From: a virus | Lineage: Duplodnaviria > Heunggongvirae > Uroviricota > Caudoviricetes | Direction: 5' to 3' (one strand) | IMG/VR virus record: IMGVR_UViG_2703718858_000001 | Coordinates: 1 to 39,617 of that record | Length of the DNA: 39,617 nt | Shown here: positions 1-39,617 of the stretch, one piece after another | Layout: each line of letters begins with the position of its first letter | Position numbering within the stretch: position 1 is the first letter of the stretch | Translations under genes and position numbers: made by a program | Notes under the pieces: generated by a model | The model's input: the letters and a program-made list of their open reading frames with translations, nothing else | Database searches by the model: none | Told to the model about the DNA's origin: nothing

Positions 1-516
1 ATGAAATTTAAAAAATGTCTTCTGCCTGTGGCAATGTTAGCGTCATTCACTCTGGCAGGATGCCAGTCAAATGCTGACGATCATGCTGCCGATGTTTATC
101 AAACCGATCAACTGAATACCAAACAAGAAACTAAAACCGTTAATATTATTTCCATTCTTCCCGCAAAAGTTGCCGTAGACAACTCCCAAAATAAACGGAA
201 CGCACAAGCCTTCGGCGCGCTTATTGGCGCAGTCGCTGGCGGTGTTATCGGCCACAACGTCGGGTCTGGCAGCAATTCCGGAACGACGGCAGGTGCAGTT
301 GGCGGCGGAGCTGTAGGCGCGGCAGCGGGTTCTATGGTGAATGATAAAACCTTAGTGGAAGGTGTTTCTTTAACCTATAAGGAAGGCACCAAAGTGTATA
401 CCTCTACCCAGGTGGGTAAAGAGTGCCAGTTTACGACAGGTTTAGCCGTTGTTATTACCACGACGTATAACGAAACGCGTATTCAGCCAAATACCAAATG
501 TCCTGAAAAGAGCTAA
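1..516 (+). CDS. Outer-membrane lipoprotein with glycine-zipper region (YcfJ/Rick_17kDa_Anti-like); probably host
   Basis: Lipobox LAGC near N-terminus; Gly-rich GALIGAVAGGVIGHNVGSG segment; lies left of a strong terminator and the phage lysis genes. Confidence 0.6.
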   Translation: MKFKKCLLPVAMLASFTLAGCQSNADDHAADVYQTDQLNTKQETKTVNIISILPAKVAVDNSQNKRNAQAFGALIGAVAGGVIGHNVGSGSNSGTTAGAVGGGAVGAAAGSMVNDKTLVEGVSLTYKEGTKVYTSTQVGKECQFTTGLAVVITTTYNETRIQPNTKCPEKS

Positions 517-531
517 TAATCAGGAGGAGTC

Positions 532-1071
532 ATGAAGAAAGTTTTTCTTTGCGCCATCTTAGCCTCCTTAAGCTATCCGGCTATCGCCTCATCATTGCAG
601 GATCAACTCTCTGCTGTCGCAGAAGCGGAACAGCAAGGTAAAAATGAAGAGCAAAGGCAGCATGACGAATGGGTCGCGGAGCGCAACAGGGAAATCCAGC
701 AAGAGAAGCAACGTCGCGCAAATGCCCAGGCCGCCGCTAACAAAAGAGCGGCAACGGCAGCGGCAAATAAGAAAGCTCGTCAGGATAAACTGGACGCCGA
801 AGCCTCTGCGGACAAAAAACGCGATCAAAGTTATGAAGATGAGCTACGCAGCTTAGAGATTCAGAAACAAAAACTGGCGCTGGCGAAAGAAGAAGCCCGC
901 GTTAAGCGAGAAAACGAATTTATCGATCAGGAACTGAAGCACAAAGCTGCGCAAACCGATGTGGTGCAATCTGAAGCTGACGCCAACAGAAATATGACTG
1001 AAGGCGGTCGCGATCTGATGAAAAGCGTGGGCAAAGCAGAAGAGAACAAATCGGACAGCTGGTTTAATTAA
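532..1071 (+). CDS. Secreted coiled-coil protein of unknown function; probably host
   Basis: Signal peptide MKKVFLCAILASLSYPAIA; charged Ala/Lys/Glu/Gln-rich body; SD AGGAGG 5 nt upstream; followed by terminator. Confidence 0.55.
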   Translation: MKKVFLCAILASLSYPAIASSLQDQLSAVAEAEQQGKNEEQRQHDEWVAERNREIQQEKQRRANAQAAANKRAATAAANKKARQDKLDAEASADKKRDQSYEDELRSLEIQKQKLALAKEEARVKRENEFIDQELKHKAAQTDVVQSEADANRNMTEGGRDLMKSVGKAEENKSDSWFN

Positions 1072-1110
1072 TCGATGTTAGTAACTTCAATCCTATAATT
1101 CTTGAAGATA

Positions 1111-1142
1111 AAAAACCCTCTGTAGTAACAGAGGGTTTTGTT
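1111..1142. terminator. Bidirectional rho-independent terminator
   Basis: 10-bp perfect stem AACCCTCTGT/ACAGAGGGTT with AGTA loop, A-run upstream and T-run downstream. Confidence 0.75.
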
Positions 1143-1288
1143 CATTCATAGTGCAGGGTCAAATCATTCCCACTCAATTATTTACGGACGCCATAACCAA
1201 TTGAGTGATAACACTTTTCTAAAGCTAAATTTTCCTCGTACCGTTTTATATACCGTCACCGGAAATCAGTACCATGAAAAATGCCATG

Positions 1289-1771
1289 CTATCTGGTCAG
1301 GGTGTCGTACTGTTTTTCGCAGACTCTTCCGGCTTCGGCTGCCCGGTCAGCATACTCTGCCAGTTGTCTGTTTCTCTCGAGAGATTTGCTGAGCACGTCG
1401 GCAAGCAAAACTCCGGTGTCTGCGGCTGACGTCCCAGCGCCGACAATGGCGTTATACTGCCTGAGCTGCTCACGGATGGCAAAGAGTTGTTGCTGCAACC
1501 GGCCAGCGCGAGCGGCAGCATCAAGAGCATCATTGCGCGCCTGGTCGATCCTCTGCTGCGCTTCACGTTCATTGATCGATTTCTCCTGTTCGTAGTGCTG
1601 ACGAACTCTCTCATCTTCAGCTTTGCGGTCTTCCTTCGCCTGCGCATACCCGGCGTCGTACTGACGACTGCCGTGTGCATTCCAGGCTACAACTCATGAT
1701 ATGACCAGAACAGCAAGCATCGCCATGATAACCAACTGTTTCCAGTATGCTTTTGCGAATGCCAAGATCAT
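1289..1771 (-). pseudogene. i-spanin (Rz-like) interrupted by in-frame TGA at 1694-1696
   Basis: ATG at 1771 overlaps endolysin stop (ATGA); 25-codon hydrophobic N-terminus [25 protein letters not shown], then TGA, then same-frame coiled-coil periplasmic domain to stop at 1289. Confidence 0.6.
1297..1533 (-). CDS. o-spanin (Rz1-like) lipoprotein embedded in Rz in +1 frame
   Basis: MMLLMLPLALAGCS lipobox, Pro-rich 78 aa, fully nested within Rz reading frame region. Confidence 0.7.
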   Translation of the reverse strand: MMLLMLPLALAGCSNNSLPSVSSSGSITPLSALGRQPQTPEFCLPTCSANLSRETDNWQSMLTGQPKPEESAKNSTTP

Positions 1772-2397
1772 ACCGCCAGCACCTTACTGGCAGTGATGTA
1801 CCGCGCGCGCCGGTCGTCGATGCCGTTCCGGCCACCATTGATAATCAGAGTTACACGTGCAATATCGCCGGTATACTTCATGCATCCTTTGCTGGCGAAG
1901 AACCACGCCGCGCTACGAGCCGCATATTCGTCCTGCGCCAGCAGTTCAGGATTCTCCAGCAGGTCAACCTTCAGACCGTTTCCGCAATCACGATAGTTAT
2001 TCAAACCGGTAATCTGGATAAGTCCGCGACCTCGGTAATTCCATCCATCGCCGGGGGCATTGTTCCCCATGCGTTTGCTGTACACCAGATTGGCAATCGC
2101 TCTCTGGCGCTCAAGTGGCAATGGTGGTTCGCCTGCGCGTCGCCCCAATGCGTTGGCCTGTCCCTGGGTGAGACGCCCAGCCCGAACGAAGTTAGCCAGT
2201 CCGGTGACGCTGTAGTTGAAATTTTCCTGCAACTGGTTGAAGCCCCCAGACTCATGCCCGACTTGAGCAATAAACATTGCCTGCTCTTCTGGTTTGCTGA
2301 TACCAAACTCTCTCATCGCAGAAGTTATATGCGAGAACCAGCGTGCAGCCAGCGCCTCGCTGATACCAGCGGCTCGCTGGAATTGTTTAATCTCCAT
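1768..2397 (-). CDS. Endolysin, glycoside hydrolase family 19-like
   Basis: MEIKQFQ start with GAGG SD; motifs [12 protein letters not shown] and [12 protein letters not shown] typical of GH19 phage lysozymes; ORF-track N-terminal extension rejected. Confidence 0.8.
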
Positions 2398-2695
2398 GTT
2401 TAGACCTCGATACTTTGAAAATTTGAACGACGTTACCGCGCGTTTTAATAACCGCAGCGAGCATGACAGCGTTGATAATGACCTCAGATAAATCCACAGC
2501 CATTGGCGTGCGGAACCAGATTGTATAGGCAACACGAACCGGAATACTGGCCGCAGCAACAATCAGGAAATAAGCAAGCCACCCCCCCCATCTTCGATGT
2601 TGAGATCCGTTACGCCGGAATGTGACAACGCGAATTGCTATGCCAGTACAAATAACTGCATTGGTGATAAGCAAAAAAAACTCATGCGTTACCAT
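2387..2695 (-). CDS. Small membrane protein of lysis cassette (holin partner/antiholin candidate)
   Basis: ATG at 2695 overlaps holin 3' end; two hydrophobic segments; sits between holin and endolysin. Confidence 0.5.
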
Positions 2696-3086
2696 CGTCT
2701 TTTCTCCCCGGAATTAACTCGCGTGGATTATCGGAACGGTGATAGAGCCAGATGCCAATTCGTACTGCGACGATTGCTGACACAAATGCGCCAGCAGAGA
2801 AAACAATCCCTTTCTCGAAAGAGTCCTGCGTGATGGTAGGTATCAGGCTGGCTATGCCGATAAGAATTGATGCTGTGGGTTTGTAGAAGAGAAGACCGCA
2901 GAGAAAGCTGAGTAACGCCAGGAGAAAGCGGCGCTTGACAGGATACTCTACTGCAGAGGTAACAAAAATTACCGCCCCGGCCAGCGATCCAAGCGCCACT
3001 TCAGGAGGTACGCCGGCGATGACTGCCGCCAGCGCACCGTAGCTAAGTCCCTGATTTATCGTATCAGCTGTTAGCGATGCGGACAT
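2682..3086 (-). CDS. Holin candidate
   Basis: ATG 3086 with GGTGG SD; multiple TM segments; first gene of lysis cassette. Confidence 0.6.
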   Translation of the reverse strand: MSASLTADTINQGLSYGALAAVIAGVPPEVALGSLAGAVIFVTSAVEYPVKRRFLLALLSFLCGLLFYKPTASILIGIASLIPTITQDSFEKGIVFSAGAFVSAIVAVRIGIWLYHRSDNPRELIPGRKDDGNA

Positions 3087-3175
3087 GATGACCACCGTTT
3101 ACTATGCATGATGAACCTCCTTAGTTGGGTAAGTTCATCATACACAATAAACCGTTTATGGATAAATGGTAATAG

Positions 3176-5338
3176 TTAAGCGCTGAAACCGCCGACTCTA
3201 ACTTTTAGCGTAGAGAGATCAACATTAACAGTTATGTTTAATACACCACTCCCCGCTGAAATAGAGAATAAGCGCCGTCCGCCTGACGTTCCGCCCCCCG
3301 CCGGTGGAGTGGTATCGAGTTCACCTGTGATCGATATTGAAATGGTACCCTCACGGTTAGCAACGAGTAGCTCTAAACATTCAGCCCAGGTGTTTTGTGC
3401 AGAAGACCAAGCATCGATAAGGATTCTCTGCGTCGTTCTGTTTGGTATTGCGATGGATTTGACTTCACCTGTATTTACCAGACCTTGAAAACGAGTTCCG
3501 TAATCTATCCAGCTAATGCTATAACCTGCATTTGCTGCAGGGTCTTGAGAGGTATACCAGGTCTTGGTTCTCACGCCAGTATGACCGATTGTCAGTAGAG
3601 GACGAGCAAATTGATCTCGATGAATGTATGCATTATCTCTGATCCCGTTGCTCTGCAGATCAATATCTGCAGCACGTGGATTAGGGAAAGTCGCTTTTCC
3701 ACCAACATCAAAAACATCATAATGATTTGCAACTGCAGGAATCCATCCGTTCCTGTCCAGATTTCTAAAGAAATCCTCGAAAGCCAGCCAGTATGATTGC
3801 TGATGACCTAAAAGGTTAGGGTGAACAGTCTGTATTTCAGGGGTCCGGTCAAATAATGCCGTTTCACCATATTTAGCAACAGCATCAAACCAGTATTTTT
3901 CCACATCGATAAGCACGCAACCCATTTCTACAGCGATTTTCCTGATCGCATCGTTTCCTCGAAGGAAGCGGACACCTGCTTGAATATTTACCCCATTCCA
4001 CTCAAACGTGACATTTGAGTTTGCGGCAGATGGTATAATGTTATTATCAGAGACTGGGGCCGGAGAAGATGAAGGCCATATTTGAGAAATTCCAGCCGGC
4101 ATGCTCCAGCTATATTCAGAAATATTCGGATGAGGTGTGGTTGTTAGCACAACATCCCCGCCGGCCTCCCTGACTAAATTAATAGCATTTCGAAGGCGCT
4201 GTTTAAATCCGTTTTCATTGAATGTTTGCCCGGCATTATATTGTGCGGTAGGAAAATCATTCATTCCATATATAAACAAAGCAATATCAGGATATATTCC
4301 TTCAGCAACAACTTCAGGCCATTGGTTAACAATAAAATTATTTATCGTTGAACCATTAACAGATTTGTTTGTGAAGTTAATGGGATAAATACGCTGCTTA
4401 TTTAGCGTATCGTTCATATACTCAAAAAATTTAGCAACTGGTGCCTGTGTTGCTGGATCAGGAAGCGTAGCACCAACCCCAACAGAAGAACCAAACCCAT
4501 AGAGTCGAAATAAGTTCTGATAGCCAGAAACCCCATGCCGATAAGCTGTTAATTTATTGACGAAATTTGGGAAAAGGGCCTGTGATGATCCAGACGCAGC
4601 ACGAATAGAAGCCTCTACCGTTCTTCCTGTTTCCGTAGCAACTAAGCCAGCACCGTCTTTTGATGCTAGCTTGATTGCCAAATCTGCCGTTTCAGTTTGC
4701 CCTGCAATCGGAACAGGATCCCCCTGGTCATTGAATCCAATCAGCATATTTGCTCTGGCTCGTACAGATGCCATGATTCCTACCTGACTTTCCGGAACTC
4801 GCAAAGTTCGCTGGAAAAGACCATCTGCATGATGAGTGCTGTCATTGTCTCCCGAGTCCACATAAGATTTTGTTGCTGCATCCTGTGCCTGTGACGGGTC
4901 ACGCAGATTACGAATGCGGTTGTTGAGTGCGTCGTAATAGTTCGCGATGAACGACGGCTTACGCAGCGCCAGGCGGAGAAAGCTGAAGCACTGCTGGATA
5001 AGCATGGTCAGCTTGTCGAACGCATCCTCATGTACCTCTGCGAAAAATTTCCCCTGGTTACGCAGATCAGTCTCCTGGGTAACAGGCAAGTCACGTGAGA
5101 TAGAGATTTGCCATCCGTTGGCCAGAGGTGACATCAACACAATGCTCCCACCTGAATAGCTTCCCGCCCCGGTAACGGAGTAATCGGTATCCAGAGTAAG
5201 TACCGTAATATTTTCGTTAAGGTCAGCAACCTGTACTGTCAGATCTGACTTCTTGAAAATACGAAACTTGTACGGGAAAGATGTGGTAACGCCGTTACCA
5301 GTGTATTCGTTGTGGTCAACTTCGGTTGAGACCGTCAT
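3176..5338 (-). CDS. Tailspike/tail fibre with T7 gp17-like N-terminal adaptor domain and SGNH-hydrolase-like central region
   Basis: N-terminus MTVSTEVDHNEYTGNGVTTSFPY...LDTDY resembles podovirus fibre attachment domain; GFGSS, GMND and HPN motifs resemble SGNH blocks I, III, V; GGAGA SD. Confidence 0.75.
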   Translation of the reverse strand: MTVSTEVDHNEYTGNGVTTSFPYKFRIFKKSDLTVQVADLNENITVLTLDTDYSVTGAGSYSGGSIVLMSPLANGWQISISRDLPVTQETDLRNQGKFFAEVHEDAFDKLTMLIQQCFSFLRLALRKPSFIANYYDALNNRIRNLRDPSQAQDAATKSYVDSGDNDSTHHADGLFQRTLRVPESQVGIMASVRARANMLIGFNDQGDPVPIAGQTETADLAIKLASKDGAGLVATETGRTVEASIRAASGSSQALFPNFVNKLTAYRHGVSGYQNLFRLYGFGSSVGVGATLPDPATQAPVAKFFEYMNDTLNKQRIYPINFTNKSVNGSTINNFIVNQWPEVVAEGIYPDIALFIYGMNDFPTAQYNAGQTFNENGFKQRLRNAINLVREAGGDVVLTTTPHPNISEYSWSMPAGISQIWPSSSPAPVSDNNIIPSAANSNVTFEWNGVNIQAGVRFLRGNDAIRKIAVEMGCVLIDVEKYWFDAVAKYGETALFDRTPEIQTVHPNLLGHQQSYWLAFEDFFRNLDRNGWIPAVANHYDVFDVGGKATFPNPRAADIDLQSNGIRDNAYIHRDQFARPLLTIGHTGVRTKTWYTSQDPAANAGYSISWIDYGTRFQGLVNTGEVKSIAIPNRTTQRILIDAWSSAQNTWAECLELLVANREGTISISITGELDTTPPAGGGTSGGRRLFSISAGSGVLNITVNVDLSTLKVRVGGFSA

Positions 5339-5441
5339 GTTAAATCTCCAGATAGTCGCAGCACCCGTTGCGCCGCATATCTGGTTATTCTATTACCTGA
5401 AAAACCATATATGTATAGAAAGACTATAAATACCAATAGAT

Positions 5442-5458
5442 ATTACCTTTATGGTAAT
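5442..5458. promoter_or_regulatory. 17-bp palindromic operator ATTACC-TTTAT-GGTAAT
   Basis: Perfect inverted repeat; same motif recurs at OL, OR and other promoters in the window. Confidence 0.6.
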
Positions 5459-5496
5459 TTGCAAAACGTGCTGGATAGCAAACAAATTATTTGATA

Positions 5497-5512
5497 CTGT
5501 ATAAATATACAG
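5497..5512 (+). promoter_or_regulatory. LexA (SOS) box CTGTATAAATATACAG
   Basis: CTGT-N8-ACAG with AT-only core; flanks TA...TT extend the 20-mer match; ends 21 bp upstream of ATG 5534. Confidence 0.7.
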
Positions 5513-5533
5513 TTATTGCATGGAGAAGATAAG

Positions 5534-5791
5534 ATGCAGCGGTATCACTATCCACTGGAAGACGGATTTACCGAAAGGATTCACACGCCGGGAGGCGTCA
5601 GGTCACTGGTGGAGGGATCGCACTTGATGAAATTACTCCGGGATCTCGATAAGGATGGATTTAATGTCGATGGCCCACTTGCCGAACTGACTGCACTGAT
5701 TAACTACGTCACCAGCTCACAGATGTCTATGCAGGATCTGCAAACACATCTCGACTATTGTGCCGAACAATTACGAAAACAAACCCGGTAA
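5534..5791 (+). CDS. Small antirepressor-domain protein (paralog of Bro-N antirepressor C-terminus), putatively SOS-regulated
   Basis: ATG 5534 with GGAGAAG SD; 85 aa; aligns with C-terminal ~70 aa of 6940-7650 protein (IH.P.GV..L.E.S.LM.LL..L..DG..V.G..AELT...Y......D.QTH..Y). Confidence 0.6.
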   Translation: MQRYHYPLEDGFTERIHTPGGVRSLVEGSHLMKLLRDLDKDGFNVDGPLAELTALINYVTSSQMSMQDLQTHLDYCAEQLRKQTR

Positions 5792-5797
5792 ATTTAA

Positions 5798-5822
5798 AGG
5801 CCGCAAGAGCGGCCTATCGTTT
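5798..5822. terminator. Hairpin terminator between convergent genes
   Basis: AGGCCGC-AAGA-GCGGCCT stem-loop followed by T-rich tract. Confidence 0.5.
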
Positions 5823-6542
5823 CGCTTTGTGCTCATCCCAGCACGTTTTGCACCATGCCATTAAGCCGTCCGCATTTTGATTATTAGGGTAAAAGCTGGT
5901 TCGTTTTCTGCGGACATTACAAATTGGGCACCACTTCATATGGCGTGTATTCTTTGGGCCATCGAGACACCTTGCACACCACTTAGTCAATCCATCTGGA
6001 TTTTTTGACGATTTCCTGAATTTTTCATATGGAAGGTTTATTCTGCATCGCAAGCACTGCTTGCTACCACTTGAAACTCTGTTAGCTGATTCTTCTTTTG
6101 GCGGCGATACAGAAGGTATTCTTGCTGGCTCTGATACTGCCTGAGGTGCTTTTTTAGATGACTGAGACGATATGTCATCACCAGGGAATCTTCCATGATA
6201 TGCCGGACGCGTTGACACTCCAGGTGGAAGCTCAGCTGTAAACGGCTTTGGCTGAATCAGTTGCCTCTCTTTTGCTAACTCCTGCTGTTTATAATATGTC
6301 TGGATTACCGCACTATCATAAGCAGGAGGTGCGGAAATATCAGGCGCATTACCTCCAGTTTTTTGAAACTGAGTAGAGGTGTGTTCTATCACCTGTGTAC
6401 GATTAATCGTTATCTCCCCATCTTCGGTCTTTATCGTTTTGTTATGATTAACGACCGTACGATCAGAGATCTTAGTCTTGTTCTGGTTGATAACGTAAAT
6501 AATCACCGCAACCACACCAACAACTATCCAGAAAACTTCCAT
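5814..6542 (-). CDS. Membrane-anchored protein with C-terminal tandem zinc-ribbon (CxxC...WCxxC x2)
   Basis: N-terminal TM helix, Pro/Ser-rich linker, two repeats of a DGL-x2-WC-x2-C motif; GAGGAA SD; operator 6562-6578 just upstream. Confidence 0.65.
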   Translation of the reverse strand: MEVFWIVVGVVAVIIYVINQNKTKISDRTVVNHNKTIKTEDGEITINRTQVIEHTSTQFQKTGGNAPDISAPPAYDSAVIQTYYKQQELAKERQLIQPKPFTAELPPGVSTRPAYHGRFPGDDISSQSSKKAPQAVSEPARIPSVSPPKEESANRVSSGSKQCLRCRINLPYEKFRKSSKNPDGLTKWCARCLDGPKNTRHMKWCPICNVRRKRTSFYPNNQNADGLMAWCKTCWDEHKAKR

Positions 6543-6561
6543 TGCTTTTCCTCACAATAAC

Positions 6562-6578
6562 ATTACCTTAAAGGTAAT
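6562..6578. promoter_or_regulatory. Operator ATTACC-TTAAA-GGTAAT
   Basis: Perfect palindrome in divergent promoter region between 5814-6542 and ant. Confidence 0.6.
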
Positions 6579-6654
6579 ATCTTGCTTTCAGGTGATCAAG
6601 CGTTAAACGTAATCAACCAAATGCGGTTGATTTTAATATTTATCCGCGCTTATC

Positions 6655-6671
6655 ATTACCTTTGCGGTAAA
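6655..6671. promoter_or_regulatory. Operator ATTACC-TTTGC-GGTAAA
   Basis: One mismatch from the palindrome; second site of divergent region. Confidence 0.5.
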
Positions 6672-6689
6672 TTTACATCGCACTCCTCT

Positions 6690-6783
6690 TGTGCCATAGT
6701 AATCGGGCACTGGCAAAATCCAGTGCCGGGATTGGCGTCCCGGGTTACTAAGTGGCGCATACCACGCCAGACGTGGTTTTTTT
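6690..6783 (+). ncRNA. Candidate small RNA / structured leader (three stem-loops ending in intrinsic terminator)
   Basis: Consecutive hairpins plus ACCACG-CCAGA-CGTGGT followed by T7 at 6761-6783; contains CTAAGTGG identical to ant SD region and complementary to leader octamer 6849-6856. Confidence 0.3.
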
Positions 6784-6939
6784 ATGCGTTAAGCACAGCT
6801 ATATCCGAATTATGGTGGGCTGGGCAGGGGTCCGAAAGGACACCGGTACCACTTAGGCCGGCACGCCAACCTTGTCCAGTTCACCACCAGTAATTGGCGT
6901 TGCGGTGGTGATTAAAATCACTAAGTGGAGATAACCACC

Positions 6940-7650
6940 ATGGCTAATGCTCAAACTGCCATCTTCAAATTTGAATCTGTTAACCCTATCCGTTCCATCA
7001 TTATCGATGGCCAACCATGGTTTGTAGCCCAAGACGTTTGTAGTGCGCTGCGTATCCAAAACGTCACCCAAGCACTTGAAAAACTGGATGATGATGAAAG
7101 GTCTATGTTCAACATAGGGCATGAACATCGTGCAATTTTTGACAGCCGAGTAAAAGAGATCAACATCATCTCCGAGTCAGGCCTCTACACACTGATCCTC
7201 CGCTGCCGCGACGCAGTGACACCAGGCACTATCCCCTACCGCTTTCGTAAATGGGTTACAGGTGAGGTTCTTCCTCAGATCCGCCGCACCGGAAGTTACA
7301 TTAAAAACTCGCTCCCGCAGGAAGAACGCATAAAGATGGTTGCCGACCAGGTTGCAAACGCCACAGCATCAGCAGTGATGCAGGCGATGAAGATAGAGAA
7401 CAAAACCTACAGTGCCCCGCTGAAGCCCGGCTACCGCAGCCTGATTCATTCGCCGTCTGGTGTTCTCGGCCTGACGGAGAACTCACTGCTGATGAATTTG
7501 CTGAACCAGTTACAGGAAGACGGGCATGACGTATCGGGCGCAGCGGCGGAACTGACCACCATGTTCTGCTACATCGTCGGTGTGAGCAAATGCCTGCGTG
7601 ATATCCAGACGCACGCGGAGTACATCAACGACAAAGCAGGGTTCTTCTGA
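6940..7650 (+). CDS. Antirepressor, Bro-N domain protein with C-terminal domain shared with 5534-5791
   Basis: N-terminus FKFESVNPIRSIIIDGQPWFVAQDV...GLYTLILRCRD...FRKWVTGEVLPQIRRTGSY matches Bro-N pattern; ATG 6940 preferred over GTG 6925. Confidence 0.75.
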   Translation: MANAQTAIFKFESVNPIRSIIIDGQPWFVAQDVCSALRIQNVTQALEKLDDDERSMFNIGHEHRAIFDSRVKEINIISESGLYTLILRCRDAVTPGTIPYRFRKWVTGEVLPQIRRTGSYIKNSLPQEERIKMVADQVANATASAVMQAMKIENKTYSAPLKPGYRSLIHSPSGVLGLTENSLLMNLLNQLQEDGHDVSGAAAELTTMFCYIVGVSKCLRDIQTHAEYINDKAGFF

Positions 7651-7724
7651 CAGGCGGTGGCACAGGGATGTGCCTTTAAATAATTCTGTACAGATTGCAG
7701 GTGAATAGCTTACTATTACCTCAC

Positions 7725-7741
7725 GGGTGATCCATAGCGAT
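7725..7741. promoter_or_regulatory. Degenerate operator ATTACC-TCACG-GGTGAT
   Basis: One mismatch in right half-site; upstream of leader ORF and cargo gene. Confidence 0.35.
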
Positions 7742-7767
7742 TAGGCACCGATACAGGAGGAGCCCAC

Positions 7768-7800
7768 ATGAGAAAATTTGACGAGTACGAAGGCGTTTAA
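7768..7800 (+). CDS. 10-codon leader ORF (MRKFDEYEGV)
   Basis: Very strong SD CAGGAGGAG 5 nt upstream; stop 19 nt before terminator hairpin; attenuator-like arrangement. Confidence 0.3.
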   Translation: MRKFDEYEGV

Positions 7801-7819
7801 CATTCGGATAGTTTAATGA

Positions 7820-7842
7820 CGGGGCCATTAGGCCCCGTTTTC
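7820..7842 (+). terminator. Rho-independent terminator/attenuator
   Basis: CGGGGCC-ATTA-GGCCCCG stem followed by TTTTC; ends 7 nt before GGAG SD of next gene. Confidence 0.65.
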
Positions 7843-7859
7843 ATGTCTGGAGACAATTT

Positions 7860-8399
7860 GTGTTAAGTGAAGAAATGCAATTTGCCATGGCCGTGGCTCA
7901 AATAGTAAGTGCAGTCGCGGTTTCGCTTGGCTTGTTCATAGCTATCGCTACTATTATTTATAATGTAAATACAGCGAGAAAAGTACACACTTCAGTATTC
8001 CTTGGTGAAAGCAGGTTTGATGTAGATTATAAGAAAGGCCTATCTACTATGCGCCGCATTCACGAATCGAACAAATCATTCCGCTCTTATATGTATCCAA
8101 GCAATGGGCAGGCTGATCTTACGGATGAAGAAAAGACAGAGAAGAGAGAAATAATTTACTGTCTAGGTTTCTACGAACGCATGGCTGTGAGCGTGAAGCG
8201 GAAAACTTATGATGAGACCATGATTAAGGAAGTATTTTACAGCTCCGTTGTAAATAACTATCAGATTGCGCTACCTCTTATACAAGCCATTAGAGAAAAA
8301 GAAAACATAAACACATATTTTAAAGAATATGAATGGTTGGCCACACGATGGAAGGATTGTCCATTGAAGGATAAATCCCCGTGGTACAAGTTTTGGTAA
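7860..8399 (+). CDS. Low-GC cargo protein, N-terminal TM anchor plus ~150-aa cytoplasmic domain; function unknown (exclusion/defence candidate)
   Basis: Sampled GC 28-47% versus about 50% in flanks; GTG 7860 with GGAG SD (alternative ATG 7875); hydrophobic N-terminus. Confidence 0.6.
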   Translation: MLSEEMQFAMAVAQIVSAVAVSLGLFIAIATIIYNVNTARKVHTSVFLGESRFDVDYKKGLSTMRRIHESNKSFRSYMYPSNGQADLTDEEKTEKREIIYCLGFYERMAVSVKRKTYDETMIKEVFYSSVVNNYQIALPLIQAIREKENINTYFKEYEWLATRWKDCPLKDKSPWYKFW

Positions 8400-8421
8400 G
8401 CCCGCGCTGCGGGCTTTTTTT
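8399..8421 (+). terminator. Rho-independent terminator
   Basis: GC stem AGCCCG/CGGGCT followed by T7. Confidence 0.7.
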
Positions 8422-8493
8422 GTGGACGAAACAAAAGTCAGTGCTACACTCATTGACGCCACATTGAGGTGGCTTATAGATGGAAATTTCACA

Positions 8494-8655
8494 ATGAAAA
8501 AAGCATTTGCTGCACTGTTCGTTTTGTTGTCTCTGGTAGCTTCAACTCAGGCCTTTGCCGGCCGTTGTCAGCACGACAGCGATACTGCCGCTGACGGCTC
8601 CCGCTGCGGTGGGCGTTCTGCGGATTCCCGCCCGGGCGGCGGTGGCATTCGTTAA
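8494..8655 (+). CDS. Small secreted Gly/Arg/Cys-rich peptide
   Basis: Signal peptide MKKAFAALFVLLSLVASTQAFA then 31-aa mature peptide; weak SD. Confidence 0.35.
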   Translation: MKKAFAALFVLLSLVASTQAFAGRCQHDSDTAADGSRCGGRSADSRPGGGGIR

Positions 8656-8678
8656 AAACAAGGCCGCGAAAGCGGCCT
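8654..8678 (-). terminator. Terminator for minus-strand operon
   Basis: AGGCCGC-GAAA-GCGGCCT hairpin with T-run on minus strand. Confidence 0.55.
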
Positions 8679-8686
8679 GTGACATT

Positions 8687-8983
8687 TCACGTCCCTTTTC
8701 TGAATGATAGCCATTCGAAAAATGATGACATTCCACCGCAGACAATAGCAAAGATTATCCCACCAAAGAATAGAAGGCCAGCCTGCCACCACTCCCACCG
8801 CCATACATCCACAGCGCCAACCATACCAACAATCGCTCCAACAAATGGAATATAGCTCACGATGAAAGCAATGGGGGCTGCAATTATCCAGTGCAATCCC
8901 CACCATGATTCAAGCCCAGCCATAATTGCTGCCAACTGAAAAAGACCAACGACGATATAAACAATGAATCCTATAGCTTGCAT
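8687..8983 (-). CDS. Small integral membrane protein (3 TM)
   Basis: AGGTGA SD 5 nt upstream of ATG; highly hydrophobic, Trp-rich. Confidence 0.6.
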   Translation of the reverse strand: MQAIGFIVYIVVGLFQLAAIMAGLESWWGLHWIIAAPIAFIVSYIPFVGAIVGMVGAVDVWRWEWWQAGLLFFGGIIFAIVCGGMSSFFEWLSFRKGT

Positions 8984-8995
8984 GTAGTCACCTAT

Positions 8996-9169
8996 TTACC
9001 CAATAAAAATAAGAGGCCTCCCCTCAATAAGGCTTGCAACAAGAACTACTCCCTGCACAACAAAGATGAACCAGCAAATAGCTTGAGTCTGAGGGTTAAG
9101 AAAATATTTGTAGCGGTCAATAAATAACAATCCACCAGAAATTATCACACTCAAAATAATTAAAAACAC
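8996..9169 (-). CDS. Small hydrophobic membrane peptide (57 aa), GTG start
   Basis: Not in ORF track; AAGGAAG SD directly after stop of 9179-11653; open frame to TAA at 8996-8998. Confidence 0.3.
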   Translation of the reverse strand: MFLIILSVIISGGLLFIDRYKYFLNPQTQAICWFIFVVQGVVLVASLIEGRPLIFIG

Positions 9170-9178
9170 AACACTTCC

Positions 9179-11653
9179 TTATTGCGGAGTGACATCCTGA
9201 GGTCTCCACCAGTATGTCTGGTTAAACTCTTTCTTCGAACGTTGCTCCATTTTACGCAAATAGCCTGGTGAAAAATACTCCTGCATCTGGTTAAAGATCA
9301 TGTGATCGAGAGCCGCCTTCAAGTACCAGAGATTCGCACCAGGCATCAAACCTTTCCCCAGCTTAACCAGATCACCACCAGTCTGCTCATTCTTCCCTTC
9401 CACAGCATTTAACGGTATGCCCTGAGCAATCTTCACTACGTCATCAACCAGACCAGCTACCGGGCCAAGCATCGACGCCAGCGCGCCGCTTCCGTACCTA
9501 GTGTGATCTGACAATAAAAAGTCACCGTAAAGGCCAAGACCACCACCTTTCAGTAGAGCACCAAGCCAGAATTTTGCGGCATCTTCTCCTGTCATCTCTC
9601 GAGGATTACGACCAGACGCAAGGTCGTTAAGTTGCTGCGACAAAGCGCCAAGAATGGTCGTACTGGCAATAAACGTCGCAATATATGCCGCACGCCCACC
9701 AGCAGACGGCATACCCATAGCGCGTGACCAGTGACGCATAACCACCGAGATAGGGAACGATTTAAACAGGAAAACACTTCTCGTTAATTCACCTTTCCAT
9801 GTTCCACGCTGAATACCAGAACCAGTTATCAGTTGCTCACGTGCTCCCGGTGTAATAACAGCCATATCAACTTCTTCAGTTACGGCACCGAGCAATTTAC
9901 GCATTGCCTCAAATTTCACGCGTTCAGGCTCACCAAGATGTTTAACTGCTGAATCAGGGATACGCATAATGCTTTCCGGTGTCAACATCGTATTATTGCC
10001 GTTCCCCCAGTCCTCCTGTTGCGCCAGCCTCCATACGCTCCAGTCTGTGTCAGTAATCCCTTTGCTTTTCAGGATACGAAAATCAGAATCATCGAGGCTA
10101 TGAAGGTCTGGTGTCCGTGACACTACTTCTCCCAGGCTTCCCATCATGGTTACGCCATAGGCGCGCTTGTGCGCATCTGACCATGCTGTAAGCCCACTAG
10201 CACGCATTACCGCCGTTGCAGCCCAACGAGACACAGACGGCCCCATATTATCCATCGCCCAGCGGTTAACGCTGCCAAGTAGAGATTCCATCGCCAGACC
10301 AGCGCGTCGCGCCCGCGCAAGCTCAGTACGGTTCGTTGGGTCCATAGCTTCAAGCTGGTTGCGGAATAACTGGTTCATTGGAAGGTTGGTCACCTTCGCA
10401 GACAGATACATGGTTCCAAGATCAGAGAACGATGACAGCAACGCGGATCCGAGTCTGCTGGCAACCAGCCAGTTGCGGATATTGTCAGACCATTGCGCGA
10501 TGTGCGGATTCGCTACAGGCTGTGTCTTTCCGGAAATAAAGTTGTACAGATTCTCTGTGTTGTTCGCCAGCCGCTCGACTTTACCGGTTTTACTCGGGTT
10601 AGCTGTTGCCGTTTCTGCCTTAACCTGATCAAGAAGTGAGCGGAAAACATGATCGGGGTTTGGACCATATGTTTCCACCAGAGAAATATCTTTACTGATA
10701 CCTTCCAGGTGACCGACCATGATTTCCCATAGAGAGCGATCGCCATAAAGTTGTTGATATTGGAGATAGGAATCTGCATCTTTGAAATGTATCTGTCGTG
10801 ATGCATTACCACGGTTAGCACGTGCGCCGGAAATTCGCATTCCGGTATCAGTAAGCTTATTCAGCCCACCAGTAGCGATCGTGTTATAAGCCTCTCCAAG
10901 AAATGCAGACAACTCGGCATCGTTCATCAGTTGTCCATCGGCTCGGGTATAATATTTGCGATCCAGCTTACCTATAACATCGCTAACCCACTTATCCTTT
11001 GATACCGCCCCAACCTTTTCCATAGAATGATGTTGAGGGATCCCCCAGTTTTCGAGATAGCCAATGTCCCCACCAGCATCATTAAACCGGCGGCGCAGCA
11101 GCTCTGTAACTTCTCTCCACGCCTTAGCACCTTTTCTTGCTTTAGCATTGCCAGTATTTTGCCCCCGCATTTCATATACCAGGTCACGTACGCCCGCTTC
11201 ATCTTCAAACAGACCAAAAAAGCGAGGATCAACTGCTTCAAATGCCTCCTGCAATTGACTCAATGCATAATCACGAGTGGCTTTTGTTCTGGATTCAACA
11301 GAGAGGAAATTCGATTTACCGTCTGCATTAAAAGCAATAGTACGGTTAAGAGCGCCAAGTTTCCCATCAGCCCCTTGATAGCTATTGATAAATTTATCCA
11401 ATCTCTGACGTGCGGCTATAGTGAGAGCCACACGACGTTTCTTTAATGCCGCTTCTCGCTGTAATTCTTCAGATGCCAATTGTGCTGCACGATACAACCG
11501 TTCTGATTCGGAAAGTTGTCGCCACGACATCGGGTCATCACGAGCAATGGAGCGCATATTTCGATAAATGCGGTCTTCAATGTTCTGTATTTCTCGCGCC
11601 GTTAACGTGCGCCGCGCCGCCTGCTGGACCGCTTGTATACATTCCTGTCTCAT
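9179..11653 (-). CDS. Large internal virion/ejection protein (T7 gp16-like position)
   Basis: 824 aa; position and size in T7-like gene order. Confidence 0.55.
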   Translation of the reverse strand: MRQECIQAVQQAARRTLTAREIQNIEDRIYRNMRSIARDDPMSWRQLSESERLYRAAQLASEELQREAALKKRRVALTIAARQRLDKFINSYQGADGKLGALNRTIAFNADGKSNFLSVESRTKATRDYALSQLQEAFEAVDPRFFGLFEDEAGVRDLVYEMRGQNTGNAKARKGAKAWREVTELLRRRFNDAGGDIGYLENWGIPQHHSMEKVGAVSKDKWVSDVIGKLDRKYYTRADGQLMNDAELSAFLGEAYNTIATGGLNKLTDTGMRISGARANRGNASRQIHFKDADSYLQYQQLYGDRSLWEIMVGHLEGISKDISLVETYGPNPDHVFRSLLDQVKAETATANPSKTGKVERLANNTENLYNFISGKTQPVANPHIAQWSDNIRNWLVASRLGSALLSSFSDLGTMYLSAKVTNLPMNQLFRNQLEAMDPTNRTELARARRAGLAMESLLGSVNRWAMDNMGPSVSRWAATAVMRASGLTAWSDAHKRAYGVTMMGSLGEVVSRTPDLHSLDDSDFRILKSKGITDTDWSVWRLAQQEDWGNGNNTMLTPESIMRIPDSAVKHLGEPERVKFEAMRKLLGAVTEEVDMAVITPGAREQLITGSGIQRGTWKGELTRSVFLFKSFPISVVMRHWSRAMGMPSAGGRAAYIATFIASTTILGALSQQLNDLASGRNPREMTGEDAAKFWLGALLKGGGLGLYGDFLLSDHTRYGSGALASMLGPVAGLVDDVVKIAQGIPLNAVEGKNEQTGGDLVKLGKGLMPGANLWYLKAALDHMIFNQMQEYFSPGYLRKMEQRSKKEFNQTYWWRPQDVTPQ

Positions 11654-11658
11654 TTAAT

Positions 11659-13461
11659 TTAACCTCTCAAGAAACACGCCACAGCAACATCAAACAGGCT
11701 GGAATCCTGTATTGCCTGCTCACTTTCCCTGTTCGCTTCATCCAGTACTTCACGCGCACTGCGCGATTGTGGATTACCATCATCATCCAGCACGGTGATT
11801 ATCATGTCCGGAGATTCAAGCAGCGAGTCTTCAGCTATACGCAGATCAATATCTCCTGCCGGATCTGCCATCATTTTTTGTTCTGTCTGTTGCAATATCT
11901 TACCGGGCTCAAAAGGAGCTACTTCGTCTGGCGTCCTGACCTCTGCTGTTTTATAGAATGAAACAGCCTGAGCATTAAGTTCACTTTCTGCCTGCTGTCG
12001 CCGTGCCAGTTCTGCTCGAGCTTCAAAAAACTGACCGCCAGGCTCATGCGGTGCCAACGCGTTACGAGAAAATTCCAGGCGTTCTTGCGCCTGCCGGATT
12101 CGTTGGTCAATATCGCGAAGTCTGGCCTGTTTATCTGATCGAGCACGAGATAAAGCCTTACCGCTACCGGTTGGCTCTTCTGCAAGAATTTGTGCGCGCT
12201 GTTCAGTGAGATTTTCAATAATTCGTTGGCTATTAGCGATTTCAGACTGGTAAACCTGTCTATCGCCACGCGGCAAAAGCTGCGCGGCCTGTTCTTCAAG
12301 CAACCGATTTTCTATAGCGCGCGCCGTTACTCCATCATCTACAGATGACAGAGCCTCATTAACTGCCTGAGACAGCAGACTCTTGCGCCCAGGAATTTCA
12401 CTGAAAGATGCAGACTCAACAATGCTGGCAACGTCTACAGGTCTCCCCTGGCTAACATCAGACATGGCTTTTCGCAGAGCCTGAATGTGAGAATTGCGCG
12501 AAAGCACGTTGATCGGGACGCCGGGAGCAATATCAATTTCAGCATGATGAGCGGCATTCGCCGCCAGTGCAGCATCGACATCAACTGGTGAAAAATTTGG
12601 TGCGCTTGTAGACTCGCCGCGAGAGTTAATAAATCTGCCGACACCACCAAACGCCACCCCAAGAACAGCATCAATAGCAATTGCCTGTCGATCCAACACA
12701 TCATACTGGTTAGCCATTTCGCTATAGCCACCATCACGAAGCGTTTTTGCAGTAAGCCCACGCTGTGCCATACCGAACGCAATATTTGTACCTGCGGCAT
12801 AGGCAATATCTGGCGTTGCACGTACTGCTGTTGCTGCGGCGCGTCGCACTGAACTCTCACCCGTCCGCGCAAGCTGAGCCGCCACACCTTCCGCCAGCGC
12901 ACCACCAGCACGTAACCCGAGGCTCATAGGGATCAGTGTTCCGGCACCAGCAGTAATGCCCTGCACTAATCCCGCTTCCTGCGCCGTCCTGAAATCAACA
13001 CCCTGTGCTGTCAGCCGTTCAAACTCAGAAAAACCCTGTAGCGAAGTTACCGCCGCTGCACCTCCGACAGGACCACCGAGCGTTGTACCGACAACAGCCT
13101 GCCCGCCCATATCGAACAACCCATAAAGAACCTGCCCGGCGGTTCCGGTTGTCGCGGCATCAGGCGTCAGCCGCTTAACCTGCTGCTCTGCTAGTTTTCT
13201 CTGCTCGGCAATGTATGAAACTGAAGTATCATTGAGCGAGGTGTTTTCGTTAATAAACTGAGCAATCGGGGATACGATTTTATCCATCCCTGCCCATAGC
13301 AACTGATCTGGCTTTGCCACCAGCCCGGAGTACAAACCAGACAATGCCGCTCCTACAGCATTGTCGAAAAAACCAACATCGCTGTTAAAGCCCGCTGGAT
13401 TTGATGCTGCTTCGTCAAGTTGCTGATTCTGGTTTACTGGATTAAGGCCAAAGTAACTCAT
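11659..13461 (-). CDS. Virion protein, Gly/Ala-rich (internal core candidate)
   Basis: 600 aa; ATGA overlap with upstream gene. Confidence 0.5.
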   Translation of the reverse strand: MSYFGLNPVNQNQQLDEAASNPAGFNSDVGFFDNAVGAALSGLYSGLVAKPDQLLWAGMDKIVSPIAQFINENTSLNDTSVSYIAEQRKLAEQQVKRLTPDAATTGTAGQVLYGLFDMGGQAVVGTTLGGPVGGAAAVTSLQGFSEFERLTAQGVDFRTAQEAGLVQGITAGAGTLIPMSLGLRAGGALAEGVAAQLARTGESSVRRAAATAVRATPDIAYAAGTNIAFGMAQRGLTAKTLRDGGYSEMANQYDVLDRQAIAIDAVLGVAFGGVGRFINSRGESTSAPNFSPVDVDAALAANAAHHAEIDIAPGVPINVLSRNSHIQALRKAMSDVSQGRPVDVASIVESASFSEIPGRKSLLSQAVNEALSSVDDGVTARAIENRLLEEQAAQLLPRGDRQVYQSEIANSQRIIENLTEQRAQILAEEPTGSGKALSRARSDKQARLRDIDQRIRQAQERLEFSRNALAPHEPGGQFFEARAELARRQQAESELNAQAVSFYKTAEVRTPDEVAPFEPGKILQQTEQKMMADPAGDIDLRIAEDSLLESPDMIITVLDDDGNPQSRSAREVLDEANRESEQAIQDSSLFDVAVACFLRG

Positions 13462-15971
13462 TGCGGAATATCTCCGGAGAATCTCTGACGCTTCTGTGTC
13501 AGATCAAGAACAACAGGAGAACCATCATCTTTCAGCAGATAACCAGTACCAAGTTTCACCAGGTACTGACTATCGCCGTAACTTTGCAAACCATACTGAC
13601 CAGGCGGTGTTTTTATCCCGGTGCCGACAACTTGTTCATTCCAAGCCTGATTAACCTGCTTATCGAATTGCTCTGCAGACATTCCCCACGGCAAAAGGAC
13701 ATTCCCCATTCCGTTATAGTCATGCACGCCACCTGTAGCTACGTTAACAGCCTGTTTCCAGATATCAGTGTCAATTTCGCCTGATACCACGCCTTTTTTC
13801 GCCATCACACCAGCGTAATAGTCCTTTGCGATCTCGTATGCCATTGATGCCCCCTGAGCATCACCAGCAAATGCATCCTTCACCATGTCAGAAAACTCAA
13901 GGCGAAGATCAGCATCTTTAGGCATCGGAATACCTTTCGCATCATCAGTACCTTTACGAGCCGCCGCGCCAGCAAGAATTGTCTGCGCAGCGGTTTCAGG
14001 AGACACGGAAACATCCGGATTAAACCAGTTTTTTTCTGCCAAAATACCACCAGGCTTGTCCATCAGTATCCCGGCAACGGCAGCAGATGGAGCGTTGGCA
14101 CTGATCTGCTGTAGTGCTGACATATACACCTGCCCACCACCAGTGCTCTGCCTGATGGTATCGAGATATGCTGCCTGTTGGGAAACTGGAGCATCACGAA
14201 AGAAAACACCGATCTGATTGGCCTCGTCTTTGGAAAAGAACGTCAGTGGAGTGCCATATGACTTAGCAAGGTCACTGACCTGAGCGGCACGCAAGGCAAC
14301 GCTCTGTCCAAAGTTATCCTTATTGCTCATGTCGATAGGCTTTGCCTGTCCGGAGGAAAGAGAGAACTGCACAGGATCCGACTGCCGCTGCTTTATCACC
14401 TGATTTGCAGCAGAAACAACGTTGTCATAAAGAGCTGCGCGTGCCGCATACCCCTCCCCTGTATCACCAGTATCCGGGCGTAATTGCTCAACATATGCTG
14501 TAATGCTGCTTGTCGGCATGTTGCGGAAAGAGCCTATATACTGTCCAGCGATCTGCGTATTTCTGAACTCGGTATATCGCAGGTTTCCTTCTCTGACGCC
14601 ATAAGCTGCAATAAAATCAGCCTCACCTGGTGGGTTAGGAAATTCAACGCCACGCATATACGCAGCCGTCGCATCGCGAACCTGGCTGTCAATCATCGTT
14701 TTATATTCAGCCTGCTGCTGCCGACGCAGTTGATCCGCCTGCCGCATAAAACTTGCCTGAGCCTCAGGAGATGCCGCATCGAATGCTGCATTACCGGTAT
14801 AGCGTTTGGTGTTGGTTGGAATTGTTGATAAACCAAGTGCTGCACTGACACCAGCAGTTAACTGCTGATCACTGTATGGCTGGCTACCGTTCTCATGATG
14901 GATAATGGCTGCACAAAGCGCCTTCAGGGTATCAGGATTTGATGCATCGAGAGGCTCATCAGCAGAAACGCCAAGTTGTTCGCACACTGCTTTGATATAC
15001 GACATAGTGTCATTTTTATCAGTAGGCGGTGCCCAGCGATTAATTATCTCGCTGACGGTATCAATACCCTGCCGCTGATACGACATCAGGTTCCGCCCTA
15101 ATGCACGAATCCCGTGTTCGGGTGTTTCGAATTTAGCAAATCTACCATCATCACCGGTCTGGCCTACCCACGGATTAGTTTTGCTGTATTCGAGATTTCC
15201 GGGGTTATTGTTGCGTATGCCACGGACACGCTCGGAAGAGCCACTATCTGCTACAGCACGGCGAGCTCCAGAAGCAGTATCACTTAATTCGCCATTACTT
15301 TGGATGAATGCGGTCGCATTGTTTGCCGACCACTGGGACAATGCGGCATCAGCAACCTTCTCTTTAAACTCGATTTTCTTGGCCTGGATTTGCTCGTCGC
15401 TCCAGCCATGCGCAATGCCGTAATCCTCAATTTGCTGGAAAGTTTGCTTATTAGCCAATACGTATGCGGCGTTGTCGCCATACAATGCTGCGGCATTTTT
15501 ACCATTGTTCAGCAGCGTAGCCTGAAACTGGCCTTCTTCGTAGGCATTTATTTGCCCTATCTCGTGCCGCCCGGCCTGCGTAGTGAACTGAATGCGCTGC
15601 TGCTGCGCCTGCTGCATGAAAGCATTACGAGCCTGTTCATCCGGCAGCGACATAGCCAGTTGTTCGACCTGAGCATCAAACTGCTGCGTATACTCCTGAC
15701 CTTTTCCAATAGCATTTTTCCCTTTCAGGTTAAGCAAACCTGTTTCAGGGTTATTCAGCAGATCACTGCTTATCTGACTGAGGTTAAGAGATGCCTCCTG
15801 AGCCAGAGCGATATTGGCACGCTGTTTTGCCTGACCAAAAACATCAATTGCCTCTGCCCCTGCCCGAACAAAAGCATCACCAATACCTGGCTGAGAAAAC
15901 GTCTGCAAGCCTGCTGACTGAACTCCACGGCTCTCAACCTGACGTCCGGATACTGTTGGTACGACTGGCAT
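13458..15971 (-). CDS. Large internal virion protein (T7 gp15-like position)
   Basis: ATG 15971 with GGAGGA SD overlaps upstream stop; ORF-track N-terminal extension rejected; contains GIRNNNPGNL...W.G motif. Confidence 0.55.
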   Translation of the reverse strand: MPVVPTVSGRQVESRGVQSAGLQTFSQPGIGDAFVRAGAEAIDVFGQAKQRANIALAQEASLNLSQISSDLLNNPETGLLNLKGKNAIGKGQEYTQQFDAQVEQLAMSLPDEQARNAFMQQAQQQRIQFTTQAGRHEIGQINAYEEGQFQATLLNNGKNAAALYGDNAAYVLANKQTFQQIEDYGIAHGWSDEQIQAKKIEFKEKVADAALSQWSANNATAFIQSNGELSDTASGARRAVADSGSSERVRGIRNNNPGNLEYSKTNPWVGQTGDDGRFAKFETPEHGIRALGRNLMSYQRQGIDTVSEIINRWAPPTDKNDTMSYIKAVCEQLGVSADEPLDASNPDTLKALCAAIIHHENGSQPYSDQQLTAGVSAALGLSTIPTNTKRYTGNAAFDAASPEAQASFMRQADQLRRQQQAEYKTMIDSQVRDATAAYMRGVEFPNPPGEADFIAAYGVREGNLRYTEFRNTQIAGQYIGSFRNMPTSSITAYVEQLRPDTGDTGEGYAARAALYDNVVSAANQVIKQRQSDPVQFSLSSGQAKPIDMSNKDNFGQSVALRAAQVSDLAKSYGTPLTFFSKDEANQIGVFFRDAPVSQQAAYLDTIRQSTGGGQVYMSALQQISANAPSAAVAGILMDKPGGILAEKNWFNPDVSVSPETAAQTILAGAAARKGTDDAKGIPMPKDADLRLEFSDMVKDAFAGDAQGASMAYEIAKDYYAGVMAKKGVVSGEIDTDIWKQAVNVATGGVHDYNGMGNVLLPWGMSAEQFDKQVNQAWNEQVVGTGIKTPPGQYGLQSYGDSQYLVKLGTGYLLKDDGSPVVLDLTQKRQRFSGDIPQ

Positions 15972-16516
15972 TATAATCCTCCGGGTAATCTGGTTCCTGC
16001 TGCTGCCCCGATTGGTGCAGGAGTGCTTTGAGTAAACGGACTCCACGTCCCACCAAACATCTGGTACGCACCGTATGCCTTCAGAGGCGCAGTGAGCAAT
16101 GTTGTTGCTGCTCCCACATTCCCCTGTTTACGGGCTGAACTGGCTTCTGCTTTATAGTTGGCAGCCTGAACCTGATAACCGTAAGCCTCGCGTTGCGCGT
16201 TATTCACCGTCGTCAGCGAATCAAGAGCGCCAAACTGGGCAGTGTCGCCAAATATATCCAGCGCGTTACCTGTAGATAAATCAGCGCCGGTAGCCCCCAT
16301 TGTCGCCGCCTGTGTACCAAGCCGCTGTCGGGTCTCTCTGCGTCGTTGCTCAGCTTCAGCGTTACCTCTGTTTATTGCATCATTTGCCTGAGCTGTGGCT
16401 ATATCTGCGTTCGCTTCTGCAACCTTCGAGGCATACTTTCCCTGTTGGTACTGGGTGTATGCCTGAATGCCACTCATGGCGAGCATTGCGCCACCAGCAA
16501 TAACCGGATCGCACAT
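15971..16516 (-). CDS. Internal virion protein (gp14-like position)
   Basis: 181 aa; translationally coupled. Confidence 0.45.
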   Translation of the reverse strand: MCDPVIAGGAMLAMSGIQAYTQYQQGKYASKVAEANADIATAQANDAINRGNAEAEQRRRETRQRLGTQAATMGATGADLSTGNALDIFGDTAQFGALDSLTTVNNAQREAYGYQVQAANYKAEASSARKQGNVGAATTLLTAPLKAYGAYQMFGGTWSPFTQSTPAPIGAAAGTRLPGGL

Positions 16517-16980
16517 TATTTTCTCTCCATGTGAAATCTGTGGAAATTAAGACCAAGAGCACCATAAGGCGCGGCTTCTTCAAGCCTGAATCCAAGCCAG
16601 TGCAGCCATGCTTTGGCAACATGGTTTCGCTCGTCGACATAGTTTTCCAGGCGCGGATAAACTGCCAGCATCTGCTGCAATACAGGGCGGCAGTGGCGAA
16701 GAAATGTCTTCTGATATTTTTCGATACGGCTGGTTCCGACCAGCCAGGGCGTACCATTGCCACCGATCATTGACGCCGGAGATACGCCAAACATGGTTAC
16801 CAGTTCTCCGTTCGCGAACCCTGACCAGGCCATAGTCGCAGTGCGAAGACCAACGCGCAGCGCATCTTCGGTAGTCATCAGCGATACCGCATACAGTTCG
16901 TCAATATCAGCCTGACGAACATCCGGCAAAATCATCTCAAGATGCTCTTCGGTAGCGGGAATAATTTGAACATCGATCAT
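16516..16980 (-). CDS. Virion-associated protein (gp13-like position)
   Basis: 154 aa; ATGA overlap both sides. Confidence 0.45.
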   Translation of the reverse strand: MIDVQIIPATEEHLEMILPDVRQADIDELYAVSLMTTEDALRVGLRTATMAWSGFANGELVTMFGVSPASMIGGNGTPWLVGTSRIEKYQKTFLRHCRPVLQQMLAVYPRLENYVDERNHVAKAWLHWLGFRLEEAAPYGALGLNFHRFHMERK

Positions 16981-19445
16981 CAGAATCCCCCAACAGTAAG
17001 GCGAGGAATAACGGCAAGAACAGACAGCGGCAACGGGTCAAGCTGACGGATTTTTACACGCCCGTTTTTGCCCCAGTTACTGTCCAGTTTCACTTCTACT
17101 TTTCCGGTAGCATCATCAACAGGATCATCGTAGAACTCGAATTCACGCTGTGGATATTCGTACCATTTACCGCCGGGCGTAGTCGCCCAGATGCCGCGAC
17201 TGGCATTCACAACCAGAGTAACGGAGGGGATCACCTGTTTTTTGTCCAGCAGCGTTTCCTGTCCGTTAATGTTGATATCCAGTGTTTCGAATTCAGCAGT
17301 TATTGGCAGGCCGATGTGCACTACAGCCCCCGGAGATTCCAGCGTGACGGCACCTCCGGAAACCACTTTCTGTGGTTCCACGTTCGCATCAGAGAGAATG
17401 TTTACGGTCTGGTCTTCAAGATGAGACAGGCCTCCAAATGTCCGGCGCGCCATCTGCCAGTTCGTGGTGGCCACATTCCTGAGGGATGGCGGGACGTTCC
17501 TGTTAGCACGAACCACTACAGCGGTATTGCTGGTTACAGAAATAATGTCGCAACGTAATTCTTTTGACACCTCATCGCCAGGATCAGTTCCGGTATAAGG
17601 GAACTGTAGTTGCGCGCCGACATCACTACTGGTGAAGTACGCACCACCAGAAACACTGATTGTATATTCCGCACGGTAATCCCATTCACCAGAACCACCA
17701 GTGATGGTCATCGTTCTGTCAGACGTATTTCTTCCATCATAGCTAAGGCCAGAATCAACAAAGAAAGCATCTTCATCGCTGGTAAATAAACGGCTGGACA
17801 GTCGCTCTATGTATCTCACTGTTTGCCCGTTAACGGTTCGGTTAACGACGAAATACACCGCATCTTCATTGCCTTCGCTGATACTGCATGTGCTTTCATA
17901 TTTTCCGGTACTGGATTGTGGTGCCCATGCAAAAACCTGCTGATCACGCAAATAGGTCATCACCAGTAATTTACCGTCATCACGAATGCAGAAGGCGCTG
18001 GAGTAAGGGACAATCGAGAAGCACCAGTCAACAATGCTGTGCTTCTGAAAAAGATGATTGGCAAGGATGGTCAGGTCGTTCCCCTGATAGCCGTCAACAT
18101 CGAATGAGTAGGCCAGATCACGGACAACACTGCCTTTCTCCTGGACGAACAGAGCAATATTCGCCACGGCAATTGGTGGGACATTGCTCGAGCCATTTGA
18201 TCCCTGAGAGCTGAATGCAAATGATGATGGGGTAAGCACTTTGTTCTGGTCGCCAGTGATGACGTACTCACCTCCGGAAGTCAGCGCCACCAGCGAACCA
18301 ACATCAATCAGGTGACGGATCTCATTAACCTGACGCCCGGCATAGGTGTAGATAATTCTGTCGTCATCCTGCGTAGGATTGCTTTTGCCAAAATCCTTAT
18401 AATCCCCGGTACGGCTGGCCCAGATAGTCTGAGGGAACGCAGTCGATGCGGCGAAGTAAAGGCGTTGTTGATAATAAACAACAGTGCCAGGATAACCGTT
18501 AATACTGTTCCAGGCATATTTAGCCCATTTATAGCTGGCATTATCCTCGCCAACTACCTGCGAAGGGATATAGGAAATCACCTCGGCAGTTGCAGTAGTT
18601 CCATTTGCAGCAGAGATACGGGCAATGCCAAAACCACTGTGCAGATACTCCCACTCAATGCCGGTATCATCATCACCGGATCCGCCCCAGCCATCCCATG
18701 ATGTGCCTTCTGTATGCGAAGGGCGCAAAGTGCCTGTTTTGCCTGCTGTAACGGCGCGATAGTAGTTACTGTCTGCACGGCGAATATCGCCAATCGACGT
18801 ACTCTTACTGGTTTCCCATACCGGCACTGAATCCACTGCAGGCTGTTCCAGATAGAACAATTTGCCTACCTGCTCCGCGCCAAAAATAGAGGCGCTTGCC
18901 GTTAACGTAATTGTCCCGGTGCTGGCGCTGGCATAAACCGTCACTGACTCGTCAATATTGATATCTTCAAATGGCCCGTTCTTCGTTACCACATCAACCA
19001 GTTGCCAGTTGTCATGAGCATATCGGCGCAACTCTTTCGGCGGGTATGCCGGGTGAACCAGCGTAAGCACGTCGGCGCTTTGCGTGAATTTAATTCGGAA
19101 CAGATCGGCTTCAGTATATGGCGTGGCAATTTCATAAATAACATTGCTGCTGTTCAGCACCAACGCACCATCTTTGATAACGCGCATGTACTGGTGTCCG
19201 AACTCCAGAGCATAGGTCTGAACCGTCGAGAACTGGAACGGGATCAGGCGGCATTTCCGATTTGGGTATTTGGCGGCACCGACAAAACGCGTACCAGGTC
19301 GATTCTCAACGCCGCCATACTGCCGCACGATAAAGTTATCGCACTTGCGCAATGCTACCTGGTACTTCGCCATGTCAATACGCCCGTACAACGACGGTCC
19401 AATCTCACCACCGGCAAAGCTGGGCTGGATCCAACTGATAGCCAT
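16980..19445 (-). CDS. Tail tubular protein B-like (nozzle)
   Basis: 821 aa versus T7 gp12 794 aa; position after gp11-like gene. Confidence 0.5.
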   Translation of the reverse strand: MAISWIQPSFAGGEIGPSLYGRIDMAKYQVALRKCDNFIVRQYGGVENRPGTRFVGAAKYPNRKCRLIPFQFSTVQTYALEFGHQYMRVIKDGALVLNSSNVIYEIATPYTEADLFRIKFTQSADVLTLVHPAYPPKELRRYAHDNWQLVDVVTKNGPFEDINIDESVTVYASASTGTITLTASASIFGAEQVGKLFYLEQPAVDSVPVWETSKSTSIGDIRRADSNYYRAVTAGKTGTLRPSHTEGTSWDGWGGSGDDDTGIEWEYLHSGFGIARISAANGTTATAEVISYIPSQVVGEDNASYKWAKYAWNSINGYPGTVVYYQQRLYFAASTAFPQTIWASRTGDYKDFGKSNPTQDDDRIIYTYAGRQVNEIRHLIDVGSLVALTSGGEYVITGDQNKVLTPSSFAFSSQGSNGSSNVPPIAVANIALFVQEKGSVVRDLAYSFDVDGYQGNDLTILANHLFQKHSIVDWCFSIVPYSSAFCIRDDGKLLVMTYLRDQQVFAWAPQSSTGKYESTCSISEGNEDAVYFVVNRTVNGQTVRYIERLSSRLFTSDEDAFFVDSGLSYDGRNTSDRTMTITGGSGEWDYRAEYTISVSGGAYFTSSDVGAQLQFPYTGTDPGDEVSKELRCDIISVTSNTAVVVRANRNVPPSLRNVATTNWQMARRTFGGLSHLEDQTVNILSDANVEPQKVVSGGAVTLESPGAVVHIGLPITAEFETLDININGQETLLDKKQVIPSVTLVVNASRGIWATTPGGKWYEYPQREFEFYDDPVDDATGKVEVKLDSNWGKNGRVKIRQLDPLPLSVLAVIPRLTVGGF

Positions 19446-20053
19446 CAGGACAACCTCGCAATGGTAAACTCATCAACCGGTGGCTGTGGTTCCTGTGATT
19501 CATTCTGGCTATGCGAGCCAGCACTAAGAATCACGCGATTGTACATATTGAGGGCAAACGTACCGAGGTCTGCATTCCCAGTCAGCGCCATGTTAATAGC
19601 TGCCGCAAGACGCCAGGCCAACGCCTCCATAAAAATGGCATCAAACATGTTCACATCTGTAACGCGAGAGACATACTTGAGCCATGCCTGAGGCTGGTCT
19701 GTGTAGATCAACTTTCCTGTTCCGTTGGTGTCTGCACCAACTTCGTACTGAACGCGCATTGCTGCTGTTGGATTGCGTACACCAGGAAGCATAATTTCAG
19801 TAATGCGCAGACAATCTGACGGGTACTGGTACGCATATTCCCAGTCAGGCGGTTGATTGCTCGTATCTGCAAGCGCCACGCGTTTGGTAGCAAAGTTCCA
19901 GTCAAAATCAGAAAGCACAGCATCACGACAGGCCTCAAAGTGCAGCGAACATTCCCCCGCTTCCTTGCTGGCTTCCGTCAGGCTGTTAATGCTGCGGCTG
20001 TTGCCAATATTGGACAGCGCACGATTACAGATCTCTACTACAGAGGCCATCAC
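19445..20053 (-). CDS. Tail tubular protein A-like (adaptor)
   Basis: 202 aa versus T7 gp11 196 aa; synteny. Confidence 0.45.
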   Translation of the reverse strand: MMASVVEICNRALSNIGNSRSINSLTEASKEAGECSLHFEACRDAVLSDFDWNFATKRVALADTSNQPPDWEYAYQYPSDCLRITEIMLPGVRNPTAAMRVQYEVGADTNGTGKLIYTDQPQAWLKYVSRVTDVNMFDAIFMEALAWRLAAAINMALTGNADLGTFALNMYNRVILSAGSHSQNESQEPQPPVDEFTIARLS

Positions 20054-20373
20054 TCACCTCCGTTACCGTACAGAGTTTCAGCCGCTGATTTTTCTACATC
20101 CCCGGAAACAGGAGCGATCGCCATATCAGTGATCTGCAGATCGGCGCTGCGATTAACGCCATCGTTAGTTTCTCTGGCAGACAGGCCTCGAATAACAGCC
20201 TTTGCAGTTATCATCACTTCCGTTCCGACGCCCTTAGGTTGCGCCTTCAGCTTATTCAATGTGTCGTTATTAAGAGTGATGCACAGCCCCCACGGGTATT
20301 CATCGCGAGTTCTGGTTTCTCCGCTCTCATCCTGGTAGCTGTCAGTGCCGGTTTTGAGGTTTACGAGTTCCAT
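20050..20373 (-). CDS. Structural protein, unknown
   Basis: ATG 20373 with AGGAG SD; preceded by hairpin 20391-20406. Confidence 0.5.
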   Translation of the reverse strand: MELVNLKTGTDSYQDESGETRTRDEYPWGLCITLNNDTLNKLKAQPKGVGTEVMITAKAVIRGLSARETNDGVNRSADLQITDMAIAPVSGDVEKSAAETLYGNGGE

Positions 20374-20423
20374 ATACACTCCTGCAATAAAGGGGCCGAA
20401 GCCCCTTGTCTGATCCGCGAGGC

Positions 20424-20759
20424 TTACACGCCCAGTTCTTTACGCTTATCTGCGATCTTCTCGCGGAGCGTTTCGGCTTTGGCGTTATGGTGTGGCTTCT
20501 CGTTAAAGAGCAATTCGTACTCTTCACGGAGCTTATCCAGCTCACCATCATCTGACACATCGTTGATGATTTTGGTACTGGTTGCTGCCATTGACACCTT
20601 TCCTGCTACCTTTGCTTTTGCCTGTCTGGCTGCATCGTTAACAGGTTCCAGTGCGCTACCAGGCTCACCTTCGTATTCGATTTCTGCCCCCTCCGGCCAC
20701 AGAGTGTTATGGATATGAGAGAGGCGCAGAACGCGGTATCTTGGTTTCTCACCTGACAT
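20424..20759 (-). CDS. Structural protein, unknown
   Basis: ATG 20759 with AAGGTGA SD. Confidence 0.5.
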   Translation of the reverse strand: MSGEKPRYRVLRLSHIHNTLWPEGAEIEYEGEPGSALEPVNDAARQAKAKVAGKVSMAATSTKIINDVSDDGELDKLREEYELLFNEKPHHNAKAETLREKIADKRKELGV

Positions 20760-20769
20760 CGATATCACC

Positions 20770-21207
20770 TTAACCAGTTACTTTTGAGCGGATCGGATAC
20801 GGCGTATTGGCATCAACATCAAGACTGATACCAGCAGTGAATTCGCCAGCCGTTAGTGGGCCAGTTGCGACGGAGTAGTTAACACGCAGATATCGCTGAA
20901 CACCGGCAGGCACCTTTGCAGAAACAACTCGTTTACCTGCTGTCAGGGCGGTCTTTGCCAGTGCACCACTATCATAAATAGTGGTCCATGAGCTGTTATT
21001 CTCACTCGTCTGCAACTGGATGTTTACAGTTGCCTCACCACTTGCCGTGGCGGCTTCGTTAACCAGCGCCCAAAACTCAAGCGGGTAACCCACGCCGATA
21101 TCACGACGTTTTCCGTCAATTGGACCGAGATCGATTACGTCAGTAGAAGCCGCGGTATTCGTAACCGCCTGAGCTTCGGAGAACATCAACAGTTTGTCGG
21201 TGATCAT
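20770..21207 (-). CDS. Capsid-associated protein (decoration candidate)
   Basis: Immediately downstream of major capsid gene; GGAGAA SD. Confidence 0.45.
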   Translation of the reverse strand: MITDKLLMFSEAQAVTNTAASTDVIDLGPIDGKRRDIGVGYPLEFWALVNEAATASGEATVNIQLQTSENNSSWTTIYDSGALAKTALTAGKRVVSAKVPAGVQRYLRVNYSVATGPLTAGEFTAGISLDVDANTPYPIRSKVTG

Positions 21208-21258
21208 CTTCTTTCTCCATTAGTGGGTCTGTTACGACCCACAGGTTAATAACAGGCG

Positions 21259-22251
21259 TTACACCACGCGGGCTTCTGTTTCCAGAAGCGCATCAGTTTC
21301 ACGGATTGGTACACCACGGAATGAAGTCCACCACTCGCCTTCAGTCTCTTTTACGCTGATAGCCAGAGATGTTTTCTCCAGAGATTGCAGATCAAGAGCC
21401 TGGCCTACAGTGCGGTTCATGTAGAACACCGGGCGGCCCATTCCACGGTTTGGAATGCGATGCAGTGCTTTAACCATCAACTTCGCAATATTTGCGGCAG
21501 AGGAAGGTTCTGAAAGATTGCTGACATCGATGTTTGCAATGCGAACAACATAACGCCAGTCACGCAGAGCAAGTCCGTTGTCCCATTTGTAATGGGTGCG
21601 ATAGCCTTCGTACTTGCCGCCATTAGCATCTTCCAGTGTCACCTGGCCTTTATCTTCCATCTGGATGCCAGCCTTCTGCCCTTTCGGGAAGATGCCATGC
21701 ACGGTGTTTTCGCCCCACACCACTAACCAGATTGAGGTGTTATCTGTACCCGTGCCACCAGCATCAATGATGTTCTGAGCATTACCCGCAGACAGGCTGG
21801 AATAGCGGGAGGACAGTCCCATAAACTGCTGAGGGTTAACGCTGGAATCACCATAAAACAGCGTCTGCGCCATCTGCTGATTCATCGCTTCAATAAATGC
21901 GCGGTCTTCAGACAGGCGGAATTCAGCGGTATTGCCGTTCAGATCAGCCAGTGACTTATCGACTTCAGCATAGGTTTCCAGCATGCCAACGGAATCGGTG
22001 ACCTGCACCGTGGTTGATTTGCTTGGCTGTACGCCATAGTTCAGCAAACGCCAGGTAGCTGAAGGTAAACCAGAACGAATGGTGGTTCGGTGTCCGGTAG
22101 GAAGGTTCCCTTCGACAAAAGGCATATCCTGAAGGATCGGGTTAGTTTGACCGAGAAGCTCGATAATCTTATCGACTTTCCCGTTTGGATCGACGCGCTT
22201 ACCCCAGTCAGCCAGCGTTAGCGCAGTTAAGCCTTTAACAGCCATTGTCAT
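21259..22251 (-). CDS. Major capsid protein
   Basis: 330 aa after an acidic scaffold gene and portal; start may be the second in-frame ATG at 22245. Confidence 0.7.
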   Translation of the reverse strand: MTMAVKGLTALTLADWGKRVDPNGKVDKIIELLGQTNPILQDMPFVEGNLPTGHRTTIRSGLPSATWRLLNYGVQPSKSTTVQVTDSVGMLETYAEVDKSLADLNGNTAEFRLSEDRAFIEAMNQQMAQTLFYGDSSVNPQQFMGLSSRYSSLSAGNAQNIIDAGGTGTDNTSIWLVVWGENTVHGIFPKGQKAGIQMEDKGQVTLEDANGGKYEGYRTHYKWDNGLALRDWRYVVRIANIDVSNLSEPSSAANIAKLMVKALHRIPNRGMGRPVFYMNRTVGQALDLQSLEKTSLAISVKETEGEWWTSFRGVPIRETDALLETEARVV

Positions 22252-22259
22252 TTCCTCTC

Positions 22260-22955
22260 TTATTTGCCATAGAGCACTTCGGCCGCACTACGCTGGCCTT
22301 CATTACCACCGGTGACCATGCCATCCTCAGACATCGCCTTTCCGATTTTCACGAACGTTTTGACCAGATCAGGGTGATTACCCAGTCCGGTGGTGTTCAG
22401 ATATTCTTTGAGTTCAGGTGTCCCGAACTGGTCAAGCGCACGCTGTGCGGCGCTGAGGTTAGAAATTAACTTGTCGCCACCGATTTCTTTGTCAGCTTTT
22501 ACATCAGCAGCCCACTGCTCGGTTGTTTTCTGCCAGGCTTCTGCCTGGCGCTGCTGCACACCTGCCAGAATCTTTGGATAAGCATCAACCAGCTTTTGCG
22601 CTTGCTCGTTGGTCAGGTTAAGTTCTCGCGCCACCGGCTCGAATTCCTTCAACGCTTCTGTATCCAGCTCTACGCCTTCGGCAGCCTGAAACTCGTACTT
22701 CTCAGGCGCACCCTCTGGTTTATCGCCGTCCTTTTTTTCATCCTGCTTATCGTTTTCAGGCTTTTTGTCATCAGCAGGTTTATCGCCATCAGCAACAGGT
22801 TGTGGCTTATCACCTTCCGGTTGTGATGGATCGCCAACTGGAGCAGGGTTATCACCTGCAGACGCTGACGGCTCTGACGCAGCCGGAGCTGCTCCACCAT
22901 CGACTGGTTGCTCATTGCAAAGACGGAGATACAGCAAACGCTCAAATAAATTCAT
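22260..22955 (-). CDS. Scaffolding protein
   Basis: Acidic Pro/Asp/Lys-rich low-complexity protein between portal and capsid; ATG 22955 with AGGAG SD. Confidence 0.6.
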   Translation of the reverse strand: MNLFERLLYLRLCNEQPVDGGAAPAASEPSASAGDNPAPVGDPSQPEGDKPQPVADGDKPADDKKPENDKQDEKKDGDKPEGAPEKYEFQAAEGVELDTEALKEFEPVARELNLTNEQAQKLVDAYPKILAGVQQRQAEAWQKTTEQWAADVKADKEIGGDKLISNLSAAQRALDQFGTPELKEYLNTTGLGNHPDLVKTFVKIGKAMSEDGMVTGGNEGQRSAAEVLYGK

Positions 22956-22957
22956 GA

Positions 22958-23254
22958 TCACTCCTGTTCACTGGCCTCTTTGGCCATCTTCAAATACTGT
23001 TCAGGGCAATGCGCCATAACGCGCTGAAACAGTTCCAGCGCCAGATTGCGTTGCCCCTCATTAAATGCCATTGCCATAGCGTCCATCGGCGAGATAGCGG
23101 AAAACACACGACCTTTCTCCAGCACCGACCAGACAACGCGACGCCCCTGTTCACTGCTCATGACAAAGCGAATGTCATCAATTTCACGCTGTGCCATGTC
23201 ACGTTGCTTACGGGCGTTTTCTTCTTTCAGTTGATCATCTTCGTAATCTGTCAT
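22958..23254 (-). CDS. Hypothetical head-module protein
   Basis: 98 aa, ATGA-coupled to portal. Confidence 0.45.
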   Translation of the reverse strand: MTDYEDDQLKEENARKQRDMAQREIDDIRFVMSSEQGRRVVWSVLEKGRVFSAISPMDAMAMAFNEGQRNLALELFQRVMAHCPEQYLKMAKEASEQE

Positions 23255-24930
23255 TGTGATTGCCCACCCTGACCACTAACTGCATTCGCCATAGCTGACA
23301 AAACACTCGGATCAGAAGTTTTAGCTTCGCTTAGCGTCTTGGCACCCTGTGCCGCCGCCATCCCCATCGCCATCATTTGTTGCTGCTGTTGCTGCTGTGC
23401 CCGTTGCTGGCGAGTCTGCTCAACCTGTTCCTGCGGAACAATGACGGTTGGAGACACTCCGGACATATCAGCGAATGCATCGATCGCCTGATCAACGTTG
23501 AGTTTGTCGAGAGCTTCTGGTTTCGCTTGCGCAAGTTGACCAATGAAGTTGACCGTGGATGCCAGACTGGACAGGCCGATAGACTTCTGCGCCTGAGCCA
23601 TGACGGAAATGTATTCGACCTTCAGGGGCATACCTTCCATCGCGTCAGGCGGTGGCGGCAGCATGTTTTTACGCACCATCATCGAGAAAGCGCGGTCAAT
23701 GAGAGGATTAAGACATTCGTCGTTCAGACGCTCCAGAACCGGCCCCAACATCAGAAGTTTTTCTTCTTTCATTTCGATCACCGCTTCCACAGGCATCGAG
23801 CGGGTATTGATGTTCTGCAACATCATGAACAGATCGACAAAGTAGGCGCTGTTAATGATTTGACGAGTGTCCTGAATGTCTGCCACCAAATCTGCTGTAC
23901 TGGGGTTAACCAGATAAGCAGGCCTGAAACCATCCTGACCAGTAATCTGATCGATATACGTGATGTCGCCAGGAAGAAGGGAGGCGCGCTGATTCTTGAG
24001 GGAAGTCGGAGCAACCATCGGCGGATTGGTGGCTTTATCAATCAACTGCGACTTGCGCTTCTGGAGAAGCTGCAATGCCTTAACAGGTCCAAGCGCCAGC
24101 ATACCCGGGCATGATGATCCATAAACATCTTCGCCGTTAACTTCCCAGCGCGGAGCCATAATTGGAAACTCATCGAATCCGGACTCACGCAACAACCTGT
24201 CGTTATCGCCACCAACCTCGTAATAAACCGATTTGAATGGCTTGTTCTTGCTATCCAGCTTCGATGTATCGCGGTCAATGTTCGGGTAAACCGAATGCAT
24301 CACTTCAATCCACTTCTCGTAGGTGCCGCTTTCCCACATGCTTTTTACGGATTCGCTGACGTTATTTAGCCCGAACTCCTGAACAAGCTGACGAACAGTC
24401 ATAGAGAACTTGCGAAAACAGGTGTCCACACTGCCACGAGGTGAGTTAGCCAGGTAGTAACTGCCTATCGGGAATGGCATTGTGCGAATGATGTCCTCGT
24501 CATCCTCCAGCACCGCCATTGCACCAGTGCTGTATGTGCCGAGGCTTCCGTATAACTGCGGAAGAGACTGGTAGAGATTCGACTTATTGAACATATCGTT
24601 CATGCGGTTCTGCACCGCCTCAAGCCACAACTTAACAGGGCCATAATCCATCATTTCAGGATCTGGCGTAGCCAGGCGAAACCACGGACGCGCGGGGCTT
24701 GTGATGCCTGACATCATGCCGCTGGCGAGAGTGCGCGCCGCCATAGTCCCGGTCGAATCAATAATGCGTGTATTGCGTCGATCGTTACGGTTGACCTCAG
24801 AAGTCAGAAAGCGGGAACCACGCGGGTTGATGTAATCACTCAACTCGCGCCAGTGCGGCTCGAACGACTGACGCTCGCTTTCAAGTTGTGCGAACTGTTT
24901 GTTCAATCGCTCTTTAGTTGTTTCCGCCAT
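23251..24930 (-). CDS. Portal (head-to-tail connector), podovirus type
   Basis: 559 aa; Gln/Ala/Met-rich C-terminal tail resembling T7 gp8; lies after the terminase genes (separated by the tRNA/gp49 island). Confidence 0.7.
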   Translation of the reverse strand: MAETTKERLNKQFAQLESERQSFEPHWRELSDYINPRGSRFLTSEVNRNDRRNTRIIDSTGTMAARTLASGMMSGITSPARPWFRLATPDPEMMDYGPVKLWLEAVQNRMNDMFNKSNLYQSLPQLYGSLGTYSTGAMAVLEDDEDIIRTMPFPIGSYYLANSPRGSVDTCFRKFSMTVRQLVQEFGLNNVSESVKSMWESGTYEKWIEVMHSVYPNIDRDTSKLDSKNKPFKSVYYEVGGDNDRLLRESGFDEFPIMAPRWEVNGEDVYGSSCPGMLALGPVKALQLLQKRKSQLIDKATNPPMVAPTSLKNQRASLLPGDITYIDQITGQDGFRPAYLVNPSTADLVADIQDTRQIINSAYFVDLFMMLQNINTRSMPVEAVIEMKEEKLLMLGPVLERLNDECLNPLIDRAFSMMVRKNMLPPPPDAMEGMPLKVEYISVMAQAQKSIGLSSLASTVNFIGQLAQAKPEALDKLNVDQAIDAFADMSGVSPTVIVPQEQVEQTRQQRAQQQQQQQMMAMGMAAAQGAKTLSEAKTSDPSVLSAMANAVSGQGGQSQ

Positions 24931-24944
24931 TTCAATGACTCCGG

Positions 24945-25151
24945 TTACTGACCAAGCAGCGTTTTACCGCTGGTATTAGCGGTTGATGTGTCGCCCTGAG
25001 AACCGGTAAGCAGCGTAGAACTACGACCAGCAGCAGCGCGACGGCGACGTGTTTCTTCGTCGCGGGCATCAACAACGGCGGCATCCTGCTCCTGTGGTGC
25101 TGCCTGAACTTCTGGTGTTGCAGGCACTGATGGTGAGCTACCCATGCACAT
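24945..25151 (-). CDS. Hypothetical small protein, first gene of head operon
   Basis: GGAG SD 8 nt upstream; preferred over overlapping ORF 24932-25171. Confidence 0.4.
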   Translation of the reverse strand: MCMGSSPSVPATPEVQAAPQEQDAAVVDARDEETRRRRAAAGRSSTLLTGSQGDTSTANTSGKTLLGQ

Positions 25152-25240
25152 ATCAATGACTCCGTACGCAATTAAATTATTACCAATTTAACCACATATG
25201 ATTTATTTATCGTAGATAGTTGACATTTAACGCACAAATT

Positions 25241-25257
25241 ATTACCTTTCAGGTAAC
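25241..25257. promoter_or_regulatory. Operator ATTACC-TTTCA-GGTAAC upstream of head operon
   Basis: Same palindrome family; TTGACA hexamer at 25220-25225 nearby. Confidence 0.5.
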
Positions 25258-25578
25258 TAAAGAGTTCATTCCGGTTACTAACCTGACTGGCTTGTCGTTA
25301 AATTGAACAGGTGGAGTGAGCTTTTGTTTTGAGCAGTACGGCGTATGGCACATGCGCCGATAGCGGTCTGGATACGTTTAAGGGGCACCCTCCCTTGCTC
25401 GGGCAAACGAACCAGGTAGCTGGAATGTGCAAGTCGAGCGGTTTTATTCCGCGCACGGGGATTCACCATCCCGGCGATTCGGTGTGACGCCTCGGAAGAG
25501 ACGAGGGTACAACGATGAGAGCATTTATGGAGCCGCGACAAAGTGTGGCGCCTTAACAGGCTAAGTGCTCTCAGCGTT

Positions 25579-25655
25579 GTGGCATTAGCTCAGTTGGACA
25601 GAGCAACCGCCTTCTAAGCGGTTGGTCGCAGGTTCGAATCCTGCATGCCACGCCA
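25579..25655 (+). tRNA. tRNA-Arg (anticodon UCU), phage-encoded
   Basis: Perfect 7-bp acceptor stem GTGGCAT/ATGCCAC, U8, D-arm GCTC..GAGC with GG, anticodon stem ACCGC/GCGGT, loop CTTCTAA, T-arm GCAGG-TTCGAAT-CCTGC, discriminator G and CCA. Confidence 0.9.
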
Positions 25656-25698
25656 GAATCACGCCTAAGGACCGTGATGCCAGAAGTTCCAGGTGCTT

Positions 25699-25740
25699 GG
25701 CGGTGATGGTTTCCCTTGAAGGACTATCACCGCCCTTTTT
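25699..25740 (+). terminator. Rho-independent terminator after tRNA
   Basis: 9-bp stem GGCGGTGAT/ATCACCGCC followed by CTTTTT. Confidence 0.6.
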
Positions 25741-25770
25741 ACAGCAGGGCGCCATTGCGATGACTTCATG

Positions 25771-25786
25771 CTGTAAACCAGTACAG
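25771..25786 (+). promoter_or_regulatory. LexA-box-like CTGTAAACCAGTACAG
   Basis: CTGT-N8-ACAG; core less AT-rich than consensus. Confidence 0.3.
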
Positions 25787-25818
25787 CCACGGAAGGCATA
25801 ACTCATTGCTTCCAGTTC

Positions 25819-25842
25819 GCCCGGTTCGCCGGGCATTTTTTT
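25819..25842 (+). terminator. Rho-independent terminator immediately upstream of gp49-like gene
   Basis: GCCCGG-TTCG-CCGGGC followed by A-TTTTTTT, directly abutting the AAGGTGAG SD. Confidence 0.7.
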
Positions 25843-25853
25843 AAGGTGAGATT

Positions 25854-26210
25854 ATGAACGACCAGCAAATCGAAAAAGAAATCGTTGAGAAAGGCAAAAC
25901 GGCACCGCGAGTTACGCCCCAATATATCGAAAGCATCATTCTTGAAGAGCATTTCTTTACTGCTTATGACGGTATTCGTGCCGCCAATATGGGCATTGGC
26001 GATGCGTGGACAGCGCATAAATCTACAGACCTCCTTACTTTCTGCGTACTGGTGCTGAAGAATGGCTTCACCGTCACCGGAGAGAGCGCCTGTGCAAGCC
26101 CGGAAAACTTTGATGCAGAAATTGGTCGGAAGATTGCCCGGCAGAATGCTGTAAACAAAATCTGGATGCTCGAAGGTTACTTGCTGAAGCAGAAGCTAAG
26201 CGAGCAATAA
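25854..26210 (+). CDS. Phage Gp49/Sf6-gp66-like family protein (tentative), function unknown
   Basis: 118 aa; strong SD AAGGTGAG; motif FTVTGESACASPENFD.EIG.KIA..NA..KIW. Confidence 0.55.
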   Translation: MNDQQIEKEIVEKGKTAPRVTPQYIESIILEEHFFTAYDGIRAANMGIGDAWTAHKSTDLLTFCVLVLKNGFTVTGESACASPENFDAEIGRKIARQNAVNKIWMLEGYLLKQKLSEQ

Positions 26211-26300
26211 CACCGTGACATGTCACAAACAGCCAGCCGATGAGCTGGCTTTGTTTTATCCTCATCAGAGGATATCAACGACATTATCCCCACCAGCGGA

Positions 26301-27776
26301 TTAAGCATACGGGTCATAATCTGTAATGGCCTTGCCTTGCTGGTTCTGCTGCCCAGGAATTCGCAGACGCTTCGACACAGGGAAAGCAAACGTCAGCAGT
26401 AGCGCATCGCCTTTACCCGGCGAACGCCCAAGTCGTTCTTTGATATCTTCCTTCGGTTCGATAACGATTTTACCGTCCACGCGAACTTTGTACTCTGCCG
26501 CCGACAGATCGTCCGCTGTTTCCTGGTCATCCAGCATCCCGCCCAACCTCAGCCATGTCTTGCATGAGTTGAACATCTCCCCGCGCTTGTTGAGCATCTG
26601 AGGGTCAGTTGACGCACCACCGAACGGAACAAGTTGCCATGTGCGCCCCCAGCCGTCACCGATTGACTTCAGACCGGTTCCGTAACCGAAGTCGATGAAC
26701 ACCGCGTCAGCCTGATACTGGTCTTCAAAGTCAGCGATACGCTTCGCCATAATCAGATCGTCAGTGGTCTTGTTGCCAGTCCATAGCACCTTACTATGCA
26801 ACCCCTGCCGCAGGTATATCACCGCGTCATCAACGCCTGAATATGCCGGGTCAACACCGATTATCACCGGAACATGTGCCACCTGCGCAGCGGTTACCAC
26901 CCGTTTCATTGCCTCATCAGTAAGACCGGTAGGGATAAACTGCAATTCAGATGCATCAGGGAATATGCCGCGCACACGGATTTTAACGAAGTCGCTGTCT
27001 TCCCCGTAGTCATCAACCCATTTCTGCAACTGCTGTTTGTTAGTGCCTTCCACCGTCCGGCTGTCAATCTGCGCAGTTTTCCAGCGGTGTTTATATTTGC
27101 GGAAACATTCGCGGAAACGTCCGGTATTACGCGTCGGGTTCCCGAACGCCACCCAGATGATTTCGGTGTCTTCGTCCGTCAGCGCACCCTCTGCTACCTC
27201 CCACACCAGATCCGCAATGTTCGACGCTTCATCGAATACCACGATGATGCGTTTGCGCTCGTTGTGTAGTCCGGCGAATGCCTCAGTGTTGTGCTCAGAC
27301 CAGGGGATTGCGTCAGCTCGCCACCGCTTGTCGTGCCCAGGGTCATTGCTGTACATCGCGGTAGCGGTACAGGTAAACCAGTCTTTCGTGATAGCAAGGT
27401 TCGACCACTTGATAATTTCCGGCCAGGTCTTCGTTCGTAGCTGGTTGTCGGTGTTGGCGGTCACCACGACCTTACAATCCTCGCAAGTGGACATGCCCCA
27501 GTTGATCAGCATTGAGATAAATGCGGATTTACCAATACCGTGGCCCGAAGCACGTGCCAGCATAAGCGGCTGATAGCGCGTCTCGGGATTCTGCAGGTGA
27601 TCACGTATCTCTCGGAACGCATCGGCCTGCCACTGACGTGGGCCGGTAGCATGTGCCAGTTCAGTCCCCTCTTCCCCCCACGGGAACGCATAGAGGGCAT
27701 AGCCAAGCGGATCGTGAGTGAACCCTGCAATATCCTCGATCAACTGCTCTTCAGGAGATAACGCTGCATCTGTCAC
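26301..27776 (-). CDS. Terminase large subunit
   Basis: Walker A GHGIGKS; 491 aa; GTG start overlapping small-terminase stop. Confidence 0.85.
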   Translation of the reverse strand: MTDAALSPEEQLIEDIAGFTHDPLGYALYAFPWGEEGTELAHATGPRQWQADAFREIRDHLQNPETRYQPLMLARASGHGIGKSAFISMLINWGMSTCEDCKVVVTANTDNQLRTKTWPEIIKWSNLAITKDWFTCTATAMYSNDPGHDKRWRADAIPWSEHNTEAFAGLHNERKRIIVVFDEASNIADLVWEVAEGALTDEDTEIIWVAFGNPTRNTGRFRECFRKYKHRWKTAQIDSRTVEGTNKQQLQKWVDDYGEDSDFVKIRVRGIFPDASELQFIPTGLTDEAMKRVVTAAQVAHVPVIIGVDPAYSGVDDAVIYLRQGLHSKVLWTGNKTTDDLIMAKRIADFEDQYQADAVFIDFGYGTGLKSIGDGWGRTWQLVPFGGASTDPQMLNKRGEMFNSCKTWLRLGGMLDDQETADDLSAAEYKVRVDGKIVIEPKEDIKERLGRSPGKGDALLLTFAFPVSKRLRIPGQQNQQGKAITDYDPYA

Positions 27777-28369
27777 TGATTGCCATCCTGACGTTCTTTG
27801 AGTCGCTTCCTGGCTGCTGCTATGCGATCAGCAATTGTCACATTCACATTAACATCCAGGCGTTCTTTGAATGCGTTGACGTCGACGTGCTTACCAATCA
27901 GTTCGAGGTTCTTCACCTTGTCAGGCCATTTAATTTTTTTGAGGATTGTCTCTATCGAATCCTCGTTCATGTTCATGATGGTCGATGACAGATCAAAGCC
28001 GCTAAGCGTAGTGCGCCAGATTTTCGGCCACTCGCGGATTGGCTTAAGGCTCCCATCGTCGTTGAGGATATCAATCACGTCCATCTGGTCGATCTCCACC
28101 AGGCGCATGAGAACGTAATCAGCACTGACGCGCATTCGTTTGTTGCGCTCCTCCATCAACTCGGCAATCCGTTTTTGAATGCGTTCATCGCGCATCATGA
28201 CACTGGCTTTAACTGCCGCTGTATTTGGGGAGAATCCTGCATTAATCGCTGCCTGAGTCTGGTTTTCAGGCGTTTTGATGTATGACTGGCAATAAGCCTC
28301 CTGCATTGCTGTTAGTGGCTTAAATTGCGTTGATTTGCGTTTATAGGTTTTAGGTTCAGCAGGCATCAT
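27773..28369 (-). CDS. Terminase small subunit
   Basis: Directly upstream of TerL; ATG 28369 chosen over TTG 28447. Confidence 0.65.
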   Translation of the reverse strand: MMPAEPKTYKRKSTQFKPLTAMQEAYCQSYIKTPENQTQAAINAGFSPNTAAVKASVMMRDERIQKRIAELMEERNKRMRVSADYVLMRLVEIDQMDVIDILNDDGSLKPIREWPKIWRTTLSGFDLSSTIMNMNEDSIETILKKIKWPDKVKNLELIGKHVDVNAFKERLDVNVNVTIADRIAAARKRLKERQDGNQ

Positions 28370-28376
28370 AACCACC

Positions 28377-28409
28377 GTGGTAATAGTTACCGTTGTGGTA
28401 ATAGTACCA
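28377..28409. repeat. Tandem 15-bp repeats GTGGTAATAGTTACC / GTGGTAATAGTACCA upstream of terminase
   Basis: Two direct copies 18 bp apart, each containing GGTAA-N3-TTACC (operator half-sites in opposite arrangement). Confidence 0.5.
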
Positions 28410-28412
28410 TGC

Positions 28413-28438
28413 AAAATAAAGCCGCCATAGTTGGCGGC
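28413..28438 (-). terminator. Terminator between early-right operon and packaging genes
   Basis: GCCGCC-ATAGTT-GGCGGC hairpin with T-rich tract on minus strand. Confidence 0.5.
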
Positions 28439-28443
28439 AGTAT

Positions 28444-28656
28444 TCAAAGTCCATCAAATTCATCGTAAAAACTCTCGTCAAGATACCCTTCCCATTTACC
28501 GCGAATGAAAATCACATCCTCGCCGCAAGGGTGCTGACTGTCGATAACTATATCCCTCCTGGCGCAACCATACTTATGCATGAGAAATTTAACCTCTTTC
28601 GGAAAATTTGCTGAGTTATCTCTCATATCTTCAAGGTCGTAGCGTATTTTTGGCAT
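28444..28656 (-). CDS. Hypothetical protein
   Basis: ATG 28656 with GAAGGTG SD. Confidence 0.45.
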   Translation of the reverse strand: MPKIRYDLEDMRDNSANFPKEVKFLMHKYGCARRDIVIDSQHPCGEDVIFIRGKWEGYLDESFYDEFDGL

Positions 28657-28673
28657 AACACCTTCGTGACATG

Positions 28674-29012
28674 TCACACTATTAATTTCGTTTCATGCCA
28701 GCCTTTAGTCACCCAGCATTGCGAGTCACCATTACACGGGCATGAATTAACGGGAACTCTCTCGCCGCACTTACCGCAACGTTTTCTGCTAATCGATTTT
28801 ATACGCCCGCGCACGCGTGCATCATCCTGGCGGATCAGTAACGCTATATACTCACCAAATTCGTAAGGCGCACGCCCGGGGCGACGCGCGGCACAGTTAC
28901 GCTCAAGCATTTCAATTTCCTGAGCATCAAGCACAATCTCCAGCTTACGCACACCAGATGCAGCTTGTCTGGCTCTCTGAGCGGCTTTGCGCTCTGCTGC
29001 TGATTTAGCCAT
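28674..29012 (-). CDS. Hypothetical protein with C-terminal Cys-cluster (zinc-ribbon-like)
   Basis: CGKCGERVPVNSCPCNGDSQCW; AGGAA SD; last gene before packaging genes. Confidence 0.5.
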   Translation of the reverse strand: MAKSAAERKAAQRARQAASGVRKLEIVLDAQEIEMLERNCAARRPGRAPYEFGEYIALLIRQDDARVRGRIKSISRKRCGKCGERVPVNSCPCNGDSQCWVTKGWHETKLIV

Positions 29013-29355
29013 TCTGATTTTCCTGCATCATGAGAAAGACAATCATGGCGGCGCGGAGTGGATTATTCGCATGAAAGCAAATGTTCTCGGTATTAAAAAC
29101 AGCTGACCACTCACCGCGAGATTGGTGGCAGGTTAGACTGATTTTATTATCAACAATAATAGGCCATGCATCCGATGGATTATTGCAGTAGTCAGGTAAA
29201 GGGTTTAATGGCTCAAAAGTTGTATCAGTATTTCCGTAATACCATTTGTTGGTGTTATTCCCTGATGTTTCCGGTTTACACGCCCAAAGGCCTTTAAAAA
29301 TTATGTCTCCTACCATTCTGTTAATTTCAAAATCACTTAACTGTGAATAGTCCAT
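29005..29355 (-). CDS. Phage protein, NinX/DUF2591-like (tentative)
   Basis: MDYSQLSDFEINRMV N-terminus; start overlaps stop of DUF551 C-terminal frame. Confidence 0.45.
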   Translation of the reverse strand: MDYSQLSDFEINRMVGDIIFKGLWACKPETSGNNTNKWYYGNTDTTFEPLNPLPDYCNNPSDAWPIIVDNKISLTCHQSRGEWSAVFNTENICFHANNPLRAAMIVFLMMQENQNG

Positions 29356-29911
29356 CACTTCACCTCCTGCGGCGGTTCCGGTAGCGGCATCCAGTGGGTT
29401 ACATTGCGACTCTGTGTTTCGAAAAATTCATCACCATTGCGGACAATATCGAAAAACTCTCCGTCTCGATATTGCGCTAAAGAACGAATGCGCCATCACA
29501 TAAAATAATTACGTGCTGACCATCCTCTGGCATTCGCTCACTACAGCTTATCCAACTATCCTGAGTTACCGGAGAGTTGCCAGCGGCCTCGGGCATATCC
29601 GGACCTTTGCGAATAGCCTTTGCAAGCTCAACAGGGTCATCGTAAAGCCAGTCGCCAGTTTGTGGGTGATTTGCTTCTGCAAGCTGCGCAGCCCATTCAA
29701 GACCATCTTTTTGACCTTGGAGATAATCAAGCGGCAACTCTTCATGATTACTTGCAGGTTCTGCACTATCAGCTTCGCGCCGCTTCTGTAGCTCTGCTGC
29801 CATCGCTCTCACGACTTCAACTGGTGCCCTTGCAGCAAACTCTATGTTGGTGATTAGCTCATTAAGATATTGCTCGCCTGGATACTGTTTCTTATCGGTT
29901 ATAGTGGTCAT
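29355..29911 (-). pseudogene. DUF551-family protein, frameshifted
   Basis: Frame A (29480-29911) ends ...HVIILCDGAFVL*; hallmark C-terminus ...VTHWMPLPEPPQEVK* is in another frame (29355-29495). Confidence 0.55.
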
Positions 29912-29912
29912 A

Positions 29913-30503
29913 TCACTCTCCTTTGATGCGAATGCCAGCGGTGCGTGGCACATTAACTTCCACGATGCGCACAGTTGGTTTGTACATCTCAATCGCTGTC
30001 AGCCAGTCAGCGCCAGTCATGCGCTTTTCTGCATCGCCATTAGTCCAATTAACCGGTACACCAATAGCCTTCATCGCGATTTCTATTTCCCCGGCAATGG
30101 CGCTTTTCCCGCAACCAGTAAAACCAGATACAACGACCAGAACTTCACCTTTGGCTGGTTTTATTTCCCGCGCTTCCAGTTCTGCTATGCGCTTACTTCC
30201 ATCCGAGATAACACCTTCGTAATACTCACGCTGCTCGTTGAGTTTTGATTTTGCTTTCTCAAGCTCAACTCTCAGCTTCCCTACCGTTAGCGCAATTTCC
30301 TCGTTCTCCTGGTCGCGGCGTTTGATGTATTGCTGGTTTCTTTCCAGTTCATCCAGCAGTGCCAGCGCGATATCTGGCGAAAAGTGCTTCATAAAATCGT
30401 TAAGCGCATTAATTCGCTGATCGAAGGGCATTACAGGTGCTTCACCAGCAATTTTTGTTTTTTCAGCGATTTCACGAAGCTTTTGATAATCAATCTTGCT
30501 CAC
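29913..30503 (-). CDS. Ea22-like protein with C-terminal P-loop
   Basis: Block LLDELERNQQYIKRRDQENEEIALTVGKLRVELEKAKSKLNEQREYYEGVISDGSKRIAELE resembles lambda Ea22 as I recall it; Walker-A-like GFTGCGKS; GTG start with AGGAGG SD. Confidence 0.65.
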   Translation of the reverse strand: MSKIDYQKLREIAEKTKIAGEAPVMPFDQRINALNDFMKHFSPDIALALLDELERNQQYIKRRDQENEEIALTVGKLRVELEKAKSKLNEQREYYEGVISDGSKRIAELEAREIKPAKGEVLVVVSGFTGCGKSAIAGEIEIAMKAIGVPVNWTNGDAEKRMTGADWLTAIEMYKPTVRIVEVNVPRTAGIRIKGE

Positions 30504-31021
30504 TGGTTGCCTCCTTTGCGAAGCTGGTCGGCGAACAAACGTACACCAGACGCTTCACTGCGTAGAAACTTAACGGCATCATCAAAACCACCTCGTTCTG
30601 CGTCGTCTGCTCCGTTGTCGAGGTTATCTGCGTACATCTCTACCCCCTGCGCCCGCACTTCAGCCAGGAAAGCATCGGTGGCTTGGGTTTCCGTGAAGTT
30701 GTCCTCCCAACCGTAGTACTCCTGACGACAGAAGTTATTAAATTCCTTCTCCGACTGTTTAAGCGCCGCATTCTCCGCCGCCAGCGCTGAAAACTTCTCG
30801 TGTGCCAACTTAACAGCCGCATCAGCCTGCTTAATTGACTCAATCGCTTTCTGCTGGTCTTCGGCCAGCGCATTAGCACGCACCAGTTGCACTTCCAGTT
30901 GCGTTGCCAAATCGCTGATCAGCTTTGCCACACTGCGCATATCAACGGCACCACATTCTGCTTTCAGTTCCGAAGCCATCTCATGCCCGGCGGCAACTAA
31001 CCCTTTGATATTACTTTCCAT
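30500..31021 (-). CDS. Coiled-coil phage protein (possibly ead/Ea22-like)
   Basis: Ala/Glu-rich coiled coil; GAGGG SD. Confidence 0.45.
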   Translation of the reverse strand: MESNIKGLVAAGHEMASELKAECGAVDMRSVAKLISDLATQLEVQLVRANALAEDQQKAIESIKQADAAVKLAHEKFSALAAENAALKQSEKEFNNFCRQEYYGWEDNFTETQATDAFLAEVRAQGVEMYADNLDNGADDAERGGFDDAVKFLRSEASGVRLFADQLRKGGNQ

Positions 31022-31082
31022 CTTTACCCTCGCTTATCCACATAACTTATTGATTACATTGATAACTAAAAAGATCGTCGAT

Positions 31083-31430
31083 TCAGAACTCTTCGATGTT
31101 CCAGCCACCACCTGCTTTCTTTGGCTTAACCGTTACCCCGATGATTCGGAACGGATACTGATCTGCGGCGACTTTGGTTTTCACTCTGGCGTCATCGGTC
31201 CAGAATCCCCCTTTCACTTCGTGCAGTTCCATCTCGCCGGTGGCGAGCATCACAGCAAAATCTGGCGTATAGAACGTGTTGTCAGCTAACCGCAGCTTGA
31301 TACCCTCAAATCGATACCAGACGATTTCTCCTGCACGTTTACGCAGCTCAAGGTGCTGGCAATACGCAGATTCTGTTTTGTTCATCTGGCCTGTTTTGAG
31401 TCGACCAAGAGCCTGTATCTGTTTTCTCAT
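31083..31430 (-). CDS. DUF1064-like phage protein (putative nuclease fold)
   Basis: Pattern AGEI...Y.PDF.V....HEVKG; operator overlaps its RBS. Confidence 0.5.
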   Translation of the reverse strand: MRKQIQALGRLKTGQMNKTESAYCQHLELRKRAGEIVWYRFEGIKLRLADNTFYTPDFAVMLATGEMELHEVKGGFWTDDARVKTKVAADQYPFRIIGVTVKPKKAGGGWNIEEF

Positions 31431-31432
31431 GA

Positions 31433-31449
31433 TTTACCCCTGAGGTAAT
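31433..31449. promoter_or_regulatory. Operator TTTACC-CCTGA-GGTAAT overlapping RBS of 31083-31430
   Basis: Palindrome family; spacer contains AGGGG SD on coding strand. Confidence 0.45.
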
Positions 31450-31494
31450 TAAAAACCACATAAGACACGAAATCAATAGATCTTAGAACATTTT

Positions 31495-31511
31495 ATTACC
31501 TAGCAGGTAAT
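31495..31511. promoter_or_regulatory. Operator ATTACC-TAGCA-GGTAAT
   Basis: Perfect palindrome just downstream of terminator after P-like gene. Confidence 0.55.
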
Positions 31512-31522
31512 TATCAAGACGT

Positions 31523-31542
31523 AAAAAAATGCGCTATCGCGC
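31523..31542 (-). terminator. Short-stem terminator after P-like gene
   Basis: GCGC-GATA-GCGC followed by A-TTTTTTT on minus strand. Confidence 0.4.
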
Positions 31543-31547
31543 TGGTA

Positions 31548-32333
31548 TTACTTGATAAATCCTGCCGCCTTTCCCCGCCTGTATTCCTCCATCAGCCACT
31601 GCGCCGGTGTTATTCCCCCCAGGGTAGCGGCGTTAGGCATACACCCGAAACTTCGCCCTGGTGGATGGTAAACGTCTCTCCCTGTGTCCGGAGGCGTACT
31701 CATGGGTTCTGGCTTTGCCTGTATGCTGATCACCGGATCGGGTATCTGCTGTCCGAAAGCCACCTTTTTCGCCCAATCATCAAGCAGCCTGCGCGCGTGT
31801 TTCTCAACCTCAATCTCGCTAAGCTGGCGCTGATACATTGCACGGCGGGTATCACATACGACCCAGTACATAACCGGATGCCGCCACGGGAATCTTTCGG
31901 GACCACCAGGATATAAACTTTTTTCCTTGCTGTACCGGTGAAACTCCGCCATCACATCGTCAATGGTGACGCCAAGAACCATCTTGCTGTCTTTGCACCA
32001 CTTGATAAATTGCCCTGGCGACGGCCAGAACGGAGATTCACTGGCGCGGGCGTGGCGCATACCAGCAGAAACCTGTTCACGGGTTCGGATCCCACCTTCG
32101 GCAAACGCAGCAATCCACTGCTGTTTTGCAGCAACTTCCTGCTCTGGCGTCTTCAGGTTGGTTACCACTGCCGCCGGAAACAGCTGTTTCAGCTGTTTGA
32201 AAAGGGCATCAACAAGCCTCTCTGCTGACATGTTCACCACATTGTCATTGTTGACGTACTGATGCTCATAACCTGACATGCGAGAAAGGGCTTCTCCGTC
32301 ACGGTTTTGTATCGCGGTAAAAACGTTGTTCAC
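31548..32333 (-). CDS. Replication protein P-like (helicase loader)
   Basis: GIRTREQVSAGMRHARASESPFWPSPGQFIKWCK parallels lambda P ...GITTMEQVNAGMRVARRQNRPFLPSPGQFVAWCR; GTG 32333 with GGGAGGA SD overlapping O stop. Confidence 0.8.
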   Translation of the reverse strand: MNNVFTAIQNRDGEALSRMSGYEHQYVNNDNVVNMSAERLVDALFKQLKQLFPAAVVTNLKTPEQEVAAKQQWIAAFAEGGIRTREQVSAGMRHARASESPFWPSPGQFIKWCKDSKMVLGVTIDDVMAEFHRYSKEKSLYPGGPERFPWRHPVMYWVVCDTRRAMYQRQLSEIEVEKHARRLLDDWAKKVAFGQQIPDPVISIQAKPEPMSTPPDTGRDVYHPPGRSFGCMPNAATLGGITPAQWLMEEYRRGKAAGFIK

Positions 32334-33145
32334 AAGAAATCCTCCCACGCTTCAGGGCTGTTCCAGTGCGGAACGTTGTTATCAGGTAATGTTGATTGCT
32401 TCTGTCTGCTAATCTGCAGCCGCCTTGCTAGCTTCTGCTCCCACTGTGCCTGATGGTATGCCTTACCCTCAGCCATCCAGTAAATTCTGAACTCTGCAAG
32501 TTCCTGTGCCGTTGGCAGACTGTCCAGGTAGATCCCCTGCAATGAGCTTTTCCGAAGAAAGTCATCTGATGGCTGCCATTGTTCATGCATGACAAATTTG
32601 CCTAATTGCCCTGGCCCACCAGGAGGAACAAAGTTATTCATCACGGCGTTGTTTGCGCCGGGGTCATGATGCACAGAATCCCCGTTTTTTGTCCTGCTCT
32701 CCCTCTCTTGGTTAAATGACTGGTTATATGACTGGTTCTGGATCCCGTTTTTGGGATCATTCAACATCCCGTTTTTGGGATCATTCAACATCCCGTTTTT
32801 GGGTATATTCCCGTTTTCGGTAACATTACCGTTTTCGGGTTCATTGCCCCCCTCCCGGTTGCCTTTAATGTTCCCGTTTTTGGTTATATTAAGAGAGAAA
32901 ACCCGCACTCTTTTTGTCGCTCCCTTTCTCTCTCCGGTATCTGAAATAAGCCCCATTTTCATGAGCGATATAAGCCCGGCCTGCACGGTTTTTTTATTCA
33001 GGCAAGTGTCTTTAACGAGGCGTTCTATGCTGGGGTAGCAGAGGTTATATTCATCGGCTCTGTCAGCCATCGAGAGCAGTATGAGCTTTAATGATGAGCT
33101 ACCTGGATCTGTCTCCCAGGCCCAATCTGTTGCATGTCTGCTCAT
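32330..33145 (-). CDS. Replication initiator (O-like) containing origin iterons
   Basis: Precedes P-like gene; internal direct repeats encode NG..PKNG repeats; GGAGA SD. Confidence 0.65.
   Translation of the reverse strand: MSRHATDWAWETDPGSSSLKLILLSMADRADEYNLCYPSIERLVKDTCLNKKTVQAGLISLMKMGLISDTGERKGATKRVRVFSLNITKNGNIKGNREGGNEPENGNVTENGNIPKNGMLNDPKNGMLNDPKNGIQNQSYNQSFNQERESRTKNGDSVHHDPGANNAVMNNFVPPGGPGQLGKFVMHEQWQPSDDFLRKSSLQGIYLDSLPTAQELAEFRIYWMAEGKAYHQAQWEQKLARRLQISRQKQSTLPDNNVPHWNSPEAWEDFL
32742..32890. repeat. Iteron array (at least 6 copies of CCCGTTTT(T/C)GG, about 24-bp period); putative ori
   Basis: Three near-identical 24-bp units ATCCCGTTTTTGGGATCATTCAAC at 32742, 32766, 32790 plus degenerate copies. 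Confidence 0.6.
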
Positions 33146-33160
33146 GATTAATCTCCGCTA

Positions 33161-33361
33161 TCAGCTTGAGTGTTGTGGGGAGGAATTAATCATGATCTGC
33201 TTAATCTCTGCCCTGATGCGACGGTTTGATTCCATGGTGCACTCAACACAGTGTCCGTTGTAAACCCAGCGTTCACTGTCATGTCCGTGCTTACATGGTT
33301 TTCCGGTGTAGTAGCGTTTAAGTCCGCGCTTTGCGGCATCAATACGTGTAATGATTTCCAT
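33161..33361 (-). CDS. Small Cys/His-rich protein at cII position
   Basis: MEIITRIDAAKRGLKRYYTGKPCKHGH...CVEC; ATG 33361; between cro-like and O-like. Confidence 0.5.
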   Translation of the reverse strand: MEIITRIDAAKRGLKRYYTGKPCKHGHDSERWVYNGHCVECTMESNRRIRAEIKQIMINSSPQHSS

Positions 33362-33441
33362 GGTAAGCCCTGTTATTAGTATTGGGATTACGGTTATTTT
33401 GTGCTGACACAAAAAAAAAGATCAACCATATTTGGTTTTTT

Positions 33442-33458
33442 ATTACCTTTGAGGTACG
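33442..33458. promoter_or_regulatory. Degenerate operator ATTACC-TTTGA-GGTACG (possible PRE-like region)
   Basis: Between tR1-like hairpin and cII-position gene. Confidence 0.3.
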
Positions 33459-33471
33459 GATAGATATGAAA

Positions 33472-33491
33472 AGACCGCCGGATGGCGGTCT
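33472..33491 (-). terminator. tR1-like terminator between cro-like and downstream genes
   Basis: AGACCGCC-ATCC-GGCGGTCT hairpin followed by TTTTCAT on minus strand. Confidence 0.5.
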
Positions 33492-33512
33492 ACAGAGGGT
33501 TGTGGCTGGATA

Positions 33513-33743
33513 TCATGAGTAGAAGAAGTATGCCAGTTCTGCTTTTGAGCGCAGCCATTGTCTTGTTTTACAGGCTTTAAAAAGCCCATTCATCAATACT
33601 TTACCTGGCATTTTGCGCTTACCTGTTAAGTGAGTCTGGATATAGTGACTCGTCGTTCCGGCTTCCTGCGCGAAGGCTTCACGCTCATCCGGAGTGAGTG
33701 CAAGCCAGTGCTTTTTGAAATCGAAATGTCCGTTATCGCTCAT
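33513..33743 (-). CDS. Cro-like HTH regulator
   Basis: 76 aa, divergent from repressor across operator cluster. Confidence 0.6.
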   Translation of the reverse strand: MSDNGHFDFKKHWLALTPDEREAFAQEAGTTSHYIQTHLTGKRKMPGKVLMNGLFKACKTRQWLRSKAELAYFFYS

Positions 33744-33778
33744 AGCTATTGCCTGATATTTATTTCAGATAATAAATA

Positions 33779-33843
33779 TTCACCCATAAGGTAACAAAAA
33801 TCAAGGATAGTTACCTATGAGGTGCATTTACCTGTTGGGTAAT
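33779..33843. promoter_or_regulatory. OR region: three operators (33779-33795, 33810-33826, 33827-33843)
   Basis: TTCACC-CATAA-GGTAAC, GTTACC-TATGA-GGTGCA, TTTACC-TGTTG-GGTAAT between divergent cro-like and repressor genes. Confidence 0.6.
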
Positions 33844-33897
33844 ATTGCTTTAAATTGAATCATCTACTGATTCATATATGAGGCGATTTTCCAGAAA

Positions 33898-34482
33898 ATG
33901 AAAAGTATCCAGGACGTCCGCAGGCAAAATCTCAACGACTTGATCGACCGTGAATTCAATGGTGTTCAGACGCGGATGGCAGAAAAACTTGGAACTCAGG
34001 CAAATCTGGTAAACCGCTGGGCTCTTGGCAAGAAGGTTATCGGCGACCAGGTTGCGCGAAAAATTGAAGCTGCCGCCAATAAACCCCGTAACTGGCTTGA
34101 TATCGATCGCTCGCTTTCTCAGGAAGGTTTTCAGCCTGTCGGCCCAAGCGACATTGGTCAGCTGGCGGCTCACAACCTGGAACGCTGGATGAGCGAAAGC
34201 CGCGACCTTTCAACACAGGGAAAACTTCACCGCGCATCCGGCGTCGCCCAGGTGACAATCAGCCGCCTGTTAAACAATGAGGTCAGCGTTTCCATTTCCA
34301 CCCTGGAGAATGTTGCATCCGCATTCGGGCGTCACGGATATGAACTACTGATTCACCCGCACGACCCTGCGACTATCAACTATGACCGCTCGCGCTACGC
34401 ATTGTTACCCGAAACCGAGAAAGCAAAGATCGAAAGTTACATTGAATTTGTCATCAACCAGAACGAAAAAAACAAACAATAA
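33898..34482 (+). CDS. Immunity repressor, tandem HTH, no S24 autocleavage domain
   Basis: Two HTH-like segments; no Ser-Lys peptidase motifs; flanked by operator clusters and followed by terminator. Confidence 0.7.
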   Translation: MKSIQDVRRQNLNDLIDREFNGVQTRMAEKLGTQANLVNRWALGKKVIGDQVARKIEAAANKPRNWLDIDRSLSQEGFQPVGPSDIGQLAAHNLERWMSESRDLSTQGKLHRASGVAQVTISRLLNNEVSVSISTLENVASAFGRHGYELLIHPHDPATINYDRSRYALLPETEKAKIESYIEFVINQNEKNKQ

Positions 34483-34503
34483 AATCATATTTTTCAGTAA
34501 GTA

Positions 34504-34527
34504 AGCCGCCTTCTGGCGGCTTTTTTA
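34504..34527 (+). terminator. Rho-independent terminator after repressor
   Basis: AGCCGCC-TTCT-GGCGGCT followed by TTTTTT. Confidence 0.75.
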
Positions 34528-34538
34528 TTGCCTGTTCG

Positions 34539-34617
34539 ATTACCTAATGGGTAATTTTTTTAACTCATATCTATTGACATCAAACCAGATACGCATAATT
34601 ATTACCTCAACGGTAAC
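34539..34617 (+). promoter_or_regulatory. OL/PL region: operators 34539-34555 and 34601-34617 flanking -35 TTGACA (34574-34579)
   Basis: ATTACC-TAATG-GGTAAT and ATTACC-TCAAC-GGTAAC; second site overlaps the -10 region. Confidence 0.6.
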
Positions 34618-34635
34618 AGACCGAGGTAACAAGTT

Positions 34636-34788
34636 ATGCAGTGGAAAATCATCAACGGTTGGTACTGCGTTACTGCATGCGGATTCATGAGCTGGAAGTT
34701 CCGCACCTTACAGGAAGGCATTAAGTGGGCTTTCGTCAGCAAAGAAGCTCGCGATGTGGCCAACGATAACGAGATATGGGAGGGCTGA
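34636..34788 (+). CDS. Small Trp/Cys-rich protein (50 aa), first gene of leftward operon
   Basis: Not in ORF track; GAGGT SD 8 nt upstream; stop overlaps SD of next gene. Confidence 0.4.
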   Translation: MQWKIINGWYCVTACGFMSWKFRTLQEGIKWAFVSKEARDVANDNEIWEG

Positions 34789-34790
34789 TA

Positions 34791-35090
34791 ATGAACGTTA
34801 ATCAGCAGAAAAATCTTCAAAAAATCATGCTGGCATTCGACAAGGACTACCGCCTGTCAGAACAGCTATATGACCGACAAGTTGAACTGATTGAGAGTAT
34901 CCGGCTTCATCAACTGGCCTCAACTTTCGACGTTGTAACAGGCAAAGGCGTTCGCCAGGAAGTGCTGGAGGCTGCTAAAGACAGCCCTGAGTTCGAAGAA
35001 CTGATGGATGCCTATCGGCGAGAGGCAATGGCAATTATCGCCCGCTGGGATCTGGCGGATCAGCTTGATGGACAGAGGGACGCGGCATGA
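34791..35090 (+). CDS. Hypothetical early protein
   Basis: ATG 34791 with GGGAGGG SD; ATGA-coupled to exonuclease. Confidence 0.5.
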   Translation: MNVNQQKNLQKIMLAFDKDYRLSEQLYDRQVELIESIRLHQLASTFDVVTGKGVRQEVLEAAKDSPEFEELMDAYRREAMAIIARWDLADQLDGQRDAA

Positions 35091-35908
35091 AACCGGGAAT
35101 TTATTTCGACATCAGCAACGAAGACTACCACGCCGGTGACGGCGTGAGTAAGTCGCAACTGGACATGGTTGCCAAGAATCCGGCGCTTCTTAAATGGGTC
35201 CAGGCAGCACCAGAAGACGAAGAGAAAAAGTCTGCACTGGATATTGGAACCGCATTGCACTGTCTGCTTCTGGAGCCTGGAGAATTCGACAAACGCTTCA
35301 TTGTTTCACCGAAGTTCGATCGTCGGACGAAACAAGGTAAAGCTGACGAAGAAGCATTTCTTCGTGATGTAGCGGATATGGGGATTACGGTACTTGATGC
35401 CGAGCAGTGGCGGAAACTGGAGCTGATGCGTGATAGCGCAATGGCTCACCCGGCGGCACGCTGGGTGCTGGAAGCACCTGGTTACTGCGAAGCATCAATG
35501 TACTGGAATGATGAAGAGACTGGTGAGTTGTGCCGCATTCGTCCAGACAAATGGCTGAACGAGCACAACGTGATCGTCGACGTGAAAAAGGTTGCAGATA
35601 TGGACCGTTTTGCACGCCACATCGAGGAATTCCGCTACCACGTGCAGGACGCAATGTACCGCGAAGGTGCAATGAGGGTTACTGGTCAGCCGCATGGTTT
35701 TTTCTTTCTTGCCGTGAGCGAAAGCATTGATTGTGGTCGGTATCCGGTACGCGTGTTCGAGCTGGATGCGCCGGATGTCGATGCCGGGCACGCTCTGTTC
35801 CGCCGGGATCTGAATACCTATCACGAATGCCGCATCAACGATGAGTGGGGCGGAGTGGAAATTATTAAACGCCCTGACTGGGCACGTAAACAGGATATAT
35901 ACGTATGA
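35087..35908 (+). CDS. PD-(D/E)XK exonuclease (RecE/exodeoxyribonuclease VIII-like)
   Basis: MKPGIYFDISNEDYHAG N-terminus, RPD...IVDVKK motif; coupled to RecT. Confidence 0.75.
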   Translation: MKPGIYFDISNEDYHAGDGVSKSQLDMVAKNPALLKWVQAAPEDEEKKSALDIGTALHCLLLEPGEFDKRFIVSPKFDRRTKQGKADEEAFLRDVADMGITVLDAEQWRKLELMRDSAMAHPAARWVLEAPGYCEASMYWNDEETGELCRIRPDKWLNEHNVIVDVKKVADMDRFARHIEEFRYHVQDAMYREGAMRVTGQPHGFFFLAVSESIDCGRYPVRVFELDAPDVDAGHALFRRDLNTYHECRINDEWGGVEIIKRPDWARKQDIYV

Positions 35909-36822
35909 GCAACGAAATTGCAATCACCAATGATGTGTTGGCTATTCGGGGAATCGATGAAGTTACATGGAGCGCTCTGAAAAACAGTATTTACCCTGGG
36001 GCAAAAGATGAATCGGTAATGATGGCAGTCGATTACTGCCGGGCGCGTCAACTCGATCCTCTTCTTAAGCCGGTACACCTGGTACCAATGAGTGTTAAAG
36101 ACTCGAAGAGTGGAAAGAATGAATGGCGCGACGTGGTCATGCCTGGCATTGGACTTTATCGCATTCAGGCCTACCGTTCCGGCGATTACGCAGGCGCTAA
36201 TGAACCTGAGTTCGGTCCAGATGTAACACAAACGCTTTCAGGCGTGGAGGTTACCTTCCCTCAGTGGTGTAAGTACACCGTCAGCAAGCGAATGGCAAGC
36301 GGGGAAATCGTAGAGTTTAGCGCCAAAGAATACTGGATTGAGAACTATGCAACTGGGGGGCGTGACACATCGGCACCAAATGCCATGTGGAAAAAGCGCC
36401 CTTATGCGCAGTTGGCAAAATGCGCAGAGGCACAGGCATTACGTAAAGCATGGCCGGAGATTGGTCAACAAGCCACAGCTGAGGAAATGGAAGGTAAATA
36501 TATCGACTCACCTGACATTATTGAACGTGACGTAACTCCAAGAAGTCAGGCAAAGCACGGCACAGCATCCAGCATGAACAGTCTGATCAACGCTAAACCA
36601 GCGAAAAAGCCTGATGAGCAAACGCGTAAATCGGACAGCCGTGATCCAGAAGAAATGCTGATGGCCTTTACCAGCGCAGCGATGAACTACAGCACTGTCT
36701 CCGAACTGGATAAGGCTTACAAATACATTGCACAAAAACTTTCAGATGATGACGAACTGCTGGCAAAAGCCACCGACGTTTACAGCGTTCGTCGGGAAGA
36801 ATTAAACGAAACATCTATGTAA
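35905..36822 (+). CDS. recT: RecT-family single-strand annealing recombinase
   Basis: 305 aa directly after exonuclease with ATGA overlap. Confidence 0.75.
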   Translation: MSNEIAITNDVLAIRGIDEVTWSALKNSIYPGAKDESVMMAVDYCRARQLDPLLKPVHLVPMSVKDSKSGKNEWRDVVMPGIGLYRIQAYRSGDYAGANEPEFGPDVTQTLSGVEVTFPQWCKYTVSKRMASGEIVEFSAKEYWIENYATGGRDTSAPNAMWKKRPYAQLAKCAEAQALRKAWPEIGQQATAEEMEGKYIDSPDIIERDVTPRSQAKHGTASSMNSLINAKPAKKPDEQTRKSDSRDPEEMLMAFTSAAMNYSTVSELDKAYKYIAQKLSDDDELLAKATDVYSVRREELNETSM

Positions 36823-36871
36823 CCACCACCGCGGCGCCACACGCGCCGCACTGCAACCAAGAGAGGTATTT

Positions 36872-37120
36872 ATGAAAGGTGCATTAGGTAAGAAGGAACT
36901 CCTGGCGGTGGTTCCACTGTCATGGAGCACTATCGACCGTATGGAGCGCGCAGGGGAATTTCCTAAACGCTGGTATATCACCGATAAACGCTGCGCATGG
37001 AACCGTGATGAAGTTGAGCGTTGGCTTGATGAACGTCAGGCAGCAAGCCCGGCAGAGTTCCAGGGTAAAAAACCTCCTGTTCAGCAACGTGTATATCGTC
37101 CCGTGAGCAACGCGGCATGA
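36872..37120 (+). CDS. AlpA-family HTH regulator/excisionase-like
   Basis: LSWSTIDRMERAGEFPKRWYITDKRCAWNRDEVERWL pattern; AGAGAGG SD. Confidence 0.7.
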   Translation: MKGALGKKELLAVVPLSWSTIDRMERAGEFPKRWYITDKRCAWNRDEVERWLDERQAASPAEFQGKKPPVQQRVYRPVSNAA

Positions 37121-37145
37121 GTGTGCTGCTAAGGCACTGGAGCAA

Positions 37146-37229
37146 ATGGTCAGGATGGTACTTATTCCTGGCCTCTGTTTCAGCATGGCTTTATCTGCTG
37201 GCATTAATTTTCAGAGAGGGTTGGATTAA
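37146..37229 (+). CDS. 27-codon hydrophobic peptide
   Basis: MVRMVLIPGLCFSMALSAGINFQRGLD; stop abuts GTG of next gene; weak SD. Confidence 0.2.
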   Translation: MVRMVLIPGLCFSMALSAGINFQRGLD

Positions 37230-37529
37230 GTGAGAAAGTTAAGCCGACTTGAAAAATATCACATGAACAAGGTTTCAATGCGCAGCCCTTCAAAGATTGT
37301 CGCCGTTACTCCTGCGGCGATAGAGATCGAAAAACGCGCGATTGAAAGAGAGAAAAAAGGGCAATTCCGCATTGCCGCTCACCTTTGGCTTCAGTGTATG
37401 GATGTTGCTTCTGGTGATGTTGAGCGTGCAAGGATCGCGGTTCGCAGGGACCAATGTATCACAAAAGGTAACGGCCTTCGCCGTGGCGACTATAGCGGCA
37501 TAGGATGTTGCGGGGTGGTTTATGACTAA
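37230..37529 (+). CDS. Hypothetical protein
   Basis: GTG start with GAGAGGG SD; overlaps methyltransferase start. Confidence 0.45.
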   Translation: MRKLSRLEKYHMNKVSMRSPSKIVAVTPAAIEIEKRAIEREKKGQFRIAAHLWLQCMDVASGDVERARIAVRRDQCITKGNGLRRGDYSGIGCCGVVYD

Positions 37530-38172
37530 GAAATACACGCTAATCTATGCAGATCCACCCTGGGTATACCGGGACAAAGCCGCAGATGGTAATCGCGGTG
37601 CCGGTTTTAAATATCCGGTTATGAGTGTGCTGGATATCTGCCGCCTTCCTGTGTGGGATTTGGCCGATGAAAACTGTCTGTTGGCCATGTGGTGGGTGCC
37701 AACACAACCACTCGAAGCACTAAAAGTTGTTGAAGCCTAGGGATTCCGTCTGATGACCATGAAGGGTTTCACGTGGATAAAATGTGGTAGTCGACAACCA
37801 GATAAACTGGTTATGGGTATGGGACACATGACTCGCGCCAATAGTGAAGATTGCCTGTTTGCGGTAAAGGGAAAACTACCTCCGCGCATTAATGCAGGGA
37901 TCGTTCAGTCATTTACCGCACCGCGGCTTGAGCATTCAAGAAAACCAGATGTCGTTCGTGAAAAACTTGTGCAATTGTTAGGCGATGTTTCTCGCATTGA
38001 ACTGTTCGCCCGCCAGTCGTCTCATGGTTTCGATGTTTGGGGTAATCAGTGCGAAGACCCGGCAGTGCAACTACATCCTGGATACGCGTTGGATATTGGC
38101 GGATTAACAAATGCATTCAGCAATGCTCCGCTGTCACCAACAGACAACCAGGGGCAGGAGCGTGCAGCATGA
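37522..38172 (+). pseudogene. MT-A70-family N6-adenine DNA methyltransferase with in-frame amber (TAG 37738-37740)
   Basis: N-terminus ...YADPPW...; ORFs 37522-37740 and 37753-38172 are in one frame; the TAG sits in ...LKVVEA*GF..., where I expect W from recalled homologues (AWGF). Confidence 0.7.
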
Positions 38173-38363
38173 ACAGGGCATCACCAGCAGATTTAAGGAA
38201 ATGCCTTGAAACTGCAAACATGCTTGCACACAGCGGGATCAGGTTTGTTCCAATTCCCGCTGTCACTGATGCTGAATTTGCAACACTGTCAGCAATATTC
38301 GCAGATAAAATTGAATCACTGGCAGCAGAAGCCGAGATGGAAGAAAATCAGCAGAATAATTAA
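38169..38363 (+). CDS. Small hypothetical protein
   Basis: ATG 38169 with CAGGAG SD, ATGA overlap with methyltransferase stop. Confidence 0.45.
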   Translation: MNRASPADLRKCLETANMLAHSGIRFVPIPAVTDAEFATLSAIFADKIESLAAEAEMEENQQNN

Positions 38364-38366
38364 ACG

Positions 38367-39617
38367 TTATTCCCCCGCCATCCACTTCTCAAACTTCGAC
38401 GGGGAGAACGGAATCAGATCCGTATGCTCCCCGTTAATCCAGGAATCAATCATATCGGCCCACTGCTGCAACATGTAGGCGCGCTGTCTGGCGTATTCCG
38501 CTTTGTTATATACGGCGCGCACACCTTTCTGCTCATGTGCCAGAGCCTTTTCAATCCAGTCTGAAGGATAACCAGCCTCATGCAACAACGTACTGGCTGT
38601 ACGGCGCATATCGTGTACGGTGAAGCCCTGAATATGCTCACCATCTTCATTTATTATTTTCACCGTTCTGTCGATCAGAGAGTTCAGCGCGGCATTAGAT
38701 AATGGCTTCCGGAAATTGTAACGACCAGGAACCAGATATTCACTTCCACCAGCGCACATCTGCAACCCGACCAATATATCCTGAGCCTGTTTAGGCAGGT
38801 AAATAACGTGCGCCCGGCTTCCCTTCATGCGGTCTGAAGGAATTGTCCATGTCCATTTTTTAAAATCTATTTCATCCCACGTTGCGTTGGTGAATTCGCC
38901 TTTACGAACCATAGTGATAAGCACCAGCTTTAAAGCCATTTTCATAGTGCCCATAGCACCAATGGCATCCAGCGTGCGGAAGAACAGGCCAATTTCTTCT
39001 GGTGTCAGTGTTCGCTCTCGTGGTTTAAATATGGCGATAGACGAAGGTTTAATGTCAGCCGCAGGATTAAACAAACCATGACCACGGTCATTGGCGTGAC
39101 GGTATACGCTGCTGATGATCTCCCTGGCCTGTACTGCTGTTGCCCGACCACCACGTTCGACAATCCGGTCACACAAATCACGAACCATCGATGTGGTAAT
39201 TTCAGCCATCATTTTGTTGCCAAGAACCGGAAGTATGTCACGGTCGATCACCGCCTGCTTCATTGCTCGGGTACTGTCAGCCAGGATGACGTGTTTCATA
39301 TAACTGTCGGTATGTACCGCAAACGTCTCGGCACCACGAATCTTTTTGATACCGTCACGTTTAGCCGCAGCCGGCGACTGGCCTGCTTTAAGCAGCTTCT
39401 TTGCAGCAATCAGTTCTTCTCGCGCTTCTGCTAGACTGATACCGTCACGCCCATACTGCCCGATTACCAGTGTTTCGCGGCGACCGTTGATACGGTAGTC
39501 ATAGCGAAACGAGACCGTGCCTGACGTAAGCACAGCTACATACAGCCCGTCACGATCGGAGACCTTGTACAGTTTGTCCTGCGGCTTGAGGTTTTTTAAT
39601 TTTGTATCGGTAAGCAC
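38367..39617 (-). CDS. int: Tyrosine integrase, partial (runs off window edge)
   Basis: N-terminus (V/M)LTDTKLKNLKP..., HDMRRT box and C-terminal Tyr region; first codon at 39617 is GTG, true start likely just beyond window. Confidence 0.85.
   Translation of the reverse strand: MLTDTKLKNLKPQDKLYKVSDRDGLYVAVLTSGTVSFRYDYRINGRRETLVIGQYGRDGISLAEAREELIAAKKLLKAGQSPAAAKRDGIKKIRGAETFAVHTDSYMKHVILADSTRAMKQAVIDRDILPVLGNKMMAEITTSMVRDLCDRIVERGGRATAVQAREIISSVYRHANDRGHGLFNPAADIKPSSIAIFKPRERTLTPEEIGLFFRTLDAIGAMGTMKMALKLVLITMVRKGEFTNATWDEIDFKKWTWTIPSDRMKGSRAHVIYLPKQAQDILVGLQMCAGGSEYLVPGRYNFRKPLSNAALNSLIDRTVKIINEDGEHIQGFTVHDMRRTASTLLHEAGYPSDWIEKALAHEQKGVRAVYNKAEYARQRAYMLQQWADMIDSWINGEHTDLIPFSPSKFEKWMAGE

Follow-up and report, generated by a model that had tools for sequence, protein, structure and literature searches.

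The window, the whole 39,617-nucleotide stretch of DNA that was analysed, holds a temperate podophage of the phiV10/epsilon15 type (Uetakevirus), inserted into the chromosome of a commensal E. coli between guaA and yfgI. The host genes yfgH and yfgI occupy positions 1-1071, the integrase gene lies at 38367-39617, and guaA follows the integrase in relatives. The host genes at one end and the integrase at the other indicate that the element is a whole integrated prophage, with the minus strand as the sense strand of the phage late genes. Reading of positions 1100-2700 and listing of their open reading frames showed that minus strand positions 1289-1771 are an Rz-type i-spanin gene of 160 codons, with an in-frame TGA at codon 26. 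The features of this end of the prophage are as follows.

1112 to 1139, minus strand: terminator-like hairpin (12-bp stem) and T-run, ~150 nt past Rz, positioned as the rho-independent terminator of phiV10/epsilon15
1289 to 1693, minus strand: remainder of the i-spanin gene past the stop, untranslatable; 134 codons (1292-1693), then TAG (1289-1291)
1297 to 1572, minus strand: intact o-spanin gene (Rz1-like) of 91 codons and a stop, embedded in the +1 frame; PHROG 11621, E 5e-41
1583 to 1587, minus strand: Shine-Dalgarno-like AGGAG, 10 nt before the Rz1 ATG, conserved in phiV10 and epsilon15 by alignment
1694 to 1696, minus strand: premature opal stop TGA, codon 26; GGA (Gly) in relatives
1697 to 1771, minus strand: 5' remnant of the i-spanin gene (Rz-like, DUF2514), ATG 1769-1771 plus 24 codons
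1768 to 2397, minus strand: intact GH19 (chitinase class I type) endolysin gene, 209 aa, its stop overlapping the Rz start
2387 to 2695, minus strand: intact holin gene, 102 aa; PF05449 Phage_holin_3_7
2682 to 3086, minus strand: intact gene for a putative holin or membrane protein, 134 aa; PF16931 Phage_holin_8

The same cassette is present in phiV10, epsilon15 and E. coli EC21Z-151, where a membrane protein/holin, a holin, an endolysin, a 483-nt Rz-like spanin gene and an embedded 276-nt Rz1-like gene are followed by a terminator and then by attP/integrase. The spanin pairs of the two phages (gp30/gp30a of phiV10, gp26/Rz1 of epsilon15) match that of the window in gene order, ATGA overlap and a length of 160 codons, and the phages match it in prophage type and integration module. 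The nucleotide identity of the window's Rz region to these two, the best-known of its phage matches, is 95.6% for phiV10 and 89% for Salmonella phage epsilon15. Kongari et al. 2018 (PMC6139136) assign both phages' spanins to the embedded 'Bcep176' i-spanin and o-spanin families. More broadly, the 551-bp Rz region has matches in 520 records of the complete E. coli genome collection and in 56 phage records; the E. coli records annotate the pair as 'DUF2514 domain-containing protein' and 'glycoside hydrolase family 19 protein'. The hairpin at 1112-1139 is placed between Rz and yfgI, which is on the plus strand and ends at 1071. Because its position is that of the annotated phiV10/epsilon15 terminator, it seems to be part of the sequence common to attP and the host site.

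Elsewhere in the element, the tailspike gene (3176-5338, minus strand) encodes a 720-aa SGNH/GDSL-hydrolase type protein whose resemblance to the phiV10 tail fibre is limited to the N-terminal ~220 residues (64% identity). The phiV10 oac (O-acetyltransferase) gene, which in that phage lies between the tail fibre and the lysis cassette, is absent from the window, and same-site relatives bear an endosialidase or another receptor-binding module, a swap of host-range cassettes of the usual kind. The recombination module (35087-36822, plus strand) consists of a PD-(D/E)XK exonuclease gene and a RecT/Bet-like gene (273 and 305 aa) where phiV10 has a fused RecE-RecT, an instance of early-region mosaicism; the exact exonuclease protein occurs in only 3 contigs of the public collection, and in all of them the neighbouring genes are the same. 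A tRNA-Arg gene with anticodon TCT (rare AGA codon) lies at 25579-25655 (plus strand) between the terminase and portal regions, and is annotated in related E. coli prophages too.

The opal codon divides Rz into two unequal parts. The 5' remnant encodes the cytoplasmic N-terminus and ~13 residues of the transmembrane segment, while the remainder spans the last 5 transmembrane residues, the periplasmic helical domain and Cys151. The first-pass annotation had given every coordinate of the broken frame correctly (start at 1771, TGA at 1694-1696, 134 further codons) and had noted that the Rz start overlaps the endolysin stop, which is the case: the endolysin TGA (1768-1770) and the Rz ATG (1769-1771) share an ATGA at 1768-1771. 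It had, however, put the stop between the membrane anchor and the periplasmic domain. Hydropathy shows a single hydrophobic segment at residues 12/13-30, after Lys7 and Lys11; since this segment extends to residue 30, the stop at codon 26 lies inside its C-terminal end. The coding sequence also holds a stem-loop at 1630-1690 (minus strand; −25.7 kcal/mol) that is only modestly stabler than shuffled sequences (z = −2.5).

The identity of the gene is clear from its homologues. In a tblastn comparison, phiV10 Rz aligned with the window over 160/160 residues; the identity was 91.9%, and the alignment contained a single internal stop. When Gly was restored at codon 26, the protein matched PF10721 DUF2514 (E 9.4e-43, 146.5 bits against a cutoff of 26, residues 10-159) and PHROG 312 Rz-like spanin (E 1.4e-58). 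The gene also sits where an i-spanin gene is expected, in a lysis cassette with a cognate o-spanin: the GH19 endolysin is adjacent, two holins are upstream, and Rz1 is embedded. The one uninterrupted frame that would join an N-terminal transmembrane segment to a periplasmic domain is broken by the TGA. As judged from its sequence, the window's Rz is thus a member of the i-spanin family by descent and, as it stands, a pseudogene.

The embedded Rz1 gene is wholly inside Rz 1289-1771, its start offset by 199 nt and hence in the +1 frame. Its product is 96.7% identical to phiV10 gp30a, without an internal stop, and has the marks of an o-spanin: a signal peptide (MNVKRSRGSTRRAMMLLMLPLALAG|C, the signal ending ...MMLLMLPLALAG|C) with a lipobox LAGC (LALAGC) and its invariant Cys, and a short, Pro-rich mature protein (66 residues, among them 8 Pro and, at 56 and 60, two more Cys) encoded in an embedded +1 frame. 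The best-supported start is the ATG at 1570-1572, which has the conserved AGGAG, gives a basic n-region (MNVKRSRGSTRR) and agrees with the phiV10 annotation. For the same three reasons the first-pass placement of Rz1 at 1297-1533 needs amending at its start, most likely to 1572; that the gene is intact, lies in the +1 frame and ends at 1297 stands. The conserved AGGAG before this ATG suggests that translation of Rz1 starts independently of Rz. Rz1 lies entirely downstream of the mutation, and it probably continues to be made, though lacking the inner-membrane partner.

Upstream of the likely start, the Rz1 frame has another 36 codons without a stop, giving a 127-aa open reading frame from an ATG at 1680 (window 1297-1680). 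A longer Rz1 starting there was considered, since the ancestral sequence (TCAGGAGTT) has an AGGAG 12 nt upstream, made in part by the GGA of codon 26, that the mutation destroyed. It was dismissed: this AGGAG is absent in phiV10 (CCGGAATT) and epsilon15 (TCGGGGTG), and its lack of conservation suggests that it probably arose by chance.

Comparison with intact homologues, which the first-pass annotation had named as a way to recover the original codon, gives GGA or GGG (Gly), within a continuous 160-codon gene. Codon 26 is GGA in EC21Z-151 and phiV10 and GGG in epsilon15, and every relative outside the window's lineage (about 60 sequences) has one or the other. On the plus strand, position 1696 is A in the window and C in 59/59 aligned relatives outside its lineage, as it is in the closest complete-genome prophage, that of E. 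coli BE311 (99.1% identical over 25 kb). From the alignment, the change from GGA to TGA is a single G>T transversion on the coding strand of Rz. The other differences from the closest relatives (W3L, an 'ERV' motif) are present in intact IMG/VR relatives and are ordinary polymorphisms; what sets the window's gene apart from phiV10 and epsilon15 Rz is thus the TGA, which makes it a pseudogene. Continuous homologues with Gly at codon 26 support the nonsense mutation that had been proposed as one of two readings of the broken frame. Separately, the tail protein gene at 16980-19445 (minus strand) has a 6-bp in-frame deletion at ~17588 relative to E. coli BE311 (821 vs 823 codons).

The distribution of the TGA allele was examined in several collections. 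A 61-mer centred on the TGA had 0 exact matches in 5,426 complete E. coli genomes, in which 172 records matched with one mismatch. A 31-mer pattern in which the site could be either G or T matched 47 IMG/VR contigs, with G in 47/47; it had no match whatever in GTDB species representatives, and its T version had none in JGI metagenome contigs. The exact holin protein of the window was then looked up and found in eight places. Six of these eight prophages have G at the site, and the four that were compared without gaps differ from the window by 6-10 SNPs in ~5.7 kb. The other two have T: LCVI01000056.1 (assembly GCA_001637715.1) and the Logan assembly of SRR3492237, which are identical to the window at 5,695/5,695 bases. 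Among the collections searched, the TGA allele therefore occurs only in the window's own lineage.

Window positions 1-6400 were re-scored against all fetched relatives minus LCVI01000056.1, the SRR3492237 assembly and the same-contig locus (L067). With 8-59 relatives per position, 1696 was the sole base in this region absent from all of them, which makes the nonsense change the most recent detectable substitution in that part of the prophage.

The best explanation, and one that we hold with high confidence, is that a recent G>T mutation (Gly26 to opal) knocks out the i-spanin of a phiV10/epsilon15-like prophage, impairing the outer-membrane step of lysis. Translation of Rz would end after 25 residues, inside the transmembrane segment, and the product would lack the last five transmembrane residues and the entire periplasmic domain including Cys151. 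Past the TGA there is no in-frame start able to give an exported periplasmic domain, so that no functional i-spanin should be made. Rz1, which has a ribosome-binding site of its own, could still be translated but would lack an inner-membrane partner. Once the prophage is induced, destruction of the inner membrane and the cell wall by holin and endolysin would go ahead, whereas disruption of the outer membrane would fail or need external shear.

What such a failure may look like is suggested by phage lambda, in which Rz amber/nonsense mutants, RzQ100am among them, are reported (Berry et al. 2012; Cahill et al. 2017, PMC5295617). Nonsense mutations at 34 positions spread over the periplasmic domain of lambda Rz all made lysis defective, and a defective spanin subunit of either kind leaves spherical cells enclosed by the outer membrane (PMC5295617). 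Like the window's prophage, these mutants combine a stop in the i-spanin with an intact embedded o-spanin, and their spherical cells, stabilised by Mg2+, are what results when holin and endolysin act but the outer membrane is not disrupted (Cahill et al. 2017, PMC5295617). The window's prophage would be expected to behave likewise, producing fragile spherical cells and releasing phage poorly. This phenotype is an extrapolation from lambda, whose Rz is of a different sequence family; moreover, the alleles of lambda come from the laboratory and have their stops in the periplasmic domain, while the window carries a natural allele truncated within the transmembrane segment. The spanin complex is expected to be lost, with at most trace UGA readthrough.

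The qualification concerns the identity of the stop. Because UGA is the leakiest stop in E. coli, the knock-out of Rz may not be absolute: a few ribosomes may read it as Trp, giving a little full-length G26W protein. A stronger version of this idea, which we think unlikely, is that tRNA-Trp reads the UGA-G often enough for G26W Rz to support lysis, perhaps with a delay. UGA is the most readthrough-prone stop (PMC5289835), and its readthrough by Trp-tRNA in a K-12 reporter is ~2% at 37 °C, against 4% at 25 °C (PMC10570021). A Trp near the membrane-periplasm boundary of a transmembrane helix would plausibly be tolerated, and the hairpin noted above (z = −2.5) begins ~10 nt 3' of the UGA. Natural isolates, however, are generally better than K-12 at UGA termination. 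The +4 base is G, which is neither among the leakiest contexts reported (+4C and +4A) nor the tightest (+4U) (PMC5289835). Finally, the mutation is private and recent, and nothing therefore points to selection for a readthrough design.

We regard as improbable the reading in which the strain truly has GGA and the T is a consensus artefact of sequencing or assembly. LCVI00000000 is E. coli RiKo 2308/09 (phylogroup A, ST167), from the faeces of a healthy cow, and was assembled with SPAdes from 101-bp paired-end Illumina reads subsampled to ~70x (PMC4966475). An artefact would fit the finding of the allele in no other lineage. The two TGA records, moreover, may trace to one isolate or read set rather than be independent occurrences. 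Against this, the change replaces one base and is not a homopolymer indel, the data are Illumina at ~70x assembled with SPAdes, and the independent Logan assembly of SRR3492237 gives the same base in a sequence identical at 5,695/5,695 positions. The wider pattern of variation also argues against error. The window has 78 substitutions absent from the initial set of relatives, comprising 51 synonymous, 18 non-synonymous, 7 intergenic and 2 nonsense changes. Such mostly synonymous unshared variation is that of natural variation under purifying selection, not of random error, and an error-rich assembly was dismissed on this profile. Taken together, the privacy of the allele, the reproduced base and the uniqueness of position 1696 point to a very recent, real G>T nonsense mutation. 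Error, the other option offered by the first-pass annotation, is thus unlikely: the base recurs in the SPAdes deposit and the Logan assembly, coverage is ~70x Illumina, and the variation looks natural.

Rz is not the only damaged gene in the element. A tblastn search with all phiV10 proteins, together with translation, found 50/52 gene models intact, the exceptions being Rz and the MT-A70 DNA adenine methyltransferase gene (phiV10 p33 homologue; 37522-38172, plus strand). In the latter, codon 73 is TAG instead of TGG (Trp73), an amber stop at 37738-37740 that arose by a lineage-specific G>A change at 37739. The 61-mer around this TAG has an exact match in none of the complete E. coli genomes, and the deposited contig calls the gene as pieces of 72 and 139 aa. 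With 50/52 gene models intact, the idea that the element as a whole is a decaying prophage was dismissed. Its relatives at this integration site have lesions of their own: a frameshifted Bro gene in BE311, a peptidase frameshift in FDAARGOS_1301 and an internal stop in AlpA in strain A_5. The BE311 Bro-N gene has an extra C near 7233, whereas the window's copy (6940-7650) is intact. Isolated lesions in several relatives show that sporadic single-gene lesions are commonplace in these resident prophages; relatives have been hit in Bro, peptidase and AlpA, and the window in a lysis gene and the MT-A70 methyltransferase. A highly speculative alternative, which we judge very improbable, is that the Rz opal and methyltransferase amber codons reflect not neutral decay but selection in the lysogen for a tamed prophage, or that the leaky UGA is a low-dose setting. 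If the prophage were tamed, spanin-less cells might outlive an abortive induction for longer, or retain progeny; if the leaky UGA set a very low spanin dose, rupture of the outer membrane would be delayed.

Next to no credence attaches to a designed split or recoded gene—a transmembrane peptide plus a periplasmic protein, selenocysteine insertion or re-initiation—whose sole point in favour is the open frame past the TGA, since in every homologue the gene is a single unbroken ORF whose codon 26 encodes Gly. A two-component spanin in homologous phages, which the first-pass annotation had raised as evidence against a broken gene, was looked for and the homologues were all continuous, which rules out a two-piece spanin. 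Selenocysteine or structured recoding was rejected because no Rfam SECIS or other RNA family was found at gathering score within 1100-2000, the homologues have Gly rather than UGA or Cys, and the hairpin z-score is only −2.5. Re-initiation was likewise rejected, as the first in-frame start past the TGA is a TTG 66 codons on (a 69-aa ORF from 1498) without a signal or transmembrane segment, and the ATG to which the mutation gave rise (cATGa, 1695-1697) starts a reading frame, the third, that ends after 26 codons and has no homology argument behind it.

The knock-out of Rz by a recent nonsense mutation is an ordinary one: the gene family, the embedded architecture and the mutant phenotype are already established, and no new mechanism is involved. 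For annotation, it means that this prophage's Rz is to be marked as a pseudogene, with Rz1 kept as an annotated gene. Users of RiKo 2308/09 or its prophage for induction, phage isolation or lysis studies should, by analogy with lambda, be prepared for a defect in outer-membrane disruption and for poor release. Since its spanin-null allele is natural and its wild-type sister prophages differ by just a few SNPs, the window's prophage may also provide an isogenic pair with which to gauge the importance of spanins outside the laboratory.

Follow-up and report, generated by a model that had tools for sequence, protein, structure and literature searches.

The 85-amino acid gene at 5534-5791 (+ strand) is very probably the ant gene of an epsilon15/phiV10-like prophage, preceded by a LexA operator and belonging to the same antirepressor switch as that of Salmonella phage SPC32H. 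The whole stretch of DNA analysed, 39,617 nucleotides and referred to here as the window, is an E. coli prophage of the epsilon15/phiV10 type, in the genus Uetakevirus. A first-pass annotation had proposed that a LexA-repressed antirepressor provides the route to inactivating a repressor that cannot cleave itself, and orthology to the experimentally resolved SPC32H system supports this proposal. The coordinates that it gave for the LexA box (5497-5512), the ATG (5534), the Shine-Dalgarno sequence GGAGAAG and the 85-amino acid open reading frame (5534-5791) are all exact. The LexA-Ant mechanism at the ant locus is already known and is not a discovery. It was reportedly worked out genetically in 2013 by Kim and Ryu (J Virol 87:11775) and structurally in 2016 by Kim et al. 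(PNAS 113:E2480), in a congeneric phage.

The left end of the window (1-1071) consists of the host genes yfgH and yfgI, and an att core, ATTGAGTGGGAATGATT, is found at 1162-1178. The same sequence is named as the attP core in the paper on phage ZX5 (PMC9782041). Over the ant region, identity to TL-2011b, PAS61, ZX5 and phiV10 is 95-98%. An intergenic region at 5339-5533 separates the leftward tailspike gene (3176-5338), which encodes an SGNH/GDSL domain, from the rightward ant reading frame. The order tailspike (-), ant (+) and, further on, gp19-gp18 (-) is common to the window, SPC32H, phiV10 and epsilon15, and the position of ant between the tailspike and the gp19/gp18 virion genes is also kept in Tyrion and Klebsiella relatives. 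In SPC32H, phiV10 and epsilon15 the genes downstream of ant encode a small membrane protein and an 824-amino acid virion protein, and rep is about 14 kb away. Compared with SPC32H, the stretch from ant to gp19/gp18 is expanded in the window by approximately 3.4 kb of additional genes, one of which encodes an Ant-like domain fused to Bro-N. This variable cargo, an insertion on the downstream side of ant at 5814-9170, includes the isrK/C4-Bro-N module and genes for a TM/Zn-ribbon protein, a DUF4760 protein and small membrane proteins; PADLOC returned 0 hits for defence function among the cargo proteins tested. The ant gene had been assigned to a cargo island, an assignment that must be withdrawn as the place beside the tailspike gene is the normal Uetakevirus ant locus, shared by synteny with epsilon15, phiV10 and SPC32H, and the cargo lies downstream of it. 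In the best-matching E. coli genome, BE311, the ant locus is identical and divergence begins at window position 7223. The Bro-N gene of BE311 is annotated as frameshifted, and the Bro-N reading frame of the window is intact.

Ant has a single match among solved structures, chain E of PDB 5D50 ('Anti-repressor protein', the Ant of SPC32H), with 83 residues aligned at an E value of 9.9e-47. It is also about 88% identical to the annotated ant product of KC911856 by tblastn, the two proteins being 85 (window) and 86 (SPC32H) amino acids long. Homologues of 85-86 amino acids were found across the Enterobacteriaceae. Among PHROGs, Ant matched phrog_450, phrog_15539 and phrog_1760 and no others. Pfam and NCBIfam gave no meaningful profile match; a DUF724 hit, at 17.6 bits below the cut-off of 38.4, was dismissed. 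An exhaustive profile search revealed a small family of Ant-like domains, 60 clusters at 50% identity, most of them stand-alone proteins of 80-130 amino acids together with a few C-terminal fusions of 150-319 amino acids. A repressor-binding unit that stands alone had been considered a novel feature of this phage. SPC32H Ant is already exactly such a unit.

The predicted target of Ant is the immunity repressor Rep, encoded at 33898-34482 (+), which aligns over its full length (residues 1-190) with chain A of 5D50 (E 4e-42). Rep is identical (100%) to the Rep proteins of phiV10 and ZX5 and 42% identical to that of SPC32H. It contains two HTH-type regions, and its only Pfam matches are HTH_3 and HTH_26. 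No match to Peptidase_S24 was obtained even at E<=1, which bears out the earlier observation that this repressor lacks a LexA-like autocleavage domain. Ant and Rep co-occur within the same phage records. Because Ant is 88% but Rep only 42% identical to the SPC32H proteins, conservation of the Ant-Rep contact is assumed, and we infer that the two proteins bind each other in the present phage as well.

The palindrome ATTACC-N5-GGTAAT occurs 16 times in the window with at most 2 mismatches, where 1.0 is expected. SPC32H has 12 occurrences, where 0.05 is expected. Copies flank rep in both genomes, and the epsilon15 record annotates the equivalent palindrome site as repressor binding. One putative operator (33827-33843) is situated between rep and a divergent cro-like gene, and two more (34539-34555 and 34601-34617, together spanning 34539-34617) are found downstream of rep, ahead of the early operon. 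The tailspike-ant intergenic region has a 17-bp copy, ATTACCTTTATGGTAAT (5442-5458), 37 nt upstream of the LexA box. This putative Rep operator would more likely serve the divergent tailspike promoter than ant. The tailspike-divergent locus, a Rep without an S24 domain and the ATTACC-N5-GGTAAT operator palindrome are all features that the window shares with SPC32H.

The cargo contains a second gene with an Ant-like domain. The Bro-N protein encoded at 6940-7650 (+) matches the Bro-N profile with an E value of 1e-19, and its C-terminal 80 or so amino acids are paralogous to Ant. The likeness of the 85-amino acid product to the Bro-N C-terminus, noticed by eye in the first-pass annotation, was confirmed by alignment (42% identity over 74 amino acids, E 1e-15), and both proteins match phrog_450 and 5D50 chain E, the Bro-N C-terminus with an E value of 1.2e-13. 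Identity between Ant and the fused domain is 37-42%, with 22 invariant positions shared with stand-alone Ants. Ant was also considered as a recent duplicate or degraded remnant of the Bro-N gene. This origin was rejected, Ant being 88% identical to stand-alone orthologues across genera versus 42% to the fused domain.

Rfam recognises three RNA elements just ahead of the Bro-N gene, on its own strand. A Rep-type palindrome at 6655-6671 abuts a promoter-like site at 6672-6700 (TTTACA, a 17-nt spacer and TG-CATAGT; + strand), and this site would be the start of the isrK/C4 transcript. An isrK-type RNA/c4-a1b1 element follows at 6694-6783 (+). Rfam scores isrK at 67.7 bits (6707-6783) and the overlapping c4-a1b1 at 44.1 bits (6694-6746), slightly below the gathering score of 46.7. 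The element includes the first copies of the C4 targets, TTGGCGT at 6732-6738 and CTAAGTGG at 6748-6755, and a terminator hairpin at 6761-6777. C4 antisense RNA itself maps to 6808-6891 (+) with 60.9 bits (gathering score 45), and is followed by the second target copies (6894-6928, +), TTGGCGT at 6894-6900 and CTAAGTGG at 6921-6928. Within C4, CCACTTAG is complementary to CTAAGTGG, and ACGCCAA to TTGGCGT. The Bro-N ATG is at 6940, and the ribosome-binding site ahead of it is overlapped by the downstream CTAAGTGG copy.

This arrangement resembles the immI region of P1 and P7 (c4 RNA-icd-ant), in which C4 RNA is also encoded on the same strand upstream of an antirepressor-type gene and two target pairs are present, one upstream of it and one covering the ribosome-binding site. 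The Gifsy-1 isrK-orf45-anrP operon has a similar design (PMC4825925), and APSE phages also have isrK and c4 ahead of a Bro-N gene (bioRxiv 10.1101/2020.03.17.996009). Unlike P1, the window module has no icd/orf45-like leader, as no such reading frame fits in the 48 nt between the end of C4 (6891) and the Bro-N ATG, and the C-terminus of its effector has the fold of SPC32H Ant, not that of P1 Ant.

The Bro-N protein is a probable second antirepressor. It is 81% identical to ORF4 of ZX5, with residues 74-236 identical, and overexpression of ORF4 reduced the lysogen titre about 1000-fold (PMC9782041). The ZX5 paper, the sole functional study of a near-identical phage, examined the Bro-N protein rather than the small Ant, and it makes no mention of the small Ant, LexA or the isrK/C4 RNAs (PMC9782041).

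The ORF4 result raises the question of whether the Bro-N protein is the main inducer, with the small Ant being redundant or acting mainly in trans on other resident repressors of the Uetakevirus type, as in Gifsy phages. A role in trans would fit the far stronger conservation of Ant than of Rep across heteroimmune relatives (88% vs 42%), as might be found for an antirepressor of broad specificity, and trans-acting antirepressors are reported for Gifsy phages (PMC3121763). However, the Bro-N module is absent from Salmonella relatives, SPC32H among them, whose records each contain one Ant-like place, and there Ant alone runs the switch. Furthermore, the Bro-N protein of phiV10, whose Rep is identical, lacks the Ant-like domain. 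Finally, the LexA box is found ahead of ant only. No second box of at least 12 bits turned up, either ahead of the Bro-N/isrK unit or within the immunity region, when the window was scanned with a matrix made from 20 E. coli LexA operators. Taken together these observations make it improbable that the small Ant is dispensable for induction or directed mainly at other prophages.

It is possible, and offered tentatively at somewhat less than an even chance, that two antirepressors with one Rep-binding fold converge on a single repressor, Ant responding to DNA damage through LexA and the Bro-N::Ant-like protein responding independently of SOS through its Rep-operator-flanked promoter and C4 RNA. 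Such dual wiring would be the sole part of the system with any novelty; it is not described for SPC32H, which has no Bro-N module. An SOS-independent Bro-N route might, for example, provide anti-immunity on superinfection, and Ant and the Bro-N protein might form mixed oligomers.

A regulatory role for Ant, in which the 85-amino acid protein modulates the Bro-N antirepressor through mixed oligomers of the common domain instead of binding Rep, could draw on the 37-42% identity and the invariant positions noted above and on the tetrameric state of SPC32H Ant (PMC9638917), but it is very unlikely, because the orthologous Ant contacts Rep directly in crystal structure 5D50 and many relatives have Ant without a Bro-N fusion.

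The putative LexA operator is the 20-mer TACTGTATAAATATACAGTT (5495-5514), which agrees with the E. coli LexA consensus at 18/20 positions. Its 16-bp core, CTGTATAAATATACAG (5497-5512), ends 21 nt before the ATG at 5534. The 20-mer is the sole match to TACTGTATATATATACAGTA with at most 3 mismatches in the 39.6 kb of the window, and none of 100 shuffled sequences contained any match. On the matrix it scores 28.5 bits, more than any of the 20 training operators, and the runner-up in the window reaches 11.8. The core had been described as a near-consensus LexA box fitting CTGT-N8-ACAG. That description holds for the 20-mer; the bare CTGT-N8-ACAG pattern, in contrast, is not enriched, with 11 matches at up to 1 mismatch versus 13.7 expected, 3 of them exact.

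SPC32H has the corresponding box, TACTGTATGTTTATACAGTG, which aligns with the window box column for column and ends at the same distance (21 nt) from the ATG. It scores 25.9 bits compared with 28.5 bits for the window box, which is nearer the consensus. SPC32H and its variant SPC32N were compared over 1455 bp and differ at 2 bases. One difference is inside the tailspike gene. The other, the sole intergenic difference there, is a C to A change in the ACAG half-site at the base equivalent to window C5510. According to Kim and Ryu (2013), the SPC32H and SPC32N genomes are reportedly 2 nt apart and a change in the LexA site is reported to lead to constitutive Ant production and forced lytic growth. 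The C to A change seen between the two records matches this reported mutation.

A LexA-type box ends 20-21 nt ahead of the ant ATG in 19 loci. These comprise the window, the SPC32N mutant, 9 further phage genomes and 8 bacterial genomes, and they represent Escherichia, Salmonella, Enterobacter, Klebsiella, Citrobacter, Erwinia, Superficieibacter, Pseudocitrobacter, Scandinavium and Kluyvera. In an alignment of 15 loci, the ATTACC and GGTA half-sites of the upstream palindrome, CTGGA, ATACAGT and the ATG are unchanged, and TG and TA..TGT show little or no variation. The Shine-Dalgarno sequence GGAGAAG is conserved, and the 8 central bases of the box are free to vary. Retention of the half-sites around a variable centre is the pattern of a protein operator and not of a chance repeat. 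Judged by this alignment, the window operator is orthologous to the SPC32H operator and under selection. The AT-rich intergenic region and the chance frequency of the minimal CTGT-N8-ACAG pattern would be compatible with a fortuitous repeat or a promoter element, leaving ant without SOS control, but the uniqueness and score of the 20-mer, its constant offset from the ATG and the SPC32N mutation within it make this reading scarcely credible.

The likely promoter of ant overlaps the box. A -35-like hexamer, TGGATA (5472-5477, +), includes the invariant CTGGA block in part, and an extended -10-like element, TGaTACTGT (5492-5500, +), conserved in the 15 loci, overlaps the left half of the LexA box. 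The spacer between TGGATA and TACTGT is 17 nt. A scan for consensus promoters called no ant promoter; from conservation we infer that TGGATA and TGaTACTGT together form it. The LexA operator is directly upstream of ant, and its overlap with the promoter is deduced from position. The 20-mer ends 7 nt before the Shine-Dalgarno sequence (5522-5528, +), so bound LexA must occupy the transcription start site or the region just downstream. LexA is predicted to bind 5495-5514 in the present prophage, and the near-consensus box suggests tight repression and late derepression in the SOS response. A GC-rich hairpin, AGGCCGC-AAGA-GCGGCCT (5798-5815), is found just 3' of the ant stop codon, with a folding energy of -15.5 kcal/mol but a z-score of only -1.75. 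The hairpin probably terminates transcription in both directions, serving the convergent gene at 5814-6542 as well as ant. Because the hairpin comes right after the stop codon, ant appears to be monocistronic.

In the proposed switch, host LexA would occupy 5495-5514 in the lysogen, overlapping the -10/start region of the ant promoter, and Ant would not be made. Rep, which is not self-cleaving, would keep the lytic promoters shut through the ATTACC-N5-GGTAAT operators. DNA damage would activate RecA, LexA would cleave itself, and the monocistronic ant transcript would be produced. Ant, which is tetrameric in SPC32H, would then bind Rep and split the DNA-binding Rep tetramer into dimers, leading to prophage induction. 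A review citing Kim and Ryu 2013 describes the same sequence, LexA cleavage in the SOS response followed by Ant synthesis and inhibition of the repressor (PMC7380047). In SPC32H, as summarised in a later paper, Rep is tetrameric on DNA, and an Ant tetramer attaches to two Rep dimers and so breaks the Rep tetramer (PMC9638917).

The nearest relative of the window system is SPC32H (PDB 5D50 and 5D4Z; KC911856 and KC911857), a phage of the same genus, Uetakevirus. The first-pass annotation had likened the locus to Gifsy-type phages and to Tum of coliphage 186. The logic is indeed the same, but the closest counterpart is SPC32H Ant itself. Tum of 186 and Fels-2, GfoA and GfhA of Gifsy-1 and Gifsy-3, and AntC of N15 are likewise small antirepressors behind a LexA box that act on a non-cleavable repressor (PMC7380047, PMC3121763). 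They differ from Ant, which has no Pfam or NCBIfam match, in protein family, genome position and phage type. By analogy, Ant is filed as working like Tum, GfoA and GfhA without being classed in their families. In the abstract of Kim and Ryu, SPC32H Ant is said to be 'structurally distinct' from the antirepressors of Siphoviridae and Myoviridae.

The immI region of P22, a temperate phage with a short tail, is similar in location: its antirepressor locus adjoins the tailspike gene (gene 9) and is distant from the primary immunity region. P22 Ant is large, unrelated and controlled by Arc, Mnt and sar RNA, not by LexA. The c2 repressor of P22 is itself RecA-cleavable (PMC7380047).

Of 5426 complete E. 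coli genomes, 531 carry the ant locus, as do all the E. coli phage records retrieved. Its product is labelled 'hypothetical protein' in each E. coli phage record that has annotation and in the RefSeq E. coli records among the matches listed. The practical value of the assignment is the correction of these annotations rather than a discovery. Prophages of the phiV10 type, among them those carried by O157 and by other pathogenic E. coli, are predicted to be SOS-inducible through LexA and Ant and not through repressor cleavage. A change of the single base at 5510 is predicted to yield a virulent phage, as in SPC32N.

The identity of the prophage Ant (5534-5791) to its ortholog in Salmonella phage SPC32H is 88%, but that of the immunity repressor Rep (33898-34482) is only 42%. 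This contrast points either to independent recombination of ant and the immunity region or to recognition of a conserved surface by Ant. Because Ant is so much better conserved than Rep, cross-induction among heteroimmune relatives is possible. Despite the divergence of the Reps, SPC32H uses the same 17-bp palindrome as this prophage, ATTACC-N5-GGTAAT, and the helix motif NLVNRW is conserved between the two repressors. The palindrome, a putative Rep operator, occurs 16 times in the window versus 1 expected. Besides those flanking rep, copies precede most transcription units, with sites at 5442-5458, 6562-6578, 6655-6671 and 7715-7731 in the left part and at 25241-25257, 28368-28402, 31433-31511, 33827-33843 and 34539-34617 in the right part.

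The LexA-type operator preceding ant was also compared among relatives. At six ant loci from Klebsiella, Superficieibacter and Kluyvera (L008, L009, L010, L016, L019 and L020) the left half-site is ATGT rather than CTGT, and the boxes score 14-19 bits on a matrix of 20 E. coli LexA operators. In these loci the operator may be weaker and Ant leakier.

Two RNA elements, isrK/c4-a1b1 and the C4 antisense RNA, occupy 6694-6891, directly 5' of the Bro-N gene (6940-7650). In the window sequence the C4 target pairs are duplicated near this gene, the second pair overlapping its ribosome-binding site. Together the RNA genes and the Bro-N gene constitute a P1-immI-like module, whose effector here has a C-terminal domain like SPC32H Ant. 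A 103-aa ORF (6582-6893, +) sits on the isrK/C4 RNA genes, as does a CDS annotated 'ash family protein' in the near-identical E. coli phage ZX5 (L012, 6455-6568); neither is probably protein-coding. E. coli BE311 has an ant locus 100% identical to that of the window; its sequence departs from the window's at position 7223 and beyond, and its Bro-N gene (L021, 10602-11313) is annotated with a frameshift. Thus the Bro-N module is mosaic among close relatives and in some cases decayed.

Since the window opens in host DNA, with the 3' part of yfgH (1-516) and yfgI (532-1071) followed by the att core ATTGAGTGGGAATGATT (1162-1178), it represents the end of an integrated prophage rather than a free phage genome. 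The region that separates ant from the virion genes holds variable cargo genes (5814-6542, -; 7860-8399, +; 8422-8655, +; 8687-8983, -), for which PADLOC gave no matches. One product, a 242-aa protein (phrog_6762), has an N-terminal TM segment, C-terminal Zn-ribbon repeats and weak endonuclease VII/Lar-like matches; the other genes encode a DUF4760 protein as well as small proteins that are secreted or located in the membrane. Behind the N-terminal adaptor conserved in Uetakevirus, the tailspike (3176-5338, -) contains an SGNH/GDSL esterase domain (residues ~299-513), which suggests receptor-destroying activity by O-antigen deacetylation. Like SPC32H, the prophage encodes a tRNA-Arg with anticodon tct (25579-25655, +).

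Follow-up and report, generated by a model that had tools for sequence, protein, structure and literature searches.

The window, a stretch of 39,617 nucleotides, is a temperate epsilon15-like (Uetakevirus) phage of Escherichia coli. It carries two antirepressor-type genes, ant1 and ant2, which are separated by a leftward gene for a 242-amino-acid protein and by a cassette of two small RNAs.

The small antirepressor gene ant1 and the repressor Rep

The ant1 gene (5534–5791, plus strand) begins at the ATG at 5534 and encodes an 85-amino-acid stand-alone antirepressor, an orthologue of the Ant protein of phage SPC32H (88% identity). Residues 2–84 of its product match chain E of PDB entry 5D50, named 'Anti-repressor protein', with an E-value of 9.9e-47 (phmmer), and the small-Ant family PHROG 450 is matched at 1.5e-47. 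A match to DUF724 (E 0.0038) fell below the cut-off and was dismissed as noise. In the literature, SPC32H Ant is described as a LexA-controlled antirepressor and the stand-alone form of Ant as a proven Rep binder. A LexA (SOS) box, TACTGTATAAATATACAGTT, is positioned at 5495–5514 on the plus strand; it has two mismatches to the LexA consensus and a CTGT-N8-ACAG core (5497–5512), is the sole 20-mer site of this kind in the window (0 expected), and is conserved, aligning with the box of SPC32H ant. The first-pass annotation had taken the small protein for an SOS-boxed antirepressor, and both the box and the identity to SPC32H Ant bear this out. No second LexA box was found near ant2, and the other CTGT-N8-ACAG matches in the window, only at 21229 and 25771, are consistent with chance. 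In the intergenic region between tailspike and ant, 53 bp upstream of the LexA box, lies a perfect Rep-type operator of the form ATTACC-N5-GGTAAT (5442–5458), which is kept in place in SPC32H, in Klebsiella phage ST11-OXA245phi3.2 and in Enterobacter phage Tyrion. Neither by eye nor by promoter scan were convincing −35/−10 hexamers found for ant1 or for the leftward 242-amino-acid gene.

The presumed common target of both antirepressors is the prophage repressor Rep, encoded by rep (33898–34482, plus strand), which matches 5D50_A (E 4e-42) and 5D4Z_A (C-terminal domain, E 4e-20). Operators of the ATTACC-N5-GGTAAT family number 16 across the window where 1.0 would be expected, a count reached in 0 of 100 shuffles. 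Some of them flank rep (33827, 34539 and 34601) and a leftward early promoter (31433 and 31495). At the predicted PL/PR-like promoters (31517–31490 and 34574–34602) the operators fall inside the core promoter, either in the spacer or over −10/+1, with a partner operator 62 bp off. Rep is 98.5–100% identical across all 17 E. coli phage records, phiV10 and TL-2011b included, and shares only about 42% identity with SPC32H Rep.

ant2 and the C-terminal domain shared with ant1

The ant2 gene (6940–7650, plus strand) encodes a 236-amino-acid fusion of a Bro-N head with the Ant C-terminal domain, and an identical protein (100%) is encoded by phage HEMP4. Its likely start is the ATG at 6940, preceded by GGAG at 6926–6929, rather than the GTG at 6925. 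The Bro-N domain (PF02498) covers residues 17–112 (nucleotides 6988–7275) with an E-value of 9.6e-20 and 71.5 bits against a cut-off of 25.6, while residues 155–231 (nucleotides 7402–7632) match 5D50_E at 1.2e-13, and PHROG 450 is matched at 4.4e-36.

A C-terminal domain common to the small protein and the Bro-N protein had been proposed from conserved blocks, GV..L.E.S.LM.LL..L..DG..V.G..AELT and D.QTH..Y. In BLASTP the two proteins align without gaps over residues 4–75 of Ant1 and 157–228 of Ant2, with 31 of 72 identities (43%) and an E-value of 1e-15; the blocks lie inside this alignment, and each protein matches 5D50_E independently, so the similarity is significant. Twenty columns are invariant across six copies of the domain, stand-alone and fused. 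No Pfam or NCBIfam model was found for the domain, and tblastn detected no third copy in the window. The family is small, with 65 cluster representatives among 1.84 billion, and two or three Ant-domain genes are present in 72 of 87 sources; in the Salmonella relatives, SPC32H and epsilon15 among them, ant1 is the only one. Behind five different heads, namely Bro-N, AntA, P22_AR_N, Rha and ORF6N, the same C-terminal domain was found, and two natural chimeras (P0072 and P0090) join the N-terminal half of ant1 to the C-terminal half of ant2. In a study of 2002, Iyer, Koonin and Aravind reportedly described the shuffling of Bro-N, KilA-N, Rha, AntA and ORF6N heads with variable C-terminal modules. 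The module of the window differs in that it also stands alone as a crystallised repressor-binding protein, which gives the C-terminal half a concrete function. Judged by this homology, Ant2 would bind Rep as well.

The RNA cassette upstream of ant2

Between ant1 and the cassette, the 242-amino-acid cargo gene (5814–6542, minus strand) encodes a member of PHROG 6762 (E 2.8e-150, function unknown) with an N-terminal hydrophobic segment and Cys-rich repeats at the C-terminus. The gene is absent in phiV10 and in the Klebsiella relatives, and it is outside the antirepressor logic. The first-pass annotation had placed two operators of the Rep family in front of the Bro-N gene. Both are present, but they differ in their occurrence among the relatives. 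The perfect palindrome ATTACCTTAAAGGTAAT at 6562–6578 lies 20 bp ahead of the start codon of the 242-amino-acid gene. It is confined to those relatives that have this gene, namely the window and TL-2011b, is missing from phiV10 and from the Klebsiella phages, and probably serves the leftward gene. The operator ATTACCTTTGCGGTAAA at 6655–6671, in contrast, is conserved, and its centre lies at about −44 of a predicted promoter, PisrK (6672–6700, plus strand), which consists of TTTACA, a 17-nt spacer and (TG)CCATAGT and whose predicted start is the isrK 5' end at 6707. The −10 region of PisrK is conserved in the relatives. Among the 55 loci where both the operator and the isrK 5' end could be located, the distance between them is 52 bp in 54 and 49 bp in the other one. 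In Salmonella phage 118970_sal3, Stx phage PA28 and Hafnia phage yong2, whose loci were used for the comparison of cassette promoters, the same cassette lacks the Rep operator, which is found in the epsilon15-like versions only.

The operator ends one base before the −35 hexamer (6672–6677) and does not cover the core of the predicted promoter. With this geometry, repression is not the sole reading of what Rep may do at PisrK. The proposed repressor control of the Bro-N operon holds as far as the operator at its fixed distance is concerned, but activation by Rep is possible as well.

Two RNAs that the first-pass annotation had overlooked are encoded between the operators and the Bro-N gene. 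The first is an isrK-like sRNA (6707–6783, plus strand), which scores 67.7 bits with the Rfam model of the Hfq-binding RNA isrK (RF01394, gathering score 50), ends in an intrinsic terminator (stem at 6761–6777, followed by a T-run) and carries two putative decoy sites, a1 in a hairpin loop (6732–6738) and b1 (6748–6755). The second is a C4 antisense RNA (6808–6891, plus strand), assigned by its fold and by a score of 60.9 bits with Rfam model RF01695 (gathering score 45), with the b' loop CCACUUAG at 6849–6856 and the single-stranded a' sequence ACGCCAA at 6863–6869. The C4 target is located in the ant2 leader (6894–6928, plus strand) and comprises a2, TTGGCGT (6894–6900), and b2, CTAAGTGG (6921–6928), of which b2 overlaps the Shine-Dalgarno sequence GGAG of ant2. 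Complementarity is exact between a' and both a1 and a2 (7 nt each) and between b' and both b1 and b2 (8 nt each). By this pairing C4 would block the translation of ant2. Since a terminator and C4 pairing at the Shine-Dalgarno sequence both intervene, derepression of the promoter alone would not yield the Bro-N protein. The isrK and C4 RNAs are also present in TL-2011b, phiV10 and two Klebsiella phages, in which C4 scores 66–78 bits. No coupled ORF of the icd or orf45 type was found upstream of ant2 in the window. The only ORF between isrK and ant2 opens with an ATG at 6812, the position equivalent to that of orf45 and 106 nt from the isrK 5' end, closes after 14 codons (6812–6856) and stops 84 nt before the ant2 ATG.

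Among 77 related loci that bear C4, three a' alleles (ACGCCAA, AGACCAA and GTCTCAA) and five b' alleles (CCACTTAG, CCTTTTAG, CCTTTGTAG, CCGTTTAG and CCTACTAG) were found, in at least seven a'/b' combinations. For each allele, a1/a2 and b1/b2 carry compensatory changes that fit it exactly or via a G-U pair, and the exact complement is present at a2 in all 77 loci and at b2 in 73. The b' allele of phiV10 and TL-2011b differs from that of the window despite a near-identical Rep. Diversification of C4 beside an invariant Rep implies a trans-acting C4 in lysogens, and PisrK is therefore probably active there; in lysogens of Gifsy-1 the homologous RNAs, IsrK and STnc1160, show high expression. Of 5,426 complete genomes, 534 have a match to the region, and in 108 of these at least 80% of it is covered.

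Control of ant2 and comparison with known systems

The Rep/Ant switch of SPC32H was reportedly described by Kim and Ryu in 2013 and by Kim et al. in 2016 (PDB 5D50 and 5D4Z). SPC32H belongs to the same genus as the phage of the window and shares with it Ant, a Rep of the 5D50_A type, the ATTACC-N5-GGTAAT operators, and the positions of the LexA box and of the operator upstream of it. It has the small Ant alone, whereas the window adds an RNA-controlled Bro-N fusion with the same domain. The phage-plasmid N15, which differs in phage type, likewise has one SOS antirepressor and one that is controlled by a small RNA: two antirepressor loci are described, reportedly by Mardanov and Ravin in 2007 and by Ravin et al. 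in 1999, namely the SOS-regulon AntC, which starts induction, and the anti-immunity operon immA, which is under a processed small RNA. The N15 RNA acts by transcription termination, and to our knowledge no shared domain has been reported for the AntC and immA proteins.

The heteroimmunity of P1 and P7 has been attributed to the pairing of c4 at the ant ribosome-binding site (for immI, Citron and Schuster, 1990). The immI regions have a C4 of the same Rfam family, the same order of a1 b1, a' b' and a2 b2, in which the downstream targets lie at a ribosome-binding site, and allelic a'/b' variation with a common main repressor. P1 is a myovirus and the window phage a podovirus, and their cassettes differ in several respects. 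In P1 icd is present, whereas in the window b2 covers the Shine-Dalgarno sequence of the antirepressor itself; the a1/b1 segment of the window is a discrete terminated sRNA; and its antirepressor joins Bro-N to a C-terminus with homology to the SOS antirepressor of the same phage. In Gifsy-1, the antirepressor AnrP induces the prophage, and its translation is under the control of the isrK operon (Hershko-Shalev et al. 2016, PMC4825925). The isrK-orf45-anrP-isrJ arrangement resembles the window in having isrK with a leaky terminator, a C4-like processed RNA (STnc1160) and an antirepressor gene, and differs from it in having a coupled ORF of the orf45 type and in the published model, where IsrK activates on the mRNA and is not an a1/b1 decoy for C4 (PMC4825925). 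Gifsy-1 has in addition a separate LexA-controlled small antirepressor, GfoA, as the window has ant1. In the APSE phages of Hamiltonella, c4 and isrK are adjacent to a BRO-N gene, and the sequence ahead of this gene contains matches to the a'/b' loops (Rouil et al. 2020, PMC7313666). APSE-2 is among the DNA matches to the cassette of the window; in contrast to the window, no SOS-controlled paralogue with a shared C-terminus, no repressor operator and no allele survey are described for APSE (PMC7313666).

We consider it probable that ant2 is a secondary-immunity (anti-immunity) antirepressor in a cassette of the P1-immI or Gifsy-1-isrK type, which acts in parallel to the SOS-triggered Ant1. Rep, putatively non-self-cleaving, would be disabled by protein antirepressors, and the phage would hold two of them, with one common Rep-binding domain (a fold crystallised with Rep in PDB 5D50) under two control circuits. 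In ant1 the bare domain behind the LexA box would serve as the SOS induction trigger, as in SPC32H. In ant2 the same domain behind a Bro-N head would be part of an acquired cassette with the order Rep operator, PisrK, isrK (a1, b1, terminator), C4 (a', b'), leader (a2, b2) and ant2. Only read-through transcripts would reach ant2, and C4, cut from the same transcript, would pair through a'/b' with a2/b2 and hide the ribosome-binding site, so that Ant2 would be off in the lysogen and in any superinfecting phage whose C4 allele is the same. A relative that superinfects with another a'/b' allele would escape the resident C4, make Ant2 and inactivate the resident Rep. Escape by a different C4 allele with a common Rep would thus make ant2 an anti-immunity determinant that is parallel to the SOS trigger and not downstream of it.

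Several observations sit uneasily with the anti-immunity reading. Identity between ant1 and the Ant domain of ant2 is no more than about 40%. Control in P1 and Gifsy-1 passes through a coupled upstream ORF (icd and orf45, respectively), which the window lacks. The conserved, lineage-specific Rep operator at PisrK constitutes a Rep input that a pure parallel-input model leaves unexplained, and in the Gifsy-1 model IsrK activates translation on the mRNA, C4-type repression not having been demonstrated there.

The Rep operator leads to the two-stage relay that the first-pass annotation had proposed, in which the loss of LexA yields Ant1, Ant1 inactivates Rep, PisrK is derepressed and Ant2 closes a positive-feedback lock. 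The fixed 52-bp spacing to isrK speaks for it, and the presence of the operator only in the epsilon15-like versions of a widely shared cassette suggests selection for Rep control. The main repressor is also found at the promoter of the ant operon in P1 (Op51) and in N15 (CB at promoter Pa), which counts for the relay too. The obstacle of the RNAs might be met in a version in which a burst of short terminated isrK soaks up C4 and frees the ant2 ribosome-binding site; this is possible, given that isrK holds perfect copies of both C4 target sites and that Gifsy-1 isrK in trans raises antirepressor translation 139-fold. Several points argue against the relay. The operator adjoins the −35 hexamer without overlap, unlike those of the PL/PR-like promoters, and a centre at about −44 would also suit an activator; the terminator and C4 stand between PisrK and the Ant2 protein; compensated C4 allele diversity with an invariant Rep implies C4 active in trans in lysogens, and the Gifsy-1 RNAs are abundant in that state; and the Salmonella relatives manage with ant1 alone, the antirepressor described for SPC32H. 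We hold the relay to be possible but doubtful, and do not favour it.

A tentative but real possibility is that ant2 is an SOS-independent induction input, as has been proposed for IsrK/AnrP of Gifsy-1, whereby stationary phase, low Mg2+ or oxidative stress would raise isrK or read-through, and Ant2 would induce the prophage without DNA damage. The cassette has an isrK homologue above the Rfam threshold. In Gifsy-1, IsrK levels go up in stationary phase and when Mg2+ is low, a strain without the isrK promoter releases no phage in stationary phase in minimal medium, and expression of AnrP induces Gifsy-1. The coupling element orf45, central in Gifsy-1, is however missing from the window, where only the 14-codon ORF is found, and the diversification of C4 and its targets among phages with identical Rep would be left unexplained. 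That the Bro-N protein instead regulates by binding DNA, or serves in exclusion or defence, and merely keeps an Ant-like oligomerisation domain, is highly improbable in our judgement. Baculovirus BRO proteins are reported to bind DNA, and the roughly 40% identity to ant1 could be read in the same direction. Against this stand the smallness of the domain family, the Rep binding proven for the stand-alone domain, the natural ant1/ant2 chimeras, the five interchangeable 'antirepressor-type' heads on the same C-terminus and, in P1/P7, the dedication of C4-type control to antirepressors. PADLOC gave no defence match for ant1, ant2, the 242-amino-acid protein or the DUF4760 protein, so the exclusion factor that the first-pass annotation had offered as an alternative is without support.

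The relay and the anti-immunity reading could also be joined, with the Ant domain as a portable Rep-specific 'warhead' behind different sensors, isrK as a sponge for C4, and a latch gated by Rep. We regard this combination as unlikely. Some 80 residues would then be deployed bare under LexA, with Bro-N or AntA heads under isrK/C4, and with P22_AR_N in the third gene of some relatives. If it were true, a Rep-gated burst of isrK during induction would make a positive-feedback latch of a cassette that is otherwise a silent immunity determinant, the relay and P1-type heteroimmunity would unite in one RNA circuit, and Gifsy-1 IsrK could be reinterpreted as an anti-antisense RNA.

Most parts of the locus have published precedents; it is a known kind of 'second immunity' module, and current understanding is not overturned. 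New are the domain common to both antirepressors, the way it has been shuffled among five N-terminal heads, and the diversity of C4 alleles. The shared domain suggests, from homology, a structure-backed function, the binding of Rep, for the C-terminal half of the 'Bro-N/AntA/Rha/P22_AR_N/ORF6N antirepressors', which are otherwise annotation labels. Because the bare domain is a working SOS antirepressor, the N-terminal heads would be dispensable for the core activity. For the anti-immunity reading of ant2, the survey suggests that a common group of E. coli prophages has a secondary immunity in the style of P1/P7, with specificity apparently residing in the a'/b' combinations of a small RNA. If so, predictions of superinfection and cross-induction among prophages would be affected, those in O157 and O103 strains included.

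The Ant domain shared by ant1 and ant2

The region has matches of 91–98% identity in Escherichia phages TL-2011b, HEMP4, phiV10 and phiv142-3, all of them epsilon15-like podoviruses (genus Uetakevirus). The prophage repressor gene rep (33898–34482) encodes a 194-aa homologue of the crystallized SPC32H repressor (PDB 5D50_A, E 4e-42; C-terminal domain to 5D4Z_A, E 4e-20). Operators of the ATTACC-N5-GGTAAT family occur at 16 sites in the window against 1.0 expected; members flank rep and the early promoters, and the family is present at corresponding positions in SPC32H. Of the two clear early promoters, one has an operator filling its spacer (31495–31511) and the other has one covering the -10/+1 region (34601–34617); each of these operators is paired with a second one exactly 62 bp away (31433–31449 and 34539–34555, respectively). 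In a third arrangement the distance between two operators is 18 bp (28368–28384 and 28386–28402), and the pair at PisrK, the predicted promoter of the ant2 operon, is spaced by 93 bp. The 62- and 93-bp spacings are close to whole helical turns, which would suit a looping Rep tetramer. Elsewhere in the window, the Rfam tRNA model identifies a tRNA gene at 25579–25652 (73 bits), and a tRNA-Arg is annotated at the corresponding place in SPC32H.

The first-pass annotation had noticed that a small SOS-boxed protein and a Bro-N protein share a C-terminal domain, and that two palindromes upstream of the Bro-N gene (6562–6578 and 6655–6671) are of one operator family; this observation was confirmed in every particular. 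The small gene ant1 (ATG 5534, stop 5791) encodes an 85-aa orthologue of SPC32H Ant (PDB 5D50_E, E 9.9e-47, 88% identical protein), and is preceded by a near-consensus LexA box (5495–5514), the single one in the window, which aligns with the SPC32H box. The 236-aa product of ant2 (ATG 6940, stop 7650) has an N-terminal Pfam Bro-N domain and independently matches 5D50_E through residues 155–231 (E 1.2e-13). Aligned directly, the ant1 protein and residues 157–228 of the ant2 protein are 43% identical over 72 ungapped residues (E 1e-15), and both palindromes belong to the 16-member operator family.

A Rep-type operator also lies about 50 bp 5' of the ant1 LexA box (window 5442–5458; SPC32H 20012–20028; 4905–4921 in another relative) and is kept in four genera-level relatives, SPC32H among them. 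Rep may act on ant1 too, a direct positive feedback if so, or may instead act on the divergent tailspike gene; convincing promoter hexamers were not found in the intergenic region that holds this operator.

Pfam and NCBIfam have no model for the common domain, and among 1.84 billion cluster representatives a profile search found it in only 65. It is either stand-alone, at about 85–95 aa, or C-terminal in proteins of 150–319 aa headed by Bro-N, AntA, Rha or ORF6N, to which TL-2011b adds P22_AR_N. Since the bare domain is itself the Rep-binding antirepressor in SPC32H, the simplest inference is that it forms the Rep-targeting part in all these fusions. Two natural 84-aa proteins, P0072 and P0090, resemble ant1 in their N-terminal half and ant2 in their C-terminal half, which suggests that the halves are interchangeable. 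Such chimeras are to be expected from recombination across the shared DGHDVSGAAAE stretch, and between the paralogous domains this would delete the isrK-C4-Bro-N segment.

The isrK-C4 cassette and its distribution

Between the operators and ant2 lie isrK (6707–6783; Rfam, 67.7 bits), with an intrinsic terminator at its end, and the C4 antisense RNA (6808–6891; 60.9 bits), which folds into the structure of its family. The predicted PisrK (6672–6700; TTTACA-17-CATAGT) would start transcription on the 5' end of isrK. The exposed C4 loop b', CCACUUAG (6849–6856), is the exact complement of 6748–6755 inside isrK and of 6921–6928, where the site overlaps the GGAG Shine-Dalgarno of ant2. The single-stranded element a', ACGCCAA (6863–6869), is complementary to 6732–6738 in an isrK hairpin loop and to 6894–6900. 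The window thus has the a1b1/a'b'/a2b2 layout of the P1/P7 immI region, where c4 RNA is described as occluding the ribosome-binding site and thereby preventing synthesis of the antirepressor. Unlike P1 immI, the window has no icd gene, and b2 covers the Shine-Dalgarno of the antirepressor itself; unlike Gifsy-1, it has no coupled ORF of the orf45 type. The stem at the base of C4 has as its 3' strand TCACCACC (6881–6888), which can pair alternatively with GGTGGTGA (6904–6911) in a hairpin whose loop displays a2. Neither strand varies among five relatives, and the unprocessed transcript may adopt this hairpin (6881–6911) as an alternative fold.

The isrK-C4-ant2 cassette is an acquisition. SPC32H, epsilon15 and the other Salmonella members have only ant1, with virion genes directly next, and the cassette is present in Escherichia coli, Klebsiella and Enterobacter members. 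The isrK-C4 pair is widespread beyond them, in Stx phages, APSE-2 and Hafnia, Yersinia and Salmonella phages, and its position adjoining a Bro-N gene has been described in APSE (PMC7313666). Among 87 sources, 50 have two Ant-domain genes, the second with a Bro-N head, and 12 have three, with a convergent P22_AR_N fusion added as in TL-2011b. AntA replaces Bro-N in seven, three sources have three copies with AntA, Bro-N and P22_AR_N heads detected, and two have two copies with no recognized head. A single copy without a recognized head was found in 12, two of which are the same SPC32H record. The remaining source, phiV10, has a single intact copy and a Bro-N head, the Bro-N gene being frameshifted: the lesion (in 4571–5250) falls inside the Ant domain, which tblastn finds in two frames, and splits the gene into the annotated p23 (194 aa) and p22 (29 aa). 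phiV10 may therefore be without a functional Ant2.

The third Ant-domain gene (15 of 87 sources; TL-2011b 7277–8221, minus strand, convergent with ant2) is absent from the window. Its C-terminal domain is 96% identical to that of ant2, and an Rfam search found no second isrK or C4 at its locus.

Possible Rep control of the ant2 operon

The first-pass annotation proposed a two-stage relay, in which release from LexA yields the small protein, Ant1, which inactivates the repressor, and the Bro-N gene is thereby derepressed and Ant2 made. A Rep-type operator does lie exactly 52 bp upstream of the isrK 5' end in all but one of the 55 loci in which the two were located (54 of 55), and it is missing from the homologous cassette promoter regions of Stx, Hafnia and Salmonella phages, so that Rep input at PisrK appears to have been selected for. 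Moreover, with both C4 target sites inside it, isrK could titrate C4, and Gifsy-1 IsrK supplied in trans raised antirepressor translation 139-fold (PMC4825925). However, this operator ends one base before the -35 hexamer, with its centre at about -44, a position that suits an activator or a repressor alike, whereas the early-promoter operators lie inside the core promoter, each with a partner 62 bp off. A terminator and C4 still stand between PisrK and the protein, the C4 allele data imply that PisrK is active in lysogens, and relatives without ant2 depend on ant1 alone. The relay is thus possible but unlikely, and not the best reading; the mechanism attached to a real and tidy observation is over-simple.

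The operator at 6562–6578, also assigned to ant2 control, occurs only together with the leftward 242-aa gene (5814–6542, minus strand), which it probably serves. This gene, an insertion that separates ant1 from the RNA cassette and has its own upstream Rep operator, is absent or degraded in relatives. Its product combines a hydrophobic segment at the N-terminus with Cys-rich repeats at the C-terminus, with weak matches to Stc1, endonuclease VII and Lar-like zinc-ribbon models (PHROG 6762, function unknown). Just 3' of ant2, another Rep-type operator (7715–7731, one mismatch) precedes a DUF4760 gene (7860–8399, 179 aa), for whose product no PADLOC match was found. The accessory region from ant1 to the virion genes seems studded with Rep operators.

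C4 alleles and a probable secondary immunity

TL-2011b, phiV10 and two Klebsiella phages also have the isrK-C4 pair ahead of the Bro-N gene, and a five-way alignment showed the a and b elements varying jointly. With 80 further IMG/VR loci collected, 77 C4 copies were found over all loci, with three a' alleles, five b' alleles and at least seven combinations. Exact complementarity was kept between a2 and a' in 77/77, a1 and a' in 76/77, and b2 and b' in 73/77, and b1 pairs with b' exactly or with one G-U pair. Variation compensated in this way across three partners argues strongly for functional pairings. Rep is 98.5–100% identical in all 17 E. coli phage records encoding it (phiV10 100%, TL-2011b 98.5%), yet the b' allele of these two phages, CCUUUUAG, differs from that of the window. 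As in P1/P7, the main repressor is held in common and specificity is carried by the antisense RNA. Between the window and TL-2011b (6700–7170), a divergent patch spans b1, the C4 b' loop, b2 and about the first 75 Bro-N codons, and the rest of the ant2 protein is identical; the Bro-N N-terminus thus differs along with the elements that set C4 specificity.

Every component has precedent, in the SPC32H Rep/Ant switch, P1/P7 immI, the Gifsy-1 isrK locus and N15, which has an SOS-controlled AntC and an RNA-controlled anti-immunity operon. Three points appear to be new: the SOS and immI-type antirepressors of one phage share a crystallized Rep-binding domain, this domain is shuffled among five N-terminal heads, and P1-like C4 alleles diversify with a fixed Rep in a podovirus genus. 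They were not found in the literature searched, and the 2013 and 2016 SPC32H papers may already mention fusions.

An invariant Rep combined with a variable C4 points to a secondary-immunity function of the cassette. The resident C4 would silence ant2 of any incoming phage of the same allele, and an incoming phage with another allele would escape, make Ant2 and inactivate the common Rep. Selection for escape from the resident C4 would explain the allele diversity. It also implies the presence of C4 in lysogens; IsrK and STnc1160, the homologous Gifsy-1 RNAs, are highly transcribed under all lysogenic conditions examined.

What the first reader, a model, noticed from the sequence alone, without database searches (positions are those of the whole stretch)
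5814..6542. Membrane-anchored tandem zinc-ribbon protein in the cargo island
The product has an N-terminal TM helix, a Pro/Ser/Thr-rich linker and two C-terminal repeats (CLRC...DGLTKWCARC and CPIC...DGLMAWCKTC). It is transcribed divergently from the antirepressor out of an operator-containing region and is not part of the structural or lysis modules. I cannot assign it to a known family; the architecture suits a membrane sensor or superinfection-exclusion factor.
Basis: seen in the sequence. Interest (0 to 1): 0.5.

Follow-up and report, generated by a model that had tools for sequence, protein, structure and literature searches.

The report
Membrane-tethered zinc-finger protein in phage immunity regions
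A real, conserved but uncharacterised prophage accessory gene encodes a protein anchored in the inner membrane with two DNA-binding-type zinc fingers in the cytoplasm; it sits in the immunity control region of many temperate phages, so it is a candidate factor for excluding or defending against other phages, but its function is untested.

Summary
ORF 5814..6542(-) encodes 242 aa with an N-terminal TM helix, a conserved beta-hairpin, a disordered Pro/Ser/Ala linker and two Cys4 zinc fingers.

- **Host element:** an epsilon15/phiV10-like (Uetakevirus) E. coli prophage. The gene is a self-contained 856-bp cassette (5792-6647) that phiV10 and phiv142-3 lack.
- **Family:** PHROG 6762, unknown function. 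It has at least 43 clusters at 50% identity across Gammaproteobacteria. All 35 alleles examined are intact, with pN/pS 0.15-0.5.
- **Zinc fingers:** the Stc1/HNH-associated treble-clef type, strongly basic (+14), with no catalytic residues. This suggests nucleic-acid binding.
- **Topology:** Nout-Cin with only 2 residues outside, so it cannot sense the periplasm.
- **Regulation:** the promoter (TTGATC-N17-TACCTT) is overlapped by a perfect copy of the phage's 17-bp repressor operator. The same geometry is conserved in four other enterobacterial lineages. I therefore predict the gene is off in lysogens and on at infection or induction.
- **Distant relatives:** they lie 15-54 bp downstream of cI, or convergent with it.

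My best guess (about 0.35) is that the protein acts on incoming DNA at the membrane, as exclusion or defence. Rivals are anchoring of the phage's own genome and lysis-lysogeny control. No experiment exists.

The parts
5792..6647 (-). Self-contained accessory cassette: terminator, gene, RBS, operator and promoter. It is absent from phiV10 and phiv142-3.
   Evidence: blastn of phiV10 (L093) and phiv142-3 (L092) against the window: homology ends at 5791 and resumes at 6648.
5814..6542 (-). Coding sequence, 242 aa, member of PHROG 6762 (WP_000451758.1, 'hypothetical protein').
   Evidence: All 42 aligned relatives match phrog_6762.
6489..6536 (-). Residues 3-18: N-terminal transmembrane anchor (Nout-Cin).
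   Evidence: Hydropathy. AF2 helix 3-20 at pLDDT about 90. Charge asymmetry across 42 members.
6378..6467 (-). Residues 26-55: conserved juxtamembrane beta-hairpin on the cytoplasmic side.
   Evidence: AF2 strands 26-39 and 42-55. Conserved T39, G42 and E43. Only 4 of the 40 positions 21-60 vary among alleles.
6069..6377 (-). Residues 56-158: variable Pro/Ser/Ala-rich linker, mostly predicted disordered.
   Evidence: pLDDT below 50 over much of 57-154, with a lower-confidence helix at 77-93. Length and sequence vary among homologues. 28 of 98 positions vary among alleles.
5943..6068 (-). Residues 159-200: zinc finger 1 (C163, C166, C189, C192), treble-clef, Stc1/HNH-associated type.
   Evidence: Pfam Stc1 scores 21 bits, below the 24.8 cut-off.
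5817..5942 (-). Residues 201-242: zinc finger 2 (C205, C208, C231, C234). Basic, with the conserved RRKRTS stretch.
5798..5815 (-). Intrinsic terminator hairpin overlapping the stop codon. It lies between the gene and the convergent ORF 5516..5791.
   Evidence: 7-pair stem, 6 G-C pairs; sequence.
6549..6553 (-). Shine-Dalgarno GAGGA, 6 nt upstream of the ATG.
6562..6578 (.). Perfect 17-bp palindromic repressor operator ATTACCTTTAAGGTAAT, covering the -10 and the predicted start site of the gene's promoter.
   Evidence: About 12 such sites occur in the window against 0.15 expected, including sites flanking the repressor gene. The operator is identical in 49 of 50 E. coli-type copies; one has a single G-to-A change.
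6571..6599 (-). Predicted sigma-70 promoter: TTGATC (6599-6594), 17-nt spacer, TACCTT (6576-6571).
   Evidence: Read. The same -35/17/-10/operator geometry appears in Serratia, Providencia, loci L065-L070 (L064 differs slightly) and at window site 25241. It falls below the scan threshold, so it is an inference.

Best explanation
**What it is (well supported).** This is a genuine accessory (moron) gene of an epsilon15/phiV10-like prophage integrated at the guaA/yfgI locus of E. coli.
- The product is a single-pass inner-membrane protein with only Met-Glu outside, so the whole functional mass is cytoplasmic.
- From the membrane inward it has a juxtamembrane beta-hairpin, a roughly 100-residue flexible linker, and a rigid pair of Cys4 treble-clef zinc fingers.
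- The zinc fingers are the type found in arrays on phage and giant-virus HNH/EndoVII/GIY-YIG nucleases and helicases. Here they lack catalytic residues and are very basic (+14).

**How it is controlled (inferred from conserved sequence).** The cassette carries its own weak sigma-70 promoter.
- The -10 and start site of that promoter are covered by a perfect copy of the phage's dispersed 17-bp repressor operator. The neighbouring isrK-C4-ant operon is controlled by the same operator type.
- I therefore expect the gene to be shut off in the established lysogen and made in a burst on infection or induction.
- In more distant relatives the gene is instead the second gene of the cI operon, or lies tail-to-tail with cI.

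**What it does (inference, not shown).** The tethered zinc-finger pair binds nucleic acid at the cytoplasmic face of the inner membrane. It acts on DNA that is entering the cell, blocking or trapping the genome of a competing phage.
- In this phage the timing would resemble the T4 Imm/Sp early exclusion proteins.
- In the cI-linked relatives it would resemble prophage Sie/Rex-type functions.
For: **Gene reality and family**
- ORF, RBS and terminator.
- PHROG 6762 at 2.8e-150.
- 33 homologous clusters in Enterobacterales. At least 43 same-architecture clusters at 50% identity among the top 150 of 3220 profile hits.
- Purifying selection and intact alleles.

**Cassette**
- Clean 856-bp indel against phiV10 and phiv142-3.

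**Topology**
- Charge asymmetry in 42 members.

**Zinc fingers**
- AF2 mean pLDDT 88.
- BFVD hits are HNH/EndoVII/'Stc1 domain' viral proteins, E down to 6e-7.
- The same module is fused to HNH, an SF1 helicase, and Bro-N+T5orf172.
- Net charge is +14, with conserved K/R residues.

**Operator regulon**
- About 12 sites in the window against 0.15 expected by chance.
- Sites flank the HTH repressor gene 33898..34482.
- The promoter/operator geometry is conserved in Serratia, Providencia and loci L065-L070 and is invariant in E. coli-type copies.

**Immunity-region linkage**
- The gene lies 15-54 bp downstream of cI in Aeromonas phiARM81mr, L081-L087, L090/L095, L096 and L102. In L089/L100 a roughly 100-aa ORF separates them.
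- It is convergent with cI in L091, L097 and L101.
- It lies next to Bro-N, KilA-N/ANT, Rha or ORF6N antirepressor-type genes in enterobacterial and Acinetobacter loci.
- In the L090/L095 lineage the operon continues into a signal-peptide SNase nuclease.

**From my own knowledge, not tested here**
- The slot downstream of cI classically holds prophage defence or exclusion genes (lambda rexAB, lactococcal sie2009, BTP1 bstA).
- Zorya and Kiwa show that membrane-proximal targeting of entering DNA is a real defence strategy.
Against: - No experiment exists for any family member. Literature searches found nothing.
- There is no hit to any PADLOC defence model for 42 members, and no homology to known Sie/Imm/Rex proteins.
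- The operator predicts no expression in the lysogen of this phage, which removes the classical rationale for a prophage exclusion gene.
- Nucleic-acid binding is inferred only from domain associations and charge.
- The promoter is weak and was below the threshold of the consensus scan.
- Genomic position alone cannot separate defence from lysis-lysogeny control.
Confidence: 0.35

Rival explanations
1. The protein anchors the phage's own genome. As an early protein it would tether the incoming or replicating phage DNA to the inner membrane to organise replication, transcription or completion of genome entry, as phi29 p16.7 does (N-terminal TM, linker or coiled coil, C-terminal DNA-binding domain).
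For: - The overall layout is the same: N-terminal anchor, spacer, C-terminal basic domain of nucleic-acid-binding type.
- Some family members replace the hairpin and linker with a coiled coil (P0089, P0091, P0137).
- Predicted early, repressor-controlled expression.
- The comparison with p16.7 comes from my own knowledge.
Against: - The gene is dispensable. Close relatives (phiV10, phiv142-3, HEMP4, ZX5) lack it and are viable phages.
- It was found only in temperate phages and prophages, never in virulent phages, among 50,697 phage records.
- Co-transcription with cI in many lineages does not suit a lytic replication helper.
Confidence: 0.2
2. The protein is a lysis-lysogeny control factor. 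A membrane-tethered zinc-finger protein would sequester or modulate a regulator at the membrane. Candidates are the repressor, the antirepressor, or a host protease such as FtsH (lambda CIII-like). This would bias establishment of lysogeny or induction.
For: - The gene is constantly embedded in immunity regions, next to cI or next to antirepressor genes, in more than 10 independent lineages.
- It belongs to the same operator regulon as the isrK-C4-ant operon.
- Lambda cIII is likewise an early, repressor-controlled, membrane-associated accessory gene (my own knowledge).
- Treble-clef fingers such as CsfB and the ClpX ZBD bind proteins.
Against: - There is no homology to any known regulator.
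- The strongly basic tandem fingers are homologous to modules on nucleases and helicases, which points to nucleic acid.
- The gene is absent from close relatives that carry the same repressor/antirepressor circuit.
- The ZX5 study attributes the switch to the repressor and Ant alone (PMC9782041).
Confidence: 0.15
3. The protein is a host-takeover or counter-defence factor. An early protein would pin host DNA or a host DNA-processing or defence protein to the membrane. Examples would be division or nucleoid interference like P1 Icd or lambda Kil, or restriction alleviation.
For: - Predicted early expression.
- All 42 members hit phrog_5558, which is labelled 'Lar-like restriction alleviation protein', through its N-terminal zinc-finger module.
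- In P1 the immI operon (c4-icd-ant) carries a division inhibitor (my own knowledge).
Against: - The PHROG hit covers only the shared zinc-finger module (profile positions 7-47 of 130).
- Pfam gives no Lar family match even at E up to 1.
- Constitutive co-expression with cI in many lineages would be costly for a takeover function.
- Membrane anchoring is unusual for known anti-restriction proteins.
Confidence: 0.1
4. One reading: the protein detects an envelope or periplasmic signal and transmits it inward.
For: A single TM helix plus a cytoplasmic zinc domain superficially recalls membrane-bound anti-sigma factors or ToxR-like sensors.
Against: - Only 2 residues precede the TM helix in 42 members, with no Lys/Arg, so there is no extracytoplasmic domain.
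- Zinc-binding anti-sigma factors have the opposite order (zinc domain N-terminal to the TM helix) and an HxxxCxxC motif that is absent here.
Confidence: 0.03

Closest known systems
PHROG 6762 (phage protein family of unknown function)
   Same: Full-length match, residues 1-242 to profile positions 1-242, E = 2.8e-150. All 42 aligned relatives also match.
   Different: Nothing differs: this protein is a member. The family has no assigned function, and PGAP calls it 'hypothetical protein'.
Stc1-type (Pfam PF12898) zinc-finger repeats attached to phage and giant-virus HNH / endonuclease VII / GIY-YIG nucleases and helicases
   Same: - The same CxxC-x(about 22)-CxxC treble-clef module with the F...DG.T.WC..C signature.
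- Profile search finds 3220 representative proteins, many with 4-19 repeats.
- Those proteins pass the Pfam Stc1 cut-off and carry HNH, AAA_11/12, or Bro-N+T5orf172 domains.
- Fold matches to Hpy99I and PacI and to viral HNH proteins.
   Different: - There is no catalytic domain and no conserved His/Asn.
- There are exactly two modules, at the C-terminus.
- The protein is tethered to the membrane.
- This protein's own Stc1 score (21 bits) is below the Pfam cut-off of 24.8.
Prophage exclusion and abortive-infection proteins encoded beside the immunity genes: lambda RexA/RexB, lactococcal Sie2009, P22 SieA, HK97 gp15, T4 Imm/Sp
   Same: - Small accessory membrane protein.
- Located in or next to the immunity region.
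- In distant relatives it is the gene directly after cI, in the same operon, followed by a terminator.
- It is a moron-type cassette.
   Different: - There is no sequence or fold similarity, and none of those proteins has zinc fingers.
- In this phage an operator on the promoter predicts expression outside lysogeny. That matches the early timing of T4 Imm/Sp, not prophage Sie.
- Function is untested.
- The properties of the named proteins are from my own knowledge and PMC10883804 (listed; abstract only).
Bacillus phage phi29 p16.7 (membrane-anchored DNA-binding early protein)
   Same: N-terminal TM anchor, spacer, C-terminal DNA-binding-type domain, and early expression. Some relatives have a coiled-coil spacer.
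   Different: - The DNA-binding fold is different.
- phi29 is virulent, whereas this family is confined to temperate phages.
- The gene is dispensable and often cI-linked.
- The comparison is from my own knowledge.
P1/P7 immI and Salmonella Gifsy-1 IsrK antirepressor control regions (genomic neighbourhood, not the protein)
   Same: The neighbouring operon has isrK (67.7 bits) and C4 antisense RNA (60.9 bits) upstream of a Bro-N antirepressor. It is under a primary-repressor operator, as P1 immI is under C1.
   Different: The zinc-finger gene is a separate, divergently transcribed cassette inserted beside this operon. It is absent from relatives that keep the operon.

Membership tests
PHROG 6762 | Full-length match to the family profile | tested here: met
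   E = 2.8e-150, residues 1-242 to profile 1-242 of 242. 42 of 42 relatives match.
Pfam Stc1 domain (PF12898) | Score at or above the gathering cut-off of 24.8 bits | tested here: not met
   21.0 bits, E = 5e-4. Multi-repeat proteins found with this protein's zinc-finger profile do pass, at 25-61 bits. The module is therefore related, but this protein is sub-threshold.
HNH / His-Me finger endonucleases | Catalytic His at the end of beta-1 and Asn/His on the helix; Pfam HNH match | tested here: not met
   No Pfam HNH or Endonuclease_7 hit at E up to 1. No conserved His or Asn lies within the fingers; the conserved positions are F175, D183, G184, W188 and the basic residues. The resemblance to Hpy99I and PacI is in fold only.
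Lar restriction-alleviation protein | Match to the Lar family itself, not only to a shared zinc finger | tested here: not met
   No Pfam Lar match at E up to 1. The phrog_5558 hit covers only profile positions 7-47 of 130.
Zinc-binding anti-sigma factors (ZAS) and membrane sensors | Cytoplasmic zinc domain N-terminal to the TM helix, HxxxCxxC motif, extracytoplasmic sensing domain | tested here: not met
   The TM helix is at residues 3-18 with 2 residues outside. The zinc fingers are C-terminal. There is no HxxxCxxC motif.
Known anti-phage defence systems (PADLOC-DB v2) | Match to any defence protein model | tested here: not met
   No families for the protein at E up to 0.1. Across 42 relatives there were only two stray single hits at E of about 0.004.
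Moron (autonomous accessory cassette in a phage genome) | Present or absent between close relatives, with its own promoter and terminator | tested here: met
   Clean indel at 5792-6647 against phiV10 and phiv142-3. Terminator. Conserved promoter/operator. The promoter is predicted, not measured.
Prophage superinfection-exclusion (Sie) proteins | Inner-membrane location | tested here: inconclusive
   A TM helix and Nout-Cin topology are predicted from sequence only.
Prophage superinfection-exclusion (Sie) proteins | Expressed from the repressed prophage | tested here: inconclusive
   In this window a perfect operator covers the promoter's -10 and start site, which predicts repression. Distant relatives are co-transcribed with cI. 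No expression data are available.
Prophage superinfection-exclusion (Sie) proteins | Blocks DNA entry or growth of superinfecting phages | not testable with these tools
   This requires plaque, DNA-entry and survival assays.

The most novel reading that the evidence does not exclude
A one-polypeptide, membrane-tethered DNA trap or sensor. The zinc-finger pair, on its long flexible leash, would capture foreign DNA as it emerges at the cytoplasmic face of the inner membrane. The TM helix and beta-hairpin would then oligomerise to block the entry channel or depolarise the membrane. That would be a minimal analogue of membrane-proximal systems such as Zorya, Kiwa or RexAB, carried in the immunity regions of temperate phages across Gammaproteobacteria. 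It would be wired either to cI or to the repressor's operator.
Probability: 0.15. Interest if true: 0.75.

Novelty: new variant of a known kind. Interest (0 to 1): 0.45.

Why it matters
- The gene is in about 2.4% of complete E. coli genomes. Its family spans Enterobacterales, Aeromonas, Acinetobacter, Pasteurellaceae and marine Gammaproteobacteria, and it is labelled 'hypothetical' in every record examined.
- Its fixed association with phage immunity regions, together with an unusual architecture (membrane anchor plus nuclease-type zinc fingers without a nuclease), makes it a well-defined and cheap-to-test candidate. It could be a new exclusion or defence mechanism, or a new player in lysis-lysogeny control.
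- The conserved rewiring, from cI operon in some lineages to repressor operator in others, gives a natural experiment on when such a function must be expressed.

Tried and rejected
**Searches that found nothing useful**
- NCBIfam and PADLOC scans of the protein and five neighbours gave nothing relevant.
- Sequence searches of the PDB with the zinc-finger region and with the family profile gave no significant hit.
- Foldseek of the full-length model against the PDB gave nothing below E = 1. The disordered linker spoils the query, so I re-modelled the zinc fingers alone.
- tblastn against 72,556 plasmids found no match, so the gene is not on plasmid prophages.
- Literature searches by accession number and by architecture/superinfection-exclusion keywords found no paper on this family. 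The Stc1/HNH keyword search returned only general HNH zinc-ribbon background.
- The epsilon15 genome paper (PMC2698709), which might describe the operators, is not held.

**Readings I corrected or rejected**
- I first read the TL-2011b copy as a pseudogene, because tblastn started at residue 19 and the record annotates only a misc_feature. This was wrong. The ORF is intact (242 aa), and the missing N-terminus was low-complexity masking.
- I considered that C4/IsrK RNA might also pair with the gene's mRNA. This was prompted by repeats I4/I7 and D3/D14. I rejected it as probably chance: the matches are GTT/GGT Val-Gly codon runs and the two AAG-TGG-TG (Lys-Trp-Cys) codon strings.
- I considered repressor activation of the promoter in the lambda PRM manner. 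I rejected it because an operator centred at -42 would put the start site inside the coding region.
- I looked for a conserved partner gene downstream and found none. The downstream ORFs differ between lineages. One lineage has a signal-peptide SNase nuclease there.
Full report
**The observation**

I re-derived its features.
- Residues 3-18 (VFWIVVGVVAVIIYVI) form the only strongly hydrophobic segment.
- Residues 61-158 are Pro/Ser/Ala-rich.
- The eight cysteines form two CxxC-x22-CxxC units: C163/166/189/192 and C205/208/231/234. Both carry the quoted DGLTKWC/DGLMAWC signatures.
- The C-terminal 84 residues have a net charge of +14.
- A GAGGA Shine-Dalgarno precedes the ATG.
- A G+C-rich hairpin followed by a T-run overlaps the stop codon.

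AlphaFold2 with a 28-sequence alignment gave these elements:
- a confident helix at 3-20;
- pLDDT below 50 over much of 57-154;
- two confident zinc-finger units with pLDDT above 90.

**Where the window comes from**

The window is an epsilon15/phiV10-like podovirus prophage (genus Uetakevirus).
- The region matches phages HEMP4, phiv142-3, TL-2011b and phiV10 at 90-95% identity.
- It is 100% identical over the gene to E. coli BE311. There the prophage abuts yfgI/yfgH, and PGAP calls the product WP_000451758.1 'hypothetical protein'.
- Integration at the guaA 3' end is described for the relative ZX5 (PMC9782041).
- The gene is in 129 of 5426 complete E. coli genomes, always chromosomal, and in no PLSDB plasmid.

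**Is it a real gene?**

- Fifty E. coli-type copies from IMG/VR comprise 35 alleles, all intact.
- pN/pS against the window allele is 0.15-0.5.
- Amino-acid variation sits mostly in the linker: 28 of 98 positions. The TM helix has 4 of 20, the hairpin region 4 of 40 and the zinc fingers 5 of 84.
- Homologues at 37-64% identity occur in Superficieibacter, Enterobacter, Citrobacter, Salmonella, Serratia, Providencia, Pectobacterium and Buttiauxella. Yersinia phages YeP4-6 and Aeromonas phage phiARM81mr also carry it.
- The alignment shows three conserved blocks (TM helix, hairpin, zinc fingers) and a linker that varies in length and sequence.

**Family**

- The protein matches PHROG 6762 (unknown function) end to end.
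- A profile of the zinc-finger region, searched against 1.84 billion representative proteins, found 3220 hits at E up to 1e-3. They fall into two groups.
  - Group one has at least 43 clusters at 50% identity with the same architecture: a Met-Glu/Asp start, TM helix, hairpin or coiled coil, linker and a C-terminal tandem finger, 150-240 aa in total.
  - Group two comprises soluble proteins with 4-19 copies of the module.
- All 42 members of a broad alignment hit PHROG 6762, and none hits a PADLOC defence model meaningfully.
- A GTDB scan added Acinetobacter, Marinobacterium, Oceanobacter, Aggregatibacter, Haemophilus, Pseudoalteromonas, Neptunomonas and Neisseria.

**The zinc fingers**

- Pfam gives only a sub-threshold Stc1 hit for this protein (21 bits against a cut-off of 24.8).
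- The multi-repeat relatives pass the Stc1 threshold. They carry HNH nuclease, SF1 helicase (AAA_11/12), or Bro-N plus T5orf172 domains.
- A model of residues 156-242 alone had mean pLDDT 88.
- Foldseek against viral models gave 41 hits at E up to 1e-3. The named ones are mostly HNH endonuclease, endonuclease VII, 'Stc1 domain' or 'Zn-finger protein'.
- No His or Asn is conserved inside the fingers, and there is no Pfam HNH hit.

My reading is that this is a non-catalytic binding module of the kind that accompanies DNA enzymes. Nucleic-acid binding is therefore likely but not shown. Protein or lipid binding is not excluded.

**Topology**

In 42 family members the segment before the TM helix averages 2.1 residues, with no Lys or Arg and usually one acidic residue. 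The 15 residues after it carry 3.8 Lys/Arg on average. By the positive-inside rule the protein is Nout-Cin, which also suits zinc-thiolate sites. Nothing projects into the periplasm, so the 'membrane sensor' idea fails.

**Regulation**

A 17-bp palindrome, ATTACC-N5-GGTAAT, occurs at about 12 sites in the window, against 0.15 expected by chance.
- Sites flank the HTH repressor gene 33898..34482. That repressor has an HTH_3 domain and no S24 peptidase domain.
- Sites precede early-looking transcription units at varying positions. One lies between a TTGATA -35 and a TAAAAT -10 at 31495. One abuts the -10 at 34601. One lies next to the -35 of the promoter that starts isrK at 6707.

The gene's own upstream region reads TTGATC (6599-6594), a 17-nt spacer, then TACCTT (6576-6571). 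A perfect palindrome at 6562-6578 covers the -10 and the predicted start site.

The same -35/17/-10/operator geometry recurs in diverged surrounding sequence in other lineages:
- Serratia: TTGAAC-17-TACCTT, operator GTTACCTTAATGGTGAT;
- Providencia: TTGAAT-17-TAACCT, with that phage's variant operator ATTAACC-N5-GGTTAAT;
- the roughly 62%-identical loci L065-L070: TTGACC-17-TACCTT, operator ATTACCTTATGGGTAAT, preceded by a terminator; L064 carries a shorter TTACC-N5-GGTAA palindrome without a clear TTGACC -35;
- window site 25241: TTGACA-17-TACCTT.

The operator is identical in 49 of the 50 E. coli-type copies; one has a single G-to-A change.

This conservation is my evidence that the gene belongs to the repressor regulon. 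That it is repressed in lysogens and expressed on infection or induction is an inference. The promoter is weak and did not pass the generic consensus scan.

**Cassette structure**

In phiV10 and phiv142-3, homology to the window stops at 5791 and resumes at 6648. Position 5791 is the stop of the epsilon15 gp19-like ORF. The 856 bp in between hold exactly the terminator, gene, RBS, operator and promoter. This is a textbook moron, except that it brings a repressor operator with it. TL-2011b carries an intact copy that is annotated only as a misc_feature.

**Genomic context of relatives**

- In Serratia the gene is divergent from a KilA-N/ANT antirepressor. In Providencia it lies between the tailspike and internal-protein genes. 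In Buttiauxella it is in a small element with a CI-type repressor and serine recombinases.
- In other enterobacterial loci it follows Bro-N, Rha or ORF6N genes.
- In the distant lineages it sits 15-54 bp downstream of a cI-type repressor (HTH_3, usually with Peptidase_S24) on the same strand. These lineages are Aeromonas phiARM81mr, L081-L087, L090/L095 (Marinobacterium), L096 (Acinetobacter) and L102 (Neptunomonas).
  - In Aeromonas phiARM81mr the gene has a strong SD and is followed by a terminator and a PL-like promoter.
  - In L089/L100 a roughly 100-aa ORF lies between cI and the gene.
- It is tail-to-tail with cI in L091, L097 and L101.
- In L090/L095 the operon continues into an SNase+Excalibur nuclease with a signal peptide.

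The one constant is residence in the immunity region of a temperate phage.

**Interpretation**

Shown or strongly supported:
- a real accessory gene under purifying selection;
- a membrane-anchored cytoplasmic protein with two nuclease-type, non-catalytic zinc fingers;
- membership of the repressor operator regulon in this phage;
- linkage to cI or ant throughout the family.

Inferred mechanism (confidence about 0.35): the tethered basic fingers bind nucleic acid at the inner face of the membrane and interfere with DNA entering the cell, which amounts to exclusion or defence against competing phages.
- In its favour: the slot downstream of cI classically carries such genes (lambda rexAB, lactococcal sie2009, BTP1 bstA; my own knowledge). 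The gene is dispensable and confined to temperate phages. The architecture places a DNA-binding-type module exactly where phage DNA arrives.
- Against it: in this phage the operator predicts no expression in the lysogen, so the timing would have to resemble the early T4 Imm/Sp proteins. There is no similarity to any known defence or exclusion protein. The ligand is unknown.

Rivals:
- a phi29 p16.7-like anchor for the phage's own DNA (0.2). It fits the layout and the early timing but not the dispensability or the cI linkage;
- a lysis-lysogeny modulator acting at the membrane (0.15). It fits the neighbourhood but has no mechanistic support;
- host takeover or counter-defence (0.1);
- the extracytoplasmic sensor idea, which is essentially excluded (0.03).

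**Novelty and verdict**

The family is catalogued but uncharacterised, and I found no publication on it. If it is an exclusion or defence factor, it is a new variant of a known kind of prophage function, built from parts not previously seen in that role. It is a solid, testable lead of moderate interest (0.45), not an established surprise.

Noticed in passing
window 6707-6783 (+) and 6808-6891 (+), upstream of ant at 6940..7650: Rfam finds an isrK Hfq-binding sRNA (67.7 bits) and a C4 antisense RNA (60.9 bits) in tandem in the leader of the Bro-N antirepressor gene. A TTTACA-17-CATAGT promoter (6672-6700) abuts operator 6655-6671 and would start transcription at about 6707. This is a P1 immI / Gifsy-1 IsrK-type RNA control layer in a Uetakevirus. 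The C4 segment 6858-6869 is complementary to 6732-6743 (in isrK) and to 6894-6905 (just upstream of the ant RBS).
   Followed up: partly
window 5442, 6562, 6655, 7715, 25241, 28368/28386, 31433, 31495, 33442, 33827, 34539, 34601 (each 17 bp): A dispersed regulon of ATTACC-N5-GGTAAT palindromes: about 12 sites against 0.15 expected. The sites sit on promoters in different registers and flank the repressor gene 33898..34482. This resembles the scattered C1 operators of P1. The repressor has an HTH_3 domain but no S24 peptidase domain, which would suit antirepressor-driven induction.
   Followed up: partly
window 5516..5791 (+) (PGAP start gives 85 aa), operator at 5442-5458: The small epsilon15 gp19-like ORF next to the tailspike gene is 43% identical over 72 residues to the C-terminal domain of the Bro-N antirepressor (E = 2e-15). 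It has its own operator. It looks like a free-standing copy of the Ant C-terminal domain, and it is conserved next to the tailspike in phiV10, phiv142-3 and the Providencia prophage L009; 82-83-aa ORFs at the same position in the Serratia loci L005/L006/L008 were not compared.
   Followed up: partly
window 6925/6940..7650 (+): PGAP annotates the Bro-N antirepressor as 'frameshifted' in strain BE311, which is identical to the window over the zinc-finger gene. In the window it reads as an open 237-241-aa frame. It is longer than the phiV10 version (194 aa) and the phiv142-3 version (218 aa).
   Followed up: no
window 6611-6632: An inverted repeat AATCAACC-N6-GGTTGATT lies between the two divergent promoters and overlaps the TTGATT -35 hexamer at 6627. 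The scan flagged it as terminator-like. It could be a second regulator site. In the related loci L064-L070 a different palindrome, TGTGAC(A/G)TGTCACA, occupies the equivalent position just upstream of the -35.
   Followed up: no
window 25579-25655 (+), operator and TTGACA promoter at about 25220-25257: A tRNA-Arg (anticodon TCT) lies inside the prophage, about 320 bp downstream of a consensus -35 element plus operator.
   Followed up: no
window 3176..5338 (-): The tailspike has the epsilon15-type N-terminus, and PGAP calls it an SGNH/GDSL hydrolase. It is probably an O-antigen or capsule deacetylating esterase spike rather than a glycanase.
   Followed up: no
window 7860..8399 (+), 8687..8983 (-), 8996..9169 (-): Three more small predicted membrane proteins fill the gap between ant and the internal-protein genes. 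One is a DUF4760 protein preceded by operator 7715, with a possible unannotated small ORF beginning near 7783. The region is a mosaic accessory island: TL-2011b carries a YafO toxin there instead.
   Followed up: no
L001 3947..4675 (Escherichia phage TL-2011b, NC_019445.1 about 34513-35241): The RefSeq record annotates this region only as a misc_feature, 'similar to hypothetical protein', but it holds an intact 242-aa ORF that is 97% identical to the window protein. This is a missed CDS.
   Followed up: yes
L090 6654-7307 and L095 4657-5310 (Marinobacterium-type prophage): Directly after the cI-plus-zinc-finger gene pair comes a staphylococcal-nuclease homologue with an Excalibur domain and a signal peptide (...HQAYA/ETM). 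This is a secreted or periplasmic nuclease in a repressor operon.
   Followed up: partly
proteins P0046, P0040, P0038 (soluble), P0165, P0104: Proteins made almost entirely of the same zinc-finger module exist: the overlapping motif count reaches 19 and HMMER resolves up to 10 stretches. There are also fusions with Bro-N+T5orf172 (P0165) and with an SF1 helicase (P0104). This is a large, poorly described repeat family in phages and bacteria.
   Followed up: partly

Follow-up and report, generated by a model that had tools for sequence, protein, structure and literature searches.

A probable P1 immI-type RNA module controlling the antirepressor gene of an epsilon15-like phage

Small RNAs in the control of phage antirepressors

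Several phages place an antirepressor gene under the control of a small RNA. In the immI region of P1, an icd gene lies between the RNA target site b2 and the antirepressor gene ant, and the mechanism runs through icd translation and Rho-dependent polarity. As annotated in NC_005856, immI is made up of an operator, promoter(s), the sites a1 and b1, the c4 RNA (which contains b' and a'), the sites a2 and b2, and a start codon. The Gifsy-1 locus of Salmonella, IsrK-orf45 (STnc1160)-anrP, has the same arrangement as the locus described here, a short terminated RNA followed by read-through with an antirepressor gene downstream. Two base pairs between the regions corresponding to a1 and a', G28-C162 and G31-C159, have been proven there by compensatory mutation, an RNA of about 80 nt is processed from the C4 region, and IsrK acting in trans, by pairing with the same region, activates translation of the antirepressor 139-fold (PMC4825925). 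Activation in trans by IsrK and its binding of Hfq are known from the Gifsy-1 experiments only, and the report on that locus, Hershko-Shalev et al. 2016, makes no mention of P1 c4, RNase P or Citron (PMC4825925).

Two further systems invite comparison. The immunity region of satellite phage P4 (CI RNA, seqA and seqC) is by its description similar, as a processed leader RNA pairs with repeated sites up- and downstream of itself, but its reported effect is transcription termination on replication genes and not control of an antirepressor ribosome-binding site (RBS). The sar/ant system of P22 also uses a small RNA to control an antirepressor, a likeness in outcome only between non-homologous systems.

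The DNA considered here, referred to as the window, is the 39,617-nt virus record IMGVR_UViG_2703718858_000001, which represents a 39.6-kb epsilon15-like podovirus (Uetakevirus), whereas P1 is a plasmid prophage. Its ant gene encodes a Bro-N protein. The biological role of such a protein is illustrated by the related Uetakevirus vB_EcoP_ZX5, where overexpression of the Bro-N antirepressor encoded at the same position promotes lytic growth (PMC9782041). We consider positions 6655-6942 of the window to be an RNA control module of the P1 immI type for ant, with a probability of roughly 0.85.

Layout of the ant leader

The initial annotation of this region had described a structured leader in which repeated octamers sequester the ant RBS. 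This is supported as essentially right; its comparison with P22 sar alone fails, and a second triple of sites, a1/a'/a2, had been missed. The features of the region are as follows.

6562-6578, no strand assigned: operator-like palindrome ATTACCTTAAAGGTAAT in the divergent promoter region, a perfect match to ATTACC-N5-GGTAAT
6655-6671, no strand assigned: operator-like palindrome ATTACCTTTGCGGTAAA, abutting the -35 element of the IsrK promoter
6672-6700, plus strand: sigma-70 promoter-like site with 9 of 12 matches and TG present; predicted start near 6707
6707-6783, plus strand: IsrK / c4-a1b1 leader RNA (Rfam isrK, RF01394)
6732-6738, plus strand: a1, TTGGCGT, in IsrK hairpin 2, centred on its loop and complementary to a'
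6748-6755, plus strand: b1, CTAAGTGG, in the IsrK linker and complementary to b'
6808-6891, plus strand: C4 antisense RNA (Rfam C4, RF01695); predicted mature RNA about 6814-6889
6849-6856, plus strand: b', CCACTTAG, in the loop of C4 hairpin 2 (anti-SD octamer)
6863-6869, plus strand: a', ACGCCAA, in the single-stranded C4 junction
6894-6900, plus strand: a2, TTGGCGT, 5 nt past the C4 tail
6921-6928, plus strand: b2, CTAAGTGG, overlapping the ant Shine-Dalgarno sequence GGAG (6927-6930)
6940-7650, plus strand: ant, the regulated gene, encoding a Bro-N antirepressor of 236 aa (Pfam Bro-N, E 1e-19)

The promoter-like site is made up of a -35 element, TTTACA (6672-6677), a 17-bp spacer and an extended -10 element, TGcCATAGT (6692-6700). 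Almost every one of about 80 related loci has a -35/-10 pair that ends about 7 nt before the first nucleotide of IsrK, while their upstream sequences are unrelated in other respects. Counted from the predicted start at 6707, the leader comes to about 233 nt and not the 280 bp or so first assigned to it, with 6562-6706 being promoter and operator DNA. The consensus ATTACC-N5-GGTAAT has 16 matches in the window at up to 2 mismatches, compared with 1.0 expected, and of the matches compared with the list of open reading frames (ORFs) the majority fall between ORFs. The palindrome at 6562-6578 may function as an operator. The palindrome at 6655-6671, which is kept at the same position in epsilon15-like relatives, may likewise mediate regulation by a repressor, and as a putative operator it has a geometry similar to that of Oc4 (Op51) at the c4 promoters of P1.

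The short RNA predicted from this promoter is a homologue of IsrK. The Rfam isrK model is matched over all of its 77 positions (1-77 of 77; 67.7 bits, cut-off 50), while the overlapping c4-a1b1 model (RF03163) scores just under its cut-off (44.1 bits compared with 46.7; E 5e-10). The RNA is made up of hairpin 1 (6707-6726), hairpin 2 (6727-6742), a linker and an intrinsic terminator identified by a terminator scan (stem 6761-6777, T-run to 6783). The three stem-loops ending in a terminator had thus been described correctly, although the predicted length of the RNA is 77 nt instead of about 90. Hairpin 1 is 100% paired among the related loci, with compensatory changes in 4 of its 7 pairs, and both the promoter-like and the terminator-like sites occupy conserved positions. 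From viral contigs, the window and phiV10 among them, 124 matches to the IsrK motif were collected. A C4 homologue lies downstream in 92 of these, a number reached in a second search round with a profile after 58 copies had been found by single-sequence nhmmer; the matches without a downstream C4 are mostly chance or truncated ones. An attenuation scheme, in which GUGG of b1 and CCAC of the terminator form an antiterminator released by C4, was dropped because this complementarity is missing in relatives such as phiV10.

The C4 RNA is matched by its Rfam model from end to end (positions 1-87 of 87) at 60.9 bits, with a cut-off of 45. Its fold consists of a terminal helix (6813-6829 with 6870-6886), hairpin 1 (6830-6841), hairpin 2 (6843-6861) and an unpaired ACCA tail. 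Among the related loci the terminal helix is 99.2% paired, 12 of its 17 pairs being changed on both sides, and the figure for hairpin 2 is 100%. None of 500 shuffled controls reached the observed value, and slid registers were 36-47% paired. C4 is probably cut out of a longer transcript by RNase P, as happens in P1, and its sequence shows the determinants for this, a helix of 17 bp or more with unpaired ACCA (6886-6889) after it. Its mature ends are placed by analogy with the annotated ends of P1 c4.

It is also conceivable that the anti-SD octamer simply folds back on the Shine-Dalgarno sequence within one unprocessed mRNA, so that no C4 acting in trans is involved. Every site does lie on one predicted transcript, and a loop-loop contact in cis is compatible with the sequence analysis. 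However, C4 folds as a separate unit in both the minimum free energy (MFE) and centroid structures, and b', located in one of its hairpin loops, does not pair with b2. The conserved terminal helix with its ACCA tail and many compensatory changes is what is expected for an excised RNA, and homologous stable processed RNAs of about 77-80 nt exist in P1 (annotated as misc_RNA) and Gifsy-1 (STnc1160). A purely cis hairpin is therefore improbable. The same folds refine the initial annotation, whose stem-loops are present but whose anti-SD octamer does not belong to a simple leader hairpin. Sequestration of the ant RBS by this octamer is still supported, given the scores of C4 and isrK above their Rfam thresholds, and the octamer is then carried in a hairpin loop of C4, an RNA that folds on its own and is probably excised.

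The assignment of ant itself is strengthened by its match to PHROG 130, 'anti-repressor Ant' (E 8e-57). Elsewhere, the genes downstream of C4 encode antirepressors of the Bro-N, Rha, KilAC and ORF6N types. No leader ORF of the icd or orf45 type is present between C4/b2 and ant in the window, where 11 nt separate b2 from the ant ATG at 6940, so that b2 sits directly on the ant Shine-Dalgarno sequence. In other loci, ORFs of 62-81 aa are present between b2 and the position of the antirepressor.

The resemblance to P1/P7 c4 proposed initially has held up in detail, as the layout is that of the annotated a1/b1-c4-a2/b2 of P1. The order of elements is the same, the recognition sites have the same lengths (7 and 8 nt), and the overall spacing is nearly identical, with b2 being 11 nt from the start codon here and 10 nt in P1. 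Both c4 of P1/P7 and the RNA described here belong to one Rfam family, have b2 placed over a Shine-Dalgarno sequence, possess a terminal helix with an unpaired CC(A) tail and regulate an antirepressor. The site sequences differ, being TTGACAG and GTTAGTGA in P1 and TTGGCGT and CTAAGTGG here, and the icd gene of P1 has no counterpart in the window.

Control of the P22 sar type, by a short RNA that is transcribed from the other strand and covers the ant RBS, had been suggested as a further parallel, and that analogy is all that speaks for it. No promoter-like site was seen on the minus strand between 6400 and 8000, the only minus-strand candidates being at 6291-6343, and all conserved structure and co-variation lies on the plus strand, that of ant. 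With no opposite-strand promoter near the ant start, the P22 sar comparison does not apply, and we give this type of control next to no credence.

Recognition sites and their co-variation

The octamer CTAAGTGG occurs on the plus strand in the two places where it had been reported, as does its exact complement CCACTTAG, and the copy at b2 runs into the GGAG of ant 9 nt before the ATG, in keeping with its proposed role as the ant Shine-Dalgarno sequence. The window contains 4 octamer matches against 0.83 expected, a number reached in 1 of 100 shuffles. The count by itself is weak evidence, and the comparative test is decisive. The fourth copy of CTAAGTGG (5979-5986, minus strand, inside a 242-aa gene) was rejected as a site, because TTGGCGT does not occur near it (closest copies at 2503 and at 6732) and a window should contain about one octamer copy by chance.

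Within the predicted fold, the two C4 sites are accessible, with unpaired probabilities of 0.99 for a' and 0.85 for b' (also written CCACUUAG). Other features count against the model. On the target side, a2 is predicted to be mostly paired in the window (unpaired probability 0.09), and the predicted fold already has the Shine-Dalgarno sequence and AUG of ant inside a local hairpin. The recognition helices are short, at 7 and 8 bp, although the site duplexes amount to about -13 kcal/mol each. When C4 was cofolded with IsrK or with the ant leader, the net gain was about 0 kcal/mol, as loop-loop contacts are beyond the reach of nested-structure prediction; local duplex energies and unpaired probabilities were used instead. 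The a2 site lies between the inverted repeats CACCACC (6882-6888) and GGTGGTG (6904-6910), and a hairpin of at least 6 bp flanks it in 98.5% of 67 loci.

The a and b sequences vary among the roughly 80 related phage loci, and all three copies of each change together. There are 15 a-types and about 49 b-types, whose three copies switch jointly while the two kinds of site assort independently, CTAAGTGG being found with TTGGCGT or with TTGGTCT. The a1-a' helix is 98.7% paired across 54 loci, and 5 of its 7 pairs vary on both sides. For a'-a2 the figure is 95.2%, and compensatory changes affect 6 of the 7 pairs. A column-based count for b'-b2 found 43% paired only, because MAFFT leaves the hypervariable b segments out of register, and support for this pairing comes from an alignment-free test alone, in which the sites of a locus are compared with those of other loci. 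In 61 non-redundant loci, the C4 loop forms mean helices of 8.3 and 9.2 bp with its own b1 and b2, compared with 4.8 and 5.5 bp when loci are permuted (z about 24). Such own-versus-permuted tests gave z = 13-25 overall and 23.7 for b'-b2, where a helix of at least 7 bp is formed by 95% of 61 representative loci with their own site and by 17% of mismatched locus pairs. The family matches, the anatomy of the sites and this three-way co-variation are observed directly, and the repeated octamers are part of a known phage circuit made up of the C4 antisense RNA, an IsrK-type decoy leader and the ant RBS.

Predicted silencing of ant and its place among known systems

By analogy with P1 and Gifsy-1, which supply the expected RNA processing, translational block and direction of the IsrK effect, the module may work as follows. 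Transcription would start near 6707 from the sigma-70 promoter flanked by the operator-like palindrome, and the intrinsic terminator at 6761-6783 probably stops most transcripts to yield the 77-nt IsrK/c4-a1b1 RNA. Read-through transcripts would carry C4, which with its long terminal helix and ACCA tail is probably released by RNase P. The start point, the efficiency of termination and the processing of C4 in this phage are what we infer from these features. The single-stranded sites b' (in a hairpin loop) and a' (in the junction) would then pair with b2 and a2 of the ant leader, and since b2 overlaps the Shine-Dalgarno sequence, ant translation would be blocked. Since a1 and b1 of IsrK reproduce the target sites exactly, IsrK would compete for C4 both in cis, as part of the precursor, and in trans, as a short RNA, in agreement with the competing terminated RNA first envisaged. 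Synthesis of Ant would be set by the balance of IsrK and C4.

Alternatively, pairing by C4 may act mainly on elongation, through premature termination or Rho-dependent polarity as with the CI RNA of P4, and not on ribosome binding. In P1, blocked icd translation results in Rho-dependent termination before ant. C4 is placed in Rfam clan CL00128, and IsrK has been described as a structural homologue of P4 SeqA, and CI RNA as working through termination at seqA and seqC (PMC4825925). A transcriptional fusion in Gifsy-1 was also raised 8-fold with IsrK, but the translational effect in that system, at 139-fold, was much greater (PMC4825925). The stretch from a2/b2 to the ant start codon contains no intrinsic terminator-like site, the closest one on the plus strand being at 7119-7133, inside ant. 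Furthermore, b2 overlaps the Shine-Dalgarno sequence in the window, and its complement ends in GGA in most of about 80 loci. We leave this mode of action a small chance.

The exact model proposed for Gifsy-1 would differ from a block at the ant RBS in another way. There, a1-a' pairing locks the read-through mRNA, and short IsrK opens the fold so that a leader ORF (orf45) is translated, with the antirepressor being reached by coupling only. Several observations fit this model. The a1-a' helix is conserved, and by position it corresponds to the proven Gifsy-1 pairs; an AUG at 6812, at the 5' end of C4, is also conserved and agrees with the Gifsy-1 transcript position to within 1 nt; and 4 of 81 loci have an ORF of 43-46 codons whose stop overlaps the downstream start codon. 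The conservation of this AUG is, however, accounted for by the terminal helix of C4, to which it belongs. In Gifsy-1 the orf45 stop overlaps the antirepressor start (AUGA), whereas the ORF from ATG 6812 has 14 codons and stops without overlap at a TAG within b', leaving 86 nt up to the ant ATG, which makes coupling implausible in the window. The leader ORF is not conserved, given its range from 3 to 416 codons across the 81 loci, and according to the Gifsy-1 authors orf45 itself is conserved in nucleotide sequence but variable in amino-acid sequence (PMC4825925). The exact Gifsy-1 model is very unlikely for this phage, and leader-peptide coupling of the orf45 or icd kind was rejected for the window.

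The isrK model also matches the a1/b1 leader of P1 (E 6e-6), and sequence comparison indicates that this leader and the IsrK of Gifsy-1 are probably the same element and that the 'orf45' of Gifsy-1 coincides with a C4 RNA, as the corresponding region of the window clearly does. It is possible, although we propose it tentatively, that IsrK-type leaders are dedicated mimics of the C4 target (sponges), and that P1 c4-a1b1, Gifsy-1 IsrK/orf45(STnc1160) and this module are one system under separate literature names, with a two-site address whose diversification has given rise to at least 15 a-types and about 49 b-types.

The region is a known module in a copy that was until now unannotated, and it is ordinary rather than new. 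GenBank and RefSeq entries list only coding genes there, and at megablast-level similarity copies of the module are present in 457 of 5,426 complete E. coli genomes, mostly at 80-90% identity. Current understanding of the mechanism is unchanged by it. What is gained is a function for a 290-bp region without annotated genes and an explanation of the probable route by which a Bro-N antirepressor is silenced. If the tentative unification is true, these phages would hold a large natural collection of RNA immunity specificities orthogonal to one another, acting here directly on ant without a leader ORF. The co-ordinated site triples may be of interest for studies of heteroimmunity and for the design of orthogonal RNA regulators.

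IsrK and C4 RNAs in the ant leader

The window is the genome of an epsilon15/phiV10-like podovirus (Uetakevirus), with phage HEMP4 (98%) and TL-2011b (84%) as its nearest records. A gene for a protein of 236 aa starts with the ATG at 6940; Pfam places the product in Bro-N (E 1e-19) and PHROG in 'anti-repressor Ant' (E 8e-57). As the initial annotation had stated, its leader contains the octamer CTAAGTGG twice, at 6748-6755 and 6921-6928, and the complement CCACTTAG at 6849-6856. The downstream copy continues into GGAG (6927-6930), the ant Shine-Dalgarno sequence, 9 nt before the start codon. The three successive hairpins it described were also recovered (6707-6726, 6727-6742 and 6761-6777), the series being closed by a T-run to 6783. 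Four copies of the octamer occur in the window versus 0.83 expected, and at least four were reached in 1 of 100 shuffles; this count is by itself only marginally unusual, so the case rests on family matches and on comparison with related loci.

With the curated Rfam cut-offs, the complete window gave three matches in total, two of them to the RNAs of the leader. Under a permissive scan, c4-a1b1 ('a1, b1 targets of C4 antisense RNA', RF03163) also appears at 6694-6746 (44.1 bits, cut-off 46.7, E 5e-10), overlapping the isrK match.

Rfam matches in the window and elements of the IsrK-C4 module
6672-6700: promoter-like site, TTTACA, 17 bp, TGcCATAGT, ending 7 nt before IsrK nucleotide 1
6707-6783, + strand: isrK, short terminated leader RNA (Rfam, 67.7 bits, cut-off 50, full length)
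6732-6738, + strand: a1, TTGGCGT, centred on the loop of IsrK hairpin 2
6748-6755, + strand: b1, CTAAGTGG in the single-stranded IsrK linker
6808-6891, + strand: C4 antisense RNA (Rfam, 60.9 bits, cut-off 45, full length)
6813-6829 with 6870-6886: C4 terminal helix, 17 bp, then unpaired ACCA (6886-6889)
Loop of the second hairpin in the C4 fold: b', CCACUUAG
6863-6869, + strand: a', ACGCCAA, single-stranded junction of C4
6894-6900, + strand: a2, TTGGCGT, beginning 5 nt past the C4 tail
6921-6928, + strand: b2, CTAAGTGG on the ant Shine-Dalgarno sequence
25579-25655: tRNA-Arg, anticodon TCT, the third Rfam match

The recognition sites are of two kinds: the octamer set that had been proposed, and a second triple, a1/a'/a2, that had been overlooked. 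Both C4 sites are predicted to be accessible (unpaired probability 0.99 for a' and 0.85 for b'), and each site duplex has a computed energy of about -13 kcal/mol. A -35/-10 pair lies at the equivalent position in nearly all related loci, the upstream DNA being otherwise unrelated. The P22 sar analogy, in which an RNA from the opposite strand would control ant, did not hold up: no promoter for such an RNA was found on the minus strand between 6400 and 8000, and we consider this arrangement highly improbable. The initial interpretation was otherwise essentially correct.

Inverted repeats CACCACC and GGTGGTG (6882-6910) enclose a2, the first made up of the last five bases of the 3' strand of the C4 terminal helix and the first two tail bases. 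The hairpin they form is an alternative to that helix, reaches 6 bp or more in 98.5% of 67 loci and can also be seen in P1; it may couple the excision of C4 to the exposure of a2.

Co-variation among related loci

Viral contigs were scanned for the conserved IsrK motif, and the matches were pooled with the window and phiV10 (124 in all). A C4 homologue lies downstream in 92 of these, the remainder being mostly chance or truncated matches. Among 81 non-identical loci there are 15 a-types and about 49 b-types, and almost every locus carries one type at all three places. In an alignment-free test on 61 representative loci, the longest helix formed by a locus's own sites was compared with that formed when targets were randomly reassigned. 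Mean lengths were 8.3 versus 4.8 bp for b'-b1 (z = 24.6), 9.2 versus 5.5 bp for b'-b2 (z = 23.7), 7.0 versus 5.2 bp for a'-a1 (z = 13.7) and 7.0 versus 5.4 bp for a'-a2 (z = 12.9). In a MAFFT alignment of 54 loci, pairing was 98.7% for a1-a' (both sides changed in 5 of 7 pairs), 95.2% for a'-a2 (6 of 7) and 99.2% for the C4 terminal helix (12 of 17), falling to 36-47% in a slid register. The b'-b2 column count was poor (43% paired) because the hypervariable b segments are out of register in the alignment, and support for this pairing was taken from the alignment-free test. A hairpin acting purely in cis is unlikely, since C4 folds as a self-contained domain with strong co-variation.

The a- and b-types assort independently: CTAAGTGG is combined with TTGGCGT in the window or TTGGTCT in two other loci (L026, L115), and the b-type CTAAAAGG is found with three different a-types. 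Because a and b sites are intermixed along the module (a1, b1, b', a', a2, b2), a switch of type requires co-ordinated changes at three separate places. One viral contig, L045, has two complete IsrK-C4 modules (2422-2667 and 3565-3815) about 1.1 kb apart, with differing a and b sequences. The pair extending C4 hairpin 2 (6842, 6862) is A.C in the window and G.U in its nearest relatives (L051, L099, L111); both sides have changed, with no standard pair restored.

Comparison with phage P1 and Gifsy-1

The P1 GenBank record lists operator Oc4 first, followed by two c4 promoters, a1 (7 nt), b1 (8 nt), a 77-nt c4 RNA, a2, b2 and finally the start codon of icd. Order and site lengths are identical in the window and spacing almost so, with an a1-b1 gap of 9 nt (7 in P1), an a2-b2 gap of 20 (22 in P1) and 11 from b2 to the start codon (10 in P1). 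The Rfam isrK model matches the P1 a1/b1 leader, terminator hairpin included (35 bits, E 6e-6), and this sequence match indicates that IsrK and the P1 leader are one element. Unlike P1, the window lacks an icd-type gene, ant following directly after b2. In P1, in agreement with how the record is annotated, RNase P excises c4 from the transcript of the operon. The a' and b' segments of c4 base-pair to a2 and b2, so that translation from the first ribosome-binding site is blocked and Ant stays off.

In Gifsy-1, IsrK mutations G28A and G31A and downstream mutations C162U and C159U raise basal antirepressor translation, with partial mutual compensation; a translational fusion is activated 139-fold when the short IsrK RNA is provided in trans, the G31A mutant RNA loses target binding, and processing of the sequence downstream of IsrK yields STnc1160, a stable RNA of about 80 nt (PMC4825925). 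Mapped by position, with a 1-nt numbering offset, these four nucleotides would correspond to window positions 6734 and 6737 in a1 and 6867 and 6864 in a'. Family membership, anatomy and co-variation are documented by the sequences themselves, whereas the way the RNAs are processed, the block of translation and the sense in which IsrK acts are carried over from P1 and Gifsy-1. By this analogy, C4 most likely occupies a2 and b2/SD and represses ant. IsrK, which carries exact mimics of these targets, would most likely sequester C4 in cis and in trans, and the ratio of terminated IsrK to read-through C4 would then set Ant production. A P4-like action on transcription is improbable; the stretch from the target sites to the start codon of ant contains nothing resembling a terminator.

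The Gifsy-1 orf45 start corresponds to a conserved AUG at the C4 5' end, 6812 in the window, where the ORF has only 14 codons and ends within b', 86 nt before ant. ORFs from this AUG range from 3 to 416 codons across 81 loci, and an orf45-like overlap (a 43-46-codon ORF across C4 with its stop overlapping the next start codon) occurs in only 4 of them. The RNA helix therefore accounts for the conserved AUG, and coupling of ant translation to a leader ORF is unlikely in the window. Proteins encoded after C4 in other loci are Bro-N, Rha, Rha+KilAC and ORF6N, and about one-third of loci have a 62-81-aa ORF at the icd position, with no Pfam match. The leader-ORF feature is thus patchy across the family.

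Genomic setting and distribution

The palindrome ATTACC-N5-GGTAAT (up to 2 mismatches) occurs 16 times in the window versus 1.0 expected, a count reached by no shuffle. The majority of checked sites lie between ORFs, and several sit on either side of an HTH_3 repressor-like gene of 194 aa (33898-34482); from its sequence, the set looks like dispersed operators of one repressor, cf. C1 of P1.

ATTACC-N5-GGTAAT sites and genes flanking the module
5442-5458, 6562-6578, 6655-6671, 7715-7731, 25241-25257: palindrome sites
28368-28402, 31433-31511, 33442-33458, 33827-33843, 34539-34617: palindrome sites, continued
5814-6542, - strand: 242-aa gene, N-terminal hydrophobic segment, C-terminal Cys-rich repeats, PHROG 6762
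7860-8399: DUF4760 gene, downstream of ant

Upstream of the DUF4760 gene are the palindrome at 7715-7731 and, by eye, a TTTT preceded by a GC-rich inverted repeat (about 7821-7842). The 242-aa gene, which weakly matches endonuclease VII and Lar-like zinc motifs, sits between an 85-aa ORF (5534-5791) and IsrK; it is missing there in phiV10 and is thus probably an inserted accessory gene. Directly upstream of the 85-aa ORF is a perfect LexA-box-like TACTGTATAAATATACAGT (5495-5513), the sole copy in the window. The ORF shares 43% identity with the C-terminal 72 residues of Ant, both belonging to PHROG 450, and may encode an SOS-controlled small antirepressor, in which case the phage would have two separately regulated antirepressor routes.

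Both RNA families are already curated in Rfam, and how they work has been established in P1 and, in part, in Gifsy-1. The module is unannotated in phiV10 and in a RefSeq prophage 99.7% identical over the region, and a paper on the antirepressor of the related phage vB_EcoP_ZX5 nowhere mentions RNA control. The Gifsy-1 paper (PMC4825925) does not cite P1 c4, and a 2025 review treats IsrK and c4 as separate entries. Co-occurrence of the two RNAs ahead of a Bro-N gene has been described in APSE phages (PMC7313666). A similar copy is present in 457 of 5,426 complete E. coli genomes, and the IsrK-C4 module is widespread.

Follow-up and report, generated by a model that had tools for sequence, protein, structure and literature searches.

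The structural-gene block of this phage carries, on the opposite strand between terL and the gp3-portal genes, what is best read as one rightward accessory transcription unit, in which a conserved structured RNA and a tRNA-Arg precede two intrinsic terminators and an exchangeable gene of a predicted anti-defense family. The host virus is a phiV10/epsilon15-like (Uetakevirus) temperate phage of E. coli, and the window analyzed is the whole stretch of 39,617 nucleotides (IMG/VR record IMGVR_UViG_2703718858_000001). The unit would run from an operator-overlapped sigma70 promoter (25220-25256) through a leader of about 80 nt and a pseudoknotted RNA (25338-25572, 235 nt) to tRNA-Arg(UCU), and from there through the terminators T1 and T2 to an SD sequence, an acb4-family gene and a last terminator, T3; confidence in this reading as a whole, with the scheme of expression that belongs to it, is about evenly divided. 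Four of the five elements in the original prediction (the tRNA, T1, T2 and a 118-aa ORF) are real and correctly placed, and the unit is indeed antiparallel to terL and portal, with a gp3-like ORF also intervening. The apparent 430-nt spacer upstream of the tRNA holds the conserved structured RNA. The features are as follows.

5495-5514: genuine LexA box TACTGTATAAATATACAGTT, 26.9 bits on the LexA matrix
23251-24930: portal gene, antiparallel to the tRNA/acb4 unit
24945-25151: 68-aa gp3-like ORF between the unit and portal
25220-25248, + strand: candidate early promoter, TTGACA (25220-25225), 17-nt spacer, TACCTT (25243-25248), read by eye, with a start predicted near 25255
25242-25256, no strand assigned: palindrome TTACC-N5-GGTAA, presumed phage-repressor operator, overlapping the -10 hexamer and the predicted start
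25338-25526, + strand: structured RNA core, helices P1-P6 and two pseudoknots, from covariance model and alignment
25517-25572, + strand: 3' domain of the RNA, two small hairpins inside a closing helix, from the MFE fold
25579-25655, + strand: tRNA-Arg(UCU), 77 nt with encoded CCA, from ARAGORN and Rfam RF00005
25658-25678, + strand: small hairpin AUCACG-N9-CGUGAU in the 3' trailer of the tRNA, from conservation
25699-25742, + strand: terminator T1, 14-bp stem (hairpin 25699-25734) then CTTTTTAC, -22.8 kcal/mol, z=-6.5
25771-25786, no strand assigned: CTGT-N8-ACAG string, judged a chance match
25819-25842, + strand: terminator T2, GCCCGG-UUCG-CCGGGC (25819-25834) then A-U7, -12.7 kcal/mol
25843-26210, + strand: SD AAGGTGA (25843-25849) and 118-aa PF13876 ORF (ATG 25854; 25854-26210), from Pfam
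26231-26258, + strand: terminator T3 after the cargo gene, AGCCAGC-N6-GCUGGCU then UUGUUUUAUC, -12.1 kcal/mol
26301-27776: terL, antiparallel to the tRNA/acb4 unit

The RNA at 25338-25572 is a widespread, double-pseudoknotted element that neither Rfam nor genome annotation includes. Its core is matched by a covariance model (R1) with 154.8 bits (E=7.5e-45), and in a MAFFT alignment of 25 diverse copies the 35 pairs are 94.5% paired, with compensatory change in 16; this was reached in 0 of 500 shuffles, and slid controls pair at 28-41%. The invariant blocks are GGCACAUG, AGCGGUC, GGUAGCYGGAAUGUGCAAG, CACCA, GGCGAU..GGUGUGAC and the loop GAAGAGA. Because G.U pairs occur (columns 6-22, 9-19, 32-93 and 137-151), the + strand is the RNA strand. 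A long-range pairing of positions 22-24 with 98-100 proposed by RNAalifold was set aside because the local P1 hairpin was preferred, where covariation from G-C to A-U is seen. In the 3' domain, GAGAGCAUUU (25517-25526) pairs with AAGUGCUCUC (25563-25572) to form the closing helix, which is joined to the tRNA by the 6-nt linker AGCGUU and shows compensatory changes, read by eye, around differing inserts in SPN9TCW, cdtI and the loci L043, L015, L084 and L045. No Rfam family, GOLLD and ROOL included, matches this RNA at E<=1 (search of 24900-26400) or at E<=10 (search of 25250-25580), and on related loci Rfam finds only tRNA, C4 and isrK elsewhere. The invariant strings gave only chance matches in C. 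elegans papers when searched in the openly searchable literature, and searches there on put-like RNAs and on GOLLD/ROOL yielded no account of the element. Naive ORF calling over the RNA/tRNA region is swamped by spurious antisense ORFs.

Among 5426 complete E. coli genomes, 1839, about one third, carry the RNA; it also occurs in P1 and just after an early promoter of lambdoid phages whose inspected stretch has no N gene. Its covariation is of riboswitch or ribozyme grade. As far as seen its range is confined to Enterobacterales phages; 19-mer matches in Bacteroidota, Gemmatimonadota and Oscillospiraceae are attributed to chance, as about nine are expected in 596 Gb and none fits the covariance model. 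The RNA is always co-directional with, and abuts, either a tRNA or a tRNA-like GUUGUGG...CCACAAC helix, the former in 48 of 129 copies. It is not found in K-12 CPS-53, which shares yfdPQR, and svsR, a recently described sRNA of a lambdoid prophage, is a different element located inside the 3' end of cI. Like GOLLD and ROOL, the RNA is encoded by phages and prophages, is ornate with pseudoknots and lies near or covalently linked to tRNAs; unlike them, it has a much smaller core, stands at the 5' end of early operons and fits neither Rfam model.

The likely promoter of the unit is the candidate at 25220-25248, 330 nt upstream of the tRNA. The arrangement TTGAC(A/C)-17-TACCTT is found, with varying spacer sequence, in 23 of the 24 distinct tRNA-Arg-bearing relatives on which all counts for promoter, operator, T2 and junction are based. 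Its -10 hexamer (TAcctT) is weak, with matches at only three of six positions (T at the first, A at the second, T at the sixth), and it escaped an automated scan of 24900-26400, which called no sigma70-like site. The palindrome lying across it is conserved in all 24 relatives. The window contains TTACC-N5-GGTAA 10 times exactly and 15 times with one mismatch, where 0.69 copies are expected (0/100 shuffles; 10-15 fold over-represented), and the copies cluster at the repressor (33898-34482) and cro-like (33513-33743) genes and in other early intergenic regions; the homologous site in the epsilon15 record carries the annotation "repressor, lysogeny". Judged by its position and the motif statistics, this presumed phage-repressor operator is the likely control element of the unit, and it could equally serve a leftward gp3-portal promoter. 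A promoter between T1 and T2 was rejected, as none was called by the scan and no TAnnnT hexamer could be read by eye anywhere between the tRNA and the SD (25656-25853). Since there is no promoter between the terminators, acb4 is probably expressed by read-through; of the two routes originally proposed, read-through or an inter-terminator promoter, only the first is visible.

The tRNA is a canonical tRNA-Arg with anticodon UCU, recognized by ARAGORN and by the Rfam tRNA model RF00005 (73.3 bits, E=9e-16, against a gathering score of 29). It is about 82% identical to K-12 argU, with an identical anticodon loop and T arm and a D arm that differs at one D-loop position, while in the acceptor and anticodon stems the differences fall on paired positions and leave complementarity intact. 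ArgRS recognizes its tRNAs through A20, C35, U36 and G/A73, and all of these are in place in the alignment with argU (GGA at 18-20, the UCU anticodon and discriminator G). The phage uses AGA and AGG at 6.6 and 5.1 per 1000 codons, compared with roughly 2 and 1.2 in E. coli K-12, so that the tRNA would decode codons used three to four times more often than in the host; the excess lies mainly in tail and early genes (9179-19445 and the early genes), and counts are near zero in capsid, portal and terminase. The argument from codon supply is consequently only moderate, since AGA/AGG are scarce in the head genes, whose products are the most abundant. With its complete tRNA-Arg(UCU), CCA encoded, and its raised AGA/AGG use, the phage resembles others that bear rare-codon tRNAs (with host argU as the reference), and it differs from them in that the tRNA lies on the opposite strand within a structural-gene block whose highly expressed head genes avoid these codons, and in that it is predicted to share one transcript with a 235-nt structured RNA. 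The trailer hairpin at 25658-25678 is invariant between E. coli and Salmonella relatives save for one loop position and is retained even in the tRNA-less L045.

Both hairpins downstream of the tRNA are conserved + strand intrinsic terminators, as originally proposed, on the evidence of energies, U runs and compensatory variants. The 14-bp stem of T1 is followed by the tail CUUUUUAC, and its pattern, a GGCGGU...ACCGCC base, a covarying distal stem and then (C)UUUUUACA, recurs 3' of the RNA in Uetakevirus, cdtI-type and other lineages; the distal stems vary among relatives with pairing maintained. T2 is kept in 23 of the 24 relatives, always with a T run after it and with the compensatory variants GCCCAC/GUGGGC, GCCCGA/CGGGC and GCCUGG/CCGGGC. 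It works in the + direction only, because the hairpin on the - strand is trailed by GAACUGG, and T1, T2 and T3 all have their U runs on the + strand only. It also abuts the SD directly, ending at 25842 where AAGGTGA starts at 25843, in agreement with the original description. T3 survives in phiv142-3, whose cargo gene has been reduced by deletion to an 8-codon stub. Five terminator-like sites were observed in 24900-26400 versus 1.7 +/- 0.9 in shuffles. The phiV10 record annotates T3 as a terminator on the other strand.

The 118-aa ORF, described at the outset as Gp49/gp66-like, matches the full profile of PF13876 Phage_gp49_66 (118.6 bits against a cut-off of 27, E=1.7e-34, positions 1-82 of 82), and its DNA is 82% identical to Sf6 gene 66, starting at the start codon. 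PF13876 has been equated with the Acb4 family of cyclic-dinucleotide sponges that block CBASS; all eight homologues tested bound 3'3'-cGAMP, those from Gram-negative hosts bound cAA as well, and ligand binding and rescue of phage from CBASS were demonstrated for SPO1 Acb4 and eight homologues (10.1101/2024.12.30.630793; 10.1101/2025.07.12.664507). By its profile match, the protein is placed in this anti-CBASS sponge family. A phmmer search of the PDB returned a sole match, 9e4w "anti-CBASS 4 (Acb4)" (E=0.006 over 43 residues), in which an ENF-x2-EIGR segment is aligned; in this weak alignment the ligand contacts F48, F62 and I66 are kept and E49, Y57 and T70 are replaced by T73, A81 and I94, while the contacts K36 and K81 fall outside it. 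The protein resembles Acb4 of Bacillus phage SPO1 (PF13876, formerly the "N4 Gp49 / Sf6 gene 66 family") in its full-length profile match, small size, accessory position and aligned contacts, and it differs in being 118 rather than 96 aa long with a longer N-terminal part, in the three altered contacts and in lying behind two terminators rather than in a late or early protein operon. The alpha-beta-beta-beta-alpha core and homotetrameric assembly are features of Acb4; a single-sequence AlphaFold2 model (pLDDT 38, all-helical) is of too low confidence to judge the fold. As an Acb4-type homotetrameric sponge, the cargo would sequester 3'3'-cGAMP and related CBASS signals, as expected from the tested homologues. 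The tRNA and a "Gp49 family protein" are already annotated in RefSeq in more than 200 E. coli prophages, and the assignment of the gene family to anti-CBASS sponges dates from 2024.

The position behind T2 is, from comparison of gene content, an anti-defense cargo slot whose genes are swapped between sister phages, because Tad2-like sponges (PF11195, E=4e-26; L084, L095, L106) or unrelated genes hold the same place. A common T2-TAAGGTGA-N3-5-ATG junction serves the otherwise unrelated Acb4, Tad2-like, 140-aa-family and 138-aa cargos. A further class, membrane proteins of 201-282 aa, has an extra TTACC-N5-GGTAA copy right after T2 and appears to bring its own operator-controlled promoter, which suggests that T2 really stops most transcription. 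The locus is in this way a defined hot-spot, with unrelated sponges exchanged precisely at a terminator-SD-ATG junction, and this makes it a place to mine for new counter-defense genes. The label of moron given to the gene in the original prediction fits in part. A moron is reportedly, in the definition of Juhala and Hendrix, a promoter, a gene and a terminator lodged between conserved genes; as in the morons of lambdoid phages, the cargo is present, absent or swapped among collinear relatives, its homology boundary is sharp at the start codon and its own terminator, T3, lies downstream, but the scan gives it no promoter of its own and it has a conserved upstream terminator and a shared SD instead, the membrane-protein class in the same slot being the one that appears to carry an operator-controlled promoter.

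In the preferred reading, the phage repressor bound at TTACC-N5-GGTAA would hold the unit off in a lysogen, as the operator position and motif statistics suggest, and the unit would fire early upon infection or induction. Most transcripts would stop at T1 or T2, and RNase P cleavage at the 5' end of the tRNA would free the structured RNA and the tRNA. A minority of polymerases would pass both terminators and the cargo would be translated from its conserved SD, consistent with the lack of a promoter after T1 and with an SD junction common to several cargo types. Acting as attenuators, T1 and T2 would set a high ratio of stable RNA to low mRNA and would at the same time insulate the late operon, which is convergent with the unit. 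Passive read-through of two strong terminators in a row should be very slight, which is awkward for a sponge that needs abundance, and promoterless sponge genes behind two conserved terminators pose the concrete question of how useful protein levels arise.

One answer would make the RNA the gate and the terminators what it gates. The 25338-25572 RNA would act in cis on polymerase like HK022 put, or nucleate a Nus-type complex, so that T1 and T2 are passed efficiently and the cargo is made at a high level; this is a doubtful but serious possibility. In its favor, a promoterless cargo behind two strong terminators needs help, and a strong, operator-flanked early promoter stands 30-110 nt upstream of the RNA in each of the lineages that were inspected. 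Lambdoid prophages of the cdtI, mEp460 and O104:H4 types have the order cI, terminator, TTGACA-16-CATAAT, RNA, T1-like terminator and yfdP/Q/R, which puts the RNA at the nutL/putL position; the stretch inspected in them has no N gene, and the first early-left ORF of cdtI has no N-like arginine-rich motif. Terminator-like sites follow the RNA on the + strand at 82 of 113 loci versus 33 on the other strand, and the T1 tail of the cdtI type, CGCUCUUUUUACAA, resembles boxA. The mEp phages were collected as Nus-dependent (PMC11893012). The likeness to putL and putR is one of place: in the N-less lambdoid relatives the RNA directly follows the leftward early promoter and precedes a terminator, and in the window it comes after an operator-controlled promoter. 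Homology to put was rejected: put is about 70 nt long with two stems, whereas the RNA core spans 173 positions (about 2.5 times larger) with two pseudoknots, model R1 finds nothing in HK022 23-34 kb, and blastn gives no HK022 match. Further against read-through licensed by the RNA, the conserved and covarying T1 and T2 would serve no purpose under constitutive antitermination, which would also drive antisense transcription into terL; moreover, P1-type copies lie mid-operon with no terminator following, each lambdoid phage has a single copy and none in the rightward operon, and the apparent operator and promoter of the membrane-protein cargos suggest that T2 is effective. Put generally, and just as tentatively, the RNA would represent a new class of transcription-licensing elements that consist of RNA only and act in cis, put-like in action and structurally unrelated to put; it would carry polymerase past T1/T2 and switch on Acb4/Tad2-like genes in epsilon15-like phages, the leftward early operon in N-less lambdoid phages of the SfV/cdtI/mEp460 type and genes in P1-like plasmid prophages; in a bolder variant its activity would respond to a ligand or an infection cue. 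Control of termination by the RNA, if real, would account for how early genes are expressed across a large group of N-less phages.

The tRNA and RNA may also be anti-defense payload themselves, a reading that is unlikely though compatible with the preferred one. Where an anticodon nuclease cuts the host tRNA-Arg, the phage tRNA would take its place; the RNA, once released by RNase P, would work in trans as decoy, sponge or scaffold; and codon supply would be secondary. Acceptor and anticodon stems recoded relative to argU with identity elements kept would suit such a role, as would the company of Acb4 and Tad2 sponges, the abutting co-directional tRNA or tRNA-like helix, which would give the RNA a defined RNase P end, and the conserved T1, which gives the RNA-tRNA transcript a defined 3' end; GOLLD and ROOL are precedents for phage structured RNAs linked to tRNAs (PMC12286853). 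Against it, no E. coli defense nuclease specific for tRNA-Arg(UCU) was identified here, and 81 of the 129 RNA copies lack a true neighboring tRNA. Should the RNA act in trans, it would belong with GOLLD and ROOL, but with the difference that its host is genetically tractable. It is very improbable that the cargo is an essentially silent passenger at a neutral site behind an RNA/tRNA gene that ends at a double terminator. The two strong terminators, the missing promoter and the dispensability of the cargo, deleted in phiv142-3, would agree with this, but at least 222 E. coli genomes carry the ORF intact and with its SD, unrelated cargos share a conserved SD-ATG junction, and the cargos are enriched for known anti-defense families.

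Least credible is the model of the original prediction itself, a moron tightly gated by LexA and the SOS response through the CTGT-N8-ACAG element between the terminators, which the computation comes close to refuting. The string exists at 25771-25786 and fits the minimal LexA half-sites, and the phage is connected to SOS elsewhere, but by count, matrix and conservation it does not rise above chance. The window holds three such strings versus 0.63 expected, of which one (5497) is a textbook box. On an approximate matrix built from 22 E. coli boxes (15.7-27.8 bits), the 20-mer at 25769 takes ninth place in the window with 8.6 bits, eight other sites scoring the same or higher, and its spacer AAACCAGT contains GC. 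Conservation of the string is confined to E. coli phages with more than 95% identity, its ACAG half being gone in the Salmonella relative SPN9TCW and in L045 and L084 despite conserved flanks. The scan of 24900-26400 places no promoter overlapping it, abutting it or within its reach, and T2 stands downstream. With so low a score, no adjoining promoter to repress and poor conservation, it was rejected as a LexA operator and would play no part in the unit. LexA is used by the phage elsewhere, at 5495-5514, where the 26.9-bit box precedes by 20 nt an ORF of 85 aa whose C-terminal domain is of the antirepressor type. LexA-controlled antirepressor modules include Tum of coliphage 186 and the Gifsy antirepressors, and the box and ORF at 5495 look like these, 20 kb from the tRNA/acb4 unit and unrelated to it.

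The unit lies on the + strand between terL and the gp3-like gene, opposite to both, and comprises the following features, in which T1, T2 and T3 are terminators and the gene behind T2 is referred to as the cargo.

Features of the unit and its neighbourhood
23251-24930, - strand, portal (PF12236)
24945-25151, - strand, gp3-like ORF, 68 aa
25220-25248, + strand, putative promoter
25338-25572, + strand, structured RNA
25579-25655, + strand, tRNA-Arg(UCU)
25699-25742, + strand, T1
25819-25842, + strand, T2
ATG at 25854, + strand, cargo ORF, 118 aa
26231-26258, + strand, T3
26301-27776, - strand, large terminase (terL)
27773-28447, - strand, small terminase (PF03592)

Over 1.5 kb round the unit, identity is 96-98% to Escherichia phage phiV10, O157 typing phages 9 and 10, vB_EcoP_ZX5 and other Uetakevirus, and up to 98.9% to prophages in E. 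coli chromosomes, with at least 80% of the query found in at least 222 complete E. coli genomes. RefSeq pipeline labels of 'tRNA-Arg' and 'Gp49 family protein' are already present at this site, and the finding of a tRNA and an ORF is real, yet was largely known before. The neighbourhood is more interesting than the original prediction saw, as an exchange slot for anti-defence sponges lies behind a conserved double terminator and is headed by a widespread, well-supported and undescribed structured RNA.

The 430 nt between gp3 and the tRNA are no mere spacer and hold this RNA. With 25 diverse copies aligned by MAFFT, seven helices are placed, two of them pseudoknots, giving 35 pairs with 94.5% of cells paired and both-side changes in 16 of them. 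None of 500 shuffled controls reaches the observed values, and sliding the partners brings pairing down to 28-41%. The clearest covariations are in P1 (8-20, G-C/A-U), P2 (34-91), P5 (138-150 and 140-148) and P6 (173-183), and the pseudoknot pair 143-163 alternates between C-G and A-U (75:20) without exception in 95 sequences. The second, candidate pseudoknot joins GCAC of the P1 loop with GUGC and is unproven by covariation because the pairing is invariant. The abundant G.U pairs show that the + strand is the RNA strand. A closing helix (GAGAGCAUUU / AAGUGCUCUC, 25517-25526 with 25563-25572) encloses a variable insert and is followed by a true tRNA or by a tRNA-like domain closed by GUUGUGG...CCACAAC, with a T1-type terminator next in most lineages. 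The tRNA abuts the RNA in 48 of 129 copies and is co-directional in all 48. In tRNA-less copies the GUUGUGG...CCACAAC domain, itself variable, stands in the tRNA's place (2741-2860 of locus L009, phage cdtI; also loci L045, L017, L026 and L067); ARAGORN does not call it as a tRNA in cdtI and calls none near the motif in L017, L026 and L045. The domain may be a decayed tRNA, or a tRNA mimic that RNase P recognises.

Sensitive blastn with 25300-25580 as query places the element between trnI and ban in P1, P7, D6, SJ46 and RCS47, just downstream of cI in cdtI and mEp460, and also in Stx2c phages and phages of Klebsiella, Enterobacter and Stenotrophomonas. An exact scan with an invariant 19-mer finds it in more than 120 viral contigs (102 distinct cores), copies confirmed by the covariance model occur in genomes of 23 Enterobacterales species from at least 12 genera, and 1839 of 5426 complete E. 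coli genomes carry it. The few 19-mer matches beyond Enterobacterales are due to chance. None of the 40 records listed carries an annotation on the RNA, Rfam gives no match even at E<=10, and its invariant strings are printed in no open-access paper. The epsilon15 copy is incomplete (32 bits by covariance model), and an 'RNaseIII' site in that record (L010 2434-2533) lies on the wrong strand and overlaps the start of the truncated copy. Antisense ORFs in public records over the tRNA, the RNA or just downstream are probably spurious.

Copies of the RNA and antisense ORFs, by locus
L008 2501-2696, RNA in P1
L009 2501-2688, RNA in cdtI
L132 3501-3688, RNA
L012-L131 and L139-L166, further loci with RNA copies
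L001 2186-2437, ORF PhiV10p04 in phiV10
L138 2943-3311, ORF mEp460_037
L009 2782-3237, ORF cdtI orf40

Every lineage inspected has a strong promoter, accompanied by operator-like repeats, 30-110 nt ahead of the RNA. In the window, TTGACA (25220-25225) and TACCTT (25243-25248) are separated by a 17-nt spacer ~330 nt upstream of the tRNA; the hexamers and spacing are kept in 23 of 24 relatives and the spacer sequence drifts. A sigma70-like promoter scan of 24900-26400 found none and passed over this one because its -10 hexamer matches at only 3 of 6 positions. The palindrome TTACC-TTTCA-GGTAA (25242-25256) overlaps the -10 hexamer, and TTACC-N5-GGTAA recurs in the window 10 times exactly (5443, 6563, 6656, 25242, 28387, 31434, 31496, 33828, 34540 and 34602) and 15 times nearly so, where 0.69 are expected. 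These copies are grouped between the repressor-like (33898-34482) and cro-like (33513-33743) genes and also ahead of other early genes, and the epsilon15 record labels its homologous site a repressor site. The copies presumably form the repressor operator set, and from these motifs we infer that 25220-25248 is an early, repressor-controlled promoter; the operator at 25242-25256 could instead, or as well, serve a leftward gp3-portal promoter.

Both terminators of the original prediction stand as strong + strand-specific hairpins with U runs, their pairing kept in relatives. In T1 a 14-bp stem (-22.8 kcal/mol) precedes CUUUUUAC, the distal stem varying among relatives with pairing retained. T2 (GCCCGG-UUCG-CCGGGC, -12.7 kcal/mol, then A-U7) is kept through compensatory variants and leads directly into the SD AAGGTGA and the ATG; T3 is a third hairpin 3' of the ORF. 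Between T1 and T2, the segment 25740-25779 (CAGCAGGGCGCCATTGCGATGACTTCATGCTGTAAACC) is kept in E. coli and Salmonella relatives alike and has no recognisable signal in its sequence.

The assignment of the cargo ORF as Gp49/gp66-like is borne out by PF13876, which it matches along the full length of the profile (E=1.7e-34). Among solved structures, sequence comparison picks out just 9e4w, 'anti-CBASS 4 (Acb4)' (E=0.006), which aligns at 38-80 with ORF residues 61-103, including ENF-x2-EIGR. Acb4 is reported to be a tetrameric sponge for 3'3'-cGAMP, which is bound by 8 of 8 homologues tested, and those from Gram-negative hosts also bind cAA (Chang et al., 10.1101/2024.12.30.630793); PF13876 is equated with the Acb4 family there and in another preprint (10.1101/2025.07.12.664507). 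The ORF retains F48, F62 and I66 of the SPO1 Acb4 contact residues and has replacements at E49, Y57 and T70, so that its ligand preference may differ. Single-sequence structure prediction of the ORF was unusable (pLDDT 38).

In relatives, homology spans the tRNA, T1 and T2 and then stops at the SD/ATG. At the nucleotide level, Sf6 gene 66 matches from 25851 onward, Salmonella SPN1S-type phages match up to 25849, and phiv142-3 retains T2, the SD, an 8-codon stub and T3. T2 is found in 23 of 24 distinct loci with this tRNA, in which the cargo falls into two classes. In class 1, T2 is followed by TAAGGTGA-N3-5-ATG, or by TAGAGAGGAAATCATG before the Tad2-like gene, and the genes encode Acb4, a Tad2-like protein, a 140-aa family or a 138-aa protein. 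The Tad2-like protein (PF11195, E=4e-26; Uetakevirus-type loci L084, L095 and L106), which we take to be an anti-Thoeris sponge, is also encoded behind the same upstream RNA in P1-type plasmids (L044, L067, L104 and L113). Class 2 (L007, L012, L031, L116, L124 and L131) consists of membrane proteins of 201-282 aa (phrog_4780) with a fresh TTACC-N5-GGTAA copy right after T2, where the promoterless Acb4 class is without the palindrome. We read that as class 2 cargos bringing their own controlled promoter, and the existence of such cargos argues that T2 truly terminates transcription. The slot thus serves for gene exchange, with counter-defence genes enriched in it. Besides the 140-aa family, a 107-aa family and an RdgC-like gene occupy the cargo position behind the RNA.

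Phage cdtI has, one after another, cI, a terminator, TTGACA-16-CATAAT (11/12; L009 2421-2448), the RNA 45 nt past the predicted start, a T1-like terminator (L009 2865-2912) with the spacing seen in the window, and yfdP/Q/R-like genes, with such a promoter and terminator also in L132 and L138. The RNA thus occupies the position of lambda nutL and HK022 putL, but the window RNA is unrelated to HK022 put by size, shape and sequence. In cdtI, mEp460 and O104:H4-type prophages it follows a strong PL-like promoter and precedes a strong terminator whose tail, CGCTCTTTTTACAA, is boxA-like. The early-left operon of these prophages is without an N gene, and the first early-left ORF of cdtI has no arginine-rich motif.

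We prefer, at about even odds, a stable-RNA operon that would be expressed early under repressor control and yield chiefly the structured RNA and the tRNA, parted by RNase P; T1 and T2 would attenuate transcription and also shield the convergent late operon, and a minority of read-through transcripts would allow an Acb4-type sponge to be translated from the conserved SD. The main rival, in which the structured RNA itself renders polymerase terminator-resistant, seems rather unlikely to us. It would account for an RNA placed after early promoters, for lambdoid carriers that do without N and for a promoterless cargo behind two strong terminators whose sponge product must be abundant, but T1 and T2 are selectively maintained, some cargos behind T2 appear to have their own promoter, P1 copies are free of a terminator and each lambdoid genome has one copy. 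The RNA may also act in trans, for example as a decoy or as a scaffold like GOLLD and ROOL, likewise phage-borne, tRNA-linked RNAs (PMC12286853), which is compatible with the operon model too.

To the extent that computation can decide, SOS gating of the cargo gene, which was proposed from a CTGT-N8-ACAG element in the stretch separating T1 from T2, is refuted. The window has three copies of the motif where 0.63 are expected. By an approximate LexA matrix built on 22 published E. coli SOS boxes, the site at 25769 (spacer AAACCAGT) scores 8.6 bits against 15.7 for the weakest training site, level with several random positions; the scan of 24900-26400 gives it no sigma70-like promoter, T2 follows it, and Salmonella relatives and L084 keep its left flank and lose the ACAG half. 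One of the three copies belongs to a near-perfect box (TACTGTATAAATATACAGTT, 5495-5514; 26.9 bits by the same approximate matrix), which stands 20 nt before an 85-aa ORF (5534-5791, + strand, phrog_450) with a C-terminal antirepressor-like domain common to the Ant-like protein at 6925-7650. As this true box precedes an antirepressor-like ORF, the SOS link of the phage would lie elsewhere, and the box and ORF are probably its SOS-induction module, of antirepressor type. A 112-aa 'transcriptional regulator' with a Cys-rich C-terminus (28674-29012, - strand, phrog_536), encoded two genes upstream of that for the small terminase, is a candidate late-gene activator.

The predicted tRNA is confirmed by ARAGORN and Rfam, which agree on a 77-nt tRNA-Arg(TCT) (73.3 bits). 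The D arm (save for one base of its loop), anticodon loop and T arm match K-12 argU exactly, and both the acceptor and the anticodon stem differ from it at paired positions and stay fully complementary. A20, C35, U36 and G73, taken here as tRNA-Arg identity elements, are all found in the alignment with argU together with CCA, and, as the stems too are intact, a functional tRNA is credible. Counted over a rough set of 52 window ORFs, AGA and AGG reach 6.6 and 5.1 per 1000 codons; the E. coli values are ~2 and ~1.2. The expected codon demand holds for the tail/injection genes (9179-19445) and early genes, including one at 32330-33145 in which 9 of 14 Arg codons are AGA/AGG, and fails for the capsid, scaffold, portal and terminase genes, which have almost none, making a codon-supply role plausible but not compelling. 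Further AGA/AGG-rich stretches lie at 1297-1680 and 5814-6542, with 20770-24930 as the contrast stretch.

Follow-up and report, generated by a model that had tools for sequence, protein, structure and literature searches.

The locus studied here raises the question of whether an amber codon in the middle of a prophage methyltransferase gene records a genuine loss of function and, if so, by what kind of mutation it arose. We found that a TAG codon at positions 37738–37740 breaks an otherwise complete gene for an MT-A70 methyltransferase, which occupies positions 37522–38172, and we consider it very likely that this is an evolutionarily recent loss-of-function allele of the MT-A70 methyltransferase gene of phiV10-type prophages.

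The stretch of DNA that was analysed (39,617 nucleotides, referred to throughout as the window) consists of an integrated phiV10-like (Uetakevirus) prophage together with one host flank, the integration site lying between yfgI and guaA. The host genes yfgH and yfgI fill the first ~1.1 kb of the window, and the prophage integrase, which adjoins guaA in related lysogens, is its last gene. At every variable site the window agrees with contig LCVI01000056.1 (GCA_001637715.1) of E. coli RiKo 2308/09, a commensal ST167 strain from the faeces of a healthy cow (PMC4966475). The region is 98–99% identical to Escherichia phage phiV10 and other Uetakevirus phages, as well as to prophages in ~540 of 5,426 complete E. 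coli genomes. MB31 was considered as a carrier of the same prophage and rejected; its host junction is a 100% match, but its prophage is a mosaic relative. The operon order shared with relatives is AlpA, a small membrane ORF, PerC, MT-A70, DUF1382 and integrase, and the window has the following features at this end of the prophage.

37230–37529, plus strand: PerC-family ORF of 99 aa (Pfam PerC, E = 6e-07), with the same gene order annotated in relatives.
37522–38172, plus strand: predicted MT-A70 methyltransferase pseudogene of 216 codons, broken at codon 73, orthologue of phiV10 PhiV10p33.
37522–37740, plus strand: ORF for the N-terminal fragment, 72 aa, with DPPW at residues 11–14 and ending in TAG, deposited as OAC34621.1.
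37738–37740, plus strand: amber codon TAG in place of Trp73 (TGG).
37753–38172, plus strand: ORF for the C-terminal fragment, 139 aa, without the catalytic motif, deposited as OAC34622.1.
38169–38363, plus strand: DUF1382 gene (Pfam DUF1382, E = 1.3e-30), 100% identical to phiV10 p32.
38367–39617, minus strand: intact tyrosine integrase gene at the guaA-side end of the prophage, full length and 99.5% identical to the phiV10 integrase.

The two fragment ORFs share one reading frame and are separated only by the TAG and four sense codons (GGA TTC CGT CTG), as a preliminary description of this DNA had stated, and when the frame is read through from 37522 to 38172 it holds a single internal stop (...LKVVEA*GFRLMTMKG...). 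With the tryptophan restored, the translated product matches the Pfam MT-A70 profile (PF05063) over its entire length (profile positions 1–172 of 172; 78.6 bits against a cut-off of 23.9; E = 7e-22), which bears out the further claim that the joined protein is a complete MT-A70-type enzyme with a DPPW motif near its N-terminus. Taken separately, the fragments cover profile positions 1–51 and 73–172, and at the window locus the frame across the whole MT-A70 domain is interrupted by the TAG at codon 73. The enzyme had also been described as an adenine methyltransferase; its place in the MT-A70 family is upheld by the Pfam match, whereas the label of DNA adenine methyltransferase may be too narrow, given that a close relative is reported to act on rRNA. 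The gene is tightly packed between its neighbours, as the 3′ end of the PerC-family ORF overlaps its start by 8 nt and the ATG of the DUF1382 gene overlaps its stop (ATGA). Because of the latter overlap DUF1382 is probably translationally coupled to the methyltransferase, and the same arrangement suggests that the premature stop may lower the expression of DUF1382.

The ancestral state of the interrupted codon is evident from close relatives. In a DNA alignment, codon 73 is TGG in phiV10, ZX5, TL-2011b and E. coli AR_0086 and A287, all five of which carry an uninterrupted 651-bp gene, and the window departs from them at this codon by a single G-to-A transition at 37739. PhiV10p33 and the ~540 annotated copies represent the same gene in the same place, with 216 codons and a DNA identity of 98–99%; PhiV10p33 and the E. 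coli MT-A70 copies are intact at codon 73, whereas the window has TAG. Several hundred intact copies share 98–99% DNA identity with the gene, so the match is far beyond chance, and the window protein is 98.6% identical to phiV10 p33, with the stop at position 73. Among the 120 best homologues (60–98% identity), the column of Trp73 holds Trp in 118 of the 119 homologues aligned there. The residue sits within a near-invariant A-W-G-F-R-L segment and aligns with the Trp of 'ENWGY' in the solved structures of Tetrahymena MTA1. The preliminary description had proposed a single TGG-to-TAG change at a conserved Trp of 'AWGF' and had suggested alignment to intact homologues as a check; that alignment returned TGG in all close relatives examined. 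Homologues without the Trp that naturally end or restart here would have pointed the other way; the close relatives instead read TGG in genes that run uninterrupted.

Judged on its sequence, the window locus is a non-working pseudogene of an MT-A70 family member. Translation would end after 72 residues, so that the DPPW motif would be kept and about two thirds of the MT-A70 domain lost, and a product restarted at the ATG at 37753 would be without the catalytic motif. Neither fragment should be active alone, and only amber suppression in the host should allow an active enzyme to be made.

The position of the mutation suggests how it came about, as it falls within a pentanucleotide of the kind recognised by Dcm.

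37736–37740, plus strand: former Dcm site, ancestral CCTGG (within GCC TGG GG) changed to CCTAG; relatives have TGG.

Position 37739 is the fourth base, a G, of the ancestral CCTGG, and the change is G:C to A:T. Dcm methylates the inner cytosine of its site on both strands. The base opposite G37739 is the inner C of the bottom-strand CCAGG, which would have been 5-methylated; its deamination to thymine would turn the top strand into CCTAG and the codon from TGG into TAG. From this context, and presuming Dcm methylation in the host, we think that the allele probably originated by deamination of 5-methylcytosine at the Dcm site. The methyltransferase gene contains four Dcm sites. Of the 81 single-base nonsense changes possible in the gene, 24 are transitions, and only three of the 81, at Trp14, Trp73 and Gln210, are products of Dcm deamination, all three leading to amber. 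In recent large mutation data sets CCWGG is still listed among the hot spots, for G:C to A:T changes at the methylated base (PMC13250602). Fixed differences from phiV10 and MB31, counted prophage-wide, showed no excess of transitions at Dcm-target positions (7 of 188, against 553 of 16120 other C/G positions; p = 0.47), in a test that has low power for rare, young alleles. The sister hot spot, Trp14 to TAG, occurred in 0 of 540 places in complete genomes, a test that likewise has low power, given that complete genomes lack the Trp73 amber as well.

The TAG allele is rare. A 48-mer that avoids nearby polymorphisms found it in none of 425 places in complete E. coli genomes, a 61-mer search of the complete E. 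coli genomes returned no TAG copy either, and an exact 34-mer containing the TAG was absent from IMG/VR, from JGI metagenome contigs and from GTDB species representatives. Exact look-up of the 72-aa product recovered the same TAG in SRR8581360, SRR13434681/SRR13434509 and ERZ1309537, and a variant product led to another carrier, SRR29118809. Besides the window, at least four public assemblies with differing backgrounds thus carry the TAG, in a survey that is biased towards the 72-aa product because the look-ups used exact sequences encoded in the window. Contigs that end at codon 72 (L011, L013, L014 and L016) were considered as within-sample polymorphism and rejected as contig-end truncations; we gave them no weight, since truncations of this kind also made up most of the result (five of the six places shown) when a 57-aa product was looked up as a control.

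The backgrounds on which the TAG occurs were compared over 944 aligned bases, with site 37739 excluded. The copy nearest to the window is that of AR_0086 (TGG, 11 differences), the copy nearest to SRR8581360 is that of N39 (TGG, 5 differences), and the copy nearest to SRR13434681 is that of MFDS1019527 (TGG, 10 differences). The nearest copies to SRR29118809, in which the downstream gene is a phosphatase gene in place of DUF1382, are other non-TAG copies at 16–17 differences. Pairwise, the TAG copies differ by 13–26 bases; they are monophyletic in 0 of 200 bootstrap replicates, and parsimony requires four changes at the TAG site. At least two steps are needed at 34 of the 84 variable sites on the tree, and homoplasy this widespread indicates that recombination is frequent in the region. 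The tree alone was set aside as proof of independent origins, being weakened by the homoplasy, and a comparison of identical tracts was used instead. Around the site, the identical tract spans 38–246 bp between TAG copies as against 149–794 bp to the best TGG match, and each TAG copy shares a longer tract with a TGG copy than with most other TAG copies.

These data bear on the possibility that the TAG arose once and was then passed between related prophages, through homologous recombination or gene conversion, onto other backgrounds, the Dcm context being coincidental. Such a history would accord with the abundance of homoplasious sites, two of which, apart from the TAG site, also need four steps, and with the 218–246 bp of identity around the site that three TAG carriers have in common. 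We consider it unlikely nonetheless: an allele that is so rare, and hence young, should occupy one haplotype; the identical stretch around the site that links SRR29118809 to the other TAG copies is just 38–104 bp long; over 794 bp, SRR8581360 and the TGG strain N39 differ at base 37739 alone; and several very short conversion patches would be needed. On balance, recurrent mutation is more likely than not and fits better than spread by recombination, because it would be expected to place so rare an allele on several haplotypes. We propose that the same rare allele is found on several prophage backgrounds because deamination at the Dcm site recurs.

Other broken alleles of the gene exist. Among the fragment clusters sampled there was one sighting each of Trp57 to TAG (ERZ27313714), Trp58 to TGA (SRR19732832) and Gly74 to TGA (SRR23860345), and the Trp73 amber is the only sampled nonsense allele that is present on several backgrounds. 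Frameshifts in or near the G-run after the Trp codon were found in ERR14295522, in SRR21979970 and in product P0129, and a 124-aa frameshifted form is present on 27 contigs. In a paralogue with 89% identity, TAA at codon 140 is present on 21 contigs; P0107 (139 aa), which had been a candidate for a C-terminal fragment, is really the N-terminal product of a different paralogue with TAA at codon 140. Intact copies, two clusters of which comprise 2,905 and 3,412 sequences, are far commoner than broken ones. Decay of this gene takes many forms and also proceeds without any hot spot.

Two further lesions lie elsewhere in the same prophage.

1289–1771, minus strand: Rz-like spanin gene with an in-frame TGA at codon 26 (1694–1696); the embedded Rz1 gene is intact.
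29358–29911, minus strand: DUF551 gene with a change of frame between 29504 and 29399.

Codon 26 of Rz is TGA in the window and GGA in phiV10, and the Rz gene of the MB31 prophage has a different stop, at codon 68, which is flagged 'internal stop' in RefSeq. A tblastn search with the MB31 DUF551 protein returned two pieces, in frames -2 and -1. The opal codon in Rz and the DUF551 frameshift had both been named in the preliminary description as signs that accessory genes are decaying while the structural module stays intact, and this account agrees with what we found: none of the packaging, head and tail genes that the prophage has in common with phiV10 is shortened, and the integrase, repressor, replication, holin, endolysin and Rz1 genes are full length too, so that stops are confined to Rz and the methyltransferase, and the frameshift to DUF551. 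The methyltransferase allele is ordinary prophage decay, a pseudogene of a known kind.

Loss of the enzyme might alternatively have been selected, if inactivation benefits the lysogen, for instance through lower spontaneous induction, with the hot spot merely supplying the knock-outs. A precedent comes from the Stx phages PA8 and PA2: spontaneous induction and virulence are both reduced when IS629 interrupts the methyltransferase gene of PA2, and both are rescued by the gene on a plasmid but not by a DPPW-to-APPA mutant (Gong, Chakraborty, Koudelka; PMC10810198). By analogy with the PA8 enzyme, to which the Trp-restored protein is 83% identical, lower spontaneous induction of the prophage would be the expected phenotype of the TAG allele. 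The many independent knock-outs (four nonsense sites, several frameshifts and the TAA lineage on 21 contigs) would also suit selection. Even so, we find selected loss doubtful, since intact copies vastly outnumber broken ones, with hundreds in complete genomes and clusters of thousands; the absence of the TAG from all 425 places searched in complete genomes gives no sign of a sweep; the accompanying Rz and DUF551 lesions fit unselected decay; and the partner gene differs from that for PNB-2, the partner of the PA8 enzyme, so that the PA8 phenotype may not transfer.

Could the gene still work despite the stop, either through amber suppression or read-through or as a split enzyme assembled from the 72-aa and 139-aa pieces after re-initiation at 37753? 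We judge this very improbable. All TAG carriers retain an undamaged downstream ORF, but a very young mutation predicts this equally well. The ATG at 37753 lies 13 nt past the amber stop and is preceded by weak Shine-Dalgarno-like pairing; the pairing is, however, weaker than at real starts (duplex energy of -5.5 kcal/mol, against -7.0 to -7.8 kcal/mol at neighbouring real starts), and on this footing restart would be possible but not favoured. TAG stops are scarce in this phage group (TAG ends 0 of 32 conserved genes in the window, 1 of 55 genes in phiV10 and 4 of 49 in the MB31 prophage), so suppression would cost the phage little; as a test of recoding, stop-codon usage was discarded as uninformative, TAG being rare in the relatives too. 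Natural amber suppressors are uncommon. The window encodes no suppressor tRNA, its sole tRNA being Arg-TCT, and with the relatives reading TGG the locus lacks the marks of programmed recoding or suppression. Moreover, the break falls inside the conserved core, beside an almost invariant Trp, and the rarity of the allele speaks against a maintained functional form.

Least credible of all is that sequencing or assembly put a false A into the consensus at 37739, so that the living strain would have an intact gene, an outcome the preliminary description had allowed for: although the window rests on a single draft assembly and no complete genome has the TAG allele, a base-call error is unlikely because the source is Illumina data at ~70x (101-bp paired reads assembled with SPAdes; PMC4966475) and the identical change is present in at least four other independent assemblies with different pipelines and backgrounds, and the Rz and DUF551 lesions in the same prophage fit real decay.

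The TAG allele is thus best read as a recent loss of function, and current understanding is unchanged by it. Its value is chiefly for annotation, as the deposited proteins OAC34621.1 and OAC34622.1 are halves of one pseudogene, in a prophage that has three lesions, in the methyltransferase, Rz and DUF551 genes.

A close relative of the enzyme is M.EcoPA8orf6770P (gp5 of Stx phage PA8), with which the Trp-restored protein shares 83% identity over 187 residues (E = 1e-123). Both have an N-terminal DPPW motif, and both are encoded near the integrase end of the prophage, directly after a small overlapping or adjacent ORF. The PA8 enzyme alone is nearly inactive; it binds PNB-2, which the upstream gene encodes, in a 1:1 complex with a preference for 16S rRNA, and its C-terminal tail has been proposed to matter for the binding of PNB-2 (PMC10810198). 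For M.EcoGV of E. coli O104:H4, a near-identical relative of the PA8 enzyme, the specificity given for the overproduced protein is GATC (PMC6602927). The window departs from the PA8 system in several respects. The PerC-family ORF shows no similarity to PNB-2 though it is in the equivalent upstream position, and the C-terminal tails of the two enzymes are unalignable from residue 188, the BLASTP alignment ending at 187, so that neither the upstream PNB-2 nor the conserved tail of a PA8-type holoenzyme is found in the window. Further, PA8 is a lambdoid Stx phage whereas the window prophage is a podovirus of the Uetakevirus group, and the knock-out in PA2 is an IS insertion whereas that in the window is a point mutation.

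There are also two bolder readings, which we regard as quite speculative, with the odds well against them: that host Dcm methylation acts as a mutational trigger that repeatedly silences a prophage MT-A70 enzyme controlling spontaneous induction, or that the overlapping PerC-family protein, in place of PNB-2, is the specificity subunit of the phiV10-type enzyme. If the former were true, a single foreseeable base change would make prophages quieter, with lysogens moving that way by drift or by selection; if the latter, there would be a second type of holoenzyme. The natural on and off alleles could help to probe whether the phiV10-type enzyme tunes spontaneous induction, as its relative does in Stx prophages, and whether its PerC-like neighbour is its partner.

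More distantly, Tetrahymena MTA1 and human METTL3 share with the window protein the fold family, a DPPW-type motif and the Trp of '(E/A)WG(Y/F)', and the eukaryotic MT-A70 enzymes need a partner subunit, as has been reported for the PA8 enzyme (PMC10810198). The relationship is remote (E = 4e-13 to 5e-05), and the window protein is a single domain of 216 aa.

For the mutation itself, the closest known counterpart is lacI, in which the amber hot spots are Dcm sites and arise by deamination of 5-methylcytosine (Coulondre et al. 1978, reviewed in PMC12606429). As in the window, the changes at those hot spots are G:C to A:T at the 5-methylated inner cytosine of CCWGG and create TAG. In lacI the change is CAG to TAG and affects the coding strand, whereas in the window it is TGG to TAG and the deaminated cytosine would have been on the non-coding strand; and the mechanism was shown genetically in lacI, whereas in the window sequence context and recurrence point to it. 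The Trp73 allele would accordingly provide a natural example of the textbook Dcm deamination amber outside a laboratory reporter gene, one that has apparently arisen more than once.

Frameshifts have also broken the MT-A70 methyltransferase gene, independently of one another, in other assemblies, at two loci (L026 and L028) and in one public protein product (P0129), each falling in the G-run that follows the Trp codon (TGGGGA; 37739-37743 region in the window) or in its flank. Because these independent frameshift alleles are found there, the TGGGGA stretch is one that both substitutions and indels strike. A methyltransferase paralogue of 89% identity, which adjoins a DnaB-like helicase gene (L021 1501-1920, from SRR29046065), has its reading frame ended instead by TAA at codon 140, the position of the Arg of a conserved SRKP segment. 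As this form is present on 21 contigs (SRR29046065 and 20 similar ones), it looks like a successful truncated lineage.

Other features of the window are as follows.

1-516, host gene yfgH at the window start, not phage
532-1071, host gene yfgI in the host flank, not phage
1289-1771, minus strand, Rz-like spanin gene with an in-frame TGA at codon 26 (1694-1696)
25579-25655, plus strand, prophage-borne tRNA-Arg (anticodon TCT)
29358-29911, minus strand, DUF551 gene, split, with the frame passing from -2 to -1 between 29504 and 29399
37230-37529, plus strand, PerC-family ORF overlapping the methyltransferase start (37522-38172, plus strand) by 8 nt

Since the window begins with yfgH and yfgI, the attR-side end of the prophage is placed somewhere from about 1100 to 1289. 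The window keeps an intact Rz1, and the Rz-like spanin gene of the related MB31 prophage (L007 39289-39771) carries a separate, independent stop at codon 68. The same tRNA-Arg (TCT) is annotated in MB31 too. None of the 32 genes shared with phiV10 ends in TAG in the window (17 end in TGA and 15 in TAA), and in phiV10 itself TAG is the stop of 1 of 55 genes; the absence of TAG among the shared genes (0 of 32, P about 0.07) probably reflects no more than the normal scarcity of this stop in E. coli.

A segment encoding AlpA, PerC, MT-A70 and phosphatase, about 98% identical to the module of the window's temperate podovirus, occurs at 129485-131059 in the record of Escherichia phage BP9 (L037, PP488543.1), a 138-kb Vequintavirus; this record appears to be a chimeric or contaminated assembly.

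The overlap between the PerC-family ORF and the methyltransferase gene, together with two public proteins in which PerC-like and methyltransferase sequences are joined in-frame (P0001, 297 aa; P0002, 263 aa), hints at a functional tie between the two products, although these fusions could equally be indel artefacts.

Compared with phiV10, the recombination module is mosaic (window 35905-36822 versus phiV10 p37): p37 is a single fused RecE-RecT protein of 586 aa, whereas in the window the genes are separate, and for the 305-aa RecT encoded there the identity in the C-terminal part is only about 66%. In Stx phage PA8, the slot held in the window by the PerC-family ORF is occupied by the specificity subunit PNB-2, to which the PerC-family protein is unrelated.
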